IMG/VR virus record: IMGVR_UViG_3300045999_010033
Location: 62,001-126,000 of that record
DNA: 64,000 nucleotides
Reading direction: 5' to 3' (one strand)
Shown here: positions 1 through 64,000 of the stretch, piece after piece
Position numbering within the stretch: the stretch's first letter is position 1
How the letters are laid out: each line of letters begins with the position of its first letter
Notes under the pieces: generated by a model
Database searches by the model: none
What the model was told of the DNA's origin: nothing
Seen by the model: only the letters and a program-made list of their open reading frames with translations
Translations under genes and position numbers: made by a program

Positions 1-41
1 TAATAGTTCTTCCGGATGAATAATGATTTTCATACCAATAG

Positions 42-152
42 TTATTTTTTACTATCATTCTCGTTTTTAGTATGGATATAATCCATTCCACCATATTTCA
101 ACCACAATACCGATAGGGCCATTGCGGAGATTAGTATTACAATTCCTAACAT
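42..152 (-). CDS. small membrane protein (36 aa, not in ORF track)
   Basis: Hand translation MLGIVILISAMALSVLWLKYGGMDYIHTKNENDSKK*; hydrophobic N-terminus; fills the gap after clpP. Confidence 0.55.
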   Translation of the reverse strand: MLGIVILISAMALSVLWLKYGGMDYIHTKNENDSKK

Positions 153-169
153 AGTTATTAATATTTTAT

Positions 170-739
170 CTATTTTATAATTTCATCAATGATACCAAGT
201 TTCAAAGCTTCATCTGAACTAATAAACCAGTCCTTTTTATCTTTGTAGTTTTTATCCAACATTTCTCTTGTCATCTTTGTGTATTCCAATGTATGCTCCT
301 CAATCATTGATTGTAGCCTCTTTGCTTCCTCCACATCTTCTTCTATATCTTTCAACTTTCCCCATACGGCGCTGCTTACTTGATGATACATATGGGTTGC
401 TTTTTCATATGAATAACGTCTATGTCCAGTTATTGCTATCATAAATCCGCAACTCATAGCTGCACCGGTTACGACCGTATGTACTGGAACTTTTGATTTA
501 TCCATAACACTTAATAGTCCAAAGCACTGATATACTGCACCGCCATATGAATCTATATAAAGCATAATCGGTTTGGGTTTGTAAGTCATACCATATAATT
601 CTGCTAACTTAGCCAAGTCAGCATCTTCATCATTAATATCAATAATTGCCTTTGTGATTTCGTTAATCGAATCTTGGTCTACTTGTTTGGCCAAGTATAA
701 GTTTCTTTCTTTTGGGATTGGTAATTGTGGTAATGCCAT
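170..739 (-). CDS. clpP: ClpP-like ATP-dependent protease proteolytic subunit
   Basis: LYIDSYGG, AAMSCG (catalytic Ser), YHQ (His), KDWF (Asp) and EALKLGIIDEI match the ClpP family. Confidence 0.9.
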   Translation of the reverse strand: MALPQLPIPKERNLYLAKQVDQDSINEITKAIIDINDEDADLAKLAELYGMTYKPKPIMLYIDSYGGAVYQCFGLLSVMDKSKVPVHTVVTGAAMSCGFMIAITGHRRYSYEKATHMYHQVSSAVWGKLKDIEEDVEEAKRLQSMIEEHTLEYTKMTREMLDKNYKDKKDWFISSDEALKLGIIDEIIK

Positions 740-749
740 AACTTTTGTT

Positions 750-908
750 TTAATTTATTTCGTAAGCTTTTGGTGAAGGTAATCCGCTATATTCACAGAA
801 TAGTTCTTCTCTTTGTTTTTCCAGCTCAGTTTTGATGTGTTCAGGAAAATACACACCATCGCTTTCCATATCTGATAATGCTAGGTTGTTCGTATTTTGA
901 TTTTTCAT
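750..908 (-). CDS. hypothetical protein (52 aa, not in ORF track)
   Basis: Hand translation MKNQNTNNLALSDMESDGVYFPEHIKTELEKQREELFCEYSGLPSPKAYEIN*; tightly packed with neighbours. Confidence 0.6.
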   Translation of the reverse strand: MKNQNTNNLALSDMESDGVYFPEHIKTELEKQREELFCEYSGLPSPKAYEIN

Positions 909-909
909 T

Positions 910-1083
910 TTAGTTTTTATTTATTAGCGAATCCGTAAATACCCATCCGAAAAATAAAATTCCGATGGGCAGATTTACCGAATAACCTAATGCTACGGAT
1001 AATCCCAGCCCAATGACAAGTTTACAAGATTTTAATCCATCTTTAATAATTCGTTTGTACCAATACTCGTAATGGTTTTGCAT
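910..1083 (-). CDS. small membrane protein (57 aa, not in ORF track)
   Basis: Hand translation MQNHYEYWYKRIIKDGLKSCKLVIGLGLSVALGYSVNLPIGIFIFGWVFTDSLINKN*; two hydrophobic segments; same leader as clpP. Confidence 0.6.
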   Translation of the reverse strand: MQNHYEYWYKRIIKDGLKSCKLVIGLGLSVALGYSVNLPIGILFFGWVFTDSLINKN

Positions 1084-1095
1084 AACTTTTGTTTT

Positions 1096-2211
1096 TTAAT
1101 TTGAAAGGGGAAGTTTAATTGCCGGATGTGATTGGTAATTTAATATCTTAATATCGTTTGGTTTATAACACTCCCAATTATCTTTCTTGCAAAGGTAATC
1201 AGGTAATTTATCCAATTTAGGCAAATCATACGGCGTTCTTGTCAATTGCTCTTTCAATCCATCTATGTGATTGAGATAGATGTGACAATCTCCCAAATTA
1301 CCAATCACTTCTTCGGGAATCATATTGACTTCTTTGGCGATAATTTCTAATAGAAGTGCGTAGGATGCGATGTTGAATGGGAGCCCCAATCCCACGTCCA
1401 CTGACCTCTGTGACCAAATTAAAGAGATTGCTCTGGTTGGTATATTATGTTCTGATAATTGTTTTTCTGTGTAATAGAACCTGTAATCTTGAGGTAGCTT
1501 ATCTTTATCAATTACTCCTAAATGCTTATCCATCAACTTCACTCTCTCTGTCTCGTCTAACTCTCTCGTATAAAATTGAAACGAGTAGTGACACGGTGGC
1601 AAGACCATCTGGTCGAGTTCTCCAACATTCCAAGCACTCACAAGTATCCTCCTACTATCAGGGTCTGTCTTCAGTAGGTGAATCGCGTTTGCGATTTGGT
1701 CTGTATATTCGCCCGAACCATTATAATAATCTGCCCAGCTTCTCCATTGGTTACCGTAGATTGGTCCTAATTCTCCCCACATCTTTGCAAACTCATCATC
1801 GGTTTTGATTTTGTTGATGAATTGTTCTTTTGTAAAATGGACATAATTAGGATACCCACTATTAAACTCTAATCCATCAACTTTAAAGTGTTTCTCTCTA
1901 TCATAGAAGGTAATTGATGATATTTGAGTATTTTTATACCGTTTATAAGCATCCCCATCCCAAATATGGCATCCATTATCCACAAGATACTTAATGTTTG
2001 TGGAGCCGCGTAAGAACCACAGAAGTTCGGTCACCATTGTTTTCCATGCCATCTTCTTTGTAGTGAGAAGTGGAAATCCATCCTTCATAGAATGACGTAT
2101 GGTTCTACCAAATACTGATTTAGTTCCAGTACCGGTACGATCTCCTTTAGTGTATCCGTTTTGTAATATGTCTTTGACTAGATCTAAGTATTGTTGCTCT
2201 ATGTTACTCAT
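1096..2211 (-). CDS. thyA: thymidylate synthase with two large insertions
   Basis: DRTGTGT, ELLWFL, LPPCH, QRSVDVGLGLPFNIASY (Asn = dUMP-specific), DCHIY. Confidence 0.97.
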   Translation of the reverse strand: MSNIEQQYLDLVKDILQNGYTKGDRTGTGTKSVFGRTIRHSMKDGFPLLTTKKMAWKTMVTELLWFLRGSTNIKYLVDNGCHIWDGDAYKRYKNTQISSITFYDREKHFKVDGLEFNSGYPNYVHFTKEQFINKIKTDDEFAKMWGELGPIYGNQWRSWADYYNGSGEYTDQIANAIHLLKTDPDSRRILVSAWNVGELDQMVLPPCHYSFQFYTRELDETERVKLMDKHLGVIDKDKLPQDYRFYYTEKQLSEHNIPTRAISLIWSQRSVDVGLGLPFNIASYALLLEIIAKEVNMIPEEVIGNLGDCHIYLNHIDGLKEQLTRTPYDLPKLDKLPDYLCKKDNWECYKPNDIKILNYQSHPAIKLPLSN

Positions 2212-2224
2212 TTCATTTTGTTTA

Positions 2225-2452
2225 TTAATCTAATACTTCTATTTGTGTTTTACCGCATTTCAAACAGATCCTTTCTTGAACTTCTTCCACATAATCAATA
2301 CTTTGTCCTGTTTTAAAGTTAAATTGTCTGCGTTCTCTATCATATCTTTTCCATTTGGTCCATTTATGAAAAAGGAAACAAGAACTCTTTTTCTCATTGT
2401 TAAATGTTTGTGCGGTTGTAAACCCAGTCATCATATATTCTGTGTTAGACAT
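2225..2452 (-). CDS. hypothetical protein, possible Zn-binding
   Basis: CFLFHKW ... CLKCG metal-ligand pattern. Confidence 0.6.
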   Translation of the reverse strand: MSNTEYMMTGFTTAQTFNNEKKSSCFLFHKWTKWKRYDRERRQFNFKTGQSIDYVEEVQERICLKCGKTQIEVLD

Positions 2453-2651
2453 TTTCGTTTTGTTTTATTGACTTATAGTTGATATCAGCATCTTTGTCTA
2501 CATAGGTTGTCGCTACACCATCGTTTTCATAAAGGTTATTGTTTTGTTGAGCCTTTAATATATCTTTGTAGTTTGTAAGTTTAGTAAACGTACCATACGA
2601 ATCTTTTTCGTAAAATCCTTCTTCTAAGTAGTTACCAAATAGTAGTCCCAT
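2445..2651 (-). CDS. hypothetical protein
   Basis: ORF track; packed in operon. Confidence 0.6.
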   Translation of the reverse strand: MGLLFGNYLEEGFYEKDSYGTFTKLTNYKDILKAQQNNNLYENDGVATTYVDKDADINYKSIKQNENV

Positions 2652-2676
2652 ATGTTATTCATTTTCGTTTTGTTTT
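2450..2676. repeat. 17-bp direct repeat at gene junctions (2450-2466 and 2660-2676)
   Basis: cattttcgttttgtttt occurs twice (AAAACAAAACGAAAATG on coding strand); both upstream ORFs end KQNEN(V/E)*. Confidence 0.8.
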
Positions 2677-2807
2677 GACATTTGATTTACAACATCATCA
2701 ATACTTTTTATCCATGCACCAATGATATCACGGAAATTAAATATTGACATATGAGCATCCCATATTTCTTTTGGTATTTCTACTTTAATGATCCTTTTGT
2801 TATTCAT
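2655..2807 (-). CDS. hypothetical protein (50 aa, not in ORF track)
   Basis: Hand translation MNNKRIIKVEIPKEIWDAHMSIFNFRDIIGAWIKSIDDVVNQMSKQNENE*; overlaps the upstream stop. Confidence 0.55.
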   Translation of the reverse strand: MNNKRIIKVEIPKEIWDAHMSIFNFRDIIGAWIKSIDDVVNQMSKQNENE

Positions 2808-3246
2808 AAACCTTTATAGTTTCTCCGTTATAGATTACAGTGATTTCTTTTGTTGGTGTTGGTTGATAGTATGGGTTATCATAGTCTGGTAATTGTTCAG
2901 GATTGAAAAATCTTTCCATACCAGTTTCATAGTTATTGTTGAACCAAATGTTATATCTTCTTTCTTCAGTTAACATTTGTTCTTCAATCTTTAAACCCCA
3001 CTTTTCGGAGAACTCTTGGTCGGTTTTACATTTGTTGATGAACTCATCTTTTGTATAAGCTCTAAGATCATAAGCAAATGACGGATTAGTAGAAAAGTGT
3101 TCATAGAATCCATCAAATTCAACTAAGCATCCATCCATATAACCCGTAATTCTATCTAAGCCTGCTTGTACTCCTATAACTACATGACTCAAATATCCTC
3201 TATGATAAACCTCATCAATGATTTGGTTGTATCTTTCTTTACTCAT
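2800..3246 (-). CDS. hypothetical protein resembling the ThyA insertion loops
   Basis: TKDEFINKCKTDQEFSEKWG vs ThyA TKEQFINKIKTDDEFAKMWG; PTKEITVIY vs PTRAISLIW. Confidence 0.75.
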   Translation of the reverse strand: MSKERYNQIIDEVYHRGYLSHVVIGVQAGLDRITGYMDGCLVEFDGFYEHFSTNPSFAYDLRAYTKDEFINKCKTDQEFSEKWGLKIEEQMLTEERRYNIWFNNNYETGMERFFNPEQLPDYDNPYYQPTPTKEITVIYNGETIKVYE

Positions 3247-3249
3247 AAC

Positions 3250-3795
3250 TTAATATCTTTCATAGTAATCAAATACTTCCTCTAATTGAGAAGGATCTTT
3301 AACCCACATAATCCAATCATCTTTCTCTATTTCTTCCTCTATTACATCAACATAGAATGTTTTTGGAGTAAATGGAAATCCTTTAATCCTTACTCTTATT
3401 TGATTCGTACTATTGATTGCATCCTCTCTTGTTAGATATAGCGGGCCTGTCCAAGTTGTACCATTTGGGCATCTCTTTACTATTGCGGTATTATAGGTGC
3501 ACGTTCCATCCGCGTATTTGAATACCGCACTATATCTTTTATTTTGAAGTACATCATCAAATACGTTTGCCCATTCATCATCCGTTCCTTGTACAGGAGA
3601 TAGTGGTTCAAATTTAGCAAGTTTACTAAAAATATGAATAACTCCAGCTGCCGACATCCCGGAGTGCCCTTGTTTGGAAAATACTTCGATTAATTCCATA
3701 ACGGCGTTTCCCGTCATTCCTTCATAGAAATCTCCTTCCTTCGAGAATAGTCCTGCTAATTCTAATTCTGATTTTGCGTGTTCTATTAGTGACAT
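3250..3795 (-). CDS. phage hypothetical protein
   Basis: 181-aa ORF with FSKQGHSGMSA segment; no assignable function. Confidence 0.75.
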   Translation of the reverse strand: MSLIEHAKSELELAGLFSKEGDFYEGMTGNAVMELIEVFSKQGHSGMSAAGVIHIFSKLAKFEPLSPVQGTDDEWANVFDDVLQNKRYSAVFKYADGTCTYNTAIVKRCPNGTTWTGPLYLTREDAINSTNQIRVRIKGFPFTPKTFYVDVIEEEIEKDDWIMWVKDPSQLEEVFDYYERY

Positions 3796-3798
3796 ATA

Positions 3799-4284
3799 TT
3801 ATTTTATTTGTTTTGCTACGTTTTCAAGTGATGCCCAATGTCCAGAAGATTTTGATGATAGTACACCTGCCGCTATACCTTTTCCTCGTGATTGAGTAGT
3901 TCCAACATATATGTTTGTTTTGGGGATATCCGAACCTTCAATGGCTGCTGATAGTTTTGGATTTGGTGCGTATGGTTCTATTATCCATATACGATTTGGA
4001 TCTATTGATTTTCTTTTTAGTATTTGTACCGCGTGTCTACAACCTGCACTAAACAATACCACTTTGGCACTTTTGTTTTTAGTTATTGCGTTTATTATTT
4101 CATTTGAGTTATCATTGTATCTGAACGCCATAACGGATTTATCTTTGCCGAATCCACTTTTGAATATGGTAACTTGCTCATTTAAAGATTTATACCCTGC
4201 TCCATCTAATCCGCCAACGAATATGACATCTATTGGTTGAAAAATGGTTTTGAAAAATAACGTTATAATTAATAGTATTTTCAT
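3799..4284 (-). CDS. putative secreted small alpha/beta-hydrolase-like protein
   Basis: Signal-like N-terminus; FVGGL, LFSAG elbow-like Ser, late His (SGHW). Confidence 0.45.
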   Translation of the reverse strand: MKILLIITLFFKTIFQPIDVIFVGGLDGAGYKSLNEQVTIFKSGFGKDKSVMAFRYNDNSNEIINAITKNKSAKVVLFSAGCRHAVQILKRKSIDPNRIWIIEPYAPNPKLSAAIEGSDIPKTNIYVGTTQSRGKGIAAGVLSSKSSGHWASLENVAKQIK

Positions 4285-4297
4285 CTGCTTTTATTAA

Positions 4298-4492
4298 TCA
4301 TATGGGTTCATCACTTTTATTAAGCGAACTGCTGATTGTGTGATGTAGTGGCATATATAAAGCATAAATCCCAACCGCTTCGAAGAAGTTTAGGTCGGGA
4401 ATTATATCTATAATCTTTGTAAAATAAGAAATAGCGAGTCCGATAATGGATGTAACGAAGATTACTTGTAGTGCAATTGATATTCCTTTCAT
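4298..4492 (-). CDS. small two-helix membrane protein
   Basis: Two hydrophobic stretches; directly downstream of a promoter motif. Confidence 0.6.
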   Translation of the reverse strand: MKGISIALQVIFVTSIIGLAISYFTKIIDIIPDLNFFEAVGIYALYMPLHHTISSSLNKSDEPI

Positions 4493-4515
4493 TTTATATT
4501 GTTTTGTTATTGCAA

Positions 4516-4546
4516 CAATATACGAAAGATTTAGGAATATTCCAAA
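4516..4546 (-). promoter_or_regulatory. Bacteroidota sigma-type promoter
   Basis: TTTG-N20-TATATTG on minus strand. Confidence 0.7.
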
Positions 4547-4548
4547 TT

Positions 4549-5559
4549 TTATTTTGTAATTGGTTGCGGGCCTCCTGCTGCACCGGTATCTGCTGCTTTT
4601 GCACGGATACCCATATCCTCTGCGAATTTGTTTGAACGTTTAACCAATGGAACAATAGGTTCATCAATTACCCTAACGTTCATAGAAATAGGTTTATCTG
4701 GATGTGCCGCGTTATGTGCAACAACCGCTGCCCAACGATGGTGTCCATCCAATACATACCCATCATTCGATATGTAAATAGGTGCAGTTATCTTAGCGTA
4801 TGCAGGATGGTCTGGGTTGTCAAGTACTTTACTCATTCCTGCCACTTTCACTCCAACCAATTCAGATTGTGTTGCTTTCAATCTGTCAGGTGGAACCGCC
4901 ATAGGTTTAGATACTTTGATACCTTTTTTGTTCAACATTTCTTTGAAAAACTCTTCGGTATCTGCTTCACCCGATTCATCCTTTGGAAGTTTATCAGCGG
5001 GCGAACCTGCTACCGGTGTTCCTTTAAATTGGGGCATATCTGCTCTTGGAATACCTTTGTTATCATCACAATAAAGGTTTGTTCCGGGAATACTCACCTG
5101 ACATAGATTGAAGTTTGGTGCTTTTTCTCCTTTCTCTTTTGCTTGCTTACCTAGCTCTGCAAGTTTATCTATGATGGTAGATATCTGCTGCCTTTCTATA
5201 TTAGAAACATCATCCAATCCTTTTTTAGATGTGTCTATTCCTGGTATCAATGATTTCAATTTTGTATCATCAATACCAGTTGTAGAAGTTTTTTCCGCAG
5301 AGCTCTTGAAATCAATATTTGAAGATTTTCCTGCAGGCGTTTGTGGAGTCGCAGTAGTATTTACTTTTGTAGTTTTATCTTTTTTGGAAGGTAATTTGCC
5401 GCCGTTTTTTTCTTTGGCAGTTTCTACTTCATCCGGAGTAGGTTTGTCATGAATATCTGGATTGAACGTTTTAACTTTATAAACGTTTCCTGTTTTCTTA
5501 TTTTTTACAATATCATCCTCATTGATGATATTGTAAAGCTTTCTTTCAATTTTATTCAT
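4549..5559 (-). CDS. ParB/sulfiredoxin-like domain protein with low-complexity N-terminus
   Basis: LKATQSEL ... PIYISNDGYVLDGHHRWAA (ParB-N DGHHR motif). Confidence 0.8.
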   Translation of the reverse strand: MNKIERKLYNIINEDDIVKNKKTGNVYKVKTFNPDIHDKPTPDEVETAKEKNGGKLPSKKDKTTKVNTTATPQTPAGKSSNIDFKSSAEKTSTTGIDDTKLKSLIPGIDTSKKGLDDVSNIERQQISTIIDKLAELGKQAKEKGEKAPNFNLCQVSIPGTNLYCDDNKGIPRADMPQFKGTPVAGSPADKLPKDESGEADTEEFFKEMLNKKGIKVSKPMAVPPDRLKATQSELVGVKVAGMSKVLDNPDHPAYAKITAPIYISNDGYVLDGHHRWAAVVAHNAAHPDKPISMNVRVIDEPIVPLVKRSNKFAEDMGIRAKAADTGAAGGPQPITK

Positions 5560-5678
5560 TACCCTTGCCCTCTGTAGTTTTTTTCTTTACGATTGTGCTT
5601 ATTAAAACTCTTTTGAGATTTTCCACGTTTTCTTTTACCGAATGAAATTTTCCTACTATCAGATGAAACTTTTGCCAT
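5559..5678 (-). CDS. small basic peptide (39 aa, not in ORF track)
   Basis: MAKVSSDSRKISFGKRKRGKSQKSFNKHNRKEKNYRGQG*; TAATG overlaps at both ends. Confidence 0.7.
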   Translation of the reverse strand: MAKVSSDSRKISFGKRKRGKSQKSFNKHNRKEKNYRGQG

Positions 5679-5890
5679 TATTTTGTTACTTTTTTAGTTG
5701 AACGTTTTTTAGGCACTTCCGTTGTAACTGCATCCGTTATTTGTGTTTCTACTACTTCTTTTTTAGGAGCCTTTACAATCTTTAGTGGCGTTTCTTTAGC
5801 CGCTTCAAGCACTGCTTTATCAATAGTAATTGGTAACTCTTTGTGTTGCTGCTTTTTGAATAAATTTTTAATAAACGAAAATAGTCCCAT
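5678..5890 (-). CDS. Lys-rich hypothetical protein
   Basis: MGLFSFIKNLF amphipathic start; downstream of TATATTTATAT motif. Confidence 0.65.
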   Translation of the reverse strand: MGLFSFIKNLFKKQQHKELPITIDKAVLEAAKETPLKIVKAPKKEVVETQITDAVTTEVPKKRSTKKVTK

Positions 5891-5904
5891 TTTGTTTTAG
5901 TTTA

Positions 5905-5915
5905 ATATAAATATA
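5905..5915 (-). promoter_or_regulatory. putative phage late-promoter motif
   Basis: TATATTTATAT, recurring in several intergenic gaps. Confidence 0.5.
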
Positions 5916-5924
5916 TAAAAGTTG

Positions 5925-7127
5925 TTAAAATCCTTTATTTGGAAAGCGAGTCCATCCATTTATCCAAATAGGTTTTGAAAATATTTCCATTTCGGATTTT
6001 GTATAAACGACCTCTTTACTTCCTTGTGAAATTGATTTGGTCTTCATTTCAGATGCCGTAAATAAGGCCGAAGTTGACCTGAAATTCAATAGTGGATCGT
6101 ATGCTTGAACTTCATTGTTTTCAAATTTAGAAACACCATCCTTATAAGATTGTGCCGTTTCATTTGATTCAATACTAAAACCACCTTTTTGGTATCCCAA
6201 AATTTTTGAATTGGTTATAGTGAATCGAGTTGCTCTTCTCCATCTTAATCCTAAATTATGGTTTGGTAGGGCGGTTGCATCAAATGGACCGACTAATATC
6301 ATACCTATTAATTTAGGATGTGTAAATGGTTGTGCGGATGAACCCGTTCCATCGTTATCACATTCCACACCATTTCCGGCATCACCATTATCTACAAATT
6401 TTGGGTCTCTTTTTGCTACACCACTTTCAATTGTACCACAATATCCGAAATCAAAATCAAAATCATCATCGGCGGTTGCATATGCATATAGGTTTTTACA
6501 ATTAACAGTACCACCGAAAAATTCAAAAGCATCATCGTTTGCGTAAACCGTTTGCACATTTTCGATGATAGTCCCACTACCTACACCGCCGAGAGTCAAT
6601 CCATTTATTTCCGAATTGGGCATTGCTGCAATACCGGCGTATTCAATTCGGACATACTTTAGAATCCCACTATTGTCTGCATCATTCGTTCCACCATACG
6701 GTCTTCCGATTCCGCCTTCGATTGTAGGTTCAGTAGAGCGGTTTGTTGTTGCTTTACCTAAAATTACAACGCCACCCCAATCGCCGGGTGCTCTTTCTCC
6801 TACGGGTTTGCCCGAAGTGAATACAATCGGTTTTTGGGCCGTTCCTTCTGCTATGATTTGTGCGCCCCTTTCAACAATCAATGCACCTTTTTCTGCTATA
6901 TCGGATACTATGGTAGTACCTGGTTGAATAACCAGTTTTGCTCCATCGGTCACATACACATATCCTTTTAGAGTCCAAGTTTTGTCGGATGTCAATGTAA
7001 TCGTGGTATTGATATTTCCATTCAATGTGGTCGATGTAGGAACATTTGGGGGTGGGTCTCCTCCTCCCAATTCTTTTTTACATCCAAATAATACGATAAT
7101 ACAAATACCTAAAAGTAAATTTTTCAT
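5925..7127 (-). CDS. surface lipoprotein, probable beta-helix, partner of TonB-dependent receptor
   Basis: Lipobox LFGC at Cys16; GDWGG, YVRIEYAG, EINGLTLGGVG, DDAFEFFGG, DDDFDFDFGY acidic repeats. Confidence 0.75.
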   Translation of the reverse strand: MKNLLLGICIIVLFGCKKELGGGDPPPNVPTSTTLNGNINTTITLTSDKTWTLKGYVYVTDGAKLVIQPGTTIVSDIAEKGALIVERGAQIIAEGTAQKPIVFTSGKPVGERAPGDWGGVVILGKATTNRSTEPTIEGGIGRPYGGTNDADNSGILKYVRIEYAGIAAMPNSEINGLTLGGVGSGTIIENVQTVYANDDAFEFFGGTVNCKNLYAYATADDDFDFDFGYCGTIESGVAKRDPKFVDNGDAGNGVECDNDGTGSSAQPFTHPKLIGMILVGPFDATALPNHNLGLRWRRATRFTITNSKILGYQKGGFSIESNETAQSYKDGVSKFENNEVQAYDPLLNFRSTSALFTASEMKTKSISQGSKEVVYTKSEMEIFSKPIWINGWTRFPNKGF

Positions 7128-9376
7128 AATTTCAAATTTAATGTCAATGAAACGGTTTGTTCGTTGTTTGTTTTTATTAGATTCCTTTTTGTTTGTAACT
7201 TTTGATAATAAACCGATGGTTGTGCTAATATATCACCTATTGCCAATTTAATATCACCTCGTTTGATTTTGCGAAGAAACACTACATCAATAACATCCCT
7301 AGCGTTTTCAAAAATATCTGCGTATCCCTGAAATCCTACTGCTGATATTCTATCTCCAACTCGATTGTAAGATATGTTAAGTGTGTTTTGTTTTCTTTTA
7401 ATGTTTACGCCTGAGTTTATTACATAGTTTGATTGTCCCTGCAATTGTCTTTTTATTTTATTCACATTTACTTCCGAGTTCATAAGAGATGCATTTGTGT
7501 ACACATCTAACCAATCTTTTATTTTCTTCCGAACCTCAACCTCTACTCCAAAAAGTGTAGCCCGATTAGGGTTGGTGTATGTAAGTAAAAGATTAGAAGG
7601 AACTGAACCATCTGCTACAATTTGTTCAATTGGTTTTAGAAAATATTTACCAAATGCCGAAACGGATACACTTTGATTATCTGATATGTAATTCTCCCAT
7701 TTAAGGTCAATGTTATAGATGTCCGATTTTTCTAAATTTGAATTACCCAATATTTGTGCATTCCTTACAAAATCATAATAAGCAAAATTGGCTACCTCTC
7801 TAAATTCAGGCCTGGCTAATGTTTTACTTACCGAAAACCTATACTTTGTTTTCTCTAAATTGTAAGAAAGGTTTACCGATGGGAGTAGGTCTAAATAGTT
7901 TCTATCTACAGTTATCGGTGTACCACTAAAATCGGATGTATTTACTTTGAATGTATTATATTCGGTTCTTAGACCGGTATTGAGTTTCCATTTACCCCAA
8001 GTATTATCATACATCGCATATCCACTTGCTAAGTCAAAATCGGAATTGTATTTATCGGTATTGTTTGTAATTTCATCCAACATATCGGAAGCAGTATATC
8101 TAAATACTCTGGCTTTAAATTCTCTAAACTTTTTAGTATATCCTGCTCCTACTTTAACCCTACCAAAATCTTTATTAAGATTTCCATTAAACGCGTTTTC
8201 ATCCATTATAGACCAAAACCGATATGTATCTCTCCAAGCGATAGTGTATGGTGTATTTACTCCTAATGATTTAGTTATAGGATTTACTCTATAATCCGGT
8301 TGCTCTCTGAATGTAAAATTATACCCTAAATTAAAGTCCCAATCTTTTACCTTTCCATCTAATTGAGAATTGATGATGAATGAGTTAATATGATTTGAAG
8401 CATTACTCAATACATTTTGTACATTATCATAATTATTGCCCACACGCGTAAGATATGAATCATCTTTTTGATAATTCAAAAGGGTCTTCCAACTATAACG
8501 ATTTTTTCCCAAATAAGTTAAATTCAGCAATCCATTGGCTTGAAGCCTTTTTGTGTATAAGGTATCTTTATAATCATATGCCAACTCCGTTGATGATTGG
8601 TAATCCGTTCTTTCAATATAGTTTAACCCATAGGAGTTTCTAATCGTTGAACTCAATATACCATTCCACTTACCTCGCTTATATCCGGCCGAAAAAGAAC
8701 CATTTAAGTTAGAAGGTGAAGTGAATCCTTTTGCAACTGGTGATTCTATCAACTTTGTGAATGCCCTTCTATCTCCATTTGAGCTAGTTCTGAATGCATA
8801 CGTGGATGGAAACCTTTGTGGGAACTCCGTTTCTCTTACTAAAGAGAATGATTTGAATGATGAAACCATTCCCAATCCACTACCTAATGATAGGTTAATG
8901 CTATTATCAAATACATCCTTTGTTGTAATTTGCACCAATCCTCCGGTCCAATCTCCAGGCAAATTAGCCGCAGCCGATTTGGCTATGATAATATTATCAA
9001 CCAACGACGTTGGAATAATATCAAACGAAAACGCCCTTCTATCGGGTTCGGTAGATGGCAGTAATGTTTTATTTAACATTGCGGAATTATATCTGTCTGC
9101 CAATCCCCTTACTAAAACAAACTTATCATTTTGTACCGTTACACCTGAAATTCTTTTTAATGCATCACTAACCGTCCTATCGGGTGTTTTCTTAATAAAT
9201 TCAATTGATAATCCATCTGATACTACATTTGAATTACGAATTGTTTTTATAACGGATATTTCTGTCGTTTTTTGTCCGGTAGTTTTAACTGATATTTCGG
9301 ATAGTGTTTTGTTGAAAACGGTATCCTGACATATTACTCCAATTGGTAGTAGTAGAAATAAAATTATGGATTTCAT
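7124..9376 (-). CDS. TonB-dependent receptor (compact, 750 aa)
   Basis: Signal peptide; plug motif DALKRISGVTVQ...VRGLADRYN; KTLARPEFRE; GNSNL; amphipathic beta-strand C-terminus. Confidence 0.9.
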   Translation of the reverse strand: MKSIILFLLLPIGVICQDTVFNKTLSEISVKTTGQKTTEISVIKTIRNSNVVSDGLSIEFIKKTPDRTVSDALKRISGVTVQNDKFVLVRGLADRYNSAMLNKTLLPSTEPDRRAFSFDIIPTSLVDNIIIAKSAAANLPGDWTGGLVQITTKDVFDNSINLSLGSGLGMVSSFKSFSLVRETEFPQRFPSTYAFRTSSNGDRRAFTKLIESPVAKGFTSPSNLNGSFSAGYKRGKWNGILSSTIRNSYGLNYIERTDYQSSTELAYDYKDTLYTKRLQANGLLNLTYLGKNRYSWKTLLNYQKDDSYLTRVGNNYDNVQNVLSNASNHINSFIINSQLDGKVKDWDFNLGYNFTFREQPDYRVNPITKSLGVNTPYTIAWRDTYRFWSIMDENAFNGNLNKDFGRVKVGAGYTKKFREFKARVFRYTASDMLDEITNNTDKYNSDFDLASGYAMYDNTWGKWKLNTGLRTEYNTFKVNTSDFSGTPITVDRNYLDLLPSVNLSYNLEKTKYRFSVSKTLARPEFREVANFAYYDFVRNAQILGNSNLEKSDIYNIDLKWENYISDNQSVSVSAFGKYFLKPIEQIVADGSVPSNLLLTYTNPNRATLFGVEVEVRKKIKDWLDVYTNASLMNSEVNVNKIKRQLQGQSNYVINSGVNIKRKQNTLNISYNRVGDRISAVGFQGYADIFENARDVIDVVFLRKIKRGDIKLAIGDILAQPSVYYQKLQTKRNLIKTNNEQTVSLTLNLKL

Positions 9377-9389
9377 AAATTGTTTTTGA

Positions 9390-9641
9390 TTAATCCTCTC
9401 CGTATAGTGAAAATCTTTTTACCGGTTTTTCAACTTCTTGCTCCATTACAACTTCAACTGTTCCTTTACGAGCATCCATATAAAAACGTGTTTCACCAGT
9501 TTGTTGATAGTGTCCTTCCAATGCATCTGTTAATGTTGGATAAACGGAAGAAGATTGGGCAGCATTTACTGCTACCCAACGGTCACCCGGCGGAACTCTT
9601 TTAAGGACAACTCGTTTTTCTTCTTTGATTTCTTTTTCCAT
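9390..9641 (-). CDS. hypothetical protein
   Basis: ORF track; packed in operon. Confidence 0.65.
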   Translation of the reverse strand: MEKEIKEEKRVVLKRVPPGDRWVAVNAAQSSSVYPTLTDALEGHYQQTGETRFYMDARKGTVEVVMEQEVEKPVKRFSLYGED

Positions 9642-9642
9642 A

Positions 9643-9849
9643 TCAGATTACTTCAAGTATTTTAGTGTCCGTTACTTTGGTTACTTCAAACTCATTTCTC
9701 ACACCCTCATCTCTGAACTTCTTTACAAGCTTTGCTTCTGCTTCCGTACAAGACATTGCATCAACGAGGTAAAGTTCTTTTACTTTTTTAATCTTTCCTT
9801 TTGCATCTTCGGTTTCCATTGCTACCGTAACTTGATAAAATTTTGTCAT
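9643..9849 (-). CDS. DUF4494-like protein (short)
   Basis: KKVKELYLVDAMSCTEAEAK resembles the Bacteroidota DUF4494 signature. Confidence 0.7.
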   Translation of the reverse strand: MTKFYQVTVAMETEDAKGKIKKVKELYLVDAMSCTEAEAKLVKKFRDEGVRNEFEVTKVTDTKILEVI

Positions 9850-9869
9850 AACTTTTAATTTTGTTTACA

Positions 9870-9900
9870 CAATATACGAAATTTATTTAAGTAATCCAAT
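9870..9900 (-). promoter_or_regulatory. Bacteroidota sigma-type promoter
   Basis: ATTG-N20-TATATTG. Confidence 0.6.
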
Positions 9901-10425
9901 TATTTTTTTAATGGAATCCGCATCAACCTTTACTGTATGATATGGTATTGAGTTAGCCTGCAGCATTGTTAGTATCTCTTTATCAATACGCAAAGAATCT
10001 TCCATACTTTGAAACCTTCCATTTGGGTCATAAAATTCAGCATTACGTTCTAAGTATATGTTTATAGAATCATAATGCATATGAAGGTCTACAATAAATT
10101 CATCAAACTTGTTGGAGTAAAATATGGCAGGATATTCAGGCACCGCATCATATCTTCCTTTATAAATGAGTCCAAATAGTATTGGAGAGTCTACAATTAC
10201 ATAATCAACTTGTCCGTAAAGTCTTGCTATGTTTCGATGTTGATTTGCGGTAATATATAATTGGTCTTTGATTGCATGAGTATTGTGTTCCCATGCTACA
10301 AGCTTTGGATATTCGTATGGCATTTCAACGTTATATCCCAATCGTTTCATTTCATAAAAAAGACCAGCCGCTTGGGTTGATTTTCCTGCACCTGGTCCTG
10401 AAAATAGATTTATTATCTTTGTCAT
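9883..10425 (-). CDS. P-loop kinase/ATPase (AAA_28/NadR-like)
   Basis: INLFSGPGAGKST Walker A; VIVDSP Walker B; GRFQ lid. Confidence 0.75.
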   Translation of the reverse strand: MTKIINLFSGPGAGKSTQAAGLFYEMKRLGYNVEMPYEYPKLVAWEHNTHAIKDQLYITANQHRNIARLYGQVDYVIVDSPILFGLIYKGRYDAVPEYPAIFYSNKFDEFIVDLHMHYDSINIYLERNAEFYDPNGRFQSMEDSLRIDKEILTMLQANSIPYHTVKVDADSIKKIIGLLK

Positions 10426-10430
10426 AAAAT

Positions 10431-10462
10431 AAAAAAAGGGAGAGAGTGTTTAACTCCCTCCC
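10431..10462 (-). terminator. intrinsic terminator after the large TonB-dependent receptor
   Basis: GGGAGGGAGT-TAAAC-ACTCTCTCCC stem-loop followed by a T7 run. Confidence 0.85.
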
Positions 10463-10473
10463 ATTTTATTAGG

Positions 10474-13400
10474 TTATTTACCAAAAATGTATCGTACACC
10501 CAATTGTGCTGTCCACACATCAAATACGGATGAGTTTCTTTGATAAGTATCACGTGCGAGAATTGTTGAACCATCAGGGTTTCTTTGAGTAGAAAGCCTA
10601 TATGTTGGTTCTCCAGCTGCGTTATAACTTACAAAGTTCAATAGAGCCGGTGCGGTTGCTCTTTGAGAAACACCCCATTTATCATTCATTAGATTTCCTG
10701 CGTTAAGAATATCAAACCTAACTTGGAATGTATTCTTTTGGTCTTTTACTTTTACATAAAAGTCCTGCATCACAGAGAAATCGAACCTATGAAGGAATGG
10801 AAGTACAAATCCGTTTCTTTCAGCGTATTGTCCACGACGACCACTAAGATATGGGTCTTGCAAAATGAATGCATCAAATGCTGTCTGTTGTTCTACTTCG
10901 GTGTAAGTCTTACTACCAACGGTGAGTGGTGCGAACTTAACTTCTGCTGCTGCTTTTGGTACATATACCAATTCATTATCACGAACCCTGTCACCATTAA
11001 GGTCACCGGCTACAAAGTAAGAGAATGGATTAGATTTTGCACCTACATAACCCAATGTTACGGTCGTTGCTCCACCAAACTTTCCACCATACTCTTTACG
11101 ATATCCGATAAGACCTACGATTCTATGTGGAAGGTTATTATCTGAAAGAGATAGTCCGAGGTTGTTATTACCATTTACGGAACGAGCACTTTGCCAGCTA
11201 CCACTTGCGATAGAACCTGCACTCATGTAATCTCTTGCTTCAGAAAGAGTATATGCTACTGAACCCCAAAGACCTTTAGCGTAAGGCTTTTCCAACTTAA
11301 CAATCATTGCTTTATGGTAAGGGCCATCCTTTGATGTCAATACCGCTGCCATTGATACGTTATCGTTGATACGAGTACCAGGGTCATTGTTGGCAAACTT
11401 TGCTCTATTATCAGAGCCACTCAAAGTTCCAACGGGTGATTCCAAATTAGCGTTGTAGTAATGAACTGCGTTAAGTGATTTATTATAAAATACTTCTGCA
11501 GATGCTACGAGTCCGAACCAAGGCAATTTTTGATCAACTGCCAAGTTACTACGCCATACTTGCGGAAACTTATAGTTCGGGTCGGTGAATGCCAAGTCAA
11601 ATGTAGTAGGAAGCGTTGGTGTTATCGGAGTGAAATACTGCGCCGGGTTGGCGGTGAATCCATAACCTGCAGCTGCTGCTCCACTTACATCAATAAATCC
11701 AGTGAGTACACCATTGTTTCCAACCTGATTAGAGATGAATACATACGGAGGGCGACCGGTGAAGATACCAGTACCACCACGAACTTGTGTGGCTTTCTTT
11801 CCTTCAACATCCCAGTTGAAACCGAACCGAGGCTCCCATAGGATTTGAGTTTCAGGCATTACCCCGGTATTGAATTTTTCACCATTAGCGAATGCCATAG
11901 CAGATACTGCTTTGTTTTCAAGTGCCGTATTTCCGATACCGATAACTGCTGCACGAAGACCAAAAGTTAATTTAAGATCTTTGCGGATATCCCACGCATC
12001 TTGTCCATATACATCAAATCGTGTGGTTTCCAAAACTTGCATTGGTTCTGCTCCACCCGATAGAGCGGAATATCTCATTTGAAAACGAGCAGGTGCAAGT
12101 GTTGAAGGTTTGCCACCATTTGCCAACGATTGATTTGCTGCGTTGTAAAAATCTGCCAAGCTATTAAAGATGTAAACACCATTAGAAGCGGGATAGAATA
12201 GATTATTAGATTTATATGCTTCGAAATTTACACCACCAGTAAAGGTATGTTTGTCAGCATATTTCGTAAGGTTGTTCGTAATGTGGAATGTACCATAGTT
12301 CAATTTGTTACCCGGAGTGAATGGGTCGAATCCTACGGAAGTGTAGGTTGCTGAACCTTCACGAATATCGATTGTGGGGAACATTTGAGAAAGATATGCA
12401 CGGTCTTCAATTTGCCTATCATATCCTACGATGAAATTGTTATGGAGTGTATTTGTGAACTTTGAGTTAAGTTCAACCACTGCTGAACGAGTGTTATCCA
12501 TAATAATATAACCACTATTCTTAAACGACATTGCGTTGAATTGTGTGGTTCGGTTTCCTGCACCAGCTGATTGAGAGTTTGAAATGTTAATCTCTGCTGA
12601 TGAATTATGATGTACATAACGTGCAGTCAATTTGTGTTTTGGATTAATATTCCAGTCAACCCTTACAAGAAACTTATTAGATTCGTTTGTATTAGAGTAA
12701 CCTTCCCAGGCGCCGGTTTCGTAATTGAATTTAGATTTCATAAATTCCGAAAGGGTCTTCATATCGGAATACTTAACACGACTTACTTGCGAACCTGTGA
12801 GTGGTGATCCTTCGGAAATCCAAGTGGTGCCGGGTTCGGTTCTTTCAAGTGTTTCATAGTTACCAAAGATAAAAAGTTTGTTCTTAATGATTGGTGCTCC
12901 CATACGGAATCCCCAAACCTTTTCATCAAACTTTGCCGCCGTTACAGGTACTCCATATGCACTATTTCCAACAAATTTGGAAGAGTTGTCACGGGTGAAT
13001 CCATATACCGAACCTTCGATATTGTTAGTACCACTACGCGTTACTGCGTTAATACCTGCACCAGTGAATCCGCTTTGACGAACATCATAGGGTGCTACGT
13101 TTACTTGCAATTGCTCAATGGCATCCAATGAAATTGCAGATGCTCCAGTTCTACCACCCGCTTGTGCAGATGAACCCAAACCGAAGTTATTATTGAATTG
13201 TGAACCATCAATCGTAAAGTTATTCATACGAGAGTCTTGCGCTCCGAATGATGCTCCATTACCAAATGGTGTGTATTTTGTTACACCATCAATAGTCCTT
13301 GCACCCGTAATGGGTACGCTTTGCAATTCTCTCCTTCCAAATTGTTGGGAGGCACCGGTTCTATCTTTTGAAAAGATTGGATTTCTTGTTCCCGTCACAA

Positions 13401-13749
13401 CGATTTCATTGAGTGAAGATGCGACATCAATGAGAACAAAATCAACGTTTGTGGTAAGACCCAATTGTGTGTTTACATCCTTAATCTCACCTTTGTTAAA
13501 TCCAACAAATGAAGCATGAATTGTGTATGGTCCTCCGACTCTTGCAGCGGGAATTACATACACACCGGATTTGTTAGTGTTAGTAAAGTATTCAGTACCG
13601 GTAGGTGTGTGTGTTACATGGACACTTGCACCACTTAATACTTCACCTTTTGAGTTTTTTACAACACCGGAAATCGTTGATGTTGTAATTTGGCTAAAAC
13701 CCAACAAACTTGCTGCTACTAAAAGTAGCGTCATCATTGTTTTTTTCAT
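10474..13749 (-). CDS. Oar-like TonB-dependent receptor with N-terminal carboxypeptidase-regulatory-like domain
   Basis: Signal peptide; ISGVV...GGPYTI domain; NNFTIDG, GFTGAGINAVTRSGTN plug; PRFGFNWDV, RGGTGIFTGRPP, GDLNGD; ends QLGVRYIF. Confidence 0.92.
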   Translation of the reverse strand: MKKTMMTLLLVAASLLGFSQITTSTISGVVKNSKGEVLSGASVHVTHTPTGTEYFTNTNKSGVYVIPAARVGGPYTIHASFVGFNKGEIKDVNTQLGLTTNVDFVLIDVASSLNEIVVTGTRNPIFSKDRTGASQQFGRRELQSVPITGARTIDGVTKYTPFGNGASFGAQDSRMNNFTIDGSQFNNNFGLGSSAQAGGRTGASAISLDAIEQLQVNVAPYDVRQSGFTGAGINAVTRSGTNNIEGSVYGFTRDNSSKFVGNSAYGVPVTAAKFDEKVWGFRMGAPIIKNKLFIFGNYETLERTEPGTTWISEGSPLTGSQVSRVKYSDMKTLSEFMKSKFNYETGAWEGYSNTNESNKFLVRVDWNINPKHKLTARYVHHNSSAEINISNSQSAGAGNRTTQFNAMSFKNSGYIIMDNTRSAVVELNSKFTNTLHNNFIVGYDRQIEDRAYLSQMFPTIDIREGSATYTSVGFDPFTPGNKLNYGTFHITNNLTKYADKHTFTGGVNFEAYKSNNLFYPASNGVYIFNSLADFYNAANQSLANGGKPSTLAPARFQMRYSALSGGAEPMQVLETTRFDVYGQDAWDIRKDLKLTFGLRAAVIGIGNTALENKAVSAMAFANGEKFNTGVMPETQILWEPRFGFNWDVEGKKATQVRGGTGIFTGRPPYVFISNQVGNNGVLTGFIDVSGAAAAGYGFTANPAQYFTPITPTLPTTFDLAFTDPNYKFPQVWRSNLAVDQKLPWFGLVASAEVFYNKSLNAVHYYNANLESPVGTLSGSDNRAKFANNDPGTRINDNVSMAAVLTSKDGPYHKAMIVKLEKPYAKGLWGSVAYTLSEARDYMSAGSIASGSWQSARSVNGNNNLGLSLSDNNLPHRIVGLIGYRKEYGGKFGGATTVTLGYVGAKSNPFSYFVAGDLNGDRVRDNELVYVPKAAAEVKFAPLTVGSKTYTEVEQQTAFDAFILQDPYLSGRRGQYAERNGFVLPFLHRFDFSVMQDFYVKVKDQKNTFQVRFDILNAGNLMNDKWGVSQRATAPALLNFVSYNAAGEPTYRLSTQRNPDGSTILARDTYQRNSSVFDVWTAQLGVRYIFGK

Positions 13750-13798
13750 ACATTTTGTTTAGTTAAAAAATATGCATCTTTTTCTTTTTGATGCTATC

Positions 13799-13830
13799 TA
13801 AAGATAAGGAAAGTTTTTAACATTCCCAAT
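13799..13830 (-). promoter_or_regulatory. Bacteroidota sigma-type promoter for the Oar-like receptor
   Basis: ATTG-N20-TATCTTTA. Confidence 0.55.
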
Positions 13831-14370
13831 TTATAGTTCTTCATTGGATTTGGGCTCATAGTGCTTTTCGTTACGATTGCCTACTAATAGGAAAAAGCAA
13901 TTGAAGCATAGAGGTCTAATGTTGTCTAATATACGATTATTTAAATCACCATCCAAAAAATCTAATAACAATGGATATTTACCATCCGTTATTCGCGCTT
14001 CACTAAACCCGCAACAGCTGCAGACACGTGGTATGTATCCGCTATCAAACATTTTATTTTTGAATCGGTGTAGAGGATACTTTGGATGTTTTCCGTTAAT
14101 GAGGTCTTCAATGTGATATGAGCGATTCCGAATGTGTTTTTTTCTATCAATACCTATCCCTGCGGGGTTTTTTAGACGCTCCATGATTCCATACATTTTA
14201 GCATACTTTTTGTATGTATTGTATGATATTCCGAGTGTACGAGCTGCTTCTGCTGCCGATTTTGATTTTTCTTGGGCAGCGAGTATTTGTGATTCTAAAA
14301 TGGGCCTTGCGCCTAATCCCGGCTTTGTAATTCTAGTAATAACCGGCTTGTCTTGATTGGAATCCTCCAT
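13831..14370 (-). CDS. HTH + Zn-binding degenerate HNH-like protein
   Basis: SAAEAARTLGISYNTYKKY HTH; CSCCG ... LDFLDGDLNN...NIRPLCFNC with catalytic His replaced. Confidence 0.7.
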   Translation of the reverse strand: MEDSNQDKPVITRITKPGLGARPILESQILAAQEKSKSAAEAARTLGISYNTYKKYAKMYGIMERLKNPAGIGIDRKKHIRNRSYHIEDLINGKHPKYPLHRFKNKMFDSGYIPRVCSCCGFSEARITDGKYPLLLDFLDGDLNNRILDNIRPLCFNCFFLLVGNRNEKHYEPKSNEEL

Positions 14371-14377
14371 AGACGTG

Positions 14378-14794
14378 TTAAATAAGTAACCTTAATAATT
14401 TTTTAAATGTTGTATCCAAATCGGTAGTTGTATCTAAATCGGCGAAGTTTTCAATGGGGGGTTCGTATTCAGTATTAATCCCTCTACCCTGCCTTGCCTT
14501 TGTATGACAATAAACCTCAAGCATTTTACTTTCCGATTTAAATCGTTCACGCTCATCTCGTTTTGGAGATTGTATAGAAACAATTACATCATCACCTTTA
14601 TCGGATAAATATCTAGCTATGTAAAACGCTATATTTGCGTATGATTCTTCTGTAAACTTATCTTTTAAGTCCGATTCATCAATAACGTGAACCGACTTTC
14701 TCCAATTGCGTTTTTCCGCAGATAACCAAATTTTAAGTTTTTGAGCAATTGCAGTTTTGCCACTACCGCTCTGTCCAGTGAACCAGTATATCAT
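14378..14794 (-). CDS. adenylyl-sulfate kinase (CysC)-like protein, divergent
   Basis: IYWFTGQSGSGKT, EVYC, EYEPP; LDGD replaced by IDES. Confidence 0.65.
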   Translation of the reverse strand: MIYWFTGQSGSGKTAIAQKLKIWLSAEKRNWRKSVHVIDESDLKDKFTEESYANIAFYIARYLSDKGDDVIVSIQSPKRDERERFKSESKMLEVYCHTKARQGRGINTEYEPPIENFADLDTTTDLDTTFKKLLRLLI

Positions 14795-14810
14795 AACCTT
14801 TTAGTCTATT

Positions 14811-15047
14811 TTAAGAAAGTACATAAACAGAGCCCGCGGTAACGGATACACTAGTCATATAGCATGGAAAGGGTACACCTGGCGTAATATCTGCTATTTG
14901 AATAGTACCACCACCTTCTAAGTTTATGGAGCCAGATGCGACGGATGCTCGCATTACTCCCCACGCAGATATAGATCCGGATAAATTATAACTACCAGAT
15001 TGACCGGATGTGAGTGTTGTACTTTTATATGCTCTGTAATTTATCAT
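14811..15047 (-). CDS. small beta-rich hypothetical protein, possibly structural
   Basis: Gly/Ser/Thr-rich with alternating hydrophobic pattern. Confidence 0.55.
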   Translation of the reverse strand: MINYRAYKSTTLTSGQSGSYNLSGSISAWGVMRASVASGSINLEGGGTIQIADITPGVPFPCYMTSVSVTAGSVYVLS

Positions 15048-15075
15048 TTTACTATCTTTTATTATATATATAGTA

Positions 15076-15789
15076 TTATTTATTTTTTGGAATCAATGTT
15101 TTCAAAGATTTTATACTTTCGTTTCGATTAAATGTAGCGGGTGTTTTTGGAACTTCATGATTTACATGCTGAACTCTTAATTTGATATTTGGATATTTTT
15201 TCTTTAATGCATTTACTGCTTGTACATTTTTGTGAGAATCATCTATAAAAAATACATCGTTATATCCCGTCCGTATTTTATCTTCAATCCAGTCAGCTTT
15301 CTTTTGCGGATCACCGTCACCCAATGCTACGACATATATTCCTGGCAATCCAATTCCGGCTAAATAATCCTTTACGGGTTTATATGCACTTCTAGCGGTT
15401 AGGATAACTATCTTTCTTTCACCTTCAGATTTAGCAAAACGCCTTAGTAGTTTTGTTACACCTTTTATTTCTTGTGGTTCTATTACTTTACTAAATTCAG
15501 AGAAGTCAAATTTATCTCCCGGCTTTGGTTCGTATATTGCGTATTCCGCCGGAGTCAATGTTTTAATATCACCATCTTTGCTTTGCAAATATATCTTTGA
15601 ATTGGATTTGACAAGAGTATCGTCAAAGTCAAAGATCCTAAGCTTTTTACCAGATATATCTTCCCCTATTGGCGAGAATGCTCTATGAGAAAATCCGGTA
15701 TAAACTTTCCCAATTTCAATTTCCATACCATTCCACATTGCTTTGGTTGGTTTTGAAAATGATTCTTTAAGTAACGACCTTAAATTCAT
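15076..15789 (-). CDS. HAD-superfamily phosphatase
   Basis: IFDFDDTL (I), ILTAR (II), K (III), FIDDS (IV). Confidence 0.8.
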   Translation of the reverse strand: MNLRSLLKESFSKPTKAMWNGMEIEIGKVYTGFSHRAFSPIGEDISGKKLRIFDFDDTLVKSNSKIYLQSKDGDIKTLTPAEYAIYEPKPGDKFDFSEFSKVIEPQEIKGVTKLLRRFAKSEGERKIVILTARSAYKPVKDYLAGIGLPGIYVVALGDGDPQKKADWIEDKIRTGYNDVFFIDDSHKNVQAVNALKKKYPNIKLRVQHVNHEVPKTPATFNRNESIKSLKTLIPKNK

Positions 15790-15790
15790 T

Positions 15791-16090
15791 TTAACCGTTT
15801 AATTGTATTCTTTTTTCAAGTGTTTCACGCTCTTTAGTAAGAAATTCAACTTTAACCCTAAGTTCGGATACTTGTGCGGTAAGCTCTAATATGGTTTTTC
15901 TCATTTCATCTTTTTCGTGAGAACTCTCAAGCAGTAACTTTTCCAATTTGGCAATTCTGTCTCTGCAATCGTCTCTCATAAAATTTTCGTCATTACGTTT
16001 GGCTTCTAATTTTTTTTCATAAAATCTCCAAGCGCTCGCTGATCCTAATACGGTTACTGCTGTAATTAATACGGTATATACTGAATCCAT
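15791..16090 (-). CDS. single-TM coiled-coil protein (holin/anti-holin-like architecture)
   Basis: N-terminal hydrophobic helix followed by heptad-rich region. Confidence 0.55.
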   Translation of the reverse strand: MDSVYTVLITAVTVLGSASAWRFYEKKLEAKRNDENFMRDDCRDRIAKLEKLLLESSHEKDEMRKTILELTAQVSELRVKVEFLTKERETLEKRIQLNG

Positions 16091-16104
16091 CGTTTTTAAT
16101 AGGT

Positions 16105-16467
16105 TTAGTATTCGTGATAGTTAGTGTTGGCCTGTTCAATATTGTTTGATGCAACCGATATGTGATCTTGTATCCACGCCGGAACATTCTTTTCTGAATT
16201 TCCGAGCTTTTGTTTTAATTCTTGTGCGTTTTTTATAATATTATCGAGAGTGTTTTGGCCCATTGAAACTTCATGGTCTTCACCTTCGGCTTCATTTATT
16301 TTATATTTAAGAAGTTCGGTCATTTTATTAAATACCTGCTCTCCTTTGTTTTCTCCCAAACGATATGCGCCTCCAAGTTTTTCGTAAATTTTAATACGTT
16401 CTTGCATTCGCAATTTCCTTTCGGCAATTTTATTCCAAATTTTGGGATGGGTCAATTCAAACTTCAT
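16105..16467 (-). CDS. hypothetical protein
   Basis: ORF track; HEVSM ... PAWIQDHI segment; downstream of late-like motif. Confidence 0.65.
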   Translation of the reverse strand: MKFELTHPKIWNKIAERKLRMQERIKIYEKLGGAYRLGENKGEQVFNKMTELLKYKINEAEGEDHEVSMGQNTLDNIIKNAQELKQKLGNSEKNVPAWIQDHISVASNNIEQANTNYHEY

Positions 16468-16487
16468 AGATAAATATTTTTATACAA

Positions 16488-16498
16488 ATATAAATATC
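16488..16498 (-). promoter_or_regulatory. putative phage late-promoter motif
   Basis: GATATTTATAT; second copy AATATTTATCT at 16468-16478. Confidence 0.45.
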
Positions 16499-16526
16499 AA
16501 ACCCTATAAGATATTTCAATTTTTTG

Positions 16527-17399
16527 TTAAAATATTTCGTATTCAATTTCGGTATCTTTGAACCCCCAATTTTCATCGTTTTGAGATTCCGAAAACAATT
16601 CCACCCAATACCAAGCATCATTATACATAGGTGCTTTTGTTTCGGCTATTTCATGTAAATCTTCCACATTTCCTCCTTGTGGTAAGTGATTTTTATGAGA
16701 CATATGATACATTGGAATATCGTATATCGCTTTTAAGTTGTATCCATTAATAGCTACTTTTTTTTGAATATTCGTATCTACAAAGCAATTATATATCATA
16801 CCTTCTTCTGCTCCTTTGATACTTATCCATATTTTTTTAGAAGCTAATTGAAAATCTCCACAACAATTTATTATACTATAATTATCGTTTGGAGTTACTT
16901 TTGCAGAAAAATACCTTGCAGTTGTCACATTTCTTAAATATTCTCTATACTCTGATAAATTATCTATATTTTTAACCACCTCACTATATTCTATATCCCT
17001 TCTACTAAACGTATAAAATACATTTTCATCACTTCTTTTTATAAGTTCATCTAATTCCTTTTTTGTTGGAGGTATGTTATCAGTTGTTGTAACCGCAATC
17101 CAATCGGCATTCGTTCTTCTTAACGCTAAATTGATTGATAAGTTCGCAGATACATTAGGAACATTCGAATAATCATTGAATATAGTATTATGCACATTTG
17201 ATGATATAACAAAATGCTTTATTTTACCTTCGTGTGGTAACTCATCTATTACTTCATATAACAAACTGTGTGATGGTGAGTTCCAATCAATGTAATTAAC
17301 TTCATCAAATGTATCCAACAAAGCTTTCATATGAATTAAAAACCTTTCTTTTTCTTTATATCCATCGTTTCTACTAAATGTTATAACCGAAGTTTTCAT
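16527..17399 (-). CDS. GT-A fold glycosyltransferase-like protein
   Basis: SRND, IDWNS, INLALRR, TTTDN, GDFQL, YHMSH. Confidence 0.65.
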   Translation of the reverse strand: MKTSVITFSRNDGYKEKERFLIHMKALLDTFDEVNYIDWNSPSHSLLYEVIDELPHEGKIKHFVISSNVHNTIFNDYSNVPNVSANLSINLALRRTNADWIAVTTTDNIPPTKKELDELIKRSDENVFYTFSRRDIEYSEVVKNIDNLSEYREYLRNVTTARYFSAKVTPNDNYSIINCCGDFQLASKKIWISIKGAEEGMIYNCFVDTNIQKKVAINGYNLKAIYDIPMYHMSHKNHLPQGGNVEDLHEIAETKAPMYNDAWYWVELFSESQNDENWGFKDTEIEYEIF

Positions 17400-17411
17400 T
17401 TTAATTTTTTA

Positions 17412-18194
17412 TTATATTGTTGATACACCTGGCTTTTGAACCACTATTGTTGCACATTCTTGCGCGAATTTAATTGCACTTTCTATATTAGAAGATAAAA
17501 TATATTCACAAACTAATCCAGATACAAAGGTATCACCTGCACCCGAAACATCTTTTATCTGAACTTTTTCAACTGGGTATATTTTTCCTTTATGCTGACA
17601 CCCCTTACTTGATAGTGTTATGATTAATTTATCTTCAATATCTAATTCTTTCAAAGAATATTCGGTGTGCTCATACTCCACATGATTTATCTTAATGTAT
17701 GTAGCACTTTTACACCAAGATCCTAATATTTTTTTTGTGTCTATAAACACATTTATATTGTTTTCACATATGAACCTAATATCTTCTTCTTCTAAAAACC
17801 CTTTATCATAATCACTAATAATAATTGCATCTATTTTAGTATCATTATAGATGTTGTTATTTATTTTTTTTAATGTTGAAGAATTTATCGGTGTGGCTTT
17901 ATCGTTAAAATCTACTCTAAGTAATATTTGTCCCGACCTTTCATCAACATATCTTTTTTTAATTATTTTGTTATCATTTTTAATAAAGATAACACTTACA
18001 CCCAGCGCTTCTAAATTGGAAACAACATTTCCTGCCATTCCATCATTCGAAGTTGTGTTGGTTGGATTGAATACTGGAACCGGCGCTTCGGGTGCCAATC
18101 TGATTGCAGTTCCATATACAAATTCATCTACTCCATAATCTCCTATAACCAATATACTGAAATCTTTAAATTTTTCCTTTTTCAAATTTTTCAT
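17412..18194 (-). CDS. HldE/RfaE-type heptose-7-phosphate kinase (PfkB family)
   Basis: RLAPEAPVPV, SDYDKG, DVSGAGDTF. Confidence 0.88.
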   Translation of the reverse strand: MKNLKKEKFKDFSILVIGDYGVDEFVYGTAIRLAPEAPVPVFNPTNTTSNDGMAGNVVSNLEALGVSVIFIKNDNKIIKKRYVDERSGQILLRVDFNDKATPINSSTLKKINNNIYNDTKIDAIIISDYDKGFLEEEDIRFICENNINVFIDTKKILGSWCKSATYIKINHVEYEHTEYSLKELDIEDKLIITLSSKGCQHKGKIYPVEKVQIKDVSGAGDTFVSGLVCEYILSSNIESAIKFAQECATIVVQKPGVSTI

Positions 18195-18744
18195 TTATTA
18201 TTTCCTTTGTTTTTTTGAATCCTATTTCACAATTCGTTTTCCAATGAGAGTGGTCGCCACCATCTGAAACCCATTTATACGCACTAAATTTAACACCATA
18301 TCTTTTACATACTTTTGCAATTGCAAAACACTCCATATCAATTATGGAACACCGCTTTATCATTTCCAAATAATATGGTGAATATTTTATTTTCTGATTT
18401 TCATCGTAAAAATAATCGGTTGTAAAACAACTAATATTAGATTTTGAATCTAAAACTATTTGTTTAGATATTGATTCAAATGGAGTTTTACCATACTCAT
18501 CTAATGGGGTAGTATCTATATCTTGATAAACCAATCCAACTTTGACCACGTCTCCAATGGGCAAAGATAACGATCCACATGAACCGATGTTTATTATTTC
18601 ATCATACCCCAAACTAAATGCCATAGTCGCGGTCATAGCGGCGTTTATTTTACCAACACCACTAAACATTACCGGATATCCTAAAATATTTCCTTGAATA
18701 CCTACTTCATCGGGAACTGCTACTATAAAAACCTTTTTATTCAT
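18166..18744 (-). CDS. mtnN: MTA/SAH nucleosidase-like protein
   Basis: SGVGKINAA, INIGSCG, DMECFA, KWVSD. Confidence 0.75.
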   Translation of the reverse strand: MNKKVFIVAVPDEVGIQGNILGYPVMFSGVGKINAAMTATMAFSLGYDEIINIGSCGSLSLPIGDVVKVGLVYQDIDTTPLDEYGKTPFESISKQIVLDSKSNISCFTTDYFYDENQKIKYSPYYLEMIKRCSIIDMECFAIAKVCKRYGVKFSAYKWVSDGGDHSHWKTNCEIGFKKTKEIINEKFEKGKI

Positions 18745-19213
18745 ATTTAATTAAACTCTTAACATTTGTTGGTTTGTGTAAAAATGTTAAATCAATTAAC
18801 ACTAATTTATCTACCACTTCGTAACCCGCCTTTTTACATAGTATTTCAACCGCCTCCATAGTTCCACCTGTCGCATACACATCATCAACTATAACTACCT
18901 TCCCACTTCCTGGTTGCATTTCTAATATATCCTCACCATATTCCAAAGTGTATGTTTGTTGAATTACCGGTGGTGGTAGTTTTCCTTTTTTTCTACACAT
19001 AATCAAACCACCATTTTTAGTAGATAACGCCGAAGCGAATATAAATCCTCTAGCATCAATACCTACCCAATAATCGGGTTGATTAACTAAATTTCTCATT
19101 TCTTCAATTACCTTTGGAAATAAAGATGATTTTAAAAGTGGAGAAACATCTTTGAACGATATTCCAGTTTTTGGAAAATCGGGTACTTCATTTACAAGTT
19201 CTTTCCAATTCAT
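18737..19213 (-). CDS. apt: adenine phosphoribosyltransferase
   Basis: PDFPKTGISFKD, GIDARGF, RKKGKLP, LEYG, IVDDVYATGGT. Confidence 0.93.
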   Translation of the reverse strand: MNWKELVNEVPDFPKTGISFKDVSPLLKSSLFPKVIEEMRNLVNQPDYWVGIDARGFIFASALSTKNGGLIMCRKKGKLPPPVIQQTYTLEYGEDILEMQPGSGKVVIVDDVYATGGTMEAVEILCKKAGYEVVDKLVLIDLTFLHKPTNVKSLIKYE

Positions 19214-19218
19214 TTTTT

Positions 19219-19698
19219 TTAATTTTTATCTCTTTGTGAAAGTATAGGAGTTTCGGTTGGCCAATTTATATTAATTTTTGAATCTTTCCAATTTAAACTG
19301 AATTGGTTTTCAACATCAGGGTATTCCCCTTCGTATGCCCATTTATAAAAAAATACAGCGTTATCACTTAACACTAAATGTCCATTTCCAAATCCAGGTG
19401 GGATTAATATTTGTTTTTTGTTTGCACCACTTAAAATTATACTATCCCATTTTAAATAAGTTGGGGATGTGGGTCTATTATCTACAACTACAAAATATAT
19501 TTCACCATGTAGACAACTTATTAATTTAGTAGCTTTGAAATCTCCATGAATTCCTCTTAACACATTTTTCTTTGAAACCGCAACTTTATCGTGATTAAAA
19601 AATAATTCGTGTTCACTTTGATTAAATACGGTGTACAATTCGCCCCTATAATCTTCAAACGAATCGGGCTGAAATATTTTAATTTCAGAAAATATCAT
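19219..19698 (-). CDS. rmlC: dTDP-4-dehydrorhamnose 3,5-epimerase family protein
   Basis: FEDYRG, VLRGIH, IPPGFGNGH, WP...LSQRD. Confidence 0.85.
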   Translation of the reverse strand: MIFSEIKIFQPDSFEDYRGELYTVFNQSEHELFFNHDKVAVSKKNVLRGIHGDFKATKLISCLHGEIYFVVVDNRPTSPTYLKWDSIILSGANKKQILIPPGFGNGHLVLSDNAVFFYKWAYEGEYPDVENQFSLNWKDSKININWPTETPILSQRDKN

Positions 19699-20860
19699 TG
19701 TTAAGTATGTTTATTAATTTATCAATTTTTTCTTCCTCCAACGTGGGATAGTTCCCAATGTACCAACCAAAATGATGGACGTGGTCTACATTTTTAAATT
19801 CATCATAATTAAACTTTCCTTTGAAAAACGGTTGTCTAATTTGATTTCCTCCACCTGATAATCCTCTCCTAAATTCGATTTTGTTATCGCTAAGAACTTT
19901 TTCAAGTTTATTTCTAATTTCGTATGAAGGTTCTTTTAAAATTACTATAAAAGCATAATTACATTGTCCCTCTACTTCTAAATTAGTTATATATTTTGTA
20001 GAATCTAATCTTTCTATAAAGTGATTGAAATTTCTAATTCTATTTATATTATTGTTATCGAGTTTTTTAAGTTGAGATAATCCGATAACTGCATTTAATT
20101 CGGTACTTCTGAAATTATGAGAAGGTCTAATGAATATGAAATCTTTATTTAAATCGGGATTTTCATTAATTATTTTTTGTTTAAATTCTTCATTACTCAT
20201 TTCTCGCATCATACCATGAGAACGTAGTGCTCTACATATTTGATAAAAATGCTCATCGTTAGTACATATCATTCCACCTTCTATTGTACTCATATGGTGC
20301 GCAAAGTAAAAACTAAAATTAGAAGCAAATCCAATTGAACCTACCTTTTGTCCTTTGAAAGTTGTACCATGTGATTCACAAACATCTTCAATTAATAATA
20401 TATTTCTTTCTTTACACAATTCAATTATGTCATCTGTCAATGCGTTTATTCCAAGCACGTGTGTAAGAAATATTGCTTTTGTTTTGGGATTTATTGCTGC
20501 TTTTAATTTATCCAAATCAAATGATAGATTTTTTAAATTAATATCAACAAACACCGGTTGAAATCCTGCAAACATTACCGATGCTACATCCGAAATCCAA
20601 GTTAATGGTGGAACTATAATTTCACCTTCACCATGAATGTAATTTAAAGCTAACATAGTTAATTCATTTGCCGATGCCCCTGAATTAACCATTAGATTGT
20701 ATTTTGTCCCTAACCAATCTCCCCATTTATTTTCAAACTCAATAACTTTTGGACCATTGGTTAATTTAGGAATTGGAGTTTGATTTAAAAAAGAAATCAG
20801 AGATTCAATATCCTCTTTATCTATATTATCACTCATTAATGGTAAGTAAAACTGATTCAT
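19685..20860 (-). CDS. DegT/DnrJ-family PLP enzyme, ColD/RfbH-like 3-dehydratase type
   Basis: VNSGASAN, EDVCESHG, SFYFAHHMSTIEGG (His in place of Schiff-base Lys); start moved to MNQFYLPLM. Confidence 0.85.
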   Translation of the reverse strand: MNQFYLPLMSDNIDKEDIESLISFLNQTPIPKLTNGPKVIEFENKWGDWLGTKYNLMVNSGASANELTMLALNYIHGEGEIIVPPLTWISDVASVMFAGFQPVFVDINLKNLSFDLDKLKAAINPKTKAIFLTHVLGINALTDDIIELCKERNILLIEDVCESHGTTFKGQKVGSIGFASNFSFYFAHHMSTIEGGMICTNDEHFYQICRALRSHGMMREMSNEEFKQKIINENPDLNKDFIFIRPSHNFRSTELNAVIGLSQLKKLDNNNINRIRNFNHFIERLDSTKYITNLEVEGQCNYAFIVILKEPSYEIRNKLEKVLSDNKIEFRRGLSGGGNQIRQPFFKGKFNYDEFKNVDHVHHFGWYIGNYPTLEEEKIDKLINILNNDIF

Positions 20861-20867
20861 ATTTATT

Positions 20868-21404
20868 TTATTTTTCTCCATAATAATCACCCCATTCAAC
20901 TAAAATGGTAGGGCGGTTGTCCGTTCTTTCATACGCGTACTGAAATGATTCAAATATCTGATGTGGTTCATCTAATCGTATTATATCAACCCAATCACAC
21001 ATTGCCTTAAATCCACCAGTAAAATCTGCTATGTGCTGATGTTGTGGGTGCAATGGTCTCTGAGACCCAATAGAAGTTCTAATGATTATTTTTGGTGTGT
21101 ATCCACCATCGGACATTATTTTAATTTTATCTAAATGATTAACCAACTGATTTGCTGCTAATAATAAAAAATTCCAACGTGGATAAATTGAAATGGGTAC
21201 AGTGCCATTCAGAGCCATACCTATGCTCATACCCATTTGCATATCTTCGTTAACCGGCATTTCTAACATTTTGTGAGGAGAAACATCTTTAAGAGTGTTT
21301 GTCATAGCAGTACCCGCGTATGTTACTGCTTGTCCTATAAAATATGTGTTTGGTTTTTCATTTAACCAATCCATTGATCTCTTTAGTTCATCAAAGTATT
21401 TCAT
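20868..21404 (-). CDS. TPP enzyme beta-like subunit (pyrimidine-binding domain only)
   Basis: EMPVNE, GMSIGMAL, NQLVN, PQH; no C-terminal domain. Confidence 0.8.
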   Translation of the reverse strand: MKYFDELKRSMDWLNEKPNTYFIGQAVTYAGTAMTNTLKDVSPHKMLEMPVNEDMQMGMSIGMALNGTVPISIYPRWNFLLLAANQLVNHLDKIKIMSDGGYTPKIIIRTSIGSQRPLHPQHQHIADFTGGFKAMCDWVDIIRLDEPHQIFESFQYAYERTDNRPTILVEWGDYYGEK

Positions 21405-21406
21405 AA

Positions 21407-22012
21407 TTAAAATTGTATTCTTTTACCTGCACCGGCGTGTGGATATTTTGTTTCGTATTGATAATATATTATTTTTCTAGTTTCATTTTTGAAGTATAAT
21501 TCACTATTCCATACTTCTTTTGTAAGAGTACACACCGATTTGCCATTATCTTCTATAACATAAGTTATTGGTAAATCGTGATTAACCGCATACTTCCAAT
21601 TTTCAAAGAATGTGCCGGTTTCGGATGTCATATCTCCTACAAAGCACCAAACATGATTTGCTTGTCCTTTACGTTTGATATCCAACGCCATACCGGTTGC
21701 GATAGGAATGTTGCCGGTTACAATGGCGGAGGAATAAATATTGTATTGTGGATAGCAAAGCGTAATAGATTTACCTTCTAAAATATCTTTCTTTACTTGT
21801 TCTTTAGGTACACCTTTGAGTAAACATTGATAATGAGAACGCCAAGTACAAAATACCCAATCGTCTGATTTTACATTTTGAAATATATTAATCATTTGAT
21901 CTTCATTTCCATAATATAAATGAATGGGAGATTTAATCATAGCATTGTTGAAACAATCCGCTATATCATCTTCAAAGGAAATTAATTCATCTTTAGTTAA
22001 AAGATTTCTCAT
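21407..22012 (-). CDS. TPP enzyme alpha-like subunit (E1-alpha/transketolase N-terminal type)
   Basis: PIHL, WRSH, SSAIV, FVGD...VIEDN TPP-binding motif. Confidence 0.85.
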   Translation of the reverse strand: MRNLLTKDELISFEDDIADCFNNAMIKSPIHLYYGNEDQMINIFQNVKSDDWVFCTWRSHYQCLLKGVPKEQVKKDILEGKSITLCYPQYNIYSSAIVTGNIPIATGMALDIKRKGQANHVWCFVGDMTSETGTFFENWKYAVNHDLPITYVIEDNGKSVCTLTKEVWNSELYFKNETRKIIYYQYETKYPHAGAGKRIQF

Positions 22013-23538
22013 TTTTGTATTATTTTTCTTTTCAATTTAACTTCTAGCATTTTATTAATATTATCAACTGCTACTTGTCCAAATTTAGATTTTATTTTTT
22101 GCAAAAAAGGTGGATAGGAATGATATTCTTCAAACGCTTTATCTCTAAATTCCAATATCTCTGCGGCATCTAATGTTTCGGTTGGTAGTGGTAATGTATC
22201 ATATCCGTGAAACGAATATCCTTCGTATGTATTTGGTAGGGGGATTCCATTCATAATTGCGTTTTTATATAGTTGACTTCCCGGTAATGCCATAGCTGCG
22301 TATGCATTCCATCCAAATGTACACAATTCTTTTGAAAAATCCAAAGTTTTTTGCATTGATTCTTTTGTATCTCCCGGTAATCCGAATATGTAGTTTGCCA
22401 TTACTTCAATATCGGCATCATGTACTTGCTGAATAACTTGTGATATATCTACATCTTCAAATTTTCCTTTAGATACTTCCAAACGAACCGTCTTATCTGC
22501 ACTTTCAATGCCGAGTGCCAACCACTTGATACCTGCTTCTCTTACCAATTTCAATAAATCAGGTCTTCTGACAGTATCAACTCTTGAATACGCCCACATT
22601 CTTAAAAATTTACCATATCCACGTTCCTTTAATAGTTCACACAATGGAACATAATATTTTCTATTCAATAAGAACATTTCATCTGTTATTTTAATAGTAT
22701 GAACTCCCAATTGAACGAGTTTATCAAACTCTTTAATAATAAATTCGGGGGACCAATATCGCATATTGCTGTAGTTGCCTGCGACACCTATCTCATCTTC
22801 ATCGTTTCTATTTAAAATGTTTATCATACAAAATTCACACGCAAATTGACAACCTAAAGATGTTTGAATGGCAGCGTATGGTGAACGTTTAGTTTGGTCG
22901 TATTCGGCGTGCCACATTGGAGCCCTATACAAATCAAGTGGGGTTTCTTTGTATGGGAGTAAATCCCACGCATATCCGGGTAAATCAGTATCCATTTTTT
23001 CATTGGGAACTATTTTTTCAGGTGGGTTTATTTTAATACCATCTTTACTTCTCCAAACTATACCTTTAATGTTCTCTAAATTATCTAAATCAATTTTCTC
23101 TTGAGATAAAACATTCAACAAAGCATAAACGCCTTCATTTGTAAATCCGAAATCTATCGAAGGTTCATCTTTTAAAGTTTTAACTGGAACTGCTTGTATA
23201 TAAGACCCTATGTATGAAATTGGAATTTGTAATTTTTTCTCTTTAAGAAAATTTGAAATATAAACTGCTCCACTCATGTTTACTGTCCCTGCATTCACAT
23301 TTTGACCATATACTACAAAGCATATTAACCTTGGATTTATGATTTTAATTCTATCAAAAATTTGTTCTCTATTTAATTTTTCAGCGTTTGCATCAATTAG
23401 TGATACGGTATATCCTTTGGCTCGGCACGCTTCTGCCAAAAGTAACGCCCAAGTTGGTGGCTCAATTGCCGCATAATCATTTGCCAAATCTTGGTATATA
23501 CCGGTTGCATTTCCCGGTGATATCAATAATACATCCAT
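22009..23538 (-). CDS. cobalamin-binding radical SAM enzyme
   Basis: N-terminal B12-type Rossmann domain; TSLGCQFACEFC; DEMF; LGIES; YIFGLPGDT. Confidence 0.9.
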   Translation of the reverse strand: MDVLLISPGNATGIYQDLANDYAAIEPPTWALLLAEACRAKGYTVSLIDANAEKLNREQIFDRIKIINPRLICFVVYGQNVNAGTVNMSGAVYISNFLKEKKLQIPISYIGSYIQAVPVKTLKDEPSIDFGFTNEGVYALLNVLSQEKIDLDNLENIKGIVWRSKDGIKINPPEKIVPNEKMDTDLPGYAWDLLPYKETPLDLYRAPMWHAEYDQTKRSPYAAIQTSLGCQFACEFCMINILNRNDEDEIGVAGNYSNMRYWSPEFIIKEFDKLVQLGVHTIKITDEMFLLNRKYYVPLCELLKERGYGKFLRMWAYSRVDTVRRPDLLKLVREAGIKWLALGIESADKTVRLEVSKGKFEDVDISQVIQQVHDADIEVMANYIFGLPGDTKESMQKTLDFSKELCTFGWNAYAAMALPGSQLYKNAIMNGIPLPNTYEGYSFHGYDTLPLPTETLDAAEILEFRDKAFEEYHSYPPFLQKIKSKFGQVAVDNINKMLEVKLKRKIIQK

Positions 23539-23545
23539 AATTTTT

Positions 23546-24487
23546 TTATAAATTTGTAAAATCTTTATTTTTAAATTTATTAATTAACTGATAACCTTTT
23601 ATTAGTTCCTGAATGCCATCTTCAAGTGTAAATGCAGGTTGCCATCCAAATGATTCTAGCTTAGAATTTGATACCATATAATTTCTTTGATCAAAATCTT
23701 GTTTAAAATTATTTTCAACTATTACTAAATCGGGAATAAATTTTTGAATTTTTTTAGCTAAATCTAATTTAGTACAATTAGCAGATGTCAAACCAACATT
23801 AAACGCATTATTGTTACATTTTTCATAGTTTTCAATCATAAACAAAAATGTATTTGCAATATCTCTGATATGAATGTAGTTGCGGATAAAGTGTGATTCA
23901 AAAAGAACCAAATATCCGTCGGTTAGTGCTTTATAAACAAAATCATTAACAAGTAAATCCATTCTCATTCTATAAGACATTCCAAACACGGTTGCCAATC
24001 TTAACGCAATACCATTACCCGAATCTAATACCGCCTTTTCTGCGTCACATTTTGTTTCTGCGTATAATGAAAGTGGTTTAAATGGAGATTCTTCAGTAAT
24101 AATTTCAGTTGAAGATCCATATTGAGAGTTAGTGTTTGGTATCAATACCATTTGATCATTGGTAATCCATTTAGTTATATTTTTTACTTGCTCATAATTA
24201 ACTTTAACTGTCAATTCGGGTTGTGCTTTACACGCAGGCATGCCCACTATGGCCGCCAATGGTATGATTATATCGTGGGAATTAACTAATGGTTTTAAAG
24301 TTGATACATCGGTTACATCCCCTAAAATAAAATTAAAATTTTGATGATACGCGAAGGGTGCGACCGATGTTTGTTTATAAATTAAATTATCAACAATTGT
24401 TACCACATATCCTTTATTCAATAAAACTTCTGTTAAAACAGACCCCAAATACCCCGCTCCTCCTGTAATTAATACTTTTTTCATCAT
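23546..24487 (-). CDS. NAD-dependent epimerase/dehydratase
   Basis: TGGAGYLG, LAAIVG, YAETK, RLATVFG. Confidence 0.92.
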   Translation of the reverse strand: MMKKVLITGGAGYLGSVLTEVLLNKGYVVTIVDNLIYKQTSVAPFAYHQNFNFILGDVTDVSTLKPLVNSHDIIIPLAAIVGMPACKAQPELTVKVNYEQVKNITKWITNDQMVLIPNTNSQYGSSTEIITEESPFKPLSLYAETKCDAEKAVLDSGNGIALRLATVFGMSYRMRMDLLVNDFVYKALTDGYLVLFESHFIRNYIHIRDIANTFLFMIENYEKCNNNAFNVGLTSANCTKLDLAKKIQKFIPDLVIVENNFKQDFDQRNYMVSNSKLESFGWQPAFTLEDGIQELIKGYQLINKFKNKDFTNL

Positions 24488-24490
24488 ATA

Positions 24491-25225
24491 TTATTTATAT
24501 AAAACTAACATTCTAAGATTTCCATTTAATCCGGTATATTTGTAATCGTGTTTAGCATCAACAAAAATTATATTTGAATAATGTTTACGAAACGGCTCTA
24601 TTGCCTCTGCAAACTCTTCTTCTGAGTAATCCCCGAATCCTCTATTATCTTTATTTTTTACAATTGGGTACACATCCTCTATTATTAGAATTCCACCGGG
24701 ATTAATATATGGATGTATCGTTTCTATAACATTTATTTGAGTTTGTAAAATATGACAACTATCCTCAATTACAATATCGAACCCATCTCCTGATTCATCC
24801 AATGCATTGATAATTGAACTTTTATCGTATACATTTATATAATGATAATAAACGTTAGAAAGAGTTTCCGATTTAGCACTATCTATAAATGGACGAACCC
24901 AGTCAAACCCATGAATTTCTGCATTAGGAAACCAATCCCTCCATCCTCTGATTGAATGATTTTCATGAACTCCAATTTCACCAAATTTTATTTTTTTATT
25001 TTTAAAAGGAGATAATAAAAAACTATAAACTCCGGTGTATGCGTGTGCGTATGCTCTTGGTGCATAGTGGTAACCATCTAATTTACTCACCGACCCATCG
25101 TTGTTAATACTTCCAAGGAGAGGACTTACTAATGGGGATTTATCGGTTGAATGAAATGCCATCGTGTGACATAAATCGGTAGTACATTGTGTAGTGTCAA
25201 TAACTAATTTGTTAATTGGTGTCAT
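24491..25225 (-). CDS. class I SAM-dependent methyltransferase-like protein
   Basis: GEIGV, IHGFD, FDIVIEDSCH, PGGILIIEDV. Confidence 0.75.
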   Translation of the reverse strand: MTPINKLVIDTTQCTTDLCHTMAFHSTDKSPLVSPLLGSINNDGSVSKLDGYHYAPRAYAHAYTGVYSFLLSPFKNKKIKFGEIGVHENHSIRGWRDWFPNAEIHGFDWVRPFIDSAKSETLSNVYYHYINVYDKSSIINALDESGDGFDIVIEDSCHILQTQINVIETIHPYINPGGILIIEDVYPIVKNKDNRGFGDYSEEEFAEAIEPFRKHYSNIIFVDAKHDYKYTGLNGNLRMLVLYK

Positions 25226-25245
25226 AATAACTGATTTAAGTGTGT

Positions 25246-25256
25246 ATATAAATATA
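25246..25256 (-). promoter_or_regulatory. putative phage late-promoter motif inside the glycan island
   Basis: TATATTTATAT. Confidence 0.5.
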
Positions 25257-25258
25257 TA

Positions 25259-26152
25259 TTATAGTTTGTTAATTTTCGTTACTTCTTCTAAAAACGAATC
25301 CAATTTATTTTGAAAAGAATCTTGCATTGCGATTTCATAATTATAATCCACATATGGTTTCATATCATAGTATTTTTGTGGTGTTAAAGAGTTTAGTATT
25401 TCTAATAAGTTTTCAATAGAATCAAACGTAATTATTCCTCTTTCATCATAAAAATCGCCAATATTTGGACACCCCCAATATATAGGAATTGTTTTAGTAC
25501 AAAGCGCTTCTCCTATTTTTTCGGTATACCAATTATTATGTTTTACATTTTCTACACATACATGAAACATTGATTCATCATAACAAATTCTTTTTCCAAA
25601 AACTTGTGGATTAAGTTTTAAATGATCTGGAATGTGAGAAAGATTTTTTGTATAATTTCCATATCCTGGTCTAACTCCTGCGTGTGTATCAAAATCATCT
25701 AAAACGTGAAACCATTTTTTAGGAATAGTAATATCATCTTTAATTGAATAAATATTATTTCGTAAAATGTGTCCTTGTGTTATAGTTTTTATTCCACTTA
25801 AAAACGATACTTCAAATTTTTTATTTTTTTCTTTAAAAGAAGAATAATATTCCAAAGAATCTTGTTGATAGTTACAAGTAAATGGATACGCGTTATGGCA
25901 TGTATTTAAAATATCATCATTCCATGTCAATATCACATCAAATAAATCATGATTATTTTTAACCCAATTATGTATTCCAAAAAACTCATTTGGTTCGTGG
26001 ACCATTATAAAGTTATATGGATTTAATTGTAATTCTTGTATATTAGTGGGTACATAATCATAAAAAAAAGTGATGGGTTTATTTTGATATTTTCGCAGCA
26101 CATCAAAATACGCATCATTTTCTAATCTAAAATTAGTAAATATCTTTAACAT
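25259..26152 (-). CDS. GT10-like (fucosyltransferase family) glycosyltransferase
   Basis: FHVCVEN...WYTEKI...TIPIYWG GT10 motif. Confidence 0.8.
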   Translation of the reverse strand: MLKIFTNFRLENDAYFDVLRKYQNKPITFFYDYVPTNIQELQLNPYNFIMVHEPNEFFGIHNWVKNNHDLFDVILTWNDDILNTCHNAYPFTCNYQQDSLEYYSSFKEKNKKFEVSFLSGIKTITQGHILRNNIYSIKDDITIPKKWFHVLDDFDTHAGVRPGYGNYTKNLSHIPDHLKLNPQVFGKRICYDESMFHVCVENVKHNNWYTEKIGEALCTKTIPIYWGCPNIGDFYDERGIITFDSIENLLEILNSLTPQKYYDMKPYVDYNYEIAMQDSFQNKLDSFLEEVTKINKL

Positions 26153-27027
26153 TATATCTTTATTAAGAAATCATTGACAGATGTTACAAAATTACTTTTA
26201 GCTATGTGTATGAAGTCATCTTTCCTGTCTATATTGATTAGATAATTTTTATATGGATTATATCTAAATAAATTATTTTCTATAATGACTTCATTATTTA
26301 TTAGATATTGATTTGCGTTAAATCCTCTCATCTTTCCAAGTCTACAGCATTCCATTATAAAAGTATCGTCCATATAATATGCACCCATCTTATTTGGGAT
26401 ATCTACTTTTTTTACCAATTCAGTAGATAAAAGTGTAAACCAACCACTGGCAAATTTAAATTGGTCTATTTTTGTAATTGAAGGGTCTCCCACCAAACCG
26501 GTACTCATATATGGGTCTCTTGAAAAATAATTATTATGAGATGCATCTTCGATTAATGCGTTTTCATTTGTAATAACATCCCATGTCGTATCCCATAATC
26601 TAGTTGTTTCAGGTGTTATTATAAAGTACTTTTCTTTATCTTTTATTATTTTATGAGCTTCCACAATATTGTATAATAAAGTATCGCTGAAAATTATATC
26701 TACATCTAACCATATAAACGCATCAGGTGAATACATCCTTCCTGACCTTCTATGTAAATCGGTACATCCAAGAATTTCTTCATTTTGCGAAACCCAAAAG
26801 TTTGGAGTTGCCCAACTTTGAGTTAAGTGTTCGTAGTTTTTAAGTTTATTAATAAAAAATTGTTTATCAATTTTGCTGTTCTCCCAATCAGTTAAATTAC
26901 AATTTAATACAACTTCAACTGAAAATTGTTCATCGGAAATATATTTACTACTTTTTTTCAATTGAATCAACGTTTGCTCCAATTGATCAATTTCTTGTGG
27001 TAATATATGAATTAATATGTTTATCAT
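26152..27027 (-). CDS. putative GT-A glycosyltransferase
   Basis: FIWLDVD DxD motif; GWFTLLS; DDTF. Confidence 0.55.
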   Translation of the reverse strand: MINILIHILPQEIDQLEQTLIQLKKSSKYISDEQFSVEVVLNCNLTDWENSKIDKQFFINKLKNYEHLTQSWATPNFWVSQNEEILGCTDLHRRSGRMYSPDAFIWLDVDIIFSDTLLYNIVEAHKIIKDKEKYFIITPETTRLWDTTWDVITNENALIEDASHNNYFSRDPYMSTGLVGDPSITKIDQFKFASGWFTLLSTELVKKVDIPNKMGAYYMDDTFIMECCRLGKMRGFNANQYLINNEVIIENNLFRYNPYKNYLINIDRKDDFIHIAKSNFVTSVNDFLIKI

Positions 27028-27728
27028 AAAAAAAATTCAAATAGTTTAGATGCTAATAATGTAATTTTATGATTTTGTTTTAAGTTAAATTGATTATTCA
27101 AAAACATATCAATAGAATCTTTTAGAGCATCATTACATGGAGTAGATAGTTCTAGTAAAATGTCATCATCTATTTTAATTTTTTTACATTTTGGCCCAGA
27201 CCAGTTTCTATCATAGAAAACATGAACATCTACATTTCCATATTTAAAGATTAAAGATAATGAATTTTTTGTTTTATTCAAAATTTTTATATCACTAATA
27301 TCACAATCTCCCAACAAATGTATTAAGATGTATAAATCGTGATACAATAAATCATTAATTAAATTATCTTTAAATGGACCATTTTTTAACCAAATAAATT
27401 CAATAGTTTGTTTGGGTACTGAATTGATATTTTTAATTTCATTTCTTTCTAAGAAGATATTATCTATATATAACGCCACGTTTTGTTGATACGATAGCTG
27501 TATTAATTCTTTTGAAGAAGAATAATTTAATGTTAAAGGTTTTTCACAAAATACATTTGTTTTTTTTAATAAAGCAGATTTGACAATATGATAGTGTTGT
27601 GGTGGTGGTGTCGTCACAAATAAGAAATCAATATCATCGTATGAATTTGGATTTATTATAGGTTTAACGTTGAGTTTTGATTCAATTATTTTTCCCCAAT
27701 AGCCGTACCCTACTATACCGATTTTCAT
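27024..27728 (-). CDS. Gfo/Idh/MocA oxidoreductase (short)
   Basis: IGIVGYGYWG, H, VFCEKP, YHD. Confidence 0.85.
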   Translation of the reverse strand: MKIGIVGYGYWGKIIESKLNVKPIINPNSYDDIDFLFVTTPPPQHYHIVKSALLKKTNVFCEKPLTLNYSSSKELIQLSYQQNVALYIDNIFLERNEIKNINSVPKQTIEFIWLKNGPFKDNLINDLLYHDLYILIHLLGDCDISDIKILNKTKNSLSLIFKYGNVDVHVFYDRNWSGPKCKKIKIDDDILLELSTPCNDALKDSIDMFLNNQFNLKQNHKITLLASKLFEFFL

Positions 27729-28741
27729 GTGGAAATTAATTTTTCTTTTACTTCTCTTGCCACATCAACGCAAGTTGTAATTTTTCCAGAAAAAATAGTT
27801 ATGAGTTTCGGATATGATTTTGATATCATAACTTTTGATAATCGCTCATCGTTTGTAGTTATCGGCAACGCTCTTATAGTTTGCCAATAATCAACAAAAC
27901 TTACATTATTTAAAAACGGAAAATAATTAATAGAATCATTTATTAAATGCTGTAGATTATCTTTTACATCTTTAGCACAACTTAATTCATTTTCATAAGT
28001 TTCTTTTAAAATAGAATATTTGGCATGATACAATAAAAATGTATTAGATGTATTTCCTTTTGGCATTATACTACAAAATGGGCCATCCATCACTGTAATT
28101 CCTATTTTAGGAGAATTATATGTAAATATGGGAACAATAACATCTTGCAATTTAAATTCAATACATTCTGCTCCTAAAAATTTATTAATTACATTTATAT
28201 TTGCGTATGAACAATTTATAATATAATCATAATCAGTATGATTAACAGAAAAAAAAGATGTATTTAATTTTAATTTAATGTTTGTTTTACTTATTTTTTT
28301 CTCTATTAACTCTTTAAATATTTCCCAATCAAAAATTGGTTCATTTACTTTAAACGAAGTATCTATTAAATTATTGTTTAAATAAAGTGAATTAGGAAAT
28401 TCAGATTTATATTCTATATTTGCATTGTTACAAAATTGTATGTAATCATACGACGATACATGACTACCATGTTTAGCTATTGCATAATAATTTGGAAAAT
28501 TTTTAACAATACACTCGGAATAATTTTCTAAAAAAGAATTTAATCCATCTAAACTTTGTAGAGCAGTTTCTAAACTTCTGGGATAATGATATCCATAATG
28601 GATTCTATTATGATTGTTTTTGGATGCTCCCATCATTATTGATGAATTAGTTTCAATTAGCGTTACATCAAAATTACAATTAAATAGTTCCAAAGCAATA
28701 GAGCACCCAAACGCACCTGCACCAACAACTAAAACTTTCAT
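27725..28741 (-). CDS. FAD-dependent oxidoreductase
   Basis: VVGAGAFG, ASKNNHNRIHYGYHYPRS, MDGPF, SGKI. Confidence 0.85.
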   Translation of the reverse strand: MKVLVVGAGAFGCSIALELFNCNFDVTLIETNSSIMMGASKNNHNRIHYGYHYPRSLETALQSLDGLNSFLENYSECIVKNFPNYYAIAKHGSHVSSYDYIQFCNNANIEYKSEFPNSLYLNNNLIDTSFKVNEPIFDWEIFKELIEKKISKTNIKLKLNTSFFSVNHTDYDYIINCSYANINVINKFLGAECIEFKLQDVIVPIFTYNSPKIGITVMDGPFCSIMPKGNTSNTFLLYHAKYSILKETYENELSCAKDVKDNLQHLINDSINYFPFLNNVSFVDYWQTIRALPITTNDERLSKVMISKSYPKLITIFSGKITTCVDVAREVKEKLIST

Positions 28742-28804
28742 TATTTTTAACTTTACAATTAATTGTTTTTGATAGTTAACTCTTCTTGCAATCCTTTCGT
28801 AATT

Positions 28805-29218
28805 TTAAATTCCCGATAGATGTTTTGTTTTATCATAATTTAAAATTTGACTAGTTGATTTGTTTGGTACTCTGGAAAAATAAAATATATTAGGAATATA
28901 ATATCGCCCTATTATATTTTTATTTTTATAATCATCTCCTATAACCATTATATCCGGTGTGTATTCTTTTATTCTATCTATAAGTTCATTATCGGATGAA
29001 AATGTTACAATAGAATCTACATATTTAATTGAAGATAAGAATTTTATTCTATCTTTCAAAATATTATATGGACGATTTTCTCCTTTTTTTTCTTTAATTC
29101 TTTCATCGGTATCTAATCCAACTCTTACGTTTCCCAACGAATTAGCGTATTCAAGTAAGTTAATGTGTCCAATATGAAGAACATCAAACGAACCATTTAC
29201 CCAAACACGTTTTACCAT
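28805..29218 (-). CDS. HldE/RfaE domain II-type nucleotidyltransferase
   Basis: NGSFDVLHIGH, KGENRP, GDDY, STS. Confidence 0.85.
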   Translation of the reverse strand: MVKRVWVNGSFDVLHIGHINLLEYANSLGNVRVGLDTDERIKEKKGENRPYNILKDRIKFLSSIKYVDSIVTFSSDNELIDRIKEYTPDIMVIGDDYKNKNIIGRYYIPNIFYFSRVPNKSTSQILNYDKTKHLSGI

Positions 29219-29610
29219 GATATTTCCCAATCTTTAAAATCTGCAGCCAAACAATCAATCTTATAATCCTTTCTGCCTCCCATAACTTCTTGAATTTTGT
29301 TTTTAGCAGTATTACGAATGCCATTCAATCCATGTGTTAGTTCAAGATTATTACCATCTTTAATTCCTTTACGATAGTTGGATTCGTTGTGCCAAATATG
29401 AAGATTCATTTGTGATAAAACCACTATTGCTCGGATTGTTTCGGCTGTAATTGGTTCTTTTGTTTCATTCAAATATAATTGAATATCGTGCACAATATCT
29501 GCAATTTCTTTTGCATACTCATCTTTGTGTTCGGCAATAAACACTTCTTTCAATTGAATAATAGATAATCTATCTATTAGTTCACTTAATGTTGGTAAAT
29601 ACTTTCTCAT
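29212..29610 (-). CDS. helical protein of glycan clusters (DUF4254/DUF6165-like)
   Basis: ELIDRLSI..LK, NLHIWHNE, NGIRNTAKNKI. Confidence 0.55.
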   Translation of the reverse strand: MRKYLPTLSELIDRLSIIQLKEVFIAEHKDEYAKEIADIVHDIQLYLNETKEPITAETIRAIVVLSQMNLHIWHNESNYRKGIKDGNNLELTHGLNGIRNTAKNKIQEVMGGRKDYKIDCLAADFKDWEISW

Positions 29611-30233
29611 AATGTTTCGTAATAAGAGTTTTGTTTTTCTTGTCTTTTTATATCCTTATCGTGCTTTATGCAGAATAATGGTTCTGCGGGGAAGTTGCTG
29701 TATTTTTGATAACCGTATACCCTTTCATGTACTTTGTTTTTCCAAAGTATTTCATCCTTTCTTTTATATAATCGGGTTTGATAATCTGGAAAATTGACCC
29801 ACCCACGTTCGTTTACATTCCATCCCCATTTTTTTATATGGTAATCGGTAAGACCGGTTACCGTATTAATACGTGGAATAAAAAATAGGTCAACATCATC
29901 ATTATCATTTAGGATATCCTCTAAATTAACCATCAATTCGGCATCAATCATTTCATCTGCATCTATTTGATAAATCCAATCACCCTTACAATGTGAATTG
30001 AGAAAGTTTTTCCAAGATGAAAAATCTCCATTAAATTCAGAAATGATAAGAGTAAAATCGTCTTTACCATCTGCGCATATCATCAAAAATTCCTCTAACT
30101 CTTTTGGTGCTTTTGGTGAATCCAATAGAACAACTATTTCCGCGTTATCTCCCTTATAGTTTTTAAGGTGATTGATTAATCTAATCGTTTCATCAAATTC
30201 ATTTGAAACTGTGATAGCGTAACTTATTTTCAT
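29607..30233 (-). CDS. family 2 glycosyltransferase
   Basis: ISYAITVSNE, QIDADE, PDYQTRL, VHE. Confidence 0.85.
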   Translation of the reverse strand: MKISYAITVSNEFDETIRLINHLKNYKGDNAEIVVLLDSPKAPKELEEFLMICADGKDDFTLIISEFNGDFSSWKNFLNSHCKGDWIYQIDADEMIDAELMVNLEDILNDNDDVDLFFIPRINTVTGLTDYHIKKWGWNVNERGWVNFPDYQTRLYKRKDEILWKNKVHERVYGYQKYSNFPAEPLFCIKHDKDIKRQEKQNSYYETL

Positions 30234-30239
30234 TAAAAC

Positions 30240-30722
30240 TTATTTTTTACTTTTAGGTTCTACTTTTGGCTTTGGTTTTGCCTTTTGAATTAATTTTGAT
30301 TTAGGCACTATTTTTTCTACTTCCATTTTTAATTCTAAAATACGTGTAATTCCACTCAATTTATAAGTTCTATATGCATTATTATTAATTGATGGTACTT
30401 TTTTTACAGAATCATTATACGTGTTTCTCGCACTTCCTTTTATTTCTAATTTTTCAGTTTGTTCGTTATATAATTTGCCAAACATTCTTTTAACTATATT
30501 GGGACTAACATTGGATACTTTTACACAATGGACTATATCTTTTGTTTTTGATACAAACAATGTGTAAACAATTGGTGCTTCCATATCCCGATATTTTACT
30601 CTATCTCCATCGGTGTATTTATATTCTTTAATAAGATAAAATTTATTTCGTTCCATTTTTTGTGGAAGAATGATGTTTTTATCATTTATAAATGGTTTAT
30701 ATTTTAGATTATATTCCGACAT
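30240..30722 (-). CDS. hypothetical protein, weak resemblance to T4 gp2-like DNA end protector
   Basis: FYLIKEYKY ... PIVY ... AYRTY pattern; function uncertain. Confidence 0.4.
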   Translation of the reverse strand: MSEYNLKYKPFINDKNIILPQKMERNKFYLIKEYKYTDGDRVKYRDMEAPIVYTLFVSKTKDIVHCVKVSNVSPNIVKRMFGKLYNEQTEKLEIKGSARNTYNDSVKKVPSINNNAYRTYKLSGITRILELKMEVEKIVPKSKLIQKAKPKPKVEPKSKK

Positions 30723-30724
30723 TT

Positions 30725-32038
30725 TTAAGAATCAATTTTTGGCAATTCTAATTTTTTAAGTTTTGGTAGTTCTATTTTTTTGAGATTAGGTAGTTGTAGC
30801 TTTACAGCTTTCGGCTCTACACTCCTGTCATAAATAGAATATTTTTTGAATATTCCGTCCAATTCTTGTGTCATTTTTGAAAGGGTAAAATTTGCTCTAT
30901 TGTATTCTCCCAACTTTTCAGAATCCTTTTTATACTTTTCGTAATTCTTATATACATCTTTTAGTTTGATAGTCGCGTTAGAAACATTTACATTAAACCA
31001 GCTTGATTCTTTTAAAAGAAAATCATCTGCGGCAGATTCGTGCACGTTTTTCAATTCCCCTTCAAGTAAAACTGCTCCTTCTTTTAAGAAATCTAAATGC
31101 CCACTCCAATTTGATGCAATTACGGGTTTGCCAGTTAAAGAAAACTCTAAAAGTGGGCGACCAAATCCTTCACCTTTTGTGAAAGATACCATTGCTTTTA
31201 TTTTTTTATGATTATAAAGTCCGTTCATTTGTTTTGCCGAAAGGTCACCATGTAACAAATACACTGGAACTTTACCATAATCAGAACCTAACGCGTTTTT
31301 AATACTACGAACAATGTGCTCCCTATCCCGCACACTAAATGATGCGGTTGATGTTTTCAAAATTAACGCAGGTTTTACCTTTTCATTTTTAAATGCTAAA
31401 GAAAAAGTTTTAAGTAGTATTCCTACATTTTTACGATCTTCACCCACATTACCTTTCAACCAATGTCCTACGAATAAAAAAGCAAAATCTTCTTTTATTT
31501 CATCCAATTCAGAAACTTTTTGTATATCTTTTGTGGCAAAATCATTTTCATCGTAACCTTCAAAAAGAATTTCAACTGGCTTTTCTATTTGATGATTTCT
31601 TATAAATTGTTGTGTATCACGATTATGTTCGGAGTATATACTTTCGATTAGTGAACGCTTTGAATGTTCCGAAACTGTGATTATCAAATCCATTCGATTA
31701 CATCCTTGTATCCAACTTAGTGGGGATATAGTGGTTTCTATTGCCGCAGTTACACCAATATTATAATGACCTATTGGTTGAAATTCATTTGGAACTGTCA
31801 TTTGTATGAAGATATCCGGTTTTCTTTCTGGTGCAGGTACTACATTATCTATAATCCATTTGTGAAAGGCATTTTCATATGAAAGTGCATCCATTGGGGT
31901 TTGTCCCCACCTAGTAGAAATAATCTTTACTTCAAATTTATCCAATTTCCAAATGGAATGTAATAAATCTCGTGCATGGTCTCCATACCCGCTGCGTGTC
32001 GCTATTGGTGCTTGATATAACAATGTTGGTTTACTCAT
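30725..32038 (-). CDS. family 4 (GT-B) glycosyltransferase
   Basis: RSGYG, DRKN, GEGFGRPLLE, PVIASNWSG. Confidence 0.88.
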   Translation of the reverse strand: MSKPTLLYQAPIATRSGYGDHARDLLHSIWKLDKFEVKIISTRWGQTPMDALSYENAFHKWIIDNVVPAPERKPDIFIQMTVPNEFQPIGHYNIGVTAAIETTISPLSWIQGCNRMDLIITVSEHSKRSLIESIYSEHNRDTQQFIRNHQIEKPVEILFEGYDENDFATKDIQKVSELDEIKEDFAFLFVGHWLKGNVGEDRKNVGILLKTFSLAFKNEKVKPALILKTSTASFSVRDREHIVRSIKNALGSDYGKVPVYLLHGDLSAKQMNGLYNHKKIKAMVSFTKGEGFGRPLLEFSLTGKPVIASNWSGHLDFLKEGAVLLEGELKNVHESAADDFLLKESSWFNVNVSNATIKLKDVYKNYEKYKKDSEKLGEYNRANFTLSKMTQELDGIFKKYSIYDRSVEPKAVKLQLPNLKKIELPKLKKLELPKIDS

Positions 32039-33417
32039 ATACTATACAATTCAAATTTTTTCTTTGGTTTCCAATTTTCAAATGTAGATTCGATTCCATC
32101 AATAAGTGTTTGGCACATATTTTGTGTGCTCAATCCACCATCACCCATCATCCATTCTCTGCCATTCAATCCCCATGCTTTCCTTTGCCATTTGGGCATT
32201 AAATACCAATAACGAATAAGTGGTGCCACATCATCAAAATCTACTTTATCATCAAAAATATATGGTGTTGGTACGGATCCATTTACAGAACGAGTTGGCC
32301 ATACCGGTGTTACCCATTCTCCCCAAGTTACTGCTGATTCATAATTCTTTTTATCATGCAAAGACCCAATCTTTACATAGTCTTCTGCCGTTAGATACTT
32401 ATCGGTCCCTTTTAATTTAAAACCACATTGGTCTTGCAATCCACCAGTAACGTTTACAATGATAGGAGTTCCGGCCATTACCGATTCTGCGGTTGCTAAT
32501 CCAAATCCTTCATTAGATGCTAAATTGATTGTTACATCCGCAATATTGTATAGATAATTGAGCTCGGTTTCTGTCCATCTCCCATCATCAAAGATTACAT
32601 GGGCATCCGGCATACAATGTTGTACCATTGTTGGTAAATCAGTTCCATTTTCATCAACTGGCTGAGTGTGCATCAACATACATACTCTATCTCTTTTTTC
32701 TTCAGGTAATCCTAATCTGAATTGTTCGAATGCAAGTAACGCATCCATTGGTTGCTTTCTTCTAATGTTTCTATTATTCCAATACAATATAAAATCGTAT
32801 TCTTTATCTCCTAAAATCTTTTTTCTAAATTCTTCAGGAACATCAATCGGCTTGTATAAATCGGGATTAATACCATGCGGCACATAACTAACTTGCCAAT
32901 CTTTTGGTTGCTTCCATTGTGATTGTGCATCCCATCCCCACACACGACGTGTTATACCATATGTTTGCTTTGAAATACATCCAATCCAATCACAACTTTC
33001 ATAGTAATCACGATTATATTTTGGATCTGGCAAATCATCCCAAATATGATAAAACAACAATGGAACTGATTGGCGAATTTCATGTTCAATATCATACAAC
33101 CATATCCAATATCGTGGGTCAGTAAAGTGTAGAATGGCATCTGGCTTTTCTCGCATCAATAACGCACGAATTATATCCGCGTTACCGTAACCATCACACG
33201 GATACAACTTTACATTAGCATCCTGTACCCCAGTTACATCACGTACACTTTGGGTTAAATCCATTATTTGACCTTGCTCTGGGTGTTGTATCGCTGCTCC
33301 CAATTGAACCCAATCATATTTATCGACCGTACCTAAAACCAATTGTTTTGAAATGTTAGCAATGCCAGATGGCATTCTTAAATCATCGGAAAGTAACAAA
33401 ATTTTCTTTTTAGCCAT
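32035..33417 (-). CDS. family 4 (GT-B) glycosyltransferase
   Basis: VPHG, NRNIRRK, NEGFGLATAES, GTPII. Confidence 0.88.
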   Translation of the reverse strand: MAKKKILLLSDDLRMPSGIANISKQLVLGTVDKYDWVQLGAAIQHPEQGQIMDLTQSVRDVTGVQDANVKLYPCDGYGNADIIRALLMREKPDAILHFTDPRYWIWLYDIEHEIRQSVPLLFYHIWDDLPDPKYNRDYYESCDWIGCISKQTYGITRRVWGWDAQSQWKQPKDWQVSYVPHGINPDLYKPIDVPEEFRKKILGDKEYDFILYWNNRNIRRKQPMDALLAFEQFRLGLPEEKRDRVCMLMHTQPVDENGTDLPTMVQHCMPDAHVIFDDGRWTETELNYLYNIADVTINLASNEGFGLATAESVMAGTPIIVNVTGGLQDQCGFKLKGTDKYLTAEDYVKIGSLHDKKNYESAVTWGEWVTPVWPTRSVNGSVPTPYIFDDKVDFDDVAPLIRYWYLMPKWQRKAWGLNGREWMMGDGGLSTQNMCQTLIDGIESTFENWKPKKKFELYSI

Positions 33418-33421
33418 AATT

Positions 33422-33619
33422 TTACAATTGTGAACCGCTTATTTGTAATCCAGTGTAAGTGTTAATTTGTTTTCTAAAATCATCATTTTTTGTGTAAAGA
33501 TCCATTGACCTATTGACAAGTTTTTGAAAGTTTATGCCGTCACGAATGATGAACATTTTAAACTCTTTATCATATAAGTCTTCCAAAACCTTTACTGTTG
33601 TCAGTTTTAATTTTGCCAT
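33422..33619 (-). CDS. putative ribbon-helix-helix DNA-binding protein
   Basis: LTTVKV strand followed by two helices; start moved to MAKLKL. Confidence 0.55.
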   Translation of the reverse strand: MAKLKLTTVKVLEDLYDKEFKMFIIRDGINFQKLVNRSMDLYTKNDDFRKQINTYTGLQISGSQL

Positions 33620-33633
33620 ATACTTTTGTTTAT

Positions 33634-33644
33634 ATATAAGTATA
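33634..33644 (-). promoter_or_regulatory. putative phage late-promoter motif variant
   Basis: TATACTTATAT upstream of the glycosyltransferase run. Confidence 0.4.
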
Positions 33645-33652
33645 TACAAAAT

Positions 33653-34513
33653 TTATTTTCCATCACAATGCTTACCAAAAAATTCACACCATTCACATAA
33701 TTTAGATGGTTTCTTTGGATACGTAATATCGGTTCTTCTATTTCCATTTTCATCAAAGACGGTATTTACAAAATCCATAAACCCGGCCCAAGCTCTATTA
33801 ACACTTGGCTTACCATTGGCAGGAACATGCTTTGATACTCTTGGAATTGGATATTCAGTATCCGCCGGTATTTTTCTTTTTAAGATAATAAATTCAACAT
33901 CTATCATATCTTGCGATACGCTAAATAACTCCGAGTAGAATTTTTTGTAAATTAATATTTGTGAATTTTTAACTTCATCTTTTTTGTGGTAAGAAGACCA
34001 TCCTTTTGTAGATGTTTTGAAATCTATTATACGATACTTACCATTAAATGAATCCTTAATAACCAAATCAATAAACCCGATAAAATTTACATTATCTTTT
34101 ACCTTTGTATTTAGGGGTTGCTCTATGGCTATTACTTCATCATATTTTAAATCAAAAAATTTGTTGAAGTGTTTTGATTTTTGAAATTGTTCTAAAATAA
34201 GAATACCATCGTTTAGATGCTCAACCAATTCATCTTTTGTGCAAATATCTTCTTTACACTTTTCAGATTCTTTCTGATATCCATCTCGCATCTTTTCTGT
34301 AAGTAATTGTTTCAAATTCATAGAACGGTCTGCCTGCGATTTCGATAATCGCAAGCAGACGTCTATGTAAGATTGAAGCACTTCGTGCATTGCCGTTCCG
34401 AATATTAGGCTTACATTGGATTTAGATTCCGAAAGTTCATCTATGTAATTTAACTTATACTGATTCGGACAATTTTTCCAAGTTGAATATTGGGAAAACG
34501 AAACTCGTGCCAC
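33653..34513 (-). CDS. Cas4/AddB-like PD-(D/E)XK exonuclease
   Basis: WKNCP, FGTAMHE, GFIDLV, IIDFKT, QILIY, CEWC...C (four-Cys Fe-S pattern). Confidence 0.88.
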   Translation of the reverse strand: MARVSFSQYSTWKNCPNQYKLNYIDELSESKSNVSLIFGTAMHEVLQSYIDVCLRLSKSQADRSMNLKQLLTEKMRDGYQKESEKCKEDICTKDELVEHLNDGILILEQFQKSKHFNKFFDLKYDEVIAIEQPLNTKVKDNVNFIGFIDLVIKDSFNGKYRIIDFKTSTKGWSSYHKKDEVKNSQILIYKKFYSELFSVSQDMIDVEFIILKRKIPADTEYPIPRVSKHVPANGKPSVNRAWAGFMDFVNTVFDENGNRRTDITYPKKPSKLCEWCEFFGKHCDGK

Positions 34514-34962
34514 TATACTTTAAGTTTTAATTTAGTTATTAATTTTTTCTCTATACCATATCTCTCACAAATGTACTTGATGTTTTCACGTCCTTCTTTG
34601 GTAGAATATAAAATATCCAAATAGTCATTTGCTTGGTTTATTGAACATTGATATTCACGTACAATCAACTCAACTATAAAATCTTCGTAGCTTGATTCTT
34701 TTTTACCTTTAACATAATTCAAAAAGTATTTTCCTTTTGGAATTACATTAATATAAACTTTATACATATCCTGCGGACGAAGTGTTTGAGTTAAAGGTAA
34801 AAGCGTTGCTACCAATTCTACCCAATCGGGGTTCATTGAAAGGAACCTGTTAATCATAAAGTTCGACCAACTCTTTAAGTCCTCATCAGCCAGCTTATCA
34901 AAGTAATTTGGGTCTTGCTCTGAAGTTATGGCTTTGATATGTTCAAACAAAGATTTCGCCAT
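34513..34962 (-). CDS. gp62: clamp loader small subunit (T4 gp62-like)
   Basis: LFEHIKAI, FMINRFLS, YQCS...A.DY; next to gp44. Confidence 0.75.
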   Translation of the reverse strand: MAKSLFEHIKAITSEQDPNYFDKLADEDLKSWSNFMINRFLSMNPDWVELVATLLPLTQTLRPQDMYKVYINVIPKGKYFLNYVKGKKESSYEDFIVELIVREYQCSINQANDYLDILYSTKEGRENIKYICERYGIEKKLITKLKLKV

Positions 34963-35219
34963 TATTGTAATTGTATTTTAGGAGATTGCCCTTCTTCTTT
35001 TAGTTCAGCTGGGAGTAGTTCATTGAGAGGTTTTCCACACGCCGTGCATAGGAACAATTCAATCGGAAGGATAGAATCGTTTGGCTGTCCAGTCAATAAT
35101 CTACTAAATTTTTTAAATCTGAATCCTGGCATAAAGATTCGGTTTCCACATTCACATGGTACATCTCTACCATCATTTAGGGACATATTAGCCTGTACTG
35201 GTTGCGGTTGTTGCTGCAT
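34962..35219 (-). CDS. Zn-ribbon hypothetical protein
   Basis: CECG ... CTACG. Confidence 0.7.
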   Translation of the reverse strand: MQQQPQPVQANMSLNDGRDVPCECGNRIFMPGFRFKKFSRLLTGQPNDSILPIELFLCTACGKPLNELLPAELKEEGQSPKIQLQ

Positions 35220-35230
35220 TTTTATTTATT

Positions 35231-35455
35231 TTATAATGTTAAGTATTTGTATGATTTTATTTTTTCTATTTCTTTTGTCAATTCACTACATATTTCATAT
35301 TCTTCTATGTTAGAGAAATATGGAAGAATATGCTGTATCATCTCAATCTTTTGAATTGCTCTGTAACCTTCAAATGTAAAATTATCATTTTTCATTACAC
35401 TATACATATTCCACATAGATTTATGTAAAATTTCCGTTTTTAAGGTTTCTTGCAT
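35231..35455 (-). CDS. hypothetical protein with UVR-like EEYExC motif
   Basis: YFSNIEEYEICSEL. Confidence 0.6.
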   Translation of the reverse strand: MQETLKTEILHKSMWNMYSVMKNDNFTFEGYRAIQKIEMIQHILPYFSNIEEYEICSELTKEIEKIKSYKYLTL

Positions 35456-35459
35456 AATT

Positions 35460-36407
35460 TTATTTTATAATATTAAGTATTTGAATCATAGTAGATGCAA
35501 ATACAATTTCTTTGTCCACTACCAAAGCATCTTTCGACATCCCATCTGCTATGGTTAGAATAACATTAGCCGTATTGCCTGCAGCATATTCATCAACTTT
35601 ATCATAAAGCATAGTATAGATTTCCGAATAATCATTTAGTTTATTATCTGCAACTGCTTGTCTTATTGACATGAACATATTACGTTTGTCCAAATCTGAT
35701 TTAAGAATCTCTACTAATTTTGTCTGAAAGTTTGATTCCACCATTATTTGGTGGTCTACTTTCAATTCACCTCTTGCCGATTGAAGTTGGCATGTATTAG
35801 TTATCTTACGAATATCGGGATAGTATGAATTGATAATATCAACCAAATTCTTTGGGTCAAATTTAATACCTTCTGCATTTAGAATATTAGACATTTGTAC
35901 TGCCACATCCTTTTTAGTCGGAGGAGTTATTGCGAAAGATTGACACCGGCTTTGAATCGGGTCAATAATTTTCTCAATGTAATTACACGTCAAAATGAAT
36001 CGGCAATGCTTACTGAATGTTTCCATTAGGTTACGAAGGATTGCCTGCGCGTTTGGAGTCATATAATCAAACTCATCAAGTATAATCACTTTGAATCCTG
36101 CGAATCCAACGGACGATGCAAAATTCTTTACTTTTGTTCTTACCGTCTCCACATTGTTTTCATCCGAAGCGTTTATAATCATACTATCACATTTAATAGT
36201 ATTAACAATCAGCTTTGCCAATGTGGTCTTACCGGTGCCCGGTTTTCCATAGAAAAGCAGATGTGGAATATCATTGGCAGTAAGATAATGCTGTATTGTT
36301 TCTTTTACCATTTGATTACCTACGTACTCCGAAAGGTTTGTAGGACGGTATTTTTCACACCAAAGACTGTGTTCTCTTTTATTTATATCATTTGCGAAAA
36401 AACTCAT
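35460..36407 (-). CDS. gp44: clamp loader AAA+ subunit (T4 gp44/RFC-like)
   Basis: EKYRP, GKPGTGKTT, INASD, LDEFD, SRC. Confidence 0.95.
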   Translation of the reverse strand: MSFFANDINKREHSLWCEKYRPTNLSEYVGNQMVKETIQHYLTANDIPHLLFYGKPGTGKTTLAKLIVNTIKCDSMIINASDENNVETVRTKVKNFASSVGFAGFKVIILDEFDYMTPNAQAILRNLMETFSKHCRFILTCNYIEKIIDPIQSRCQSFAITPPTKKDVAVQMSNILNAEGIKFDPKNLVDIINSYYPDIRKITNTCQLQSARGELKVDHQIMVESNFQTKLVEILKSDLDKRNMFMSIRQAVADNKLNDYSEIYTMLYDKVDEYAAGNTANVILTIADGMSKDALVVDKEIVFASTMIQILNIIK

Positions 36408-36415
36408 ATATTTTT

Positions 36416-36841
36416 TTATTTTCCAGTTGAACCAAATCCACCTTCACCACGTTCTGTATCTGATAATTCTGTAACTTCTTTAACTATAAATTGTGGACAA
36501 GCTACTATCACAAGTTGCGCAATTTTATCACCAACATTGTATGATGATAACATTGGGTTATTTACTTTATTAAACACACACATAATCTGTCCACGATATC
36601 CACTATCTATAACTCCAACCGAATTCGCCAAACTCAAATTTGTTTTAGAAACCGATGAACGTGGAAACAATAGCCCCACATAACCTTCGGGTATTTCTAC
36701 TGCGATTCCAGTCCCATATTTTATTTGTTGCATGGATTCTTCCAATACTTCCGTCGCAACCAAATCCAAACCGGCGTCACCCGGTTTGGCGTATGATGGT
36801 ATAATTGCAGTATCGTTTAGCTTTTTAAACTTTAAAACCAT
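36416..36841 (-). CDS. dut: trimeric dUTPase
   Basis: AGLDL, PRSS, GVIDSGYRG, KIAQLV, RGEGGFGSTG. Confidence 0.96.
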   Translation of the reverse strand: MVLKFKKLNDTAIIPSYAKPGDAGLDLVATEVLEESMQQIKYGTGIAVEIPEGYVGLLFPRSSVSKTNLSLANSVGVIDSGYRGQIMCVFNKVNNPMLSSYNVGDKIAQLVIVACPQFIVKEVTELSDTERGEGGFGSTGK

Positions 36842-36851
36842 ATTGTTTATT

Positions 36852-37136
36852 TTAATTTTCAAGTCGTTTCTTCTCCCTTTCTAATCGAGTGGTTTCACTC
36901 ATTGGTCTAGCGAACAATTTAAATATCATACCTTTATCCGAAAATGATACGCTAGAATTGGATGTAGGTTCAATTCTTAAAATCAATTCGCCGGCATCTT
37001 CATCAGTATCAGACCATGCAAAAACCACCGGCTCGTTATCAAAAAATTGAAAACACCATTCTGCTTGCTGAAATTGTTCAGTTTGTTGTACTTGTTGTTC
37101 TTCTATTGGAAAAAGTTCTAATTGTGTAGATTCCAT
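36852..37136 (-). CDS. hypothetical protein with N-terminal QLELF motif
   Basis: MESTQLELFP; start moved to avoid overlap with the clamp gene. Confidence 0.6.
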   Translation of the reverse strand: MESTQLELFPIEEQQVQQTEQFQQAEWCFQFFDNEPVVFAWSDTDEDAGELILRIEPTSNSSVSFSDKGMIFKLFARPMSETTRLEREKKRLEN

Positions 37137-37147
37137 AATTTTATTTT

Positions 37148-37861
37148 TTAGTTTGAAATTTCGACAAGATAATAACGACAATCAAATTCATCAATTTTGA
37201 ATTGAATATGCGCGAGTCCATTGGCAGATACCATAAGTTTTGCTGCAGATGCTTCTTTATTTGCTGTCAAAATTTCTTTCAAATATTTTGCCGAAAATGA
37301 AATTGGTTGCACTTCGGTTGCATATGATTTTTCACATACAAAAGTAACGCGATTTGTAGAAATTGAACTATAACCAATCGCCATCTTTAAATCTCCATCT
37401 TCAGTAAATACTGTAAAGGTATCAACATCACTCAGAGCACCTTTTGCTTTGATAAATTTATCAATCATCATTGGTGTCATTTCAATTGTGATATCAAAAT
37501 CGGGAAGTGTTTTCAAATCAGGAACCGTAGGAATTACCCCCAAATCTGCAAGTTGATAGCTAGTTTCAGTATTATCTGAACTCAATTTGAGTGATACGGC
37601 TTTATCGTTTTGTGTATCAACTTTTAGTGCAACATCGTTATCCAAAATGCCTAAAAGGTTTTTTAGAAGTGATGTTGTGTAAATTCCAATGTTAAATTCG
37701 GGTTCAGTAAATTTACCCAAATCCACTTCACCTAACATTGTTTTATCATCCGAAATAAAACGTACTGAAAGTTTTTGTTCTTCTGATTTCCATGCAACCG
37801 ATTCAATCAATCCACCCAATGCATACTTTTGAATGAAACGTGTCAAATTTTGTTTGTTCAT
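37148..37861 (-). CDS. gp45: sliding clamp (gp45/PCNA-like)
   Basis: Size, FSAKYLKEI and final YYLV strand; between PolB and clamp loader. Confidence 0.8.
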   Translation of the reverse strand: MNKQNLTRFIQKYALGGLIESVAWKSEEQKLSVRFISDDKTMLGEVDLGKFTEPEFNIGIYTTSLLKNLLGILDNDVALKVDTQNDKAVSLKLSSDNTETSYQLADLGVIPTVPDLKTLPDFDITIEMTPMMIDKFIKAKGALSDVDTFTVFTEDGDLKMAIGYSSISTNRVTFVCEKSYATEVQPISFSAKYLKEILTANKEASAAKLMVSANGLAHIQFKIDEFDCRYYLVEISN

Positions 37862-37890
37862 AATTTTTTTTTTTAAGATTTATGTTTTTA

Positions 37891-37920
37891 CAATATAAGG
37901 AAAATTTATCAAAATTCAAA
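37891..37920 (-). promoter_or_regulatory. Bacteroidota sigma-type promoter
   Basis: TTTG-N19-TATATTG. Confidence 0.65.
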
Positions 37921-40461
37921 AAATTTCTTAGCCTTTTGCGTTTCAGGAGTTGGTTTCGTCCATTTTAGTGCGTTATAGAAATCATCAATTTTATTATCCA
38001 ATTCTGCTTTATAAATACCCTCTCTATCAATATAGTTGGTTATAAAATCCATTATCTCCTGCGGGTCATTATAATCTCTAAAAGCCACTGCTTCGAGCCC
38101 TAATGGGTTTGTTTTAAGGTACACCCACTTAACTTTATCACCATCACGTATTGGTTCGTGTTTGAATGGGCAGTTGAAAAATTTAAGAAGTCTATTGTAG
38201 GATATTCCTGCTTTTACGTGAGCAGGTGTTCCTTTTTCAAAGTTTGCTACCGTATCTCCTTTTTTCCATCCGGCATCATATTTACTCAATTCTTTAACTG
38301 CTCCACCTTTTGCTATTTTATTTACAGGAACATTGATTAGGTTTTTTTTAAACTCCATAAGTTCACCATCAATATGTTCTTTGGACTTACCCATTAGGAT
38401 TTCTTTTAACATCTTTGCCATAAAATCCTGAAACGCTTTCGGAAACGATGAACGAACCACATCCAATCCTTTAACATCAAGTTTATCACATTTGATTCCA
38501 TTTTTTAGAACCATCCATTGAGCGTAACGTTTCTTTGCTACCCAAAATCCAGCCTTACTAATATATTCCTTTTTAATTTCGAAGCGATGCTTTTCTTTTG
38601 GAATGAAAAAGAATTTCTCTGCAAATATATCGTAAAACTTATTTAGGAATGCCTGCGTTTCTTCTGCAACGGTATTGACTTCTTGTGCCATCCTTTGTTC
38701 ATCAAACTCTTTGTATTCTGGATATCTATGTTTAATCAATGGCTCTGCCATCATATAGATAGAGTCGGTATCAATATAAACATTGTAATCATCTTTTGTT
38801 CCGAGTTCTTTCCAATATTTGATGTTTGCCATTTCCGCCGTTTTCTTAATAACAGTTTGGCCCGTAACAGTAACTGCCTCCGCATTATCAATATCGTAAA
38901 ACCGAAAGGCAGGAAGACCAAGAACACCATACATAGAATTAAGAAGGATTTTCTGAACCAGCTGCCTTTTAGCATAAAATTCATATTTTTCCGTATCGCC
39001 CGCATCACCATACTGCTTTTCTAATTTTCTAAATTCAACACGTTTTTCAAACCAGTCATTTAGAATATCTGCAATAAGGCCCGGTGAATCTTGAGAGTAT
39101 AGAACTCCATTTGCAGCAACACCTAAATTACCATCTATAATTACTTCATTTAATTCTTTTCTATTGTATTCATATTGGCTACCATCTTTTCCAACTAATT
39201 TATAAATCTGGTCTTCACCTTTAATCCATTTCTCTGGATTCCAATTTTGAATTTTACCAACCTTTGTTTCGGGGCTGATATTTAGTGTCATAATGATTGA
39301 TGGGTACAGAGATGTCAAATCCAAGTCATAAATCCAGTCATACTTACCAACGATGGGTTCTTTAACATATGCTCCAATGAACTTTTCCTCATTATTATCT
39401 CGTAGTGCTTGCATCCTTTCTTTTCGGTCCTTTGGTTTGTTGGATGCAACCAGCCCTTTCTTTTTAAGATAAGCAAGACAAGCACCTTCCAACCACTTTG
39501 ATGAAAATATGTAATCTTCATATGGGACAAATCCTGCATGACATACTGCCCTACACAATTCAATGAACTGAAGTTTTTCATCCATTGCTACAATCAATTC
39601 TACATCCACAATGTTATACTCAATAAACTTTTCCAAATCCTTTTCAAAAAGCTCATCAAGATTGCCACCATATTCTACCTTACCTCTGCCAATTTCTTTT
39701 TTAGCTATATAATCCAAAGTGTAACTCGGTTCAAGTGTGTATGTGTAGGTTTTATATAGATTAAGATAATCTAATATATTCACCCCACCGAATGAATACT
39801 TTTGTCTATAAGGTGACCAAAAACATTGACCGATATGTGATAATCTATCTGCGTTTTGTTTACCACAAACGTTTTTAATTCGATTGTAAAGATATGGTAC
39901 ATCAAAAAAATCTATGTTCCAACCAGTTATGATCGTTGGACAAACTTCCTCGTAATAATTAAGGAAAGCAAGTAGGAGATTTTTCTCGTTATCAAAAACG
40001 TGGACGTTAGCCGCCTTATCATTTCTAACAAATTTTTTATTATCATTTTTTATAATTCGGTTTTTATCTAACACAAAAACATCATATTCACCTGCCATTG
40101 AATCGTGTGCGGCAATTGATGTTATTTCATTCATCGCTTGTTCGGTAGAAGGTAATCCCGTATTCATTTCAACTTCAATATCAAACGCCATTATCCGATG
40201 GCCGGTAGAAGGTAAATCCGAATCGTAAATATCTACAAGCACTCTAGTGGTTTCGGGAATATCCGCCTCAAAAAGTTCATCGGTATCATCTTTATCCCAA
40301 CTATGGATACGCGTTAATCTATCACCATACATTGAAAGGTGTTGCCCACGTGGGTCTTTTCTGTATGCATATTTTCTATATGGCATAGTAAAATACCCTT
40401 TTTGGTCATCCCAAATATGCATTGTATTTTTATGACGTTCGTAATATATATTTTGATACAT
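37909..40461 (-). CDS. gp43: family B DNA polymerase with 3'-5' exonuclease
   Basis: FDIE, GWNIDFFD, YNIVD; DLTSLYPS, KILLNSMYG, YIDTDS; C-terminal KKFFEF. Confidence 0.97.
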   Translation of the reverse strand: MYQNIYYERHKNTMHIWDDQKGYFTMPYRKYAYRKDPRGQHLSMYGDRLTRIHSWDKDDTDELFEADIPETTRVLVDIYDSDLPSTGHRIMAFDIEVEMNTGLPSTEQAMNEITSIAAHDSMAGEYDVFVLDKNRIIKNDNKKFVRNDKAANVHVFDNEKNLLLAFLNYYEEVCPTIITGWNIDFFDVPYLYNRIKNVCGKQNADRLSHIGQCFWSPYRQKYSFGGVNILDYLNLYKTYTYTLEPSYTLDYIAKKEIGRGKVEYGGNLDELFEKDLEKFIEYNIVDVELIVAMDEKLQFIELCRAVCHAGFVPYEDYIFSSKWLEGACLAYLKKKGLVASNKPKDRKERMQALRDNNEEKFIGAYVKEPIVGKYDWIYDLDLTSLYPSIIMTLNISPETKVGKIQNWNPEKWIKGEDQIYKLVGKDGSQYEYNRKELNEVIIDGNLGVAANGVLYSQDSPGLIADILNDWFEKRVEFRKLEKQYGDAGDTEKYEFYAKRQLVQKILLNSMYGVLGLPAFRFYDIDNAEAVTVTGQTVIKKTAEMANIKYWKELGTKDDYNVYIDTDSIYMMAEPLIKHRYPEYKEFDEQRMAQEVNTVAEETQAFLNKFYDIFAEKFFFIPKEKHRFEIKKEYISKAGFWVAKKRYAQWMVLKNGIKCDKLDVKGLDVVRSSFPKAFQDFMAKMLKEILMGKSKEHIDGELMEFKKNLINVPVNKIAKGGAVKELSKYDAGWKKGDTVANFEKGTPAHVKAGISYNRLLKFFNCPFKHEPIRDGDKVKWVYLKTNPLGLEAVAFRDYNDPQEIMDFITNYIDREGIYKAELDNKIDDFYNALKWTKPTPETQKAKKFFEF

Positions 40462-40465
40462 TTAA

Positions 40466-42106
40466 TTAAATTAAGTTTTGGTTTGTATAAACAATTGTTG
40501 CGTTCATCCAACCATTTGGTATAAACAAGTCTGCTTTGTGAATTACTTGTATTTTTTCAATTTCATTTAAATTCAATTTACCACTTTTTAAAATACTTTC
40601 CAATTTTTTTGCAAGATTATCACTATTTCCACCATGAACCCAAGTTATAGTTTTAAACTTATGTGGCATAATAATTCTTGCACACAATTCGGTAAGGTGT
40701 TCATCATCCATTTGATTGGATTGCCATTCTTGTAAATGTTTATCGGAAAATGTTAAATCCAATTTGAATAGATACGTGCTATCATCATTTTGAGTTATCT
40801 TATACGAATCAAGATTATTATCGTTTAATAGTTTGTGTGTGTTTAGTATAGTAACCGCGTGTGATACGTGTGATGTATCTTTTAGAATGTTTTTATAATT
40901 TTCAATTTCCGCATCTTCATTCTTTTTGAGTCTAACATTGGATGTATCGGCTAATAAATTATGAAATTTGGCAATCTTTTTAACCAAATCTCTTAACGCG
41001 ATTGGAAACGTCGTATTTCTAAATTTAACTTTTAATCTAGCAAAAGGTATCATCGATTCTGGAGTTAAAACAAATATCCATTTTCTGTTATTATATTCCG
41101 CCGGCCATTGACTAGAATTCGGCCACAAATAAATGGTTGCAATATAAGTACCATCGGGTGATACTACATCTACTGTTGGTTTATCTAACTCTGACAAGTG
41201 TAATGGATGAATGTTTTGTTGCCCATTTGACATTCTATATAGAGTTTGTAATTTGTCAGTTTGAGATTTTCTAATAGTTTCATATGTGAATAAGTTTCCC
41301 ATATATTTTTCACCATCTAAATCAATTATATGCAACATATCACCATCATCAGCCGAGACCTGCTTCATATCAATATAATGCCTTATCAAATTTCCACAAT
41401 TTGATGGAAAATAATAATGTGAAAGTTTATTACTTTGTACAATTTCATCATTTTCAATCAGTTCATATTTCAATTGTTTCCCTATTCTATATTGATATCT
41501 AACTCTAGAAAACTCAATTAGCCCATAATAATCTATTTTAAATGGTAATCCTTTAAATAATTTAGATTTACTATACCAACCATTATAACTTTTCCCTAAC
41601 CCATGCTTTTCAATAAATTCATCAAATTCAACTTCATAAACATCCACAATTATTTTAACCAACGATTTTGTAAATTGTGTGGGTGTTAATGCCTCAATTG
41701 GATCTGTTGTTTCATAATTATATTTAGCAATACGATACTTGTTATCCGGAGTGACGTAGCCTATTTCTTCAAAATAGGAAAAATTATGTGGTGCGATTGA
41801 ACCACCTAATTGCGCCTGACCTACTGATTCACTTGTATTTCTTTTAATTTTACCTAAAGTTTTACCTATAAACTTTGTTTTGAAATCCTCATCGCTGCAC
41901 CTACTACTATTATTTGCTCGTAGTATATAGTAATCACCATCTTTATTTTTTACAATTTGGTTAATAACCATATTACCACCATAGCCTATGGAATTATCAT
42001 CCCATTCACTTAAAAAATTTTGACCGTTTATACCATGCTCATTTGGTTGATTTGCGATAAGAAAAGTTAAATCTTTTGAAAAGGTTTCAGAATACAATTT
42101 TTGCAT
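40466..42106 (-). CDS. putative degenerate GHKL/MORC-like domain + NucS/DUF91-like PD-(D/E)XK nuclease
   Basis: FLSEWDDNSI and VGQAQLGG resemble Bergerat motifs; D...EWQ....DDEHL..L...ITWV resembles ExQ-type restriction-fold nucleases. Confidence 0.5.
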   Translation of the reverse strand: MQKLYSETFSKDLTFLIANQPNEHGINGQNFLSEWDDNSIGYGGNMVINQIVKNKDGDYYILRANNSSRCSDEDFKTKFIGKTLGKIKRNTSESVGQAQLGGSIAPHNFSYFEEIGYVTPDNKYRIAKYNYETTDPIEALTPTQFTKSLVKIIVDVYEVEFDEFIEKHGLGKSYNGWYSKSKLFKGLPFKIDYYGLIEFSRVRYQYRIGKQLKYELIENDEIVQSNKLSHYYFPSNCGNLIRHYIDMKQVSADDGDMLHIIDLDGEKYMGNLFTYETIRKSQTDKLQTLYRMSNGQQNIHPLHLSELDKPTVDVVSPDGTYIATIYLWPNSSQWPAEYNNRKWIFVLTPESMIPFARLKVKFRNTTFPIALRDLVKKIAKFHNLLADTSNVRLKKNEDAEIENYKNILKDTSHVSHAVTILNTHKLLNDNNLDSYKITQNDDSTYLFKLDLTFSDKHLQEWQSNQMDDEHLTELCARIIMPHKFKTITWVHGGNSDNLAKKLESILKSGKLNLNEIEKIQVIHKADLFIPNGWMNATIVYTNQNLI

Positions 42107-42132
42107 ATTTTATGTTTTAAACTTTGATAAGT

Positions 42133-42164
42133 CTAATATACACAAATTATTTCATATTTCCAAA
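42133..42164 (-). promoter_or_regulatory. Bacteroidota sigma-type promoter
   Basis: TTTG-N20-TATATTAG. Confidence 0.65.
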
Positions 42165-42169
42165 AGGCG

Positions 42170-43009
42170 TTAGAACTTGTAAAGTCCCCCAATATTCCAA
42201 AATAATATAGTACCCTCCAAAGTATCAATGTTTTCTTCTAACCATTTCCATTGCTTAATATCCCAAAATTGATTACATGGAAATGGTGCGGAGTACCCAT
42301 TTAGTCTATTTTCAAAAGGATATTCGGATTTTCGAACATTTATGGGTATGTGTATTCCACTTTTTTTAAGTGTTTTATTAATTGAATGAACCGATGATAC
42401 ACACGTTGACCAAACCTTCTTATTAGTTTTTGGAAAAAAATCTTTTAGTTCTTCTCTATAAAATCCCCTCACTAATCCCGATAGTGTTACGCCACTACCA
42501 CTTGAAACTACTAAATTATCAAAATGTGAAAATGGTAATATCCTATCTGCTAAATAATCCTTATAGTAATCGTGATCAAATGCGTATGGTAACATTTGCC
42601 ATTCGTTTTTATTGGCATCCCTTTTTAAGGAATTATACATTACCTGCATCATGTTTGGTTTAATAGGATTTAAGTGCGTTTTAGGATATGAATTTTTAAT
42701 AAAATCAATATACTCTTTTGATATTTTTTTAGAATCAGGATATGATGCATAAAATTCAATATCCAATTCCTCACATATTGCCGCCAATACCCACGCCGTC
42801 CAACTGCCATCTACTGAAAGATGTGTCAGTGGTCTATCTTTCTTTATATATTTTTTAACCAATTCATACACCGCGGCAGTTTTGCCCCAAGGTGGTAAAA
42901 TTGTACCATCTCCCATTAAATCATCTCTTTTTACCCAAACATCTCTTCCTTTTACTTTATACAATTCCAAAGGTGTGTTCTCATTAAGACCGTTTAATTT
43001 TATGTCCAT
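42170..43009 (-). CDS. fold-type II PLP-dependent enzyme (ACC deaminase/D-cysteine desulfhydrase-like)
   Basis: TPL, VWVKRDDL, PPWGK (PLP Lys), VSSGSGVT, YWD-like FWDIK, LFWNIG. Confidence 0.82.
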   Translation of the reverse strand: MDIKLNGLNENTPLELYKVKGRDVWVKRDDLMGDGTILPPWGKTAAVYELVKKYIKKDRPLTHLSVDGSWTAWVLAAICEELDIEFYASYPDSKKISKEYIDFIKNSYPKTHLNPIKPNMMQVMYNSLKRDANKNEWQMLPYAFDHDYYKDYLADRILPFSHFDNLVVSSGSGVTLSGLVRGFYREELKDFFPKTNKKVWSTCVSSVHSINKTLKKSGIHIPINVRKSEYPFENRLNGYSAPFPCNQFWDIKQWKWLEENIDTLEGTILFWNIGGLYKF

Positions 43010-44505
43010 TTGTAGATTCCTTTATCGTTATTAAATAATTCATCACGCATATGTTTGGGTGAGAATCCATATATTTTCTCAAAATTATCCGATATGACAT
43101 ATGTCAAGTTTTTACGATTTTTAAAATTAATTATAGGGTCGTTGATAATAATATCTTCAATATATGTTTTAAAGTTTGTACCTTTTTGAAAGGCCCGCTT
43201 TTCTTGATCTAATATTTCGTCAGGTAGTTTTCCTCTAAACGCGTTTGCCAGAGGTAATTTCCATTGATTTCCTACCGAAAGAAATTCATTTGGTAAGTTT
43301 GTAGTATAATTTAAAAAATCTACATCAAAAAATGGACAACGCAATTCAATTGTACCGTAATTCATAAAGATTGTATTTCCTCTCAATAAGTTACCGTAGT
43401 ATTGTTTTTCAAACAACTTTTTTCGAATATCACTCCAATCGGGTTTTTTGCTAAACATTCTGAACATACCATATGATCCGTACGCCTCATCTGAGCCTTC
43501 ACCACTAAACGCAACTTTGATGCCATCCTTTGCCATTTGTTCGGCAATAAATGATTGTAAAACTCCCACTTCCATCTGAACCGTTGATGGGTATTCAATA
43601 ACTTTTATAGATTCAAGAAACCTTTGCTTTATTATAGCATCATCTTTCGGTACAAAAACTTCAACAAGTTCTATCCCCAAATATTTGGCACAAACTCTTG
43701 CTTTTTGCAAATCTTTTGATGATTGGTCAAACGCAATCGTATATGCTTTAAGATTTGGTATCCGCTTAGATAATAGGTAAGTAATTACTGCAGAATCGAT
43801 TCCACCACTCAGAGAAGTTGCAATCGGGACATCCGATAATAATCTCTTATCTACTGCAGTTTCCAATAACTTAAATGTTGTTTCCGAAACGTCTTCGTGT
43901 GATGTTGCTTCGGTTGGTGTTTCTGAAAAAGAAAAATAGTAATCACTGCATACTTTTAATTTATTTGTATCAAGATTAATTTCTACAAGAGAATTTTTTG
44001 GTACAAATTTAATTTCAGAACTTCTATATTTTGTTGCGATTGCCTTTATTTCACTTGCAATTATATATTCGTTTTTGTTCAGGATATATAATGGTAGTTT
44101 CCCAACCCAATCTCTAGATAAAATCAATTTATTTTTATCGTAAATAACAAAAGAAAACATACCAGTTAACCTGCGTAGTTCGTTTTCTTTATATAAAAAC
44201 AATATTATTTCCGAATCTGAATTTGATTTAAACGTATATCCTCTCTTTTCATATTCTAATCTGAGTTCCGGATAATTCCATATTTCTCCATTTACTATTA
44301 ACCAAGTATTTTCATATTGCATTGGTTGGTTACCCGATTCGGATATATCATTTATAGACAATCGATTGTGTCCTAATATTATTTTTTTATCTTTGTATGT
44401 AAATTCTTGAATACCTCTATTATCTTTGCCACGATGCTCAATCTCGTTAAGCATTGTGTTTACATCATCTTTACTACAACCAATTGTTGCAACAATTCCA
44501 CACAT
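43000..44505 (-). CDS. asnB: asparagine synthetase B-like glutamine amidotransferase/ATP-dependent amide ligase
   Basis: MCGI, HRG, HNRLSI, GNQPM, NGEIWN, SDSE, SLSGGIDS, SGEGSDE, ELRCPF. Confidence 0.92.
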   Translation of the reverse strand: MCGIVATIGCSKDDVNTMLNEIEHRGKDNRGIQEFTYKDKKIILGHNRLSINDISESGNQPMQYENTWLIVNGEIWNYPELRLEYEKRGYTFKSNSDSEIILFLYKENELRRLTGMFSFVIYDKNKLILSRDWVGKLPLYILNKNEYIIASEIKAIATKYRSSEIKFVPKNSLVEINLDTNKLKVCSDYYFSFSETPTEATSHEDVSETTFKLLETAVDKRLLSDVPIATSLSGGIDSAVITYLLSKRIPNLKAYTIAFDQSSKDLQKARVCAKYLGIELVEVFVPKDDAIIKQRFLESIKVIEYPSTVQMEVGVLQSFIAEQMAKDGIKVAFSGEGSDEAYGSYGMFRMFSKKPDWSDIRKKLFEKQYYGNLLRGNTIFMNYGTIELRCPFFDVDFLNYTTNLPNEFLSVGNQWKLPLANAFRGKLPDEILDQEKRAFQKGTNFKTYIEDIIINDPIINFKNRKNLTYVISDNFEKIYGFSPKHMRDELFNNDKGIYKWT

Positions 44506-44506
44506 A

Positions 44507-45205
44507 TTATTTATTTAATATTTTTAGTAACTCTATGGTTTTTTTCTTTTCGTCGTTCATAGTTCCTATGTGGCAGGAACATGCCAATACTGATACTTTT
44601 TCTAAAGTCAATCCACTTTCTCTAGCTAAGAATTTTCCCATACTTACTAATGCAGAATAATCTGCGTATCCACTTTTAGATACTCGGTTTGAACGTAATA
44701 TTGATGTCAAATATAACTTTCCATTTCTTGGTTTAAGATCAATTGCAATCATACATGGTTGTGAATATTGATTTTTTGCATCACGAAGTGGTTCGTAAAT
44801 GATTAATTCACACCTTTTTACTGCCTTGCCAGTTTTTAATATTTTGATTACATTTTCTACTTGATTAAAAGCACCATTCCAAGATACCATTCTTCCCCAA
44901 TAGCTATCGTACCATTTATCTTTTATAAAAGAATATTCAAGTCCTTCTTCTTCACTGAAGAACTGATTATCGGATTTTTTCATTTGTGGTTCTACAAATG
45001 TTACTGATGAGGCAAAATCAATTCTATCATCTCCCATTATTTGCCTGAAGTGTGGGTCAAACCAATCATCGTTTTGAAATGTGGTTATCTCTGTCATAAC
45101 ATTTAGCTCTTCGGTCAAATCACCTACTTTAATTCCATTTTCTAAAAGATGCTTGGATACTTTTACCCATGCATCGCCAGGAGAAACTGCTTGAATAACT
45201 GTCAT
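44507..45205 (-). CDS. divergent thymidylate-synthase-fold enzyme, predicted cytosine-directed
   Basis: SYWGR, NQ, PC catalytic Cys, RSNRVSKSGYAD (Asp at TS Asn177 position), SCHIG. Confidence 0.8.
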   Translation of the reverse strand: MTVIQAVSPGDAWVKVSKHLLENGIKVGDLTEELNVMTEITTFQNDDWFDPHFRQIMGDDRIDFASSVTFVEPQMKKSDNQFFSEEEGLEYSFIKDKWYDSYWGRMVSWNGAFNQVENVIKILKTGKAVKRCELIIYEPLRDAKNQYSQPCMIAIDLKPRNGKLYLTSILRSNRVSKSGYADYSALVSMGKFLARESGLTLEKVSVLACSCHIGTMNDEKKKTIELLKILNK

Positions 45206-45210
45206 TTTGT

Positions 45211-46782
45211 TTATGGTTTATAAAATACAAAAATAGGTTCGTATTTGTATGATTGTCCTTCTATTTGCATACTATTTTTTGCTTTAGATAAATCCATACC
45301 TGTCATAGGACTCATTGTCATTTTTATTTTACCCCGATATTCACACCCCAATTCGGTAAGAATGTTAATACTATCTTGTTCAAGTGGATACCATTTATCG
45401 GGTCCTACTTTTATATCTGCAATGTTCCAACAAATATATCTATCATTTCTCAAATATTCAAAAGCGGTAGTTAACGTGGGTTTCAAAAATCCATCTCTCC
45501 AACTTTCATAGTTGTTAAATTTCTTAAATGATTGGGTATCATCATCGGAATATCTTTCTCTATCAAAATATGGTGGAGATGTAAAAACAAAATCCAATTT
45601 GCCTTTATATTTTTGAAATCTTACTTCATTGTGAATTATTTCAGACCCGGTTGTAAAAATATCATAGGTATTCGCGTGACCCCAAAATGAGTTAGCTGCT
45701 CCAGGTACTTTGTTATTAAAAAACTCCGCAAGGTATTCATATCTTGTTTTTCCTATTTCAGGAATCCAATTTTCGGTATTAGGGTCGTTTCCAATATAGT
45801 GGATATTTCTATCATCAATAGAAAGAGCACCCAATATTCTTCCACCCCATCCTGCCGACGGGTCGTAGATGTTAATAACTTTTTGATTTTTTATATGGGT
45901 TGTGAATCTTTGATATAAATATTTTGCAGTAAGTGGTGGAAAGTTTACCACCGCTTGTGTTCCCATTCCAATACGAAATGCGGCAGTGGCTTCAGGAAAT
46001 ATTCTTTGCCCTAATGGATAGATTTTTATTTGAATTGGTTGCTTTGGTAAATCAACCAAATTATCTATATTTTCACCCCAGTCGGCGGTTCTAAGTGATG
46101 AAATATTTTCATATTTTAAGATACCCTCCTTATAAAGTTCTTTTACCTCTTGCGCGGTGATTGGTGCAGATGGCACTTTACTATCTGCTTGTGAAAGGCA
46201 AAACCCATAACCTTCTTTTTTATCCCCATTCGCCCATTTTATTATCCATTCTTTGCCACTTTGAATATGAGAGTTATGGAATTCGGGATTATTAATATGT
46301 AGTGTTTTTGAAAACCTATACATACCATCTTGGCGGGTCAACCTTCTCATTTGTTTAATGAATTCTGGCAAGTAAGTATCATCTGAAAATACATCGTATA
46401 TCGATGGTTTTGGCTTTTCGTAAGTAGAACCACCAATTCCAGTTTTATACATTGCTGGAAAAAATTGATTTACCGGTGTAGCAAATTTATTAAAGTTAAA
46501 AATTACTTCATCGCCATTATCATCTTTTTCTTCAAACTCATTTACTTTGTAAGTTTGTAGTTTTGAAAATTGTTCAATCATTTCTGATTCATCTACCCCA
46601 ATCCGAGGAGGTGCACCGGTTTCATTCCATTTTCTTACTGCCAATTCTCTGAAAAATGCTACCCATTCTTCAAATTGTTTGAATGGCATTTTAAGAACAT
46701 CTTCATAAAGTAAGTTTACTTCAGGTTCGTACAACCAATCATTTTTTTCGTAAAAATATTTTTTTGAATAATTGAAGCCCAT
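45211..46782 (-). CDS. amino-group DNA methyltransferase-like protein (SPPY)
   Basis: NFPP, YDPSAGWGGR (motif I), FTSPPYF..E.YS (motif IV), WNIAD, EPIF. Confidence 0.85.
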   Translation of the reverse strand: MGFNYSKKYFYEKNDWLYEPEVNLLYEDVLKMPFKQFEEWVAFFRELAVRKWNETGAPPRIGVDESEMIEQFSKLQTYKVNEFEEKDDNGDEVIFNFNKFATPVNQFFPAMYKTGIGGSTYEKPKPSIYDVFSDDTYLPEFIKQMRRLTRQDGMYRFSKTLHINNPEFHNSHIQSGKEWIIKWANGDKKEGYGFCLSQADSKVPSAPITAQEVKELYKEGILKYENISSLRTADWGENIDNLVDLPKQPIQIKIYPLGQRIFPEATAAFRIGMGTQAVVNFPPLTAKYLYQRFTTHIKNQKVINIYDPSAGWGGRILGALSIDDRNIHYIGNDPNTENWIPEIGKTRYEYLAEFFNNKVPGAANSFWGHANTYDIFTTGSEIIHNEVRFQKYKGKLDFVFTSPPYFDRERYSDDDTQSFKKFNNYESWRDGFLKPTLTTAFEYLRNDRYICWNIADIKVGPDKWYPLEQDSINILTELGCEYRGKIKMTMSPMTGMDLSKAKNSMQIEGQSYKYEPIFVFYKP

Positions 46783-46798
46783 GTTGATTAATTATAAT

Positions 46799-46830
46799 TA
46801 AATATATGATTTATTATTGTATTTTACAAA
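46799..46830 (-). promoter_or_regulatory. Bacteroidota sigma-type promoter for the MTase-TS-AsnB-PLP operon
   Basis: TTTG-N20-TATATTTA. Confidence 0.65.
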
Positions 46831-48063
46831 TCATTTTTGCCAAATCCATATGGGTTCACCAAAGGCATGATTTTTTGTTTGTTCTGCTTTTTCTTTAAAT
46901 TCATCTGAAAAATAATCAGAAGCGGCTGTGCCTGCTCCACCACTATTTGGTCGTTTTGTCATTTCCATGCCTATACATCCCCTATAAGTAAGCCCTTTTG
47001 ATTCCAAAAAATCATTCATGGGGTTTACGATGGGAACATATCCTTTATCAGGAGATGAATATACATCGGATATGTTTATTGCCAAAATTCCATTTGTTTT
47101 TATTGTTGGTATGATTTTGTCAAGTGTTTTGTGTAAAAAATTTTTATTCCAATCATCAACTGATTTATATCTAACCCAGCTTTGGGTATCATCGTATGAA
47201 TATTTTTCAGTATTGAAATATGGTGGTGAAGTAAAAACTGTATCAAAAAAGTTTTCAAATCTAGAATAGTCTAAGTCTTCCGCAGGAGATTCTATCATTT
47301 CTGCAGTTTTTTCATTTTCAAAAAAAGTTTTATTCTTTTTATAAAATTCAATTTGTTTTTTATAACCTTCGGTGTTTGTCTTATTTGGATCTATTCCAAC
47401 ATAATTCTTTCCATATTCACTTGCAAAAAATCCACAAAGTCTATCTCCCCATCCTGCCGAAAAATCTAATATATTTTCAGATTTAAAGTAATCATAAAAC
47501 GCCTTTGCAATAGCCGGTTTAAATTGAGCAGGTACATACTTTCTCATCTGAATGGCTAATATGATATTTTTTTTATTTACCATATCTAAACTTTGTTCAA
47601 GTGTAAAGAACGCCCGAACAACAGTTCGTATACCTTTTGGTGTTTGCCATGTTTTCCACGGAGAGGGCATTCTAATCCAATCAACTTTGTGTCTGGTTTG
47701 AATATGAAATATATTAGATGCCTTATTACCGGTAATTGTTTTTTTAAAAAACATTGGTTTACCACCGAATGTTAAATCATATGCTGAATTATTTTCGTTT
47801 CTTGGAAACCATTCACCTTCTACAAGGATGTCTGGCCACCATGTCCCTTTTAATTTTCTAAAATCCTCCAATACTTCATCGGCGGTTAGTTCAGGAAATG
47901 GATATGGATATGTAAACAACACTTCTGAAATCTCTTCTACTATTTCTTCTTTTTCCCAAGTTTTTTTTATCCAATCCCATTCTTCCTTTTCAATGGTAAG
48001 ATATGGGTGCATCCCATAAAACTTTTTGAAATAATCTTTTATTGTAACTTTTTGAGAAGACAT
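46831..48063 (-). CDS. amino-group DNA methyltransferase-like protein (SPPY)
   Basis: QFKP, LDFSAGWGDR, FTSPPYF..E.YS, INISD, EPIW. Confidence 0.85.
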   Translation of the reverse strand: MSSQKVTIKDYFKKFYGMHPYLTIEKEEWDWIKKTWEKEEIVEEISEVLFTYPYPFPELTADEVLEDFRKLKGTWWPDILVEGEWFPRNENNSAYDLTFGGKPMFFKKTITGNKASNIFHIQTRHKVDWIRMPSPWKTWQTPKGIRTVVRAFFTLEQSLDMVNKKNIILAIQMRKYVPAQFKPAIAKAFYDYFKSENILDFSAGWGDRLCGFFASEYGKNYVGIDPNKTNTEGYKKQIEFYKKNKTFFENEKTAEMIESPAEDLDYSRFENFFDTVFTSPPYFNTEKYSYDDTQSWVRYKSVDDWNKNFLHKTLDKIIPTIKTNGILAINISDVYSSPDKGYVPIVNPMNDFLESKGLTYRGCIGMEMTKRPNSGGAGTAASDYFSDEFKEKAEQTKNHAFGEPIWIWQK

Positions 48064-48072
48064 ATGTAATTT

Positions 48073-48273
48073 TTATTTTTGAAAATCAGTAGGCCAAGAT
48101 AGAATATGAGTCCAAGTTTTGTTTGTAACTATTTTTTTAATGTTAGCAGGCGAAACCCTATGATTTCTAGCCAATACTTTTACATTTCTATGTCCAACTC
48201 TCCATAAAGCACGTATATTCTCTACCTCTTTTTCGGTAAGTTTGTGCATGGGATGTAATTCTCCTCTTAACAT
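48073..48273 (-). CDS. small HTH DNA-binding protein
   Basis: GELHPMHKLTE..V..IR ... LARNHRVS..NI..I....TW, like HNH-associated HTH domains; start moved to ATG 48273. Confidence 0.7.
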   Translation of the reverse strand: MLRGELHPMHKLTEKEVENIRALWRVGHRNVKVLARNHRVSPANIKKIVTNKTWTHILSWPTDFQK

Positions 48274-48276
48274 AAC

Positions 48277-48308
48277 CAAATATACAAATAATTTTTGAGA
48301 ATTACAAA
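48277..48308 (-). promoter_or_regulatory. Bacteroidota sigma-type promoter (consensus), probably leaderless transcript
   Basis: TTTG-N20-TATATTTG-GTT-ATG. Confidence 0.75.
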
Positions 48309-48575
48309 TTAACTTATCGCTTCGGTTATTGCGTTGGCGTATGCTAATTTACTTTGTACACCTGTAAATCTTTGCAATTCTACACCATCTTTAACAATAA
48401 TCACAGTAGGTACGGATGTTACTCCGTACTTTGTGGTTTCTGTTGGATTTGCATCTACATCAATATCTTCGAATTTAACTCCACTAAATTGTGGTTTTAC
48501 TTGCTCATTGAACATTGGCGCCAACATTCGGCACGGGCCACACCATGTTGCACTGAACTTCTTAACTGTTATCAT
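48309..48575 (-). CDS. trxA: thioredoxin
   Basis: FSATWCGPC, SVPT. Confidence 0.93.
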   Translation of the reverse strand: MITVKKFSATWCGPCRMLAPMFNEQVKPQFSGVKFEDIDVDANPTETTKYGVTSVPTVIIVKDGVELQRFTGVQSKLAYANAITEAIS

Positions 48576-48576
48576 A

Positions 48577-49459
<883 letters not shown>

Positions 49460-51322
49460 TTACATAGTTGTAACAACACACGCGCCACCTGCACATGCTG
49501 CTTCCCCATTTAAATCCGTATTATCATCTAATTCAATAATCTGACGTAAATCAATAGAGCTCAATGTTTGCAATAATCTTTCATATTCTTCTTTAGTACA
49601 ATCTTCAAAAGGAGCTTGAATATAGCTACCACCATCATATGGTAAAACTGATAAACCATTGTACGCATCTTTGTTTTCCCACATCCATTCTCCAACTGCT
49701 TTCCATTCATGCTCTCTGATTGATACCGTTGCAGATACATTGTGCGTGTTATTACCAGTTCGATGTCCTGGTTTAATCCATTCATTATGGACGCGTTTTA
49801 CTCTTTCCAATAGTTGAATTGGAGATTCGGTTCTAAATATTGCGGTTTCAGGTGCCTTTTGTGGAATTGAAATTACTGCAGTATCGTGTGGGCGGAAATA
49901 TTCATCTTCAATTAATTCGGGATGGTTCAATAGTAGGTATTGATAAATTGCTTCATTTTTACCCACTCTCACTCTACGAATATAATAATCATTGTGCCAA
50001 GCATGAATACCTGATGATGTTCCTAATGTCAATGATGTAGTTCCTGCAGGTTTAACTGTCGTGGTTCTTGCCGAGTGATTTATTCCTAACAAATCTGCTA
50101 TTCTAGCATTTTCATCTTTTACAACCTTTGCGGCCTCTTTCATATTAAATTTTAAAACAGCTCCGCTGCCAATTCCTGTCATAGATACACCAATAAGCGC
50201 ATCTTTTTCTGTCGTTCTTTGCCAAATTGGACGAAGGTAGTGGAAATCAGTGTAGCCGGCTTGTAGTGTTCCAATAAACGCGGCAGCCTTAACTCGTTCA
50301 TTTAACTCTTCTTGCGTTTGAACATCCGATACATTTACTTCACAAAGGTTACAAAATTGGAAAGGTCTAAGAGCGATTTCACAACAAGGGTTTGTCCCCC
50401 AATCCTTATCGTTACTTAAATAAATACCCGGCTCACCTGCTCCACTTGCTTCAATACGTTTCCACAAATCCATAAAGTATTCCTTTGTGATTTTGTGTCT
50501 CATTAAAACTGCTGAATTGTTTGCACGTCCACGTTGTGAATTTTGTTCCCACCATGCACCACTTTTACAACTAATCATTTCATCATCAGTCGCAGAAAAC
50601 AACGAAATCAATGCGGCTCTACGAATGCCACCTGCCAATACTGCATCTGCAATATGACAAACTATATCATGCACTTCTATGGGTCTGAGTTTATCTCCAT
50701 CATTTTTGGCATCGAGAATGCCTTCTAATTTAATTAAGCATTCTTTTAGTGGTTGAGGGCCGGGGGCTTTACCACCTGAAGTAATTAATCTTGCACCTTT
50801 TGGACGAATATCTCTAAAATCAAATAGAGGTTTACTACCACCGAAAAAGTATGCTTTAACTAATATAGATACTGCATCTGCCCATCCTTCAATGGAATCA
50901 CCGATAAGAAATCTTCTAGTCTTATCCGGATTTGGTTTTCTGATTTCTGGAAGTTGATCTACATGGTGTTTTTGAACTGAGTAACCTACTCCGGTCCCAC
51001 CTAATAGTAAGAACATGATTTCTGAAAATACTCGGTAATCATCAACCGGTGCATACGCACAATTATAAATGCGATTAGGACTTATTTCAATTGGCTTTCC
51101 TGCAAATTGCATAGAACGCATTGATGGTAAAACTTTTTTATCATACACAAATTTATAAGTAGAACGTATTTCAGATTCTAATTGTGGATATTTTTTAATG
51201 TGCATATCCATGTTGCGTGTAACCAATTCTTCCCAAGTTTCTCTGCGGGAAAATTCAGGAATGTATTTGGCGTATTTCATATACACCGTAATATCCGATA
51301 AAATTTGTGTTGAGATATCCAT
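49460..51322 (-). CDS. nrdJ: class II (adenosylcobalamin-dependent) ribonucleotide reductase, monomeric RTPR type
   Basis: YNC, AGGIRRAA, TNPCCEI, FCNL, VKPAGTTS, C-terminal ACAGGAC; no beta subunit nearby. Confidence 0.93.
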   Translation of the reverse strand: MDISTQILSDITVYMKYAKYIPEFSRRETWEELVTRNMDMHIKKYPQLESEIRSTYKFVYDKKVLPSMRSMQFAGKPIEISPNRIYNCAYAPVDDYRVFSEIMFLLLGGTGVGYSVQKHHVDQLPEIRKPNPDKTRRFLIGDSIEGWADAVSILVKAYFFGGSKPLFDFRDIRPKGARLITSGGKAPGPQPLKECLIKLEGILDAKNDGDKLRPIEVHDIVCHIADAVLAGGIRRAALISLFSATDDEMISCKSGAWWEQNSQRGRANNSAVLMRHKITKEYFMDLWKRIEASGAGEPGIYLSNDKDWGTNPCCEIALRPFQFCNLCEVNVSDVQTQEELNERVKAAAFIGTLQAGYTDFHYLRPIWQRTTEKDALIGVSMTGIGSGAVLKFNMKEAAKVVKDENARIADLLGINHSARTTTVKPAGTTSLTLGTSSGIHAWHNDYYIRRVRVGKNEAIYQYLLLNHPELIEDEYFRPHDTAVISIPQKAPETAIFRTESPIQLLERVKRVHNEWIKPGHRTGNNTHNVSATVSIREHEWKAVGEWMWENKDAYNGLSVLPYDGGSYIQAPFEDCTKEEYERLLQTLSSIDLRQIIELDDNTDLNGEAACAGGACVVTTM

Positions 51323-51475
51323 AATCTTTTTTTTTAGAATTGTTAATATAATAATTTTTTTTGAAAAAACCTCATTTTTTGATAAAAAAATAATGAAGTA
51401 TGAACATAGATATTAAATTTGAAGACTAAAAATAATGTTTTTCTAAAAAATTATTTTTTTGTTTTTTGATATTTA

Positions 51476-52534
51476 TTACACTTTCTTATCAAAAACAAAT
51501 ATGGGCTCCAATTTAATTCCATTACCCGAAACCGATGATAACACCAAATACAAAATATCAGTTTTAATAAATCCCACCGCTTCTGCCATGTTGATTGTTT
51601 CTGCTTCAATACCAACATATTTGGGTGTATTTGCAATATTTATCATCATTTTTCCGGTAGGTTTTAATCCTTTATGACAATTTATCATGGTTTGTTTTAA
51701 GAACCCATTCATCCAATCCCTTTGATTTGGAAATTTTTTATATGACTGTGTATCTTCATCCGAATACTTTTCAGTATCAAAATACGGTGGAGATGTGAAG
51801 CATAAATCTAAACTCTCGGTATCGGGTACAAATTCTTCAGATCCAATTTTATGCAGTAATATCTGCTTATTAAAGAGGTTTAATTCATCTCGTAGTGATA
51901 CTAACCCTTCGTATGTTTTAGTTGAAGGATCAGTTCCTATATAGGTTTTACATCTACTTGTAAGAAATCCTGTCAATCTGCCACCCCATCCACAACTCAT
52001 ATCCCAAACAATCTCACCACCATAGGTATTATATATCCATTTAGCCACCGATGGTCTGAAATTACTGACGGACTGGTTTCCTCCATATATCTTAAAATTT
52101 TGCCTCAATCGATTTAAGGTAAATTTTCCATTACCATGTTTCAATTGCCAAGTCCAAGTTTTTTTAATTATTTCTTTTAATTTATCATCATTGTTCCAAT
52201 ATTCAATCGGTTTCATTTTACTTGAACCACATATAACATCAACCCAATGTGGAAAATAAGACCAAGCAAGAGATAGACAGTGCATGGTTTGCTGTAATTG
52301 ATTCCCCTTACAAATAGTAGATTCATCAAACGAAATCAAAGATTTTAGTTGATTCAGTTTTTCATGCTTTGGTACATTGTAGTGTGGAAATCCTCTACGC
52401 CTATGATATCTAAATATCACATCTTCTGCGTAATCCCTATCGGTTATAGAAAATATATCCGATATGATTCGGTGATATTCCAATTCCAATTCATCAACAT
52501 CCACAAATTTTGAAAAAGCAGTGTAGTTTATCAT
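51476..52534 (-). CDS. amino-group DNA methyltransferase-like protein (SPPY)
   Basis: NFRP, WDMSCGWGGR, FTSPPYF..EKYS, INIAN, EPIF. Confidence 0.85.
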   Translation of the reverse strand: MINYTAFSKFVDVDELELEYHRIISDIFSITDRDYAEDVIFRYHRRRGFPHYNVPKHEKLNQLKSLISFDESTICKGNQLQQTMHCLSLAWSYFPHWVDVICGSSKMKPIEYWNNDDKLKEIIKKTWTWQLKHGNGKFTLNRLRQNFKIYGGNQSVSNFRPSVAKWIYNTYGGEIVWDMSCGWGGRLTGFLTSRCKTYIGTDPSTKTYEGLVSLRDELNLFNKQILLHKIGSEEFVPDTESLDLCFTSPPYFDTEKYSDEDTQSYKKFPNQRDWMNGFLKQTMINCHKGLKPTGKMMINIANTPKYVGIEAETINMAEAVGFIKTDILYLVLSSVSGNGIKLEPIFVFDKKV

Positions 52535-53892
52535 TAACCCATGTTTTCTACGTACTTCTTATGCAGTAGTTTTTTCTCTAACGCCTCTCCACTTTTACTT
52601 TCCTTTGTTGCGATGATACCATTTGGCGAGTTTTCGGCGTAAACTTCCATAAGACCGTGATATGTATCAATTTTCGCAGGGAATGTTATTCCATCTGGTC
52701 CAAATCGATTCTTAACAATATGGATACGACCTGTCTGCGATAGTTTATCTTTTGTCTTACGGCTTACACTCATAATGAAATCCGCAGTTTGCACTTTCTT
52801 ATATGAGTCACCTACACTATCCGCTTGAATTACTTCGTGGTCTATTGCCGACCTATTCGTTTGTGTAGCGGTCCAAATGGGACAACCTACCATGCCACTC
52901 AATCCACGAAGCTCCTCGTAAATACCTCCTAATTCGGCGTAGAGTCCATCCTTACTTCTATCTGCGGAATTAAGTAAATCAGCATAATCAATGATAATTA
53001 CATCGGGATTAAAACCGGTTGCTTTAACTTTATCAATATGAGCAGATAATGTTTTAGCGGAAGCAAATCGTGGTGGATAATATTTAATCCTAACCCGTCC
53101 TTTGACGGATTTAATCTTACGTATTATTTCTTCTCGCTTTTGTGAATGTTCAGATGTCTGAATTCCGGTAATAATTGTTGTATATCTTTGTCCTACATAA
53201 TTTTCGGATAATTCCAAGGTGTAATGTAATACATTTAATCCAATTTTAGCAGCTGAGCACGCTATCTTTGATAAAAACCAACTTTTACCGATACCGGATG
53301 GCGCCATTACCACCCCCAACTCGCCTGGTCCTAATCCACCATCCATAAGGTCATCGACAACTTCCCATCCAGTAGGAACTGAATTTCGTTTGACCTCCTC
53401 AATGATGGATTCAAATTCCTCAATGTAATCTATACCCAAATCATTTTCAATTCCAACTTTTGATGCAGCCGTCATTGTATCAATGATTTTTTCATATTGA
53501 CCGGTTTTAAGATAATCCACCGATTTTAAAAGTGCATCTTTTATTTTTTGGTTTTTAGCAAAAGTTATAAACTCTTTTTTAACATAGGGCAGGTCTTCTG
53601 CACCAATGTTTTGATAAATGTTTCGTAGTTGGTCTACAACTGTTTGTTTTAGGATGCGGTCTTCAATTGTATCCACTTTTATTTTGAATACTTCCAATGT
53701 GGGGCACGTTCTAAACTCATTAAAATAATTGAGTACTTCCGTTACAATCCACCGATTTGCATCCGATTCAAAAAAAGATGGGTTAGTTATTTCGGAAATC
53801 TGCTCTAAAAATTTACAATCAGTAACTAGCGAAGTAACCACTTTTGTTTGATACGATGTTCCGTATTTTACTAGCGTATCTACTGCTTCCAT
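52534..53892 (-). CDS. gp41: replicative helicase (DnaB/T4 gp41-like)
   Basis: APSGIGKS, YTLEL, IIDYADLL, TATQTNR, KNRFG. Confidence 0.95.
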   Translation of the reverse strand: MEAVDTLVKYGTSYQTKVVTSLVTDCKFLEQISEITNPSFFESDANRWIVTEVLNYFNEFRTCPTLEVFKIKVDTIEDRILKQTVVDQLRNIYQNIGAEDLPYVKKEFITFAKNQKIKDALLKSVDYLKTGQYEKIIDTMTAASKVGIENDLGIDYIEEFESIIEEVKRNSVPTGWEVVDDLMDGGLGPGELGVVMAPSGIGKSWFLSKIACSAAKIGLNVLHYTLELSENYVGQRYTTIITGIQTSEHSQKREEIIRKIKSVKGRVRIKYYPPRFASAKTLSAHIDKVKATGFNPDVIIIDYADLLNSADRSKDGLYAELGGIYEELRGLSGMVGCPIWTATQTNRSAIDHEVIQADSVGDSYKKVQTADFIMSVSRKTKDKLSQTGRIHIVKNRFGPDGITFPAKIDTYHGLMEVYAENSPNGIIATKESKSGEALEKKLLHKKYVENMG

Positions 53893-54098
53893 TACTTTTT
53901 GTTTTTCTTTCTACTAATCTGTTTTTCAGAGATTGTTTTTGGTTCTTCTACGATTACTTCTTCTTTTACTACCTTTCGTGTAGCAGATTTCCATTCTGCT
54001 TTTGATACATAGCTCCACGTTGAGCCAACCATTTGACGTGCTTGCACATCATCTACTCTAATAATGTTTCCTGTCTGAAAATTTTTAATACACTTCAT
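53892..54098 (-). CDS. hypothetical basic protein
   Basis: ORF track; TAATG-coupled to the helicase. Confidence 0.65.
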   Translation of the reverse strand: MKCIKNFQTGNIIRVDDVQARQMVGSTWSYVSKAEWKSATRKVVKEEVIVEEPKTISEKQISRKKNKK

Positions 54099-54115
54099 TG
54101 TGAACCTCCATGTTT

Positions 54116-55180
54116 TTAATTGTATCTGTTTAAATTACTAAATGTGCTGTTTAACCAATCGGTTACGTTACCGAAAGAATCAAGTATTTTGTATTTCATA
54201 CCGGTTTTCATAAACTCAAATCGGTCAAATCTTGGTGTTTCATCGTTCCATTGATCAACTATTTTAAGTTTTAGTTGTCCACTAAATTCCAATTCGGATA
54301 ATGACATCAATCTACGATTTCTTTCGCAAATATCCAAATTAGAAAGAAAGTTTGTATGTGCGGAAGTTTGTTTGGGCTGATTTTTTACCCAATCCGCCAA
54401 TTGTTCAATCGTAAAATGAATTTCTTCGGTAAGTGGTTTGAAGTTTTTAATGATGGTTTTTATACCTAATCCCTTAACGCCGGATATACTATCCGATGCA
54501 TCTCCATCCATTATTCTAAAATTGATAAAATTATGAGGGTGAATACCAAACTCATCAACTACTTCGGATATAGTGTAAATTTTTTTCTTCGTTGGTGAAT
54601 AAACCTGAATATTCTTTTTAACTAATTGAAGAAAATCTTTATCAGACGACATGATTTGTAGACTCATATCTTCTTTAATAATTTCAGTTGCTATATAACC
54701 AATAACATCATCTGCCTCAATACCATCGTACATCATTACGGTAACAGGTAAGGTTGTCAAGATATCTCCCAAAGCGGCGATTTGTCTACGTAAAGAAATT
54801 TGTTCATCTTCCCGATTCATCATATCAGTATACGCTCGGTTTAGACGTAGTTTATTTTTGGCTCTATCTTCTTTGTATGATGAATAAATTTTCTGTCGGT
54901 TTTTTGCACCACCTTTACCATCAAATACGACTATTACACGTGTTGGATTGAGAGTACGAATAGCATAGCCGATACTCTTTAGAGTACCGACTATACCACC
55001 AATATGGTCACCATCATCGTTTAAGTTAGGAGCAGTAGACCAAGAACGAATAAATGTGTTCAGCCCATCAATAATTAGAACCTTTGAGTTCCTATGATAG
55101 TTTCCTGATTCGGTATGTTCTCTATCTATTTCGTTGAGTATATCTAAATACTTTTTCTTAATCTGACTCATATGCTTCAT
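54116..55180 (-). CDS. rnh: 5'-3' exonuclease / RNase H (FEN family)
   Basis: IIDGLN, VFDG, YK..R, EADD, SSDKDFLQL, GDASD.I.GVKGLG.KT. Confidence 0.93.
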   Translation of the reverse strand: MKHMSQIKKKYLDILNEIDREHTESGNYHRNSKVLIIDGLNTFIRSWSTAPNLNDDGDHIGGIVGTLKSIGYAIRTLNPTRVIVVFDGKGGAKNRQKIYSSYKEDRAKNKLRLNRAYTDMMNREDEQISLRRQIAALGDILTTLPVTVMMYDGIEADDVIGYIATEIIKEDMSLQIMSSDKDFLQLVKKNIQVYSPTKKKIYTISEVVDEFGIHPHNFINFRIMDGDASDSISGVKGLGIKTIIKNFKPLTEEIHFTIEQLADWVKNQPKQTSAHTNFLSNLDICERNRRLMSLSELEFSGQLKLKIVDQWNDETPRFDRFEFMKTGMKYKILDSFGNVTDWLNSTFSNLNRYN

Positions 55181-56276
55181 CCGTTGTTATTTCAACTTCC
55201 TCTGATGCTGAACTTTTGTATTTTAAAATTGTTGCTTCGCAAATTCTGCGATATATTTGGTCTTTCAAATCTGAATTTCCATCTAATAATTCGGAAAAAT
55301 CTTTTGATTGAAACTTCATAACCTCACCACTATCGGTATCAATGTATTCGTACCACGCTCCACCCTGCTTTACTAATTTATTTTCTTTCATAGATTCTAA
55401 CCAACTACCATAGTTATCAATTCCTCTATCAAAATAGATAGTAAAGTCGGCGTGTCTAAGTGGTGGCCCTAATCGGTTTTTTATAACTTGTGCTCTTACT
55501 TTAATACCTACTATCTTTTCAGAACCTTTTGGCCCAGCTTTTACCTGCCCCATTGATTTTAATCTCAATCTAACAGATGAATGGAATGCAAGTGCCTTTC
55601 CACCCGAAGTGGTCCAAGGGTCTGAAAACGCCATTGCGTTCATCTTTTGACGTAATTGATTAGTGAATACTAAACAAATACTTTGTCTGCCAATCATATT
55701 AGTAATCTTTCTCATTGCTTTAGAGATAATGATTGCTTTGTCTGTAGCATATCCATCTTTGTCGTAATCTGCTTCAAGCTCTTTTTTGGTAGATGCCGCG
55801 GCAACTGAATCTACAACGATAGTTACTAATCTATTTTTATCCGATGTTCTAATTTTTTCAATGATTGTTTCACATGCTTCAAATATCGCTTCAACTGTAT
55901 CAACTGATACATAAAGTAATTTTGAAATATCAATACCAATCGCTTCTAAAAATTCCCTATTTACTGCCGTTTCCGTATCAATAAGAACAGCAACTCCACC
56001 TTTCTTTTGGGTCTCTGCTAGCAGATGGGCAGAGAGCAGAGATTTTCCACTCTGCTCTAAGCCAGTTAATTCTGCTATACGGCCGACAGGTAATCCACCA
56101 TACGGACGGTTTGAGATTGCAACATCTAACAGAGCATTTCCCGTAGATAACCAATCTTTAACATTTGTAGGAGCATCACCCCCATCATCTGTCAGAAAGT
56201 ATGCAATTCTACCGTCTTTATTGGATTTGTTGAGTGAATCGGCAAGTACGCTTGCCAAATCTTCTTGTCTAGCCAT
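55158..56276 (-). CDS. uvsX: RecA/UvsX recombinase
   Basis: GGLPVGR, GLEQSGKS, DTE, VDSVAA, FTNQLR, GGKALAFHSSVRL, GGAWY. Confidence 0.95.
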   Translation of the reverse strand: MARQEDLASVLADSLNKSNKDGRIAYFLTDDGGDAPTNVKDWLSTGNALLDVAISNRPYGGLPVGRIAELTGLEQSGKSLLSAHLLAETQKKGGVAVLIDTETAVNREFLEAIGIDISKLLYVSVDTVEAIFEACETIIEKIRTSDKNRLVTIVVDSVAAASTKKELEADYDKDGYATDKAIIISKAMRKITNMIGRQSICLVFTNQLRQKMNAMAFSDPWTTSGGKALAFHSSVRLRLKSMGQVKAGPKGSEKIVGIKVRAQVIKNRLGPPLRHADFTIYFDRGIDNYGSWLESMKENKLVKQGGAWYEYIDTDSGEVMKFQSKDFSELLDGNSDLKDQIYRRICEATILKYKSSASEEVEITTDEAYESD

Positions 56277-56291
56277 AAATGTAACCAATTA

Positions 56292-57122
56292 TTAATTAAA
56301 TAAATCATCAAATGCCGATGCTACTTCATCCTTTACGGATTGTGTCTTTTGTGCGGGCTTTTCCCAAGGGAGGTCACCTGGTCCTTCATCTTCTTCATCT
56401 GAAGTTTTCTGATTTCTTTTAGAAGATGGACTTGCCAATTCACCTACTACATTAGATGCCACTGCAGATTGCTTTTCGGAAGATGGATTCAACCAATTCT
56501 CAAGAACGGATTTAAGTTCCGTATAAGACATTTCCTCATAAAGTTCAGTAATATCTTTTTGTTCTTGTAGAGCCTTTTTTACAATATCGACATCTTCTGA
56601 AATTTTTGATTGCTTTGGTTTAATACGAATAGTAGTGGTTGGGTAAGTTTTACCTACTTCTTGCGAAACTTCAAGCACAATATCACGACCATTCAATGGG
56701 TCAGTAATATCACCATAATCGGGGTCAGCGATGTATGCCAAAATGTCCTGATAAACAGTCTTACCAAATCCCCAAAACTTTACTCCTTCGTGCTCTTTAC
56801 CACGAACGATAACCGGCGCAAATGTACGAAGCTTTGGCTCCATATTCTTACCTGCTTTCCAATCATCCTTGTCGCCAGTACGTTTAAGTTTATCTGCAAA
56901 CTCAACGATTGGGTCAGGTCTACCGAAAGATACTGGACTCAGATAACTCTTGTTGTTAATGTTGTAGTGGAAAAAGAGTTCAATAAAAGGATTGTCTTTG
57001 TTGAACTTGTAAGGAACGATACGAATGATTGATTGTCCTTTTTCGGGTTTCCAAATGAAATCTGATTTTTTTGTGTTGTTTTGAAGCGATTGAAAACGCT
57101 TGAGGGCCAATGAAATGTCCAT
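56292..57122 (-). CDS. gp32: single-stranded DNA-binding protein (T4 gp32-like)
   Basis: WKP..G...IRIVP, DITDP..GRD, acidic tail ending FDDLFN. Confidence 0.88.
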   Translation of the reverse strand: MDISLALKRFQSLQNNTKKSDFIWKPEKGQSIIRIVPYKFNKDNPFIELFFHYNINNKSYLSPVSFGRPDPIVEFADKLKRTGDKDDWKAGKNMEPKLRTFAPVIVRGKEHEGVKFWGFGKTVYQDILAYIADPDYGDITDPLNGRDIVLEVSQEVGKTYPTTTIRIKPKQSKISEDVDIVKKALQEQKDITELYEEMSYTELKSVLENWLNPSSEKQSAVASNVVGELASPSSKRNQKTSDEEDEGPGDLPWEKPAQKTQSVKDEVASAFDDLFN

Positions 57123-57180
57123 TTTGTTTTAATTTTTAAGGTTTAAAAAAGTGTTTAAAATTTAAGGTTTTATCGCGATA
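57123..57180 (-). promoter_or_regulatory. G-free TTAAA-repeat leader, candidate gp32 autoregulatory operator
   Basis: Five TTAAA units in ~50 G-free nt before the ATG, preceded by palindrome TATCGCGATA. Confidence 0.5.
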
Positions 57181-57220
57181 TCCTATATATCTAAATATAA
57201 CCTTTTTTCGTTTTGTATAT

Positions 57221-57252
57221 CAAATATAGGAAAAATTTCCGAATATTCCAAA
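57221..57252 (-). promoter_or_regulatory. Bacteroidota sigma-type promoter (consensus)
   Basis: TTTG-N20-TATATTTG. Confidence 0.75.
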
Positions 57253-57253
57253 T

Positions 57254-57481
57254 CTATTTTTGGAGATTTTCTATCTTTCTGTTGAGATAGAATTGGGCCT
57301 TTTTAAGGTCTTCCAATTCTTTTTGGGGGTCTTTTTTTCCTGCTCTTGCAACGTATTTTACCACATTAAAGAGGTATGCATCTTTATCTAATTCCCATGC
57401 CTCACATACTTTTATTACTTCGTAAGGATTATCTTTTCCTCCATAATGTTGAGGACCATTAACCATTTCTTTTAATTCCAT
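57254..57481 (-). CDS. DUF3310 family protein
   Basis: VNGPQHY, NVVKYVARAGKK, EDLKKAQFYL. Confidence 0.85.
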   Translation of the reverse strand: MELKEMVNGPQHYGGKDNPYEVIKVCEAWELDKDAYLFNVVKYVARAGKKDPQKELEDLKKAQFYLNRKIENLQK

Positions 57482-57783
57482 AACTTATTTAGTATATTTT
57501 TCCAAAATAACCACCATTTGTTTTTTTCAACTTTTACGTTTTTTGAAAACATATTATCTTTAATAGAAACCGTATCTAAATATTTTGCTGTAAAAAAGTT
57601 CAAAAAAACTTCGTGATATTCTTCGGGAATTTGTTCAAAATCTGCTTCAATTTTTACATCGAGATTAAAACTCTCTTTTTCAGTTTTTAATATCAATAAA
57701 TTTCTTGTAAAAACCAATTTTTTAGTTTTTACATAAGTTGTAGACCCTGCCCCGAACGATATTTCAGTTTTTTCATCTTTCAT
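57472..57783 (-). CDS. hypothetical protein
   Basis: ORF track; C-terminal KWWLFWK amphipathic motif. Confidence 0.6.
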   Translation of the reverse strand: MKDEKTEISFGAGSTTYVKTKKLVFTRNLLILKTEKESFNLDVKIEADFEQIPEEYHEVFLNFFTAKYLDTVSIKDNMFSKNVKVEKNKWWLFWKNILNKLWN

Positions 57784-58100
57784 GTTGTAGATATTTCTAC
57801 TTGTTCACCTACGAGTTCTTTTTTTAGTTTAACTCCAAGCGCACAAGTTTCATACTCTTCAAATTCTATTAAATTTTCAATATTTTGATCTAAAACATCT
57901 ACGTATTCTTTATGATTTACAGATAAAGATACACACACAATTCCATTAATAAAAACTTTAGCAAAAAGAACTTGCTTTTTTTTATTTTTTACACCATAAT
58001 CTACTGCTTCAATTATTTTTTTGGATATTTCCTTTTTATATTCATCAAAAACGTTTTGTGGATTTGATGTTTCTAATTCTATTGGTTTAAATCTTTTCAT
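57780..58100 (-). CDS. hypothetical protein with UVR-like EEYExC motif
   Basis: LIEFEEYETCA; start moved to ATG 58100. Confidence 0.65.
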   Translation of the reverse strand: MKRFKPIELETSNPQNVFDEYKKEISKKIIEAVDYGVKNKKKQVLFAKVFINGIVCVSLSVNHKEYVDVLDQNIENLIEFEEYETCALGVKLKKELVGEQVEISTT

Positions 58101-58104
58101 AACA

Positions 58105-58135
58105 CAATTATACAAAAAATATTTTACAATTCAAA
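58105..58135 (-). promoter_or_regulatory. Bacteroidota sigma-type promoter, probably leaderless transcript
   Basis: TTTG-N19-TATAATTG-TGTT-ATG. Confidence 0.6.
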
Positions 58136-58531
58136 ATTATCAATCCTAATATTTTTAAATACCTTTGTTGGTATCTTTTTGTATCCACTTTGTGATGTTG
58201 TAAGTATACAGTTTTTAAACTCATCCCAATCTATTATGAATGTGGTATCCAATTGCCCTCCAGTTTTGGATTTAACTACCTCGTTGAGTGCATTTATAGT
58301 GTATATAGTATTAGATTGCTTCTTTCTATGCACCAATATAGTTTTCCATTCTGAATCAATTGCACCTGATCCACGTTCTACATTAAATGTAATAAATAAA
58401 TCTGAAGGTTTTATACGACTTTCTAATATAAAAATATTTGGGTTTGTTAGTTTATAGTTTCCTATAATGAAATTATAAGAACTTTCTAATACCTCCTTTG
58501 TCGTAAATAGGCAAAGTAATTGTGTGTTCAT
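58124..58531 (-). CDS. phage hypothetical protein
   Basis: 135-aa ORF; LLCLFT, VHRKKQSNTIYTINALN. Confidence 0.7.
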   Translation of the reverse strand: MNTQLLCLFTTKEVLESSYNFIIGNYKLTNPNIFILESRIKPSDLFITFNVERGSGAIDSEWKTILVHRKKQSNTIYTINALNEVVKSKTGGQLDTTFIIDWDEFKNCILTTSQSGYKKIPTKVFKNIRIDNFEL

Positions 58532-61044
58532 GTATTATTTTTTGAATCAAAACATTCTTGCATTTCTTCTGACCACGCTAATGTATTTGCAGTTTTTGCT
58601 TGTGGTCCTTGTTTGGGTCTGAATACTTTTGGTGATATTTCTCTACGTTTACCTTCTTTATCAACTAAATAGATAGCAATCGTTTTACCTGTTATAAAAC
58701 CTTGTTCGTTTTTAATAAATTTATCAGTACTAAAATCAACAACGAAGTTTTTTTCTAAATCTTTAAGATTTGTTACACCTAAACATTCTCGTATTGTTTT
58801 TGGAGATACACGTATACCTTCCATTGTAAGATTTGTACTTCTCTTTAAAATTTGATGAAAATCTCCATCATCTTTTGGTAACTCTATTTTATCCAAATGT
58901 AAAGCAGATACTACATCTCTAAATCCTAATGCAGCGGCGGCGGTTGTTGTATCACCTGACATAGTTCTAGCAGGTATTTTACTTAATTTTTCAAAAATAC
59001 CTCTTTGGGCATCAAACGCTTGCTTTCTCATACTTTCTAAAGCGGCTTGAGTATCCAACGTTTTAGGCATTTTTTGTCCAGATGATTTTAATCTTTCTCT
59101 CTCCGATACCGCTACTCTATCTATAATTTTTCGTTCATTATCACTAACAACACTTGGCATTTTTATTTGAACATTGTTTAATATTCTAAATGAACTTAGA
59201 GATTTAATAGATGCTTTATTTTTTTTATCTACTAACCATTCATTATTAAACCATTTCATGTATTCATCTCTACCTTTTTTTCCGGCATCTATTGCTTTTA
59301 ATATTTGTTTTTTTGTGTTACCATCTAAATCCGGATTTTTTAATAAAGTTGCTACATCATCTTCTTCGTATTTGTCAAGTACATCTTCTATAAATTGATC
59401 AGCAGCTAACTCATCTTTTGATTTTTTTCTTTTTACACCACATATTTCTTCAGCTATGGTAACATTTTTTGCAGTTGATTTTCCTTGTCCTGCCGCAACT
59501 GCATCTACATTTTCTTTCCATTTTTTATAGTGTTTTTTGGTATCGGAATTATTAGCCGCAGTTTCCTCTAATTTTTTGAAATCGTTTTCCGGTAGACTTA
59601 AATGATATTTGGAATGATTACTTGATATCGTACTATATCCTTTCTCAATTAATTTAATTTCATTTGCTCCATCATCTATAATTTGTCTTGATTTTGTTGC
59701 ATCTGCATCTTTGATTTGCCCACCTTTTATCATTTCATCTACTCTTAACCCGGATTGTACCATATCATTATATAATGTTCCGTTTGCTTGTAAATCTGCT
59801 AACGTTTTTTTATCACTCCATCCATCATATAATAAATTACCATTTATATCTTTTGTAAGAACGACGGTATCTGCGGCGTTTTCTCCACCACCTGAACTTT
59901 TTATCCAAGTTGTTAAATAATCTTTAGGTACTTTGTATACCTTACCAGTTTCATCATCGTAAATATAACAATTGTTTGCGCTATTTACTTCTGATATCAT
60001 ATTATCTCTATCGGTTTCAACTTCTTTCGGTGTACTTTCTTTTTTAGAAGTTCCACCATATCCGGTCACACTACTAACTTCTCCAAATCCAACTTGTTGT
60101 TTACAAGCAGCCGCACCTGTAGCTGCCCTATCGTATTTTGCTTTTCCACTTCTGGCAGCGATAACACAATTTTTATATAAGATTTGATCTTCTTTTGAAA
60201 AATCTGGTGGTACTTGTATTTTATTTTTAGATTTTATTACAGGATTAGCTTGTTGACTTGCCAATACGGTTCCTTTTGTTTTATTAAAAATGACTCTTGC
60301 CAAAGTTTCTTCATCTAAATTTGGATTAACTTTAAGAATAGAAGTTGCTTCATTAGACATATTTTCGTTAAAATTAGAACCAGCATTGCCGGGCGCTACC
60401 CACCATTCACCTTCAGTATATCCATTTTGTAATGCAGCATCTGATGTTGTTGAATTTTGCAAAAGACGACCTTTGTTATTTTTTCCATATAATTTTTCAG
60501 ATTCTACTCTTGCATCAGATTCTACTTTTGTCCAATTTATTTCTTTTTTTGATTTTTGATTTTTTTCTTTCTTTTTTTCCGGTTCAGAAAATACCGACGC
60601 TCCTTTTCCGGTTTTTCCAAAGACATTCGTAGTCTTAGGTTTAGGTTTTTCTTCATCCTCCGGCTCGGCATCTACAATTTCAATATCTTTTGAGGAAAAA
60701 TTCTTTGACGTTAATCTAGCCATAGCCGGCTTATATGCAGGGTGTGTTTTTCCATATCCTAACGCAGTGGAAATTTGTATATCTTCACCTGTTTTTGGAT
60801 TTTTAATTTTTTGTTTCAATAAATTTTCAAGTTCTTTTTGCCTTTTTGCATCATATTCTTGCTTTTCTTGCAATTGTAAGAAGTACACTGCTACTTTTTC
60901 TGATATTTCTTTTGAATTACTTACTCCACTACGTTTGAGTAATTCTTGTAATTTATCAACTTGATCCTTTTTAGTTAAATCAACAATTCCATTTTTTGAA
61001 TGGTATTCCAATTCGGAAAGTATTTTATCAATATTTTTAACCAT
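58528..61044 (-). CDS. large hypothetical protein, possibly head-packaged
   Basis: 838 aa; KIKNPKTG motif; possible nuclease-like E...ADTV...SDKK pattern; downstream of late-like motif. Confidence 0.7.
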   Translation of the reverse strand: MVKNIDKILSELEYHSKNGIVDLTKKDQVDKLQELLKRSGVSNSKEISEKVAVYFLQLQEKQEYDAKRQKELENLLKQKIKNPKTGEDIQISTALGYGKTHPAYKPAMARLTSKNFSSKDIEIVDAEPEDEEKPKPKTTNVFGKTGKGASVFSEPEKKKEKNQKSKKEINWTKVESDARVESEKLYGKNNKGRLLQNSTTSDAALQNGYTEGEWWVAPGNAGSNFNENMSNEATSILKVNPNLDEETLARVIFNKTKGTVLASQQANPVIKSKNKIQVPPDFSKEDQILYKNCVIAARSGKAKYDRAATGAAACKQQVGFGEVSSVTGYGGTSKKESTPKEVETDRDNMISEVNSANNCYIYDDETGKVYKVPKDYLTTWIKSSGGGENAADTVVLTKDINGNLLYDGWSDKKTLADLQANGTLYNDMVQSGLRVDEMIKGGQIKDADATKSRQIIDDGANEIKLIEKGYSTISSNHSKYHLSLPENDFKKLEETAANNSDTKKHYKKWKENVDAVAAGQGKSTAKNVTIAEEICGVKRKKSKDELAADQFIEDVLDKYEEDDVATLLKNPDLDGNTKKQILKAIDAGKKGRDEYMKWFNNEWLVDKKNKASIKSLSSFRILNNVQIKMPSVVSDNERKIIDRVAVSERERLKSSGQKMPKTLDTQAALESMRKQAFDAQRGIFEKLSKIPARTMSGDTTTAAAALGFRDVVSALHLDKIELPKDDGDFHQILKRSTNLTMEGIRVSPKTIRECLGVTNLKDLEKNFVVDFSTDKFIKNEQGFITGKTIAIYLVDKEGKRREISPKVFRPKQGPQAKTANTLAWSEEMQECFDSKNNT

Positions 61045-61071
61045 TTTTTTATCTTTGAGTTTATAATATAG

Positions 61072-61082
61072 ATATAAATATA
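61072..61082 (-). promoter_or_regulatory. putative phage late-promoter motif
   Basis: TATATTTATAT. Confidence 0.5.
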
Positions 61083-61086
61083 ATTA

Positions 61087-62328
61087 TTATCCGATTAAAT
61101 CCATTTTATCATAATTAATACCCTCATATATTCTGACAGGGAATCCACCACGATTGAGAGTGCTTGAAATCGTATTAATCAATTTACGTTCATCGAAATG
61201 CAAATCTATTAGAACTGCATCATAAGTATATAATATCAGTTTAGATTTTTTTGTAGAAAGAATATCCATAACATCCTTCAACTTCTTATAGTTCACTTCG
61301 GTTTCCAACGCCTGAAGTAAATAATTGAATACTTTTTGTTGCGATGGTTCTTCTATACGTTTGAAACCGATTCGGCGTTTGAATATTGGTGTTTCAATAT
61401 ATCCTCGTATAACAAAGTCATTCCACATTTTTTCCATCCATTCATTTACTTTCCTAAAGAATGGTATTTCCAACGCTACCGCATCCATACCACCATATAG
61501 GTAACGAAATGTAATACGTTTTGCTTCTTCGTACTCCACATCATAAAGTTCAGCAAAGTATTGGTGTGCGGTTTTATCGGTAGGCAATTCGTAACCTATA
61601 AGTTTTGCAATAAGTCGTATGTGATATGATTCAAAATCCATACTGATTAGTGTACCTCCTTCCCATCTAGAAACGATTCCCGAACGTGTCCCATCCGATT
61701 TGTTCAACGCACCCCAATTAGTTCCTGCGTGTCGATTTGATGGACGACCAGTAATTGTGTATGGATTATACTTTGAATACACTATCCCATTTTCATGTTT
61801 AGTATTAAACTTAATAGGGTCAATATGGATACCGGACATTTCAATTGCACCGAGTGTATTTATGGCTTTTGAATATGGTAAATACCATTCTTGCATTCTA
61901 ACTGGCACCGGTAATGTAGATAATTTTTCCATCCATTTTGTGAGTGGAATACAATCATTTATGTGCGAGTACCCTCTATTTTGATTGTGATATAGAGATT
62001 CACTAAAATCGTTAAACCTGAAGGGAAGTCCCCATTCTTCAAAATATGCCCATTCGTAATCTATTCCACACGTTTGTAAGTAACGATTTCCATATACGAA
62101 TGTATCTAACTTTACCCAATCTGAAATTTCAATCGAAAGACACGTATTGGCATCTATATGATTTTGGTTAATAATATATTCGTTACATTCAGTTCTAACG
62201 TAGTAAAATGATATAGTTGTATTAAGTTCATGTTCAGTAGATGAAGACCATACTGGTACTATTAACTTTATTTTTTCTTTACTATCTGCTAACTGCTGCA
62301 GCTGTGTATTTGATTCAATTAAAAACAT
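61087..62328 (-). CDS. divergent, compact family A DNA polymerase
   Basis: TITGRPS, MDFESYHIR (A), AKRITFRYLYG (B), FNYLLQ, LYTYDAVL (C); start moved to ATG 62328. Confidence 0.85.
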   Translation of the reverse strand: MFLIESNTQLQQLADSKEKIKLIVPVWSSSTEHELNTTISFYYVRTECNEYIINQNHIDANTCLSIEISDWVKLDTFVYGNRYLQTCGIDYEWAYFEEWGLPFRFNDFSESLYHNQNRGYSHINDCIPLTKWMEKLSTLPVPVRMQEWYLPYSKAINTLGAIEMSGIHIDPIKFNTKHENGIVYSKYNPYTITGRPSNRHAGTNWGALNKSDGTRSGIVSRWEGGTLISMDFESYHIRLIAKLIGYELPTDKTAHQYFAELYDVEYEEAKRITFRYLYGGMDAVALEIPFFRKVNEWMEKMWNDFVIRGYIETPIFKRRIGFKRIEEPSQQKVFNYLLQALETEVNYKKLKDVMDILSTKKSKLILYTYDAVLIDLHFDERKLINTISSTLNRGGFPVRIYEGINYDKMDLIG

Positions 62329-62331
62329 AAC

Positions 62332-62363
62332 CAATTCTACAAAAAATTTTCGAATTTTCCAAA
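62332..62363 (-). promoter_or_regulatory. Bacteroidota sigma-type promoter, probably leaderless transcript
   Basis: TTTG-N20-TAGAATTG-GTT-ATG. Confidence 0.6.
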
Positions 62364-62738
62364 TTACCCTTTGTGAAACTGTAAAAGGTTTGGCAAATAT
62401 AAGGAAATATTTTTTAATTGAGAACTCGCTATCGATATTGATGATTTGTTTGATGCAATCACACCTCTATCCGATAATTCCCCATCTTTGTATATGGATT
62501 CAGTTGGTCCGGATATTCTCCATTGTATTTGCAATACTTTCCAAAATGGATTTGTTTCATAAATTGTAAATTCATTTTCTGAAACTTCGAATATAAATGA
62601 GTTTTCATCGTTTGCTTTTTGAATGAAAAAACGATTTATAAACCCAATAGAGTAATCATCATCGGTTGGATTTGGTACAATGGTTTTTGGTACTTTTAAA
62701 GTAAAATTTTCAATATTTTTTGCTATATTTTTGTACAT
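62364..62738 (-). CDS. phage hypothetical protein
   Basis: PTDDDY..G...RFF, W.ISGP segments. Confidence 0.7.
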   Translation of the reverse strand: MYKNIAKNIENFTLKVPKTIVPNPTDDDYSIGFINRFFIQKANDENSFIFEVSENEFTIYETNPFWKVLQIQWRISGPTESIYKDGELSDRGVIASNKSSISIASSQLKNISLYLPNLLQFHKG

Positions 62739-62739
62739 A

Positions 62740-63999
62740 TTAATTTGTAATTAACCATTGTGCAGTTAGTTCTGTCGACCATCCATCCGATGATATATTG
62801 TGCTTTATATTCGTTATTTGAAATACCCCATCTCTATTATATGTTTCGGGGACACCATCTATTTTAAAATACTCACCCGCCGTAAATCCACTAATTCCAT
62901 CAATCGTAACCGTTACTTCTATCGGTGTTAAAAAACTTTTAGTACCGGTAATTTCGGTTTTTTGACTAATTAATCCTTCAATTTTAGATTTGTATAAATA
63001 AATTAATGATGCTAAATTTTTATCGGAAGGTTTTAATTTAAAATTAATTTGTTTTGATTTTATCAATTTTACAAATGGTGTTTGTTCTTCTTCTGATGAT
63101 TCTGTATTTTTGTTTTTGTTCGCTTCATTTCTCGCAATGCCTTCATTATAATCGCGAATTAGTTTTTCTTTATTTGCTTTTAATTTTTCAACATCTATAT
63201 GGTTTATAGAATACCATCCATCCGCAGTTGTGTATTGAGAAAAATCAACAGACAAGTATGTATTTTTTTCTAATTGATTAAACCACTCATTTGCTGTGGG
63301 TTGTTGTGGTTGATTGTTTGCGGTTGCTTTTGATGATTTACTATTTTTAGAATTAGTGGAAATAATGGCGTTTTTTATTAAAACATAATTATTAAATACG
63401 GATTGTCCCGCAACCAAATCATCAAGTTCTTGAGTAAACTTAAACTCCTTTACAATCGAAGCAACGCTAAATGGTTTGAATCTATAATCTTTTGCATTAC
63501 AATTTTCTTGTAATCTTTTTTCTTCTTTACTTCTAATTTTAAAATCTAATAATCCAATTGGCTTTCCTTCTTTTGAAGATGCATTATGCAATTCAAACAA
63601 ACCCAATGAATTATCGTTCAATAATGATTTAATTTGATTTATAAAATCCAATCTTGAAAATGTTCTATTCCAAATTTTTACAACTTCTTCATATAGAATA
63701 AATATATTTAATGCATTCCCTAATTTATAACCTTTATCTGTATCTTTTAATATAATTTCTACTTTTTCATTTTTCTCATTATATCTGTATACTTGTTTTG
63801 AATCATAAAAACTATATCCATTTATTGGATAATTTTCTATTTTTTTAAATATAATTTCATTCTTATCTTTATCAGAAACATCAAATGTAGGAACACTTCC
63901 GGGAAATATAACGGATTTGCTAGTAGAAATTAAATATTCGTGAGAACGTACCGGTATATATTCGATATCTTTACCATCAACATTGTATTTATCAACATT
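62740..63999 (-). CDS. C-terminal part of a probable baseplate hub/tail protein (truncated by window edge)
   Basis: Frame is open to the window end; TIDGISG...FQITNIKH.I...GWSTEL is a hub-like C-terminal barrel pattern. Confidence 0.6.
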   Translation of the reverse strand, partial: NVDKYNVDGKDIEYIPVRSHEYLISTSKSVIFPGSVPTFDVSDKDKNEIIFKKIENYPINGYSFYDSKQVYRYNEKNEKVEIILKDTDKGYKLGNALNIFILYEEVVKIWNRTFSRLDFINQIKSLLNDNSLGLFELHNASSKEGKPIGLLDFKIRSKEEKRLQENCNAKDYRFKPFSVASIVKEFKFTQELDDLVAGQSVFNNYVLIKNAIISTNSKNSKSSKATANNQPQQPTANEWFNQLEKNTYLSVDFSQYTTADGWYSINHIDVEKLKANKEKLIRDYNEGIARNEANKNKNTESSEEEQTPFVKLIKSKQINFKLKPSDKNLASLIYLYKSKIEGLISQKTEITGTKSFLTPIEVTVTIDGISGFTAGEYFKIDGVPETYNRDGVFQITNIKHNISSDGWSTELTAQWLITN

Positions 64000-64000
64000 A

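What the first reader, a model, noticed from the sequence alone, without database searches (positions are those of the whole stretch)
19219..24487. Sub-pathway for a branched or deoxy sugar: B12 radical SAM, minimal split TPP enzyme, ColD-like dehydratase, RmlC, SDR
The DegT-family protein has His instead of the Schiff-base Lys (SFYFAHH), the hallmark of ColD/RfbH 3-deoxygenases. The TPP enzyme is reduced to 201 + 178 aa with no C-terminal domain or E2/E3 partners, consistent with C-C branching of a keto-sugar rather than pyruvate dehydrogenase. B12 radical SAM enzymes catalyse C-methylation or ring contraction. The combined product is not one I can name.
Basis: partly seen in the sequence, partly recalled or inferred. 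Interest (0 to 1): 0.62.

Follow-up and report, generated by a model that had tools for sequence, protein, structure and literature searches.

The report
Phage-borne pathway for a modified heptose
A large lake-water phage carries a tightly conserved enzyme set, also found in Nitrospira, Verrucomicrobiota, SAR11 and Herbaspirillum, that most likely turns a seven-carbon sugar nucleotide into a 3-deoxy, carbon-branched or carbocyclic sugar that nobody has yet characterised.

Summary
The DegT protein is ColD-like, with His in place of the Schiff-base Lys. The ThDP enzyme is a minimal split E1-like pair with no C-terminal domains. The radical SAM protein has an N-terminal B12-binding-type domain.

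Three points change the picture:
- The window is part of a 221-kb lake phage, not a bacterium.
- The substrate is a heptose, not a 6-deoxyhexose. The SDR scores 345 bits against PDB 6vo6, which I recall to be Cj1427, the GDP-heptose C4-dehydrogenase. The "RmlC" is closest to the Campylobacter GDP-4-keto-heptose epimerases. RfaE-like kinase and nucleotidyltransferase genes flank the block.
- The module (rSAM, ThDP pair, ColD-like, Cj1427-like) is conserved in 23 phage contigs and about 80 bacterial loci, usually beside hddA and hddC.

[quoted passage not shown] The product is unknown. By retro-biosynthesis, a caryose-type 4,8-cyclo-3,9-dideoxynonose fits all four enzymes, and caryose biosynthesis is unsolved. 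The rival reading is C-methylation by the rSAM enzyme. I found no paper describing the module.

The parts
23546..24487 (-). Cj1427-like SDR: predicted NDP-D-glycero-D-manno-heptose C4-dehydrogenase
   Evidence: 345 bits, residues 1-307 of 313, to PDB 6vo6. I recall 6vo6 as Cj1427; the entry title and length agree. The Y-x3-K motif is kept. Identity across 23 phage loci is 53-90%, 84-90% in most. Co-located in 58 of 80 bacterial loci.
22009..23538 (-). Radical SAM enzyme with an N-terminal B12-binding-type domain (class-B-like)
   Evidence: Pfam Radical_SAM 66 bits and B12-binding 31.8 bits. CxxxCxxC is present. Best NCBIfam hits are HpnJ 116 bits and BchE 90 bits, both far below their cut-offs. 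Best PDB hit is AprD4, 46 bits. It is the only rSAM gene in the phage.
21407..22012 (-). ThDP enzyme, PP (diphosphate-binding) subunit; minimal E1-alpha-like
   Evidence: E1_dh positions 7-180 of 300. The G126-D127...N156 ThDP-Mg motif is invariant in 49 homologues. phrog_34187 positions 7-198 of 405.
20868..21404 (-). ThDP enzyme, PYR subunit; minimal E1-beta-like without the C-terminal domain
   Evidence: Transket_pyr only. The catalytic Glu in PVxE[ED]xQMG is kept in 105 of 105 homologues. phrog_34187 positions 237-405 of 405, so the two subunits are fused in other phages.
19685..20899 (-). ColD-like PLP/PMP-dependent sugar 3-dehydratase (likely start near 20860)
   Evidence: ColD 2gms 183 bits, against 122-126 bits for the Fe-S E1 dehydrases 3bb8 and 3bcx. 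His replaces the Schiff-base Lys, and AHH is kept in 82 of 82 homologues.
19219..19698 (-). Cupin epimerase of the GDP-4-keto-heptose 3- or 3,5-epimerase group
   Evidence: 165-169 bits to 7m14, 8db5, 8dcl, 8dco and 7ang (C. jejuni GDP-D-glycero-4-keto-D-lyxo-heptose epimerases), against 92 bits to true dTDP RmlC.
18737..19213 (-). Adenine phosphoribosyltransferase
   Evidence: NF002636 164 bits, over its cut-off of 125. Conserved beside the block in most phage loci.
18166..18744 (-). MTA/SAH/5'-deoxyadenosine nucleosidase-like protein
   Evidence: PNP_UDP_1 60 bits. NCBIfam nucleosidase models score 53-62 bits, below their cut-offs. Conserved in the phage loci. A role in clearing radical SAM by-products is inferred.
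17412..18194 (-). RfaE-domain-I-like heptose-7-phosphate kinase
   Evidence: TIGR02198 139 bits, below its cut-off. The homologous 'carbohydrate kinase' sits beside the fused ThDP gene in cyanophages S-SM2 and P-TIM68.
16527..17399 (-). Phage GT2-like glycosyltransferase
   Evidence: No Pfam hit. Atlas feature search scores 0.99 to phage clusters that carry Glycos_transf_2. Conserved in the phage loci.
24491..25225 (-). Class I SAM methyltransferase (variable accessory gene)
   Evidence: Methyltransf_24 and Methyltransf_31. Present in only some phage loci.
25259..26152 (-). GT10 (fucosyltransferase-like) glycosyltransferase
   Evidence: Glyco_transf_10, 24 bits. Present in most phage loci.
26152..28741 (-). 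Variable accessory genes: an unknown 291-aa protein, a GFO/IDH/MocA oxidoreductase and an FAD oxidoreductase
   Evidence: Present in only a subset of phage loci.
28805..29230 (-). RfaE-domain-II-like sugar-1-phosphate nucleotidyltransferase
   Evidence: TIGR02199 94 bits, below its cut-off. CTP_transf_like 52 bits.
29212..29610 (-). Phage-only 132-aa protein of unknown function; the most conserved protein of the cluster
   Evidence: 84-95% identity in most phage loci that carry it (50% in L018). No Pfam, PHROG or NCBIfam family. Only phage clusters in the Atlas.
29607..33417 (-). GT2, an unknown 160-aa protein and two GT1 glycosyltransferases (diverged)
   Evidence: Only 32-52% identity across phage loci, against 70-93% for the rSAM, ThDP and ColD-like genes.

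Best explanation
The block is the core of a phage-encoded auxiliary pathway that remodels a nucleotide-activated D-glycero-D-manno-heptose.

Proposed steps:
1. The Cj1427-like SDR oxidises C4.
2. The ColD-like PMP enzyme removes the 3-OH, giving an NDP-3-deoxy-4-keto-heptose.
3. The cupin epimerase adjusts C3 and/or C5.
4. The minimal alpha/beta ThDP enzyme decarboxylates a 2-oxo acid, most simply pyruvate, and adds the resulting acyl anion to the sugar carbonyl at C4. This is the same logic as YerE in yersiniose and as the E1-like pairs AviB1/B2 and Pau11/12.
5. The radical SAM enzyme then finishes the sugar. My preferred guess is that it abstracts H from C7 and closes a C7-C8 bond onto the new acetyl carbonyl, giving a caryose-type 4,8-cyclo-3,9-dideoxynonose. 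The alternative is C-methylation.
6. The neighbouring nucleosidase and Apt clear and salvage 5'-deoxyadenosine and SAH.
7. The RfaE-like kinase and nucleotidyltransferase feed heptose in.
8. The soluble glycosyltransferases put the product on an unidentified acceptor in the infected cell.

Shown: gene content, catalytic motifs, homologies, conservation and co-occurrence with heptose genes. Inferred: every reaction, their order, the nucleotide (GDP or ADP), the donor acid, the rSAM chemistry and the acceptor.
For: - Heptose substrate, from the enzymes. The SDR scores 345 bits to 6vo6. The epimerase scores 165-169 bits to the named GDP-4-keto-heptose epimerases, against 92 bits to RmlC.
- Heptose substrate, from the neighbours. 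RfaE domain I and II homologues lie in the cluster.
- Heptose substrate, from the bacterial loci. Of 80 loci, 67 carry HddA-like, 55 HddC-like, 15 GmhA and 15 GmhB genes.
- Precedent for the first steps. Cj1427 plus a PLP C3-dehydratase makes GDP-3-deoxy-4-keto-heptose in vitro (PMC10680097).
- Catalytic competence. His is kept in 82 of 82 ColD-likes. GD...N is kept in the PP subunit. The PYR Glu is kept in 105 of 105. CxxxCxxC is present.
- The ThDP pair is one enzyme. It is fused in cyanophages and in PHROG 34187.
- The ThDP genes lie directly next to the ColD-like gene in most loci.
- Strong purifying selection. In the phage loci the rSAM, ThDP and ColD-like proteins are 70-93% identical and the SDR 84-90% in most (53-71% in seven), while the GTs are 32-52%.
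- No reductase in the minimal sets. All 13 phage loci with at least 7 kb on both sides have rSAM, ColD-like and Cj1427-like genes but no GFS-like reductase, as do 13 bacterial loci. The 4-keto group must therefore be consumed non-reductively.
- Precedent for the ThDP step. E1-like pairs install C2 branches on 4-keto sugars (PMC4425429), and YerE acts on a 3-deoxy-4-keto sugar (PMC9306805).
- Cyclisation guess. The best rSAM family hits are HpnJ and BchE, both linked to carbocycle formation rather than methylation (PMC9092360). The caryose skeleton equals heptose, minus 3-OH, plus a C2 unit at C4, plus a C7-C8 bond. Its biosynthesis is reported as unknown.
Against: - No biochemical data exist for any of these proteins.
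- All rSAM family hits are far below their cut-offs, and most characterised class-B enzymes are methyltransferases.
- In 21 of 52 well-flanked bacterial loci a GDP-fucose-synthase-like C4-reductase/epimerase (407 bits) sits inside the module. That is easier to explain if C4 stays a ketone until the end, which would mean the ThDP enzyme acts elsewhere.
- The phage's activating enzymes are of the ADP-beta-heptose (RfaE) type, whereas Cj1427 uses GDP-alpha-heptose.
- The identity of 6vo6 as Cj1427 is from memory. The paper could not be fetched.
- I could not test whether the caryose producer Trinickia caryophylli carries the module, because genome names were hidden.
Confidence: 0.5

Rival explanations
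1. The pathway is the same up to the ThDP step, but the radical SAM enzyme is a cobalamin-dependent C-methyltransferase. The product would be an open-chain, C-methylated 3-deoxy-4-C-acetyl or 4-C-(1-hydroxyethyl) heptose.
For: The domain architecture is class B. The B12-binding domain is over its cut-off in orthologues. Most characterised class-B enzymes methylate (general knowledge). A nucleosidase that would remove both SAH and 5'-dAdo is encoded next door. Many bacterial loci carry both the rSAM and a GFS-like reductase that could reduce the acetyl group.
Against: The known methylase families (KedN5-type, TsrM, HpnR, PhpK) score lower than HpnJ and BchE. Phage, SAR11 and Verrucomicrobiota loci have no reductase, so the product would stay a ketone. 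The SAR11 single-cell genomes show no other protein over the B12-binding cut-off, apart from one ORF.
Confidence: 0.3
2. C4 is not the branching site. Cj1427-like, ColD-like and a reductase or epimerase simply make an NDP-3-deoxy-heptose. The rSAM (acting like the AprD4 diol-dehydratase) and the ThDP pair instead remodel or extend the exocyclic C6-C7 diol, for example dehydration to a carbonyl followed by C2 addition, giving a linear higher sugar.
For: The best solved rSAM relative is the diol-dehydratase AprD4. A GFS-like C4-reductase is present in 21 of 52 well-flanked bacterial loci that carry the full set. ThDP carboligases usually prefer aldehyde acceptors (general knowledge).
Against: The AprD4 match is weak (46 bits) and covers only the rSAM core. 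The phage sets lack any C4-reductase. The ThDP genes sit next to the ColD-like gene in most loci. In Massilia the ThDP pair occurs without the rSAM enzyme.
Confidence: 0.12
3. One reading: a colitose or yersiniose-like pathway on an NDP-4-keto-6-deoxyhexose. The SDR would be the reductase or 4,6-dehydratase and RmlC the usual 3,5-epimerase.
For: ColD itself acts on GDP-4-keto-6-deoxymannose. The generic Pfam names fit.
Against: The SDR and the epimerase are far closer to the heptose enzymes than to Gmd, RmlB, GFS or RmlC. No 4,6-dehydratase or hexose-1-P nucleotidyltransferase is present in the phage. Heptose genes co-occur in phages and bacteria.
Confidence: 0.05

Closest known systems
Campylobacter jejuni capsular GDP-heptose modification enzymes (Cj1427 C4-dehydrogenase, Cj1430/MlghB/DdahB epimerases, HS:5 PLP C3-dehydratase)
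   Same: Three of the six proteins have their best solved or characterised relatives here. The in-vitro combination of Cj1427 and the C3-dehydratase gives the 3-deoxy-4-keto-heptose that I propose as the intermediate (PMC10680097).
   Different: C. jejuni finishes with a C4-reductase and has no described ThDP or radical SAM step. The phage lacks that reductase and uses an RfaE-type rather than an HddA/HddC-type activation pair.
ColD (GDP-4-keto-6-deoxy-D-mannose 3-dehydratase, colitose pathway)
   Same: Same fold. His replaces the internal-aldimine Lys. No Fe-S or E3 partner. 183 bits.
   Different: The likely substrate carries C6-OH and C7. The next enzyme is not ColC but a ThDP enzyme.
PDH-E1-like pairs that install two-carbon branches on 4-keto sugars (AviB1/AviB2 in avilamycin; Pau11/Pau12 in paulomycose)
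   Same: E1 alpha/beta-type ThDP enzymes, not part of a dehydrogenase complex, sitting in a sugar pathway (PMC4425429).
   Different: Those are full-length (325 and 345 aa). Here each subunit is a single domain of 201 or 178 aa. The hosts are actinomycete antibiotic clusters, not phage or LPS clusters. Direct sequence relatedness was not tested.
YerE/ErwE-type ThDP carboligases (yersiniose, erwiniose, caryophyllose)
   Same: They act on an NDP-3-deoxy-4-keto sugar made by a PMP-dependent 3-dehydrase, and they form a tertiary alcohol at C4 (PMC9306805).
   Different: They belong to a different ThDP superfamily branch: single-chain acetolactate-synthase-like flavoenzymes.
HpnJ, calditol synthase and PtmC (radical SAM enzymes linked to cyclopentane formation from sugars), and class-B rSAM methylases
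   Same: HpnJ is the best family hit and aligns almost end to end. Same B12-domain plus rSAM architecture.
   Different: 116 bits against a cut-off of 578, so it is not an HpnJ orthologue. The substrate and context are different.
Cyanophage 'transketolase central region-containing protein' (S-SM2 SSM2_198, P-TIM68; PHROG 34187)
   Same: Homologous ThDP enzyme (about 39% identity) next to the same kinase and nucleotidyltransferase types and a gene annotated as phosphoheptose isomerase.
   Different: It is fused into one roughly 400-aa chain. No ColD-like, rSAM or Cj1427-like partner was detected there. Its function is unannotated.

Membership tests
ColD-type PLP/PMP sugar 3-dehydratase (DegT family) | DegT/aspartate-aminotransferase-type fold | tested here: met
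   PF01041 242 bits. ColD structures score 177-183 bits over residues 20-398.
ColD-type PLP/PMP sugar 3-dehydratase (DegT family) | His in place of the Schiff-base Lys | tested here: met
   FYFAHH aligns to ColD FYSHH, the position that reads N or K in the mutant entries 3b8x and 2r0t. AHH is kept in 82 of 82 module homologues.
ColD-type PLP/PMP sugar 3-dehydratase (DegT family) | C3-deoxygenation of an NDP-4-keto sugar | not testable with these tools
   Needs an enzyme assay.
E1/RfbH-type Fe-S 3-dehydrase (needs the E3 reductase) | Equivalog-level similarity to RfbH | tested here: not met
   NF011936 210 bits against a cut-off of 423. 3bb8 and 3bcx score 122-126 bits, below ColD.
Cj1427-type NDP-heptose C4-dehydrogenase | Full-length close similarity to the solved enzyme, with the SDR Tyr/Lys | tested here: met
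   345 bits, residues 1-307 of 313, to 6vo6, with Y-x3-K aligned. The identity of 6vo6 as Cj1427 is from memory.
Cj1427-type NDP-heptose C4-dehydrogenase | Oxidation of GDP-heptose with alpha-ketoglutarate recycling of bound NADH | not testable with these tools
   Needs an enzyme assay.
GDP-4-keto-heptose 3- or 3,5-epimerases (Cj1430, MlghB, DdahB) | Closer to these than to dTDP RmlC | tested here: met
   165-169 bits against 92 bits. TIGR01221 rmlC scores 121 bits, below its cut-off of 156.
2-oxo acid dehydrogenase complex E1 (alpha2beta2) | PP domain with the GDG-type ThDP-Mg motif and PYR domain with the catalytic Glu | tested here: met
2-oxo acid dehydrogenase complex E1 (alpha2beta2) | Full-length alpha subunit and beta C-terminal (Transketolase_C) domain | tested here: not met
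   E1_dh covers only 7-180 of 300. There is no Transketolase_C in the protein or the phage. PDH E1 equivalog scores are 45-90 bits against cut-offs of 321-394.
2-oxo acid dehydrogenase complex E1 (alpha2beta2) | E2 partner | tested here: not met
   No 2-oxoacid_dh domain in the 221-kb phage record. E3 was not searched for.
Class B (cobalamin-dependent) radical SAM enzymes | CxxxCxxC radical SAM core | tested here: met
Class B (cobalamin-dependent) radical SAM enzymes | N-terminal B12-binding domain | tested here: inconclusive
   31.8 bits against a cut-off of 32.1 in the window protein. 32-42 bits, over the cut-off, in SAR11 orthologues. Cobalamin binding itself is untestable here, and the best solved relative, AprD4, works without B12 as far as I recall.
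HpnJ (hopanoid cyclitol-ether rSAM) | Equivalog score and hopanoid gene context | tested here: not met
   116 bits against a cut-off of 578. No hpn genes nearby.
YerE-type ThDP flavoenzyme | Single-chain TPP_enzyme_N/M/C architecture | tested here: not met
   Only a weak partial TPP_enzyme_C hit of 22 bits. The architecture is split E1-like.

The most novel reading that the evidence does not exclude
The module is the long-sought route to caryose-type carbocyclic higher sugars. A minimal E1-like ThDP enzyme puts a pyruvate-derived acetyl group on C4 of NDP-3-deoxy-4-keto-heptose. An HpnJ-like radical SAM enzyme then closes C7 onto the acetyl carbonyl, giving a 4,8-cyclo-3,9-dideoxynonose with no reductase needed. 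Abundant lake phages would then carry this pathway to decorate an unidentified target during infection.
Probability: 0.18. Interest if true: 0.85.

Novelty: new variant of a known kind. Interest (0 to 1): 0.68.

Why it matters
If the reading is right, a compact enzyme set extends the known GDP-heptose toolbox by two reaction types not yet described for heptoses: ThDP carboligation by a two-domain minimal E1-like enzyme, and a radical SAM finishing step.

The set is widespread. It occurs in Nitrospira, Verrucomicrobiota, SAR11, Oxalobacteraceae, cyanobacteria and many lake phages, so an unrecognised sugar may be common on environmental cell surfaces and may matter in phage-host recognition.

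It also gives a concrete, cheap test for the unsolved biosynthesis of caryose. The roughly 380-aa ThDP enzyme could be a useful small carboligase for making tertiary alcohols.

Tried and rejected
- DNA search of the block against cultured phages: no match.
- Protein search of the rSAM in cultured phages: only a 23%-identity hit in Streptomyces phage SF3.
- ThDP subunit against plasmids: none.
- An Enterobacteriaceae version of the module against 5,426 E. coli genomes: none, so no link to a solved E. coli O-antigen.
- Erwiniose and caryophyllose as products: rejected, because they are explained by YerE-like enzymes with long donor acids (PMC9306805).
- Bradyrhizose: the one paper read names no ThDP or rSAM gene in its cluster. 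Not pursued.
- Herbaspirillum lusitanum glycan literature: nothing useful.
- Literature searches combining heptose, radical SAM, thiamine and cobalamin: no paper on this module.
- Test for the module in Trinickia caryophylli: not possible. A sample of 401 Burkholderiales genomes gave 4 hits, but names are hidden. None of four hit genomes or Massilia G002 has a true RfbH.
- The alignment of 49 sequences was too diverse for the locus scan, so a smaller one was used.
- The Cj1427 structure paper (PMC7509852) is not held.

Full report
**What is in the window.** Bases 19219-24487 hold six contiguous minus-strand ORFs.

- The Pfam and NCBIfam matches are listed under the observation check.
In the HMMER alignment to ColD (2gms, 183 bits) the first His falls on the ColD position that reads N or K in the mutant entries 3b8x and 2r0t.
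- The Fe-S-dependent E1 dehydrases score lower, at 122-126 bits, and the RfbH equivalog model is missed (210 against 423 bits). The protein is therefore ColD-type, not E1-type.
- The radical SAM protein has the CxxxCxxC motif.

**The genome is a phage.**

- Every gene in the 64-kb window is on one strand.
- The sugar cluster lies between a family-B DNA polymerase, clamp-loader genes and a PD-(D/E)XK nuclease on one side, and a thymidylate-synthase-like gene and TonB-receptor-like genes on the other.
- The polymerase is 48.6% identical to that of Microcystis phage Mel-JY01.
- The window is positions 62001-126000 of a 221,095-bp IMG/VR virus record rated complete.
- Near-identical DNA occurs in lake-water metagenomes from at least eight studies.

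**The sugar is a heptose.**

- The SDR scores 345 bits over its whole length to PDB 6vo6. [quoted passage not shown] The structure paper is cited in PMC10680097, but I could not open it.
- The "RmlC" scores 165-169 bits to the solved C. jejuni GDP-D-glycero-4-keto-D-lyxo-heptose 3- and 3,5-epimerases, and only 92 bits to true dTDP RmlC.
- The cluster encodes an RfaE-domain-I-like kinase (139 bits) and an RfaE-domain-II-like nucleotidyltransferase (94 bits).
- The phage has no hexose-type NTP_transferase and no GmhA. It presumably draws heptose 7-phosphate from the host.
- Raushel's group has already shown that Cj1427 plus the HS:5 PLP C3-dehydratase makes GDP-D-glycero-3-deoxy-4-keto-heptose in vitro (PMC10680097).

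**The ThDP enzyme.**

- The 201-aa protein covers only the PP domain of E1-alpha. G126-D127...N156 is invariant in 49 relatives.
- The 178-aa protein covers only the PYR domain of E1-beta. Its cofactor-activating Glu is kept in 105 of 105 homologues.
- The phage has no Transketolase_C domain and no E2.
- Both halves match one 405-position PHROG of unknown function. Cyanophages S-SM2 and P-TIM68 encode a fused homologue of roughly 400 aa. There it lies beside a homologous carbohydrate kinase, a nucleotidyltransferase and a gene annotated as phosphoheptose isomerase. The two proteins are therefore one enzyme, and the enzyme travels with heptose genes.
- The family is large. It has 115 clusters at 50% identity with E below 1e-30, and most members are about 200 aa.
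- Some members carry inteins, and one is fused to an APH-type kinase.
- Database names are generic.

**Conservation.**

- In 23 IMG/VR contigs the order SDR, rSAM, PP, PYR, ColD-like, epimerase is kept. The rSAM, ThDP and ColD-like proteins are 70-93% identical and the SDR 84-90% in most loci (53-71% in seven). The flanking glycosyltransferases are only 32-52% identical. Cassettes are sometimes inserted between the rSAM and PP genes.
- A scan of one genome per bacterial species returned 80 loci with the PP subunit at 54-77% identity (mostly 55-62%). They come from Nitrospira, Verrucomicrobiota, Pelagibacteraceae single-cell genomes, Herbaspirillum, Massilia, Spirulina and others.
- By tblastn with the Herbaspirillum proteins, 78 of these loci also carry the PYR subunit, 69 the ColD-like gene, 58 the Cj1427-like SDR and 53 the rSAM gene. 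In addition 67 have an HddA-like kinase, 55 an HddC-like guanylyltransferase, and 15 each have GmhA and GmhB (the window proteins give 68, 60 and 53 for ColD, SDR and rSAM).
- In Herbaspirillum lusitanum all of these lie in one run next to rmlBAC and GT1 genes, which looks like an O-antigen-type locus.
- The module is rare within any one order: 4 of 401 sampled Burkholderiales genomes.
- In a tree of the rSAM proteins the phage sequences form one clade. Its nearest clearly cellular neighbours are Pelagibacteraceae (99% support).

**Mechanism.** What follows is inference.

- A ColD-type enzyme leaves a 3-deoxy-4-keto sugar. That is exactly the acceptor type used by YerE in yersiniose biosynthesis (PMC9306805).
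- E1-like alpha/beta pairs (AviB1/B2, Pau11/12) are the other known way to put a pyruvate-derived C2 unit on a 4-keto sugar (PMC4425429).
- The ThDP genes lie directly next to the ColD-like gene in most loci.
- All 13 well-flanked phage loci, and 13 bacterial ones, contain no GFS-like reductase. No other reductase is encoded in the minimal phage sets. C-C bond formation at C4 is the most economical reading.
- For the rSAM step, the best family matches are HpnJ and BchE. HpnJ, calditol synthase and PtmC are the rSAM enzymes proposed to make cyclopentane rings from sugars (PMC9092360).
- Adding a C2 unit at C4 of a 3-deoxyheptose and joining C7 to the new carbonyl carbon gives the constitution of caryose, 4,8-cyclo-3,9-dideoxynonose. 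Both tertiary alcohols and the C9 methyl group are accounted for, and no reductase is needed. The review states that its biosynthetic origin is unknown.
- This is an attractive guess, not a result.

**Evidence against, and rivals.**

- Methylation is the commoner class-B chemistry and remains a strong rival.
- Of the 52 well-flanked bacterial loci, 21 carry the full set together with a GDP-fucose-synthase-like enzyme (407 bits) inside the module. That fits a late C4 reduction better, and so fits a ThDP or rSAM attack on the C6-C7 side chain. The best solved rSAM relative is the diol-dehydratase AprD4, though weakly at 46 bits.
- Massilia has the module without the rSAM gene, so that step is a late, optional tailoring step.
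- The adjacent nucleosidase and Apt are phage-specific additions. They fit removal and salvage of 5'-deoxyadenosine and SAH.

**What the phage does with the sugar is open.** None of the 29 cluster proteins has a predicted membrane segment, and there is no flippase or polymerase. The five or so glycosyltransferases probably act in the cytoplasm on virion proteins, on DNA or on a host intermediate.

**Limits.**

- No reaction was tested.
- The nucleotide carrier is uncertain, because the activation genes are of the ADP type while the tailoring enzymes resemble GDP-sugar enzymes.
- Cobalamin dependence is unproven. The B12-binding score is borderline here and over the cut-off in orthologues.
- The complex prediction could not be run.
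- The caryose producer could not be searched.
- No literature on the module was found in the held library.

Noticed in passing
window 7124-9376 and 10474-13749 (- strand): The phage encodes two TonB-dependent-receptor-like outer-membrane proteins. One has Plug plus OMP_b-brl_3. The other has CarboxypepD_reg plus OMP_b-brl_4, a SusC-like architecture. This is unusual cargo for a phage and a possible clue to the host.
   Followed up: no
window 1096-2211 (- strand): The thymidylate-synthase-family protein is 371 aa, but the match spans the 266-position model end to end. It therefore carries about 100 extra residues as insertions. It could be a variant pyrimidine-modifying enzyme.
   Followed up: no
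window 29212-29610 (- strand): This 132-aa protein has no family and occurs only in phages. It is the most conserved protein of the whole cluster, at 84-95% identity in most phage loci that carry it (50% in L018). Its function is unexplained.
   Followed up: partly
proteins P0143, P0153, P0186 (relatives of window 21407-22012): Some ThDP PP-subunit homologues contain inteins. In P0143 the Intein_splicing domain begins right after the residues that align to 5-125 of the window protein, just before the GDM cofactor motif. P0153 has a LAGLIDADG domain. P0186 is fused to an APH-family kinase.
   Followed up: partly
L023 11518-19133; also L005, L020, L002, L014-L016 between the rSAM and PP genes: Related phages have cassettes inserted inside the module. 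The L023 cassette encodes a 3-dehydroquinate-synthase-like sugar-phosphate cyclase, an SDR, a methyltransferase and a PhyH-type dioxygenase, and a GHMP kinase follows the PYR gene. This hints at cyclitol or further heptose chemistry.
   Followed up: partly
genomes G004, G405-G408 (Pelagibacteraceae single-cell genomes holding L103, L095, L104, L092, L091): In these SAR11 genomes the module's rSAM is the only ORF over the B12-binding Pfam cut-off, apart from one 608-aa ORF. It is odd for a lineage that, as I recall, does not depend on cobalamin. Either B12 is scavenged for this enzyme or the domain does not bind it.
   Followed up: partly
L062 / genome G002 (Massilia sp. LXY-6): This genome carries the ThDP pair, ColD-like, Cj1427-like, GFS-like and all four GDP-heptose genes, but has no rSAM homologue anywhere at E <= 1e-20. 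It is a natural pre-rSAM comparator.
   Followed up: yes
window 13831-14370 (- strand): An HNH-endonuclease-like ORF lies at the edge of the sugar cluster.
   Followed up: no
L028, L030, L031 (MAG contigs labelled Caulobacter, Bacteroidales, Parcubacteria): These bins hold module copies at 67-85% identity to the phage ThDP subunits. In the rSAM tree L030 and L031 sit at the base of the phage clade (L028 has no rSAM copy). They are probably phage contigs binned by mistake.
   Followed up: partly

What the first reader, a model, noticed from the sequence alone, without database searches (positions are those of the whole stretch)
40466..42106. Cryptic GHKL-plus-nuclease protein between the modification operon and PolB: a possible restriction arm
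The N-terminus has eroded Bergerat-fold motifs (FLSEWDDNSI for ELIDNS; RANNSS for DNG.G; VGQAQLGG for G.FG.G). The C-terminus LDLTFSDKHLQEWQSNQMDDEHLTEL...TITWV resembles ExQ-type NucS/DUF91-like nucleases (ENQ...DHDHL..L...IIW). It has its own host-type promoter. Inference: a nuclease that cuts unmodified host or competitor-phage DNA and spares the modified genome, making the locus a phage restriction-modification-like system.
Basis: inference. Interest (0 to 1): 0.78.

Follow-up and report, generated by a model that had tools for sequence, protein, structure and literature searches.

The report
Phage GHKL ATPase fused to nuclease
A lake-water T4-like phage carries an unannotated gene that joins an ATP-driven clamp domain to a restriction-enzyme-like DNA-cutting domain; it sits in a swap-in slot next to DNA-modification genes, so it is probably a weapon against other DNA, but its target has not been tested.

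Summary
The ORF (window 40466-42106, minus strand, 546 aa) is real and under purifying selection: a strain variant differs at 14 synonymous sites and 1 non-synonymous site. No Pfam, PHROG, PADLOC, NCBIfam or PDB sequence search names it.

- Residues 1-~430 are a GHKL ATPase plus S5 transducer, as in MutL, MORC, GyrB and Hsp90 (Foldseek probability 1.0).
- Residues ~430-546 have a restriction-endonuclease-like fold. The best match is NucS (Z 8.2), followed by many restriction enzymes. D450 and E460-x-Q462 sit where PD-(D/E)xK enzymes carry their catalytic residues.

The restriction-modification reading is only partly supported:
- The gene is accessory. Of 36 related contigs where the slot after the PLP gene is resolved, 22 are empty, 8 hold this family and 6 hold something else.
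- The other occupants include a GmrSD-like DUF262+HNH enzyme and a different GHKL protein.
- Five complete genomes with the TS-AsnB-PLP operon lack the family.
- The closest homologs (73% identity) sit upstream of gp32 instead.
- The "own" promoter is the promoter that drives PolB in relatives without the gene.

Most likely it is an ATP-gated nuclease cassette used in conflict between genomes. Its target is untested. I file it as a new variant of the GHKL-nuclease kind (GHKL-Shedu, Tiamat, MutL/MutH).

The parts
40466..42106 (-). Whole ORF, 546 aa plus stop codon. It is a single-gene cassette with a 63-nt gap to the PLP-like gene upstream and a 4-nt gap to PolB downstream.
   Evidence: Purifying selection: 14 synonymous to 1 non-synonymous change. 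Family of 29 clusters at 90% identity and 14 representatives at 50% identity.
41537..42106 (-). GHKL (Bergerat-fold) ATPase-like domain, about res 1-190. Motif I has E34 and N38. Motif II is degenerate, N65-N-S-S-R in place of D-x-G-x-G. Motif III is G96..G101-G102-S103, inside a low-confidence 'lid' (res 86-99). G116..T119 may be motif IV.
   Evidence: AlphaFold2 model, pLDDT 85. Foldseek matches to MutL-NTD, Hsp90, GyrB, MORC and Topo VI-B at E 1e-9 to 1e-7. Nearest ESM Atlas clusters are 98-100% PF13589. One family member hits PF13589 at E 7.5e-6. Conservation.
41012..41536 (-). Middle domain, about res 191-365, a mixed alpha/beta transducer (ribosomal-S5-fold type), as in MutL, GyrB and MORC.
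   Evidence: Foldseek alignments to MutL LN40, GyrB 43-kDa, MORC2/3 and Topo VI-B span about 400-450 columns, which takes in the GHKL domain plus this domain. 'Morc S5 domain' and MutL appear among AFDB matches covering query residues up to about 380-430. The boundaries are my reading of the secondary structure.
40820..41011 (-). Helical linker, about res 366-429, three helices. It carries the invariant K395 and E397 (KKxEDxE).
   Evidence: Secondary structure; conservation. That E397 is the helix-borne acidic residue of the nuclease site is inference.
40469..40819 (-). C-terminal restriction-endonuclease-like (PD-(D/E)xK-type) domain, about res 430-546. D450 lies in strand 2 and E460-W-Q462 in strand 3. 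D467-D468-x-H470 starts the next helix, followed by R477, W489-V-H-G-G and K501.
   Evidence: Domain-only model, pLDDT 93.8, topology beta-beta-beta-alpha-beta-alpha-beta preceded by helices. VIA-align: NucS 2vld Z 8.2, AF1548 Z 8.0, then Can2/Card1, FokI, BglII, Bse634I, Cfr10I, EcoRII, NucC. Foldseek: CdiA-CT, YaeQ, XPF, SfsA, Mrr, DUF4268. Atlas TM 0.59-0.65 to DUF4268 and Replic_Relax clusters.
42135..42163 (-). Sigma-70-like promoter element, TTGGAA, 17 nt, TATATT. It is conserved upstream of orthologs. In relatives without the gene the same element drives PolB.
42170..45205 (-). Upstream neighbours: a TS-like gene (232 aa), an AsnB-like amidotransferase (501 aa) and a PLP-enzyme-like gene (279 aa). 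This is a presumed DNA-hypermodification operon. It is context, not part of the protein.
   Evidence: Pfam and PHROG hits. The operon is present in 66 viral contigs. Precedent for an AsnB-like enzyme acting on phage DNA: PMC12783734.
37909..40461 (-). Downstream neighbour, family-B DNA polymerase. Probably co-transcribed with the cassette.
   Evidence: The 4-nt gap and the absence of a terminator-like site between the two genes.

Best explanation
The gene encodes a three-part enzyme: a GHKL ATPase-like head, a MutL/MORC-type transducer, and a C-terminal restriction-endonuclease-like domain with a D...E-x-Q site.

By analogy with other GHKL proteins, two copies would dimerise through the ATPase heads when nucleotide binds. 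This would close a clamp around DNA, and that step would license the nuclease domains to cut.

The gene is a mobile, single-gene accessory cassette. It lands just downstream of strong replication-gene promoters (PolB, gp32) in freshwater and marine T4-like phages, so it is made together with the replication proteins.

Its most likely role is conflict between genomes: cutting host DNA or the DNA of a co-infecting phage. The phage's own DNA would be spared, most plausibly because it is hypermodified by the TS-AsnB-PLP and methyltransferase-like genes.

Shown: the folds, the conserved residues, purifying selection, the accessory status, the hotspot and the shared promoter. Inferred: ATP gating, DNA cleavage, the target, and self-protection by modification.
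For: Folds:
- GHKL plus transducer.
- REase-like C-terminal domain.

Conserved residues:
- The catalytic-type residues E34 and N38, and D450, E460, Q462, D467, D468 and H470, are invariant or nearly so down to 25% identity.
- The C-terminal motif block is the best conserved part of the protein.

Constraint: 14 synonymous to 1 non-synonymous change between strains.

Hotspot:
- In contigs with AsnB at 73% identity or more, the slot after PLP is empty in 22, holds this family in 8 and holds other genes in 6.
- Other occupants are a GmrSD_N+HNH protein (42 and 30 bits), a different HATPase_c_3 protein (27.9 bits, above cut-off) and a very divergent member of this same family.
- Interchangeable nuclease-type genes in one slot is the pattern seen in conflict loci.

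Precedents for the same architecture working as an ATP-dependent defence nuclease:
- VcSduA, where mutations aimed at the ATPase and at the nuclease were both made (PMC12137116).
- Tiamat, shown to be an ATPase and a DNase in vitro (bioRxiv 10.64898/2026.09.30.754977).
- From established knowledge: the MutL N-terminal domain activates the PD-(D/E)xK nuclease MutH, which nicks the unmethylated strand.

No partner gene is conserved next to the cassette. Self-protection therefore has to come from a genome-wide property or from regulation.
Against: - Nothing here shows nuclease or ATPase activity.
- Motif II lacks the adenine-binding Asp in the window's clade (Asn65, or Gln in a sister clade). In Hsp90, MutL and GyrB that change abolishes ATP binding (established knowledge).
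- The lysine of the classic E-x-K is Gln here.
- The structural matches for the C-terminal domain are moderate. Z 8.2 is at the level the tool says can arise without relatedness. Foldseek E-values are no better than 1.5e-3.
- One divergent family member has E-x-M and lacks D468.
- The link to the modification operon is not obligate.
- The neighbours of distant members (UvdE, gp32, UvsX) would also fit a repair or recombination role.
- No RNA run was listed.
Confidence: 0.5

Rival explanations
1. It is a type IV-like enzyme that cuts foreign modified DNA, for example a competitor phage with a different base modification, rather than unmodified DNA.
For: An alternative occupant of the very same slot is a GmrSD_N (DUF262) + HNH protein. 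By established knowledge, that family cuts modified DNA. AspBHI and EcoRII-type domains are among the structural matches.
Against: No recognisable modified-base reader domain (SRA, DUF262 or similar) turns up in Pfam scans. The structural matches do not single out modification-dependent enzymes.
Confidence: 0.15
2. It is a repair or recombination nuclease of the replication module: a fused MutL-NTD/MutH-like or NucS-like enzyme that processes mismatches or branched DNA.
For: The best structural match of the C-terminal domain is the repair endonuclease NucS. The N-terminal two domains match MutL LN40. Family members always lie within replication and repair genes: PolB and clamp, gp32-UvsX-RNaseH, UvdE.
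Against: The gene is dispensable: absent from 5 complete related genomes and from 22 of 36 slots. It is interchangeable with a GmrSD-like enzyme. There is no mismatch-sensor partner and no NucS N-terminal domain. The whole region is simply the early-gene module of these phages.
Confidence: 0.15
3. It is a selfish, homing-type nuclease cassette that spreads among related phages by cutting the empty site between a promoter and PolB or gp32.
For: There is presence/absence polymorphism with clean junctions at two promoter-proximal sites next to essential genes. A contig in run X3 departs from the window exactly at 40464, the PolB start. Free-standing homing endonucleases of T4 occupy similar positions (established knowledge; see also PMC10055350, listed).
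Against: At 546 aa with an ATPase clamp, it is unlike any known homing endonuclease family. Its divergence (46-48% between lineages) matches that of PolB and the clamp, which suggests long vertical residence rather than recent spread.
Confidence: 0.1
4. It is an rIIA-like counter-defence or membrane-associated GHKL protein whose C-terminal domain no longer cuts DNA.
For: T4 rIIA combines a GHKL head with a variable C-terminal domain (PMC7824862). RIIA proteins appear among viral structure matches (E 1.6e-8 to 1e-5). Motif III of distant members (GVGGSK) resembles rIIA's GLGSKS, by my eye. Motif II is degenerate and E-x-K has become E-x-Q. A single-sequence search of the genome with T4 rIIA found nothing, so the niche may be open.
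Against: The profile comparison with T4 rIIA is not significant (E 0.27). The PHROG scan found no family, rIIA families included. RIIA matches are no better than those to topoisomerase, Hsp90 or MutL. The C-terminal acidic motif is the most conserved part of the protein, which argues for a working active site.
Confidence: 0.1

Closest known systems
GHKL-Shedu (VcSduA, Shedu type I-D) of Vibrio cholerae
   Same: One polypeptide with an N-terminal GHKL ATPase, a clamp-like middle domain and a C-terminal PD-(D/E)xK nuclease. It acts alone. It has been proposed that the ATPase controls the nuclease (PMC12137116).
   Different: VcSduA is bacterial and defends against phages. Its nuclease is the DUF4263/SduA_C family, which is not detected here. 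It has canonical motifs I-IV. The window protein has Asn for the motif II Asp and Gln for the nuclease Lys.
Tiamat and Tiamat-like GHL ATPase-nucleases
   Same: An Hsp90/MORC-type ATPase joined to a C-terminal PD-(D/E)xK nuclease. ATPase and DNase activities were shown in vitro. The effector domain is swappable. The genes often sit near DNA methyltransferases (bioRxiv 10.64898/2026.09.30.754977).
   Different: Tiamat has a large DUF3684 core (TPR-like, metalloprotease-like) where this protein has a compact S5 transducer. There is no sequence match (PADLOC). This family was not found in 185,579 species-representative bacterial and archaeal genomes by a motif-based scan.
MutL N-terminal domain plus MutH (methyl-directed mismatch repair)
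   Same: GHKL plus S5 transducer (Foldseek E 7e-9 to 2e-7 to MutL LN40) working with a PD-(D/E)xK nuclease. MutH cuts the unmodified strand, so it is the textbook case of a modification-sparing nuclease licensed by a GHKL ATPase (established knowledge).
   Different: Here the two are fused. There is no MutL C-terminal domain, no MutS partner, and no Pfam DNA_mis_repair or MutH hit.
NucS/EndoMS (DUF91) and DUF4268-associated nucleases
   Same: Best structural match of the C-terminal domain (2vld Z 8.2, 100 residues, rmsd 3.1). DUF4268 clusters match at TM 0.62-0.64.
   Different: There is no NucS N-terminal DNA-binding domain and no sequence-level match. The site reads E-x-Q instead of E-x-K, and there is an extra invariant DD-x-H at the start of the next helix.
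T4 rIIA
   Same: A GHKL-headed protein of T4-like phages with a variable C-terminal part (PMC7824862). The overall fold is similar.
   Different: No significant sequence or profile relationship. Nothing suggests that rIIA carries a REase-like C-terminal domain.
T4 endonucleases II and IV (DenA, DenB)
   Same: Functional analogy only. These are dispensable phage nucleases that cut unmodified cytosine DNA and spare the phage's modified genome (established knowledge).
   Different: Unrelated proteins with no ATPase domain.

Membership tests
GHKL (Bergerat-fold) ATPase superfamily | Bergerat alpha/beta sandwich fold | tested here: met
   Foldseek probability 1.0, E 1e-9 to 1e-7, to Hsp90, MutL, GyrB, MORC and Topo VI-B. 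Nearest Atlas clusters are 98-100% PF13589.
GHKL (Bergerat-fold) ATPase superfamily | Motif I, E-x-x-x-N (general base and Mg2+ ligand) | tested here: met
   E34-W-D-D-N38 is invariant in all 25 plus 10 sequences. The Asp that usually follows (N-x-x-D) is Gly41.
GHKL (Bergerat-fold) ATPase superfamily | Motif II, D-x-G-x-G (adenine-binding Asp) | tested here: not met
   The window has N65-N-S-S-R. The clade consensus is N-N-G-S and a sister clade has Q-Q-G-G. Three distant members keep D-x-G-x-G-[MF] in the same columns. The family therefore descends from canonical GHKL proteins, but ATP binding in this protein is uncertain.
GHKL (Bergerat-fold) ATPase superfamily | Motif III, a G-rich ATP lid (G-x-x-G-x-G) | tested here: inconclusive
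   S94-V-G96-Q-A-Q-L-G101-G102-S103, with G96, G101 and S103 invariant. It lies beside a low-pLDDT loop (res 86-99), as a lid would. The spacing differs from the textbook motif.
Pfam HATPase_c_3 (PF13589; MORC, MutL-like, rIIA-like) | Score above the curated cut-off (25 bits) | tested here: not met
   No hit for the window protein. Only 1 of 25 members hits at E 7.5e-6. Its 50%-identity cluster representative P0030 scores 22.7 bits (E 1.1e-4), below the cut-off.
PD-(D/E)xK (restriction-endonuclease-like) nucleases | Alpha-beta-beta-beta-alpha-beta core fold | tested here: met
   Topology in the pLDDT 93.8 model. Most of the 50 matches listed by VIA-align are REase-fold nucleases, led by NucS at Z 8.2. 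Foldseek and Atlas agree. The scores are moderate, not decisive.
PD-(D/E)xK (restriction-endonuclease-like) nucleases | Asp in strand 2 and (D/E)-x-K in strand 3 | tested here: inconclusive
   D450 lies in strand 449-453 and E460-x-Q462 in strand 457-461. E460 and Q462 are invariant and D450 is at least 90% conserved. Lys is replaced by Gln, as in BglII (established knowledge; BglII is a match at Z 5.9). I could not inspect the active-site geometry because the model coordinates are not readable.
Shedu (SduA_C / DUF4263, PF14082) | Match to the DUF4263 nuclease family | tested here: not met
   No Pfam hit, no PADLOC hit and no hit in the genome (though that search had no positive control). No Shedu chain appears among the structural matches listed.
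Type IIA / IIB topoisomerase ATPase subunit (GyrB, T4 gp39, Topo VI-B) | TOPRIM domain, or a partner DNA-cleaving A subunit in the genome | tested here: not met
   The genome has no DNA_gyraseB, DNA_topoisoIV or TP6A_N match (controls rang). The C-terminal domain begins with a three-strand meander, not the beta-alpha-beta of TOPRIM.
T4 rIIA family | Detectable homology to rIIA | tested here: not met
   hhalign E 0.27. No PHROG hit. No tblastn hit in 50,697 phage records.
   The operon occurs without the family in 5 of 5 further complete genomes (control) and in 22 of 36 resolved slots. Close homologs sit elsewhere. The converse, whether every carrier has the operon, could not be settled because the contigs are too short.
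   This needs biochemistry or genetics.

The most novel reading that the evidence does not exclude
Freshwater and marine T4-like phages keep a 'weapons slot' directly beside their DNA-hypermodification operon. Different nuclease cassettes are swapped into it: this GHKL-REase family, other GHKL proteins, and GmrSD-like enzymes. The phage's own hypermodification serves as the self-mark. Together this would be a true phage-borne restriction-modification analogue, used against the host chromosome and rival phages. The Asp-to-Asn/Gln change in motif II would point to a nucleotide other than ATP as the trigger.
Probability: 0.25. Interest if true: 0.8.

Novelty: new variant of a known kind. Interest (0 to 1): 0.6.

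Why it matters
GHKL-ATPase/nuclease fusions have recently been recognised as bacterial anti-phage proteins (GHKL-Shedu, Tiamat, prokaryotic MORCs). This is an unannotated family with the same logic, encoded by lytic T4-like phages that are common in lakes. It sits in a slot that also accepts a type IV restriction-like enzyme, next to genes that probably hypermodify the phage DNA.

If the protein cuts DNA lacking that modification, it would show that phages pair a hypermodification with a matching nuclease as their own restriction-modification system. It would also give a compact model (546 aa, one gene) for how a GHKL clamp licenses a nuclease.

Separately, it assigns a fold and a testable active site to a family that every sequence library leaves blank.

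Tried and rejected
Sequence libraries:
- Pfam, PHROGs, PADLOC and NCBIfam gave nothing significant for the window protein.
- The Shiga-toxin-B and similar rows for P0037 score 12-17 bits against cut-offs of 80-205 bits. They are chance hits in an insert.
- tblastn against 50,697 phage records found no match.
- PDB sequence and profile searches found only chance hits.
- The ESM Atlas feature search on the C-terminal domain scored 0.44, uninformative.
- A profile search with the C-terminal domain alone found only fragments of the same family.
- Scanning all 31 C-terminal domains against Pfam at E up to 10 produced no nuclease family. The only recurring hit was weak, DUF7746, in 4 members (best E 4.9e-4). 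No paper mentions that family.

Topoisomerase hypothesis (a T4 gp39-like subunit): rejected. The genome has no GyrB, GyrA/ParC or Topo VI-A match, and the C-terminal domain is not TOPRIM.

rIIA hypothesis: not supported at the sequence level.

A role in making the modification: rejected, because most operon-carrying phages lack the gene.

Other slot occupants:
- The L035 and L049 proteins looked to me like GHKL plus PD...E-x-K.
- Profile comparisons with this family were not significant.
- Only the L035 GHKL call is confirmed by Pfam.

Tool availability and coverage:
I waited the stated 20 calls each time and it ran.
- Records behind metagenome loci could not be searched whole.
With A1 it found no relative. 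That scan is motif-based, so its sensitivity is limited.
- No RNA run was listed.
Full report
WHAT IS THERE

The window is part of a 221,095-bp virus record that CheckV rates 100% complete. It is a T4-like myovirus. Its PolB is 48.6% identical to that of Microcystis phage Mel-JY01 and about 32% identical to those of Vibrio and Synechococcus T4-likes.

Read in the direction of transcription, the local gene order is: gp32, UvsX, RNase H, DnaB, a methyltransferase-like gene, class II RNR, PhoH, two more methyltransferase-like genes, a TS-like gene, an AsnB-like gene, a PLP-enzyme-like gene, this ORF, PolB, sliding clamp, dUTPase, clamp loader.

Near-identical DNA is present in at least 20 lake and freshwater metagenome runs from many studies. 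Contigs from four of them cover the ORF with no indels or joints. One strain variant differs at 15 positions in the ORF, 14 of them synonymous. This is a real gene under purifying selection.

SEQUENCE SEARCHES

Pfam, PHROGs, PADLOC and NCBIfam do not name the protein. Neither does tblastn against 50,697 phage records, nor PDB sequence or profile searches.

The family is small. It has 29 clusters at 90% identity and 14 representatives at 50% identity among 1.84 billion proteins. All come from metagenomes or viral contigs. A motif-based scan of 185,579 species-representative bacterial and archaeal genomes found no relative.

One member (P0029, with its 50% representative P0030) touches PF13589 HATPase_c_3 (E 7.5e-6 and 1.1e-4; P0030 scores 22.7 bits, below the 25-bit cut-off).

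N-TERMINAL TWO-THIRDS

An AlphaFold2 model built on 25 homologs has mean pLDDT 85.
- Foldseek against the PDB gives probability 1.0 and E 1e-9 to 1e-7 to Hsp90, the MutL N-terminal 40-kDa fragment, the GyrB/ParE 43-kDa fragment, MORC2/3 and Topo VI-B. The alignments run about 400-450 columns, which takes in the Bergerat ATPase domain and the transducer behind it.
- AFDB clusters, BFVD and the ESM Atlas agree. The nearest Atlas clusters are bacterial and viral "ATP-binding proteins" that are 98-100% PF13589 and carry varied C-terminal domains.

- E34-x-x-x-N38 (motif I) is invariant.
- The G-rich stretch G96..G101-G102-S103 borders a low-confidence loop (res 86-99), as an ATP lid would.
- RANNSS lines up column for column with canonical D-x-G-x-G-[MF] in three distant members (HADSGSGM, HADDGRGF).

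So the family descends from ordinary GHKL ATPases. In the window's clade, however, the adenine-binding Asp is Asn, and in a sister clade it is Gln. By established knowledge, that substitution abolishes ATP binding in Hsp90, MutL and GyrB. Whether this protein binds ATP, binds another nucleotide or binds none is open.

C-TERMINAL DOMAIN

I modelled residues 395-546 alone on 31 sequences (pLDDT 93.8). After two helices the chain forms three consecutive strands, a helix, a strand, a helix and a strand. This is the restriction-endonuclease core.
- D450 lies in the second strand and E460-W-Q462 in the third, where PD-(D/E)xK enzymes carry D and (D/E)-x-K.
- D467-D468-x-H470 opens the next helix.
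- E460, Q462, D467, D468, H470, R477, W489 and K501 are invariant across all 31 sequences, down to 25% identity, and D450 is at least 90% conserved. This is the best conserved part of the protein.

Structure searches:
- VIA-align over 48,161 PDB representatives puts the repair endonuclease NucS first (2vld, Z 8.2, its nuclease domain), then AF1548 (Z 8.0). Below them come Can2, Card1, R.BspD6I, LlaBIII, FokI, BglII, Bse634I, Cfr10I, SfsA, PaqCI, NucC, EcoRII and AspBHI.
- Foldseek gives CdiA-CT of B. pseudomallei, YaeQ, XPF and SfsA in the PDB (best E 6.6e-3).
- In AFDB clusters Foldseek gives CdiA-CT, Mrr, DUF4268 and "restriction endonuclease" entries (E 1.5e-3 to 3e-2).
- Atlas TM-scores reach 0.59-0.65 to DUF4268 and Replic_Relax clusters.

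No single score is decisive. The tool itself warns that Z around 8 can occur without relatedness. Still, most of the matches listed are REase-fold nucleases, and the conserved residues sit in the right strands. BglII uses E-x-Q in place of E-x-K (established knowledge), so the Gln is not disqualifying.

I accept "restriction-endonuclease-like, NucS-like" as the fold with about 85% confidence, and "active nuclease" with less.

WHAT IT IS NOT

- Not a type II topoisomerase subunit. The genome has no GyrB, GyrA/ParC or Topo VI-A match, with positive controls, and the C-terminal domain is not TOPRIM.
- Not detectably rIIA. The hhalign E-value is 0.27 and there is no PHROG hit. RIIA proteins share the generic GHKL-plus-transducer shape, but no better than topoisomerases or Hsp90 do.
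- Not Shedu in the family sense. There is no SduA_C/DUF4263 match.

GENOMIC BEHAVIOUR

1. In five viral contigs and two metagenome contigs, with the protein at 46-70% identity, the order TS-AsnB-PLP-this gene-(0-2 methyltransferase-like genes)-PolB is kept.

2. The closest homologs of all (73% identity; L005, L023, L024) sit directly upstream of gp32-UvsX-RNase H instead. So do members at 25-30% identity (L015, L020-22). Other members lie beside UvdE, beside an SLT gene, or among small unknown ORFs.

3. The TS-AsnB-PLP operon is widespread, occurring in 66 viral contigs. I counted contigs with AsnB at 73% identity or more in which the position after PLP is resolved. That position is empty (21-104 nt to the next conserved gene) in 22, holds this family in 8 (counting the window) and holds something else in 6. 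These are contigs, not independent lineages.

4. Five further complete or nearly complete genomes with the operon (CheckV 95-100%) contain no member of the family. The same profile search found it in the window's genome and in three known carriers.

5. The "something else" is telling (unless noted):
   - L037 and L038 carry a 496-aa GmrSD_N (DUF262, 42 bits) + HNH (30 bits) protein, a type IV restriction-enzyme architecture.
   - L035 carries a 538-aa protein of another family that passes the PF13589 cut-off (27.9 bits) and has a canonical DNGIGM motif II.
   - L051 carries a 535-aa protein that is a very divergent member of the window's family (37.9 bits against the family profile, full length).
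   - L049 carries a 513-aa protein with no Pfam match. L039 has two small ORFs.

By eye, the L035 and L049 proteins end in PD...E-M-K and D...E-N-K strings. Profile comparisons with this family were not significant and I had no structure jobs left, so that remains unverified.

The slot is therefore a hotspot for large, mostly nuclease-type accessory genes.

THE PROMOTER

The TTGGAA-17-TATATT element at 42163..42135 is conserved upstream of orthologs in both genomic positions, down to about 30% protein identity.

In relatives that lack the gene, the same element (TTTGGAAATAcGgAAATaATTTCGTATATT) sits between PLP and PolB. A relaxed form of it (TTGG, 18-20 nt, TA[TC]A[TC]T) occurs 23 times on the coding strand of this genome, including upstream of gp32. 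The total is 38 on both strands, against 13 in mononucleotide shuffles.

So the cassette sits between a standard early or replication-gene promoter and PolB. With a 4-nt gap and no terminator-like site, it is probably transcribed together with PolB. "Own host-type promoter" is half right.

MECHANISM

The best-supported reading is an ATP-gated clamp nuclease.
- GHKL heads dimerise on nucleotide binding.
- The transducer and helical linker pass this on to paired REase-like domains, which then cut DNA.

This is how the same architecture is understood in three known cases:
- GHKL-Shedu (VcSduA), where the authors made variants aimed at the ATPase (E27A) and at the nuclease (PMC12137116).
- Tiamat, shown to be an ATPase and a DNase in vitro (bioRxiv 10.64898/2026.09.30.754977).
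- MutL with MutH, by established knowledge.

The accessory status, the swap with a GmrSD-like enzyme and the lack of any conserved partner gene point to conflict between genomes. The likely targets are the host chromosome or co-infecting phages. The phage's own DNA would be protected by a genome-wide property.

The neighbouring genes are a plausible source of that property. AsnB-like enzymes are now known to amidate or ligate carboxymethylcytosine in phage DNA (PMC12783734), and the region holds three SPPY-motif methyltransferase-like paralogs. But the modification itself, the nuclease activity and its specificity are all inferred.

Rivals that the evidence does not exclude:
- a type IV-like enzyme aimed at foreign modified DNA;
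- a NucS/MutLH-like repair or recombination nuclease;
- a selfish homing-type cassette;
- an rIIA-like ATPase with a dead nuclease domain.

VERDICT

The restriction-modification interpretation is plausible but not shown. In its strong form, a dedicated arm of this operon, it is contradicted by the gene's distribution.

The protein is a new, unannotated, phage-borne variant of the GHKL-nuclease kind, sitting in a newly described hotspot. Interest is moderate to high (0.6).

Noticed in passing
L037:5371-6861 (also L038:7293-8783); same slot as window 40466-42106: A related phage (AsnB 81% identical) carries a 496-aa GmrSD_N (DUF262) + HNH protein between the PLP gene and PolB. That is a type IV restriction-enzyme architecture inside a lytic T4-like phage.
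   Followed up: partly
L035:5579-7195; L049:7827-9368; L051:4171-5778: Three other large proteins occupy the same slot in other relatives. One passes PF13589 (canonical DNGIGM). One is a very divergent member of the window family, with E-x-M and ADWGH in place of E-x-Q and MDDEH. One has no match at all. Two end in strings that look like PD...E-x-K, which is unverified.
   Followed up: partly
window 45211-46782, 46831-48063, 51476-52534 (all minus strand): Three paralogous methyltransferase-like genes (523, 410 and 352 aa) carry a TSPPYF motif. Their N6_N4_Mtase hits are weak, below the cut-off, and they have long N-terminal extensions. Their copy number and order vary between related phages. 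They may be base-modifying transferases rather than plain methylases.
   Followed up: no
window 42170-45205 versus 37909-40461: The TS-like and AsnB-like proteins are 74-83% identical across phages whose PolB is only 52-59% identical and whose clamp is 45-50% identical. The PLP-like protein falls into two classes (about 80% or about 45% identity). This points to unusual constraint on, or exchange of, the modification genes.
   Followed up: no
window 42135-42163, 57223-57251, 4517-4545, 9871-9899, 13928-13956, 22316-22344 (minus strand) and elsewhere in the genome: There is a recurring promoter class, TTGGA(A/T)..., 17 nt, (G)TATATT. A relaxed pattern matches 38 times in the genome against 13 in shuffles, 23 of them on the coding strand. 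In orthologous copies the -35 region often contains the palindrome GATATATC, which could be a regulator site.
   Followed up: partly
window 40464 (run X3): One metagenome contig matches PolB up to 40464 and then continues with unrelated sequence. The break is exactly at the cassette/PolB junction, as expected if a co-occurring strain has a different slot content.
   Followed up: no
window 41912-41914 (codon of Asn65) and alignment A2: The motif II Asp of the GHKL fold is replaced by Asn or Gln across whole subclades rather than at random, while the catalytic Glu and Asn of motif I stay invariant. This may mean a changed nucleotide specificity rather than decay.
   Followed up: no
window 33653-34513 (minus strand): A separate 286-aa PDDEXK_1 (Cas4/RecB-like) nuclease gene (78.9 bits) lies a few kb downstream. 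It is unrelated to the finding.
   Followed up: no
L037:9864-11498 and five other related loci: Some relatives encode a full-length Cpn60/GroEL-type chaperonin (265 bits) in the region downstream of PolB. The window has none in the PolB-to-clamp-loader stretch.
   Followed up: no
C-terminal core of four family members (for example P0030 res 490-521): There are weak recurring Pfam hits to DUF7746 (PF24925, best E 4.9e-4) over the D...E-x-Q...DD stretch. I found no literature on that family.
   Followed up: partly

What the first reader, a model, noticed from the sequence alone, without database searches (positions are those of the whole stretch)
42170..48063. Candidate new DNA base hypermodification pathway: SPPY MTase-like pair + TS-fold enzyme + AsnB + PLP enzyme
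Seen: MTase-like (410 aa), then a promoter and a tightly coupled run of MTase-like (523 aa), TS-fold, AsnB-like and fold-type II PLP enzyme, placed between nucleotide-metabolism genes and PolB. A separate canonical ThyA exists, so the TS paralog is free for another job. Established: TS paralogs start pyrimidine modification in T-even phages, PLP enzymes tailor hypermodified thymidine in ViI/M6-type phages, and AsnB-family enzymes amidate carboxylates. Inference: these genes build an amino-acid-derived or amide-bearing base, probably on cytosine. The hmdU kinase, amino acid:DNA transferase and Que/Dpd genes of described pathways are not visible in this window.
Basis: partly seen in the sequence, partly recalled or inferred. 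Interest (0 to 1): 0.92.

Follow-up and report, generated by a model that had tools for sequence, protein, structure and literature searches.

The report
New phage cytosine-hypermodification gene module
A freshwater jumbo phage carries a conserved gene set (an odd thymidylate-synthase-like enzyme, an amide-forming enzyme and a vitamin-B6 enzyme, all related to enzymes that decorate phage DNA) that most likely builds a still unknown modified cytosine to protect its DNA.

Summary
The five genes are at the stated coordinates on the minus strand of a complete 221-kb freshwater phage genome. The homology points to DNA modification, not amino-acid metabolism.

- **PLP enzyme:** a full-length homolog of Pseudomonas phage M6 gp52, a decarboxylase proven to act on amino acids tethered to DNA bases.
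- **"AsnB":** a full-length homolog of A0A7T0Q3R0, the untested glutaminase-bearing branch of CmoY. CmoY is the amide ligase that acts on 5-carboxymethylcytosine in DNA. This protein lacks the aspartate-loop arginine of true AsnB.
- **TS-like protein:** defines a small subfamily of short TS homologs. It keeps the catalytic Cys and the phosphate-binding residues. It has the cytosine-type Asp and has lost the folate-binding Asp (Arg or Ala instead). Its nearest solved fold is a phage dCMP 5-hydroxylase.

The TS-like gene sits next to a CmoY-type ligase in every context with enough flanking sequence. An SPPY MTase-like gene usually accompanies them, plus either the PLP enzyme or a B12-type radical-SAM enzyme. 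This holds in several unrelated phage lineages and in an Ignavibacteria element. No known handle-installing enzyme is present: no CmoA/CmoX, 5-hmdU kinase, aGPT-Pplase or TET.

Verdict: a real, undescribed variant of phage pyrimidine hypermodification, probably on cytosine C5. The product is unknown and the MTase role is unproven.

The parts
44507..45205 (-). TS-like enzyme, 232 aa. It is a short TS homolog with catalytic Cys151, phosphate binders K130-R131 and R171, cytosine-type Asp182, and Arg174 in place of the folate-binding Asp. It is the likely first step, acting on dCMP.
   Evidence: PF00303 below cut-off; TIGR03283 E 3e-19. (AF2 model, pLDDT 94). (Foldseek hits: dCMP 5-hydroxylase AfhB, MilA, methanogen TS). 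(residue table). (hhalign E 2e-20 to RB69 gp48 against 4e-8 to the window's own ThyA).
43000..44505 (-). CmoY-type amidotransferase ('AsnB-like'), 501 aa. The glutaminase domain has Cys2 and the PP-loop reads SLSGGIDS. It is the likely ATP-dependent amidation step for a carboxylate on the modified base, using glutamine-derived ammonia.
   Evidence: (E 6e-61, full length, to Streptomyces phage TurkishDelight gp124). (gp124 = UniRef100_A0A7T0Q3R0, named in PMC12783734). (SpCmoY hits residues about 228-473 of close orthologs, E 4e-9). (AsnB T322/T323/R325 replaced by V/Q/E, as in gp124).
42170..43009 (-). PLP-dependent enzyme of the M6 gp52 / ViI gp226 family, 279 aa. Lys43 is the predicted Schiff-base lysine and S169-G-S-G-V-T is the glycine loop. 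It is the likely decarboxylase (or other PLP step) on an alpha-amino-acid side chain of the base.
   Evidence: phrog_7093, E 4e-23. (25% identity over the full length to M6 gp52, E 4e-23). (gp52 shown to decarboxylate C-alpha-GlyT in DNA). (Lys43 invariant, including in gp52). (profile hit to fold-type II PLP enzyme 1j0a, with the Lys and glycine loop aligned).
45211..46782 (-). MTase-like protein, 523 aa. The C-terminal Rossmann domain has motif I (PSAGWGGR) before motif IV (TSPPYF). It has a 290-aa N-terminal domain of unknown function. It lies immediately upstream of the TS-like gene.
   Evidence: Orthologous type sits next to the TS-like gene in L051 and L077.
46831..48063 (-). MTase-like protein, 410 aa, paralog of the 523-aa protein with the same motifs.
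   Evidence: Orthologous type lies directly upstream of the TS-like gene in L067-69 and nearby in L073, and in L002-L011.
51476..52534 (-). Third MTase-like paralog, 352 aa, next to the DnaB-like helicase. It is a possible member of the set.
   Evidence: Orthologous type lies directly upstream of the TS-like gene in L066 and of the ligase in L050. It also occurs alone in Vibrio phage 2.058.O.
46816..46843 (-). Sigma-70-like promoter match (TTGGCA-16-TACAAT) ahead of the 523-aa gene.
   Evidence: This is a consensus match only, in AT-rich DNA.
48073..48279 (-). Small conserved ORF, 68 aa, with a helix-turn-helix-like C-terminus. In most relatives it lies directly upstream of the module. Its role is unknown.
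1096..2211 (-). Canonical ThyA, 371 aa. It is context only: it shows the TS-like gene is not needed for dTMP synthesis.
   Evidence: (314 bits).

Best explanation
The TS-like, AsnB-like and PLP genes form the core of a pathway that makes a hypermodified cytosine for the phage's own DNA. The MTase-like genes probably belong to the same pathway.

**Step 1 (fold and residues shown; substrate and product inferred).** The short TS homolog binds dCMP, attacks C6 with Cys151 and puts a new substituent on C5. It has lost the folate-binding Asp (Arg174 instead). So the substituent is probably not a plain methyl or hydroxymethyl from methylene-tetrahydrofolate. It is either (a) a hydroxyl, as in its nearest solved relatives, onto which a SAM-derived carboxyl- or amino-acid-bearing group is later transferred by an MTase-like enzyme, or (b) a carboxylate- or amino-acid-bearing side chain installed directly.

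**Step 2 (inferred).** The modified dCMP is phosphorylated and incorporated by the phage PolB.

**Step 3 (homology shown; substrate inferred).** The CmoY-type enzyme adenylates a side-chain carboxylate and converts it to an amide with ammonia from its own glutaminase domain. In six relatives a glutaminase-less CmoY-type ligase replaces it.

**Step 4 (homology shown; reaction inferred).** The gp52-type PLP enzyme forms a Schiff base with a free alpha-amine of the side chain and decarboxylates it. Alternatively it uses typical fold-type II chemistry to make that amino-acid part.

**MTase-like proteins.** They either N-methylate (N4 of C, N6 of A, or a side-chain amine) or install the SAM-derived group of option (a).

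**Purpose (from established knowledge of phage hypermodification).** Protection of virion DNA from host nucleases.
For: **PLP enzyme.** It is a full-length homolog of M6 gp52: 279 against 278 aa, E 4e-23, with the shared C-terminal motif SAPFPCN..K.WKWL..FWNIG. The Schiff-base Lys is invariant. gp52 and ViI gp226 were shown in vitro to decarboxylate DNA-tethered amino acids (PMC8989533). A family profile hits fold-type II enzyme 1j0a with the Lys and glycine loop aligned.

**AsnB-like enzyme.** It scores 198 bits against TurkishDelight gp124, compared with 137 bits against E. coli AsnB. gp124 sits between a CmoX-like C5-MTase and a CmoA-like gene. It is the named representative A0A7T0Q3R0 of the glutaminase-bearing CmoY cluster. 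SpCmoY, proven to ligate glycine to 5cxmC in DNA, matches both the synthetase domain and the 308-aa substitute F21. AsnB Arg325 is replaced by Glu in both this protein and gp124.

**TS-like enzyme.**
- The AF2 model has pLDDT 94.
- The best PDB folds are the phage HY126 dCMP hydroxylase and MilA.
- Profile comparison gives E 2e-20 over the full length to RB69 5hodCMP synthase.
- Cys151, K130-R131 and R171 are kept.
- The residue equivalent to N177 is Asp in all 14 subfamily members, and the D169 equivalent is Arg or Ala.
- A canonical ThyA is present elsewhere in the genome.

**Co-occurrence.**
- In the window's own clade the ligase is present in 41 of 42 loci and PLP in 37 of 37.
- The same four families occur in other gene orders in L066 and L067-69, where the TS-like protein is 41-44% identical.
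- TS-like + CmoY-type + B12-type radical SAM + MTase occurs in L050 (a TS::rSAM fusion), L051, L054, L073 and L077.
- TS-like + AsnB-like occurs in L055 and L076.

**Conservation and absences.** The TS-like (73-83% identity) and AsnB-like (72-83%) proteins are more conserved than PolB (52-63%). No other known handle-installing enzyme is in the complete genome.
Against: - No chemistry is shown and no modified nucleoside is known for any phage of this group. No cultured relative carries the TS-like subfamily.
- A ligase and a decarboxylase would compete for a single carboxylate, so the side chain needs two carboxylates or the PLP step is not a decarboxylation. No scheme I could write uses every enzyme without an unprecedented step.
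- The diagnostic D169N of 5hodCMP synthases is not met (Arg), and neither is L143D/E (Ser).
- No dCTPase/MazG, dCMP deaminase or recognisable extra dNMP kinase was found in this genome, so full replacement of C is not supported.
- The AsnB-like protein passes NCBI's asparagine-synthase equivalog cut-off (295 against 267 bits).
- The MTase-like family is large and mostly found outside such modules.
- The complex prediction gave no answer.
- The DNA is readily assembled from many short-read metagenomes. This does not exclude modification but gives no hint of it.
Confidence: 0.6

Rival explanations
1. Glycosylated 5-hydroxy- or 5-hydroxymethyl-cytosine pathway. The TS-like enzyme makes the hydroxyl handle, the conserved glycosyltransferases 9-12 kb downstream attach sugars to DNA, and the AsnB-like and PLP enzymes tailor the sugar. 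One example would be amidation of a uronic acid, as WbpS-type AsnB homologs do in O-antigen synthesis (own knowledge).
For: - The nearest solved fold and profile match are 5hodCMP synthases, whose phages glycosylate 5hoC.
- The window holds GT4 x2, GT2, GT10 and a sugar-nucleotide tailoring cluster at 16.5-33.4 kb.
- The 460-aa GT4 is conserved at 52-64% identity in 5 of 5 complete relatives at a similar distance from the module.
- One of its Pfam hits is 'GT4 in conflict systems'.
Against: - The four-gene module recurs in L066 and L067-69 with no glycosyltransferase among the called genes within 8 kb.
- The AsnB-like protein is closest to a CmoA/CmoX-linked ligase, not to sugar amidotransferases.
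- The PLP enzyme's studied relatives act on base-tethered amino acids.
- The D169N signature is absent.
- The sugar cluster has lower G+C (26-32%) and could serve virion or host-surface glycans.
Confidence: 0.13
2. The enzymes act only on the nucleotide pool or on a small molecule, such as a nucleoside-antibiotic-like inhibitor, a signal, or a decoy nucleotide. The product is never put into DNA.
For: - TS-fold enzymes act on mononucleotides, and the phosphate binders are kept.
- MilA, a close structural match, starts a peptidyl-nucleoside antibiotic pathway.
- The TS::radical-SAM fusion P0127 suggests the partner shares a small-molecule substrate.
- B12-type radical SAM, ATP-grasp and PLP enzymes are typical of such pathways.
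Against: - The two best-characterised relatives of the downstream enzymes (CmoY and gp52) act on DNA.
- The module always lies among replication genes, next to DNA MTase-like and ParB-like genes.
- No exporter or self-resistance gene is evident.
Confidence: 0.1
3. There is no common pathway. The genes are independent auxiliary genes: a second thymidylate synthase, a genuine asparagine synthetase, an ACC-deaminase/D-cysteine-desulfhydrase-like enzyme, and ordinary orphan DNA methyltransferases.
For: - The AsnB-like protein passes TIGR01536.
- The PLP enzyme's only NCBIfam hits are to the D-Cys desulfhydrase family.
- Methanogen-type 'putative TS' proteins are the nearest Swiss-Prot folds.
- The MTase-like family occurs alone in other phages.
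Against: - Synteny and translational coupling are kept across lineages with 35-50% identity and shuffled gene order.
- The AsnB aspartate-loop Arg is lost.
- The PLP enzyme scores E 4e-23 against gp52 but only about 5e-4 against desulfhydrases.
- The TS-like enzyme lacks the dUMP-type Asn and the folate Asp, and a real ThyA is present.
Confidence: 0.05
4. The target is not cytosine C5 in phage DNA but an exocyclic amine (N4-C or N6-A) or an RNA. The SPPY or Dam-type MTase-like enzyme transfers a carboxymethyl or 3-amino-3-carboxypropyl group from a SAM-type donor. The ligase and PLP enzyme tailor that group, in a Mom-like or diphthamide-like logic. The TS-like enzyme has an accessory role.
For: - An amino-MTase is present in nearly every version of the module, and a Dam-class one appears in L054.
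- A 3-amino-3-carboxypropyl group would provide both the carboxylate and the free amine that the ligase and PLP enzymes need.
- PP-loop amidation following SAM-dependent steps is known from diphthamide synthesis (own knowledge).
Against: - TS-like + ligase is the constant pair.
- The MTase family is widespread without the module.
- No CmoA is present.
- Yang et al. found no N4/N6 carboxymethyltransferases linked to CmoA.
- The SPPY motif and motif I look like those of ordinary methyltransferases.
Confidence: 0.1

Closest known systems
CmoA-CmoX-CmoY system of Synechococcus phage S-B43 (5-carboxymethylcytosine and its glycine amide; Yang et al., Nat Commun 2025, PMC12783734), with its untested glutaminase-bearing branch (A0A7T0Q3R0 = Streptomyces phage TurkishDelight gp124)
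   Same: The AsnB-like protein is a full-length homolog of A0A7T0Q3R0 (E 6e-61). Its synthetase domain, and the F21 substitute, match SpCmoY. The logic is the same: an ATP-dependent amide ligase works on a carboxylate handle on cytosine. ParB-like and MTase genes are frequent neighbours in both systems.
   Different: The complete genome and the related loci have no CmoA and no C5-MTase-type CmoX. A TS-fold enzyme and SPPY-type MTase-like proteins stand in their place. A PLP enzyme or a B12-type radical SAM enzyme is added. If the TS-like enzyme installs the handle, installation would be pre-replicative.
Thymidine hypermodification of Pseudomonas phage M6 and Salmonella phage ViI (5-NedU, 5-NeOmdU; Lee et al., PMC5889632, PMC8989533)
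   Same: The PLP enzyme is a gp52/gp226 homolog with the same length, Lys and C-terminal motif. A TS homolog starts the pathway. The cluster lies in the replication module.
   Different: There are no homologs of M6 gp54 (5-hmdU DNA kinase), gp51 (aGPT-Pplase2 amino acid:DNA transferase) or the SPL-like radical SAM isomerase gp53. The TS-like enzyme carries the cytosine-type Asp, not the dUMP-type Asn. A CmoY-type ligase is present, which those pathways lack.
Flavin-dependent 5-hydroxy-dCMP synthases (RB69 gp48, DLP3 gp80, HY126 AfhB; PMC13326640; PDB 9iqc/9iqu)
   Same: It is a short TS homolog of about 230 aa. It gives the best Foldseek PDB hits and hhalign E 2e-20 over the full length. The catalytic Cys and N177D are present. 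One distant relative (L066) has an FMN-binding PNPOx-like gene in the module.
   Different: The diagnostic D169N is replaced by Arg or Ala, and L143E by Ser. Identity is about 20%. The neighbouring genes are a ligase and a PLP enzyme, not arabinose-nucleotide genes.
T4 gp42 dCMP hydroxymethylase and MilA CMP hydroxymethylase
   Same: TS fold, catalytic Cys and cytosine-type Asp. MilA is the best PDB sequence hit (E 1e-3).
   Different: The folate-binding Asp169 equivalent is lost. The acidic residue at the L143 position is absent. The protein is about 90 residues shorter than MilA (232 against 325 aa), and T4 gp42 was not compared.
Methanogen-type 'putative thymidylate synthase' (TIGR03283)
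   Same: It is the best NCBIfam hit (E 3e-19) and the best Swiss-Prot fold match (TM 0.68-0.73). The size is similar.
   Different: The score of 70 bits is far below the 175-bit cut-off. Most of the more distant short TS homologs in alignment A2, which include methanogen-type fusions to MtrA and pterin-binding domains, keep Asp169 and the dUMP-type Asn. The phage subfamily does not.

Membership tests
Thymidylate synthase ThyA (PF00303) | Score above Pfam gathering threshold | tested here: not met
   23.7 bits and 22.6 bits against a cut-off of 24.3. The window's real ThyA scores 314 bits.
Thymidylate synthase ThyA (PF00303) | Catalytic Cys146 and 5'-phosphate-binding Arg residues (R126/R127, R166) | tested here: met
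   Cys151 is invariant. K130-R131 and R171 align with ThyA R126-R127 and R166.
Thymidylate synthase ThyA (PF00303) | Asn177 (dUMP specificity) and Asp169 (folate binding) | tested here: not met
   Asp182 and Arg174 stand at these positions. In all 14 subfamily members the residues are Asp and Arg/Ala.
5-hydroxy-dCMP synthase (RB69 gp48 type) | N177D together with the diagnostic D169N (PMC13326640) | tested here: not met
   N177D is present, but position 169 is Arg or Ala, never Asn. L143 is Ser, not Glu.
5-hydroxy-dCMP synthase (RB69 gp48 type) | Flavin cofactor and O2-dependent hydroxylation | not testable with these tools
   Only indirect hints are available: the best fold match is AfhB, and a PNPOx-like FMN-binding gene sits in the L066 module.
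CmoY DNA amide ligase family (incl. glutaminase-bearing cluster A0A7T0Q3R0) | Sequence homology to characterised SpCmoY and to A0A7T0Q3R0; PP-loop SGGxDS | tested here: met
   E 6e-61 over the full length to gp124 = A0A7T0Q3R0. SpCmoY matches residues about 228-473 of F5 orthologs at 4e-9 to 4e-8 and F21 at 1e-9 to 2e-11. The PP-loop SLSGGIDS is present.
CmoY DNA amide ligase family (incl. glutaminase-bearing cluster A0A7T0Q3R0) | Genomic association with CmoA (Cx-SAM synthase) and CmoX (SPPC C5-carboxymethyltransferase) | tested here: not met
   No CmoA (TIGR00740) and no PF00145 in the complete genome. phmmer found no homolog in 45 related loci or in the distant loci tested up to that call (L050-L056).
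CmoY DNA amide ligase family (incl. glutaminase-bearing cluster A0A7T0Q3R0) | Acts on a carboxylate of a modified base in DNA | not testable with these tools
   Needs an enzyme assay.
Asparagine synthetase B | Curated HMM cut-offs | tested here: inconclusive
   It passes TIGR01536 (295 against 267 bits), but only profile positions 1-381 of 517 align. It fails PRK09431 (260 against 499).
Asparagine synthetase B | Aspartate-activating loop Thr322-Thr323-x-Arg325 (E. coli numbering; role from own knowledge of Boehlein et al.) | tested here: not met
   The loop aligns to Val-Gln-Met-Glu. TurkishDelight gp124 has the same Gln-x-Glu.
M6 gp52 / ViI gp226 PLP-dependent DNA decarboxylases (phrog_7093) | Full-length homology, Schiff-base Lys, glycine-rich phosphate loop | tested here: met
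   E 4e-23 and 279 against 278 aa. phrog_7093 at E 4e-23. Lys43 is invariant and aligned to gp52 K36. The loop SSGSGVT aligns to that of 1j0a.
M6 gp52 / ViI gp226 PLP-dependent DNA decarboxylases (phrog_7093) | Works downstream of 5-hmdU DNA kinase and aGPT-Pplase amino acid:DNA transferase | tested here: not met
   No homologs of M6 gp51, gp53 or gp54 in the genome.
M6 gp52 / ViI gp226 PLP-dependent DNA decarboxylases (phrog_7093) | Decarboxylates a base-tethered alpha-amino acid | not testable with these tools
   Needs an assay. A structure prediction for this protein could not be run.
N4-cytosine / N6-adenine DNA methyltransferases (PF01555, beta class) | Pfam threshold and motif order IV ... 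I | tested here: not met
   Scores of 22.8 and 23.7 bits against a cut-off of 26.7 for the 523- and 352-aa paralogs; the 410-aa paralog had no PF01555 hit. Motif I (SAGWGGR) lies before motif IV (TSPPYF), i.e. gamma-like order.
N4-cytosine / N6-adenine DNA methyltransferases (PF01555, beta class) | (S/D/N)PP(Y/F) catalytic motif and SAM-binding glycine motif | tested here: met
   TSPPYF and xSxGWGxR are invariant in the three paralogs. PADLOC type II MTase hits are weak. Atlas neighbours are 76% PF01555.

The most novel reading that the evidence does not exclude
The short TS homolog is a new kind of TS-fold enzyme. It uses neither folate (as ThyA or gp42 do) nor flavin/O2 in the AfhB manner. 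Instead it joins C5 of dCMP to an amino-acid-derived, carboxylate-bearing fragment. That reactive fragment would be supplied by the fold-type II PLP enzyme, for example as an aminoacrylate-type intermediate. In other lineages it would be supplied by the B12-type radical SAM enzyme that is sometimes fused to the TS domain. The CmoY-type enzyme then amidates the side chain and the SPPY enzymes N-methylate it. The result would be a diphthamide-like amino-amide side chain on cytosine. This would be a third, independent way of giving DNA a chemical handle, beside hydroxyl/hydroxymethyl and Cx-SAM carboxymethyl. It appears to be widespread in freshwater and marine jumbo phages.
Probability: 0.2. Interest if true: 0.92.

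Novelty: new variant of a known kind. Interest (0 to 1): 0.8.

Why it matters
Phage DNA hypermodifications defeat restriction enzymes and CRISPR nucleases, and they supply enzymes for DNA labelling and sequencing chemistry. All characterised pyrimidine pathways start from one of three handles:
- hydroxymethyl (T4, M6, ViI);
- hydroxyl (RB69);
- Cx-SAM-derived carboxymethyl (S-B43).

This module combines downstream enzymes of two of those pathways, the CmoY ligase and the gp52 decarboxylase. It pairs them with a TS-fold enzyme whose cofactor site is altered, and it has none of the known handle installers. It therefore most likely encodes a base not yet seen.

It also offers a soluble-protein alternative for the glutaminase-bearing CmoY branch, which its discoverers could not test. 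The genes are abundant: 208 near relatives of the TS-like protein were found in lake and ocean metagenomes. This phage occurs in at least 20 lake or freshwater runs. The modification would therefore matter for how aquatic jumbo phages evade defence, and for biases in metagenomic sequencing.

Tried and rejected
- **DNA similarity to cultured phages:** none. No cultured phage has the TS-like subfamily, so no experimental anchor exists.
- **Sequence-only PDB searches:** uninformative for the single PLP sequence and for both MTase-like proteins.
- **The search for homologous proteins on the TS-like protein:** the listed hits were all close relatives at 68-100% identity. The exhaustive representative search was what opened the distant contexts.
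- **Complex prediction, TS-like dimer + 410-aa MTase-like:** 'no answer', not evidence either way.
- **Structure prediction of the PLP enzyme:** The first time was because a GenBank-derived row was in the alignment. I did not resend the barred sequence. A profile search of PDB sequences was used instead.
- **Sequencing runs:** all holders are kept as assembled contigs, so base-modification signals cannot be read.
- **Hypothesis: AsnB is a true asparagine synthetase.** Rejected on the substrate loop and on closer kinship to gp124.
- **Hypothesis: the PLP enzyme is an ACC deaminase or D-Cys desulfhydrase.** Rejected on the much stronger match to gp52.
- **Hypothesis: hidden CmoA, CmoX, TET, 5-hmdU kinase or aGPT-Pplase elsewhere in the genome.** Not found.
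- **Hypothesis: the radical SAM partner in distant modules is an M6 gp53-type isomerase.** Rejected. No similarity was found, and it resembles B12-binding class B enzymes.
- **Hypothesis: the window's own B12-radical SAM enzyme (23538-22009) is that partner.** Only marginal similarity.
- **Literature searches for this gene combination:** nothing found.

Full report
**1. What is there**

The window is bases 62001-126000 of a 221,095-bp IMG/VR virus record judged complete. It has about 32% G+C and almost all genes are on the minus strand. The five ORFs of the finding are exactly as described. They are flanked upstream by class II RNR, PhoH and a thioredoxin, and downstream by a 546-aa protein without matches and a T4-type PolB. 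Further upstream lie gp32-like, UvsX/RecA-like, 5'-3' exonuclease and DnaB-like genes, plus a third MTase-like paralog of 352 aa. Gene spacing is 5 nt, 1 nt and a 10-nt overlap, and a promoter-like match sits before the 523-aa gene. A canonical ThyA (314 bits) lies at 1096-2211 and no ThyX was found. The nearest cultured phage by PolB is Microcystis phage Mel-JY01 at 49% identity. It did not appear among the tblastn hits for the TS-like, AsnB-like or PLP proteins. The phage itself is present in at least 20 lake or freshwater metagenome runs.

**2. The PLP enzyme**

Pfam and NCBIfam see it only faintly (PALP; D-Cys desulfhydrase family, E about 5e-4). PHROG 7093 matches over the whole length (E 4e-23). 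tblastn finds the 'threonine dehydratase' of Pseudomonas phage M6 and its relatives. BLASTP against M6 gp52 gives 25% identity over 279/278 residues, E 4e-23, with a shared C-terminal motif. Lee et al. showed that gp52 and its ViI homolog gp226 are PLP-dependent decarboxylases. They act on amino acids already attached to thymine in DNA (C-alpha-GlyT to 5-NedU; O-SerT to 5-NeOmdU), and K36 is the proposed Schiff-base lysine (PMC8989533). In an alignment of 18 family members including gp52, the equivalent Lys43 is invariant. A family profile aligns this Lys and the glycine loop to the fold-type II enzyme 1j0a, the same template those authors reported. Its family is the DNA-hypermodification decarboxylases, not ACC deaminases.

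**3. The AsnB-like enzyme**

It has an intact class II glutaminase domain (Cys2 and the usual motifs) and a PP-loop. It passes the general asparagine-synthase model, but only over the first 355 residues. Its best match among phage records is Streptomyces phage TurkishDelight gp124 (E 6e-61 over the full length, 198 bits, against 137 bits for E. coli AsnB). gp124 lies between a C5-cytosine MTase homologous to CmoX (E 6e-65) and a CmoA homolog. It is UniRef100_A0A7T0Q3R0. That is the protein Yang et al. named as representative of the second-largest CmoY cluster. Members of that cluster carry a glutamine-hydrolysing domain and are predicted to amidate 5-carboxymethylcytosine with ammonia. They could not be tested because the protein was insoluble (PMC12783734). 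SpCmoY itself was shown in vivo and in vitro to ligate glycine to 5cxmC in DNA. It matches the synthetase domain of close orthologs of the window's protein (E 4e-9 to 4e-8). In the loop where E. coli AsnB has Thr322-Thr323-x-Arg325, this protein and gp124 both have x-Gln-x-Glu. It is therefore best read as a CmoY-type DNA-base amidotransferase, not an asparagine synthetase.

**4. The TS-like enzyme**

It scores just under the Pfam TS threshold. It is closest to the methanogen-type TS model, though far below that cut-off. An exhaustive search of 1.8 billion representatives found only 13 clusters at E <= 1e-30, so the family is small. The AlphaFold model is confident (pLDDT 94). Foldseek ranks the phage HY126 flavin-dependent dCMP 5-hydroxylase (9iqc/9iqu) and the CMP hydroxymethylase MilA first, ahead of ThyA. 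A profile of the family aligns over its whole length to RB69 gp48, a proven 5-hydroxy-dCMP synthase (E 2e-20). It aligns only over its C-terminal half to the window's own ThyA (E 4e-8).

I used the diagnostic positions set out by Lee et al. 2026 (PMC13326640):
- Catalytic Cys146 is Cys151.
- Phosphate binders R126/R127 and R166 are K130-R131 and R171.
- N177 is Asp182, the cytosine-type residue.
- L143 is Ser148.
- D169 is Arg174.

In all 14 members of the close subfamility (33-76% identity) position 177 is Asp and position 169 is Arg or Ala. Most of the more distant short TS homologs keep Asp169 and Asn177, and 5hodCMP synthases have Asn169. The enzyme therefore probably binds a cytosine mononucleotide and does chemistry at C5. 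It fits none of the three known specificities (methyl, hydroxymethyl, hydroxyl) by their signatures.

**5. Gene neighbourhoods**

In 45 related viral contigs (TS-like 73-83% identical) the order is TS-like, ligase, PLP. The ligase is present in 41 of 42 loci with room and PLP in 37 of 37. In six loci the 501-aa AsnB-like gene is replaced, at the same place, by a 308-aa PP-loop protein (F21). F21 is itself a CmoY homolog (E 1e-9 to 2e-11 against SpCmoY; 1e-13 to 5e-17 against the CmoY-like protein of Staphylococcus phage vB-SscS-F1, which sits between CmoA and CmoX homologs). TS-like and AsnB-like proteins are more conserved than PolB.

Distant members of the TS-like subfamily show the same partners in other orders and in unrelated genomes:

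| Locus | Gene order |
|---|---|
| L066 | MTase-like, TS-like, CmoY-like, PLP (E 2e-81 to the window's), then an FMN-binding PNPOx-like gene |
| L067-69 | MTase-like, TS-like, PLP, CmoY-like |
| L051 and L077 (Ignavibacteria MAG) | ParB-like, MTase-like, TS-like, F21-type ligase, B12-type radical SAM; L051 also has an integrase about 3.7 kb upstream |
| L050 | MTase-like, F21-type ligase, ATP-grasp, TS::radical-SAM fusion |
| L054 | F21-type ligase, TS-like, Dam-class MTase, radical SAM |
| L073 | MTase-like, (IS605 insertion), TS-like, AsnB-like (E 2e-170), radical SAM |
| L055, L076 | TS-like, AsnB-like |
| L056, L062, L065 (short contigs) | TS-like, radical SAM |

The constant pair is TS-like plus a CmoY-type ligase. 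A PLP enzyme or a B12-type radical SAM enzyme is the alternative third partner. An amino-MTase is nearly always present. Only one cellular genome among 185,579 species representatives matched the subfamily.

**6. What is absent**

phmmer with M6 gp49-gp59, with TurkishDelight gp117-125 and with S-B43/vB-SscS-F1 CmoA/X/Y found only the PLP and ligase homologs in this genome. Family searches found no C5-MTase, CmoA, TET/JBP, MazG or dCMP deaminase. A dUTPase is present at 36416-36862.

**7. The MTase-like proteins**

The three paralogs share about 28% identity. They have invariant motifs xSxGWGxR (motif I) followed by FTSPPYF..E.YS..DTQS (motif IV) and EPI near the C-terminus. This is the gamma-like order, with different N-terminal domains. 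Their Atlas neighbours are a large viral family labelled N6_N4_Mtase or N4-cytosine methylase. Each of the three types is the one adjacent to the TS-like gene in some lineage, which argues for linkage. On the other hand, a 39%-identical copy of the 352-aa type stands in Vibrio phage 2.058.O beside dCMP deaminase, DHFR and ThyA, with no TS-like, ligase or PLP gene. In L054 a Dam-class enzyme takes the place. I therefore count them as probable but unproven members. They could be ordinary methylases adapted to the modified DNA. They could also be the enzymes that transfer a larger SAM-derived group.

**8. Mechanism**

- **Shown:** the folds, motifs, homologies and co-occurrence above.
- **Inferred:** the TS-like enzyme modifies dCMP at C5. 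The nucleotide is incorporated. The CmoY-type enzyme amidates a side-chain carboxylate with glutamine-derived ammonia. The gp52-type enzyme handles an alpha-amino-acid part.
- **Open problem:** a single carboxylate cannot be both amidated and removed. Three resolutions are possible. The side chain may carry two carboxylates. The two enzymes may act on different fractions of sites. Or the PLP enzyme here may do beta-replacement- or elimination-type chemistry that creates the amino-acid fragment, with the radical SAM enzyme as the alternative supplier. The fusion of TS and radical SAM domains would fit that last reading.

I could not discriminate between these. The three contending sub-models are all inferences:
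1. A hydroxyl handle plus a SAM-derived group.
2. Direct carboxyalkylation by the TS-like enzyme.
3. Glycosylation through the conserved GT4 cluster.

**9. Novelty**

Each enzyme family is known and two were characterised only in 2021-2026. Searches of the held literature found no description of this combination. It fails the defining context of each known system: no CmoA/CmoX, no kinase/aGPT-Pplase, no D169N. I therefore file it as a new variant of phage pyrimidine hypermodification with an unknown product.

Noticed in passing
window 16527-33417 (minus strand): A large, low-G+C (26-32%) sugar-tailoring and glycosyltransferase cluster. It holds a PfkB kinase, a PNP_UDP_1 phosphorylase-like gene, a DegT aminotransferase, a split TPP enzyme, a B12-binding radical SAM enzyme (509 aa), an NDP-sugar epimerase/dehydratase, a methyltransferase, GT10, a GFO/IDH/MocA oxidoreductase, an FAD oxidoreductase, GT2 and two GT4 genes. 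The 460-aa GT4 is conserved at 52-64% identity in 5 of 5 complete relatives. It could glycosylate DNA, virions or host surface.
   Followed up: partly
window 40466-42106 (minus strand); L005, L010, L011, L016, L043, L044: The slot between the PLP gene and PolB is variable. In the window it holds a 546-aa protein with no Pfam, PHROG, NCBIfam or PADLOC match. In some relatives that protein is absent. In L010, L011 and L044 a DUF262+HNH nuclease lies near the same place, after the PLP gene or further downstream; it matches PADLOC NsnA/PD-T4-2_A and is GmrSD-like. A GroEL homolog lies nearby in L005, L016, L043 and L044.
   Followed up: partly
L050:7088-9118 (protein P0127): A natural fusion of the TS-like domain with a B12-type radical SAM domain (676 aa). 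It sits next to an ATP-grasp gene, an F21-type ligase and an MTase-like gene in a PolA-type phage contig.
   Followed up: partly
L051 and L077 (MAG of uncultured Ignavibacteria, CAIOZA010000025.1): The five-gene version (ParB-like, MTase-like, TS-like, F21 ligase, radical SAM) is 54-77% identical between two contigs. In L051 it lies beside a tyrosine integrase and next to RelA/SpoT and MiaB-like host genes. It is thus an integrated element in a bacterial genome.
   Followed up: partly
L028, L034, L038-L041 (about 7350-7780 in L028); L022-L026 (about 11050-11570): In some relatives a 140-aa MazG-like NTP pyrophosphohydrolase sits two genes upstream of the TS-like gene. In others a dUTPase follows the PLP gene. 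The window genome has a dUTPase (36416-36862) but no MazG.
   Followed up: partly
window 1096-2211 (minus strand): The canonical ThyA is unusually long at 371 aa. It matches the TS models in two or three pieces, with an insertion of roughly 40-60 residues after the catalytic-Cys region.
   Followed up: no
L067:1044-4259 and L068, L069: Three to four tandem genes with ADP-ribosyltransferase (PF03496) hits lie a few kb upstream of the module in one distant phage lineage.
   Followed up: no
L073:6766-7944 and 13937-16580: An IS605-type TnpB gene is inserted between the MTase-like/PDDEXK genes and the TS-like gene. A RecA-like gene nearby appears split by inteins.
   Followed up: no
window 49460-51322; relatives L002 etc.: The window's RNR matches class II signatures. 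Many close relatives also carry a class I beta-subunit-like gene (F7, about 337 aa), read as such from its sequence motifs alone, beside the large subunit. The window genome lacks that gene.
   Followed up: no
L005:6766-7938, L010, L011: A 390-aa protein is inserted between the MTase-like and TS-like genes in three relatives. By eye it has an ABC-type ATPase N-terminus and a GNAT-like C-terminus. It was not scanned against any library.
   Followed up: no
window 61087-62334 (minus strand): A 415-aa protein with no Pfam hit gives a weak PADLOC match to a DRT-type reverse-transcriptase/PolA model (E 4e-5).
   Followed up: no
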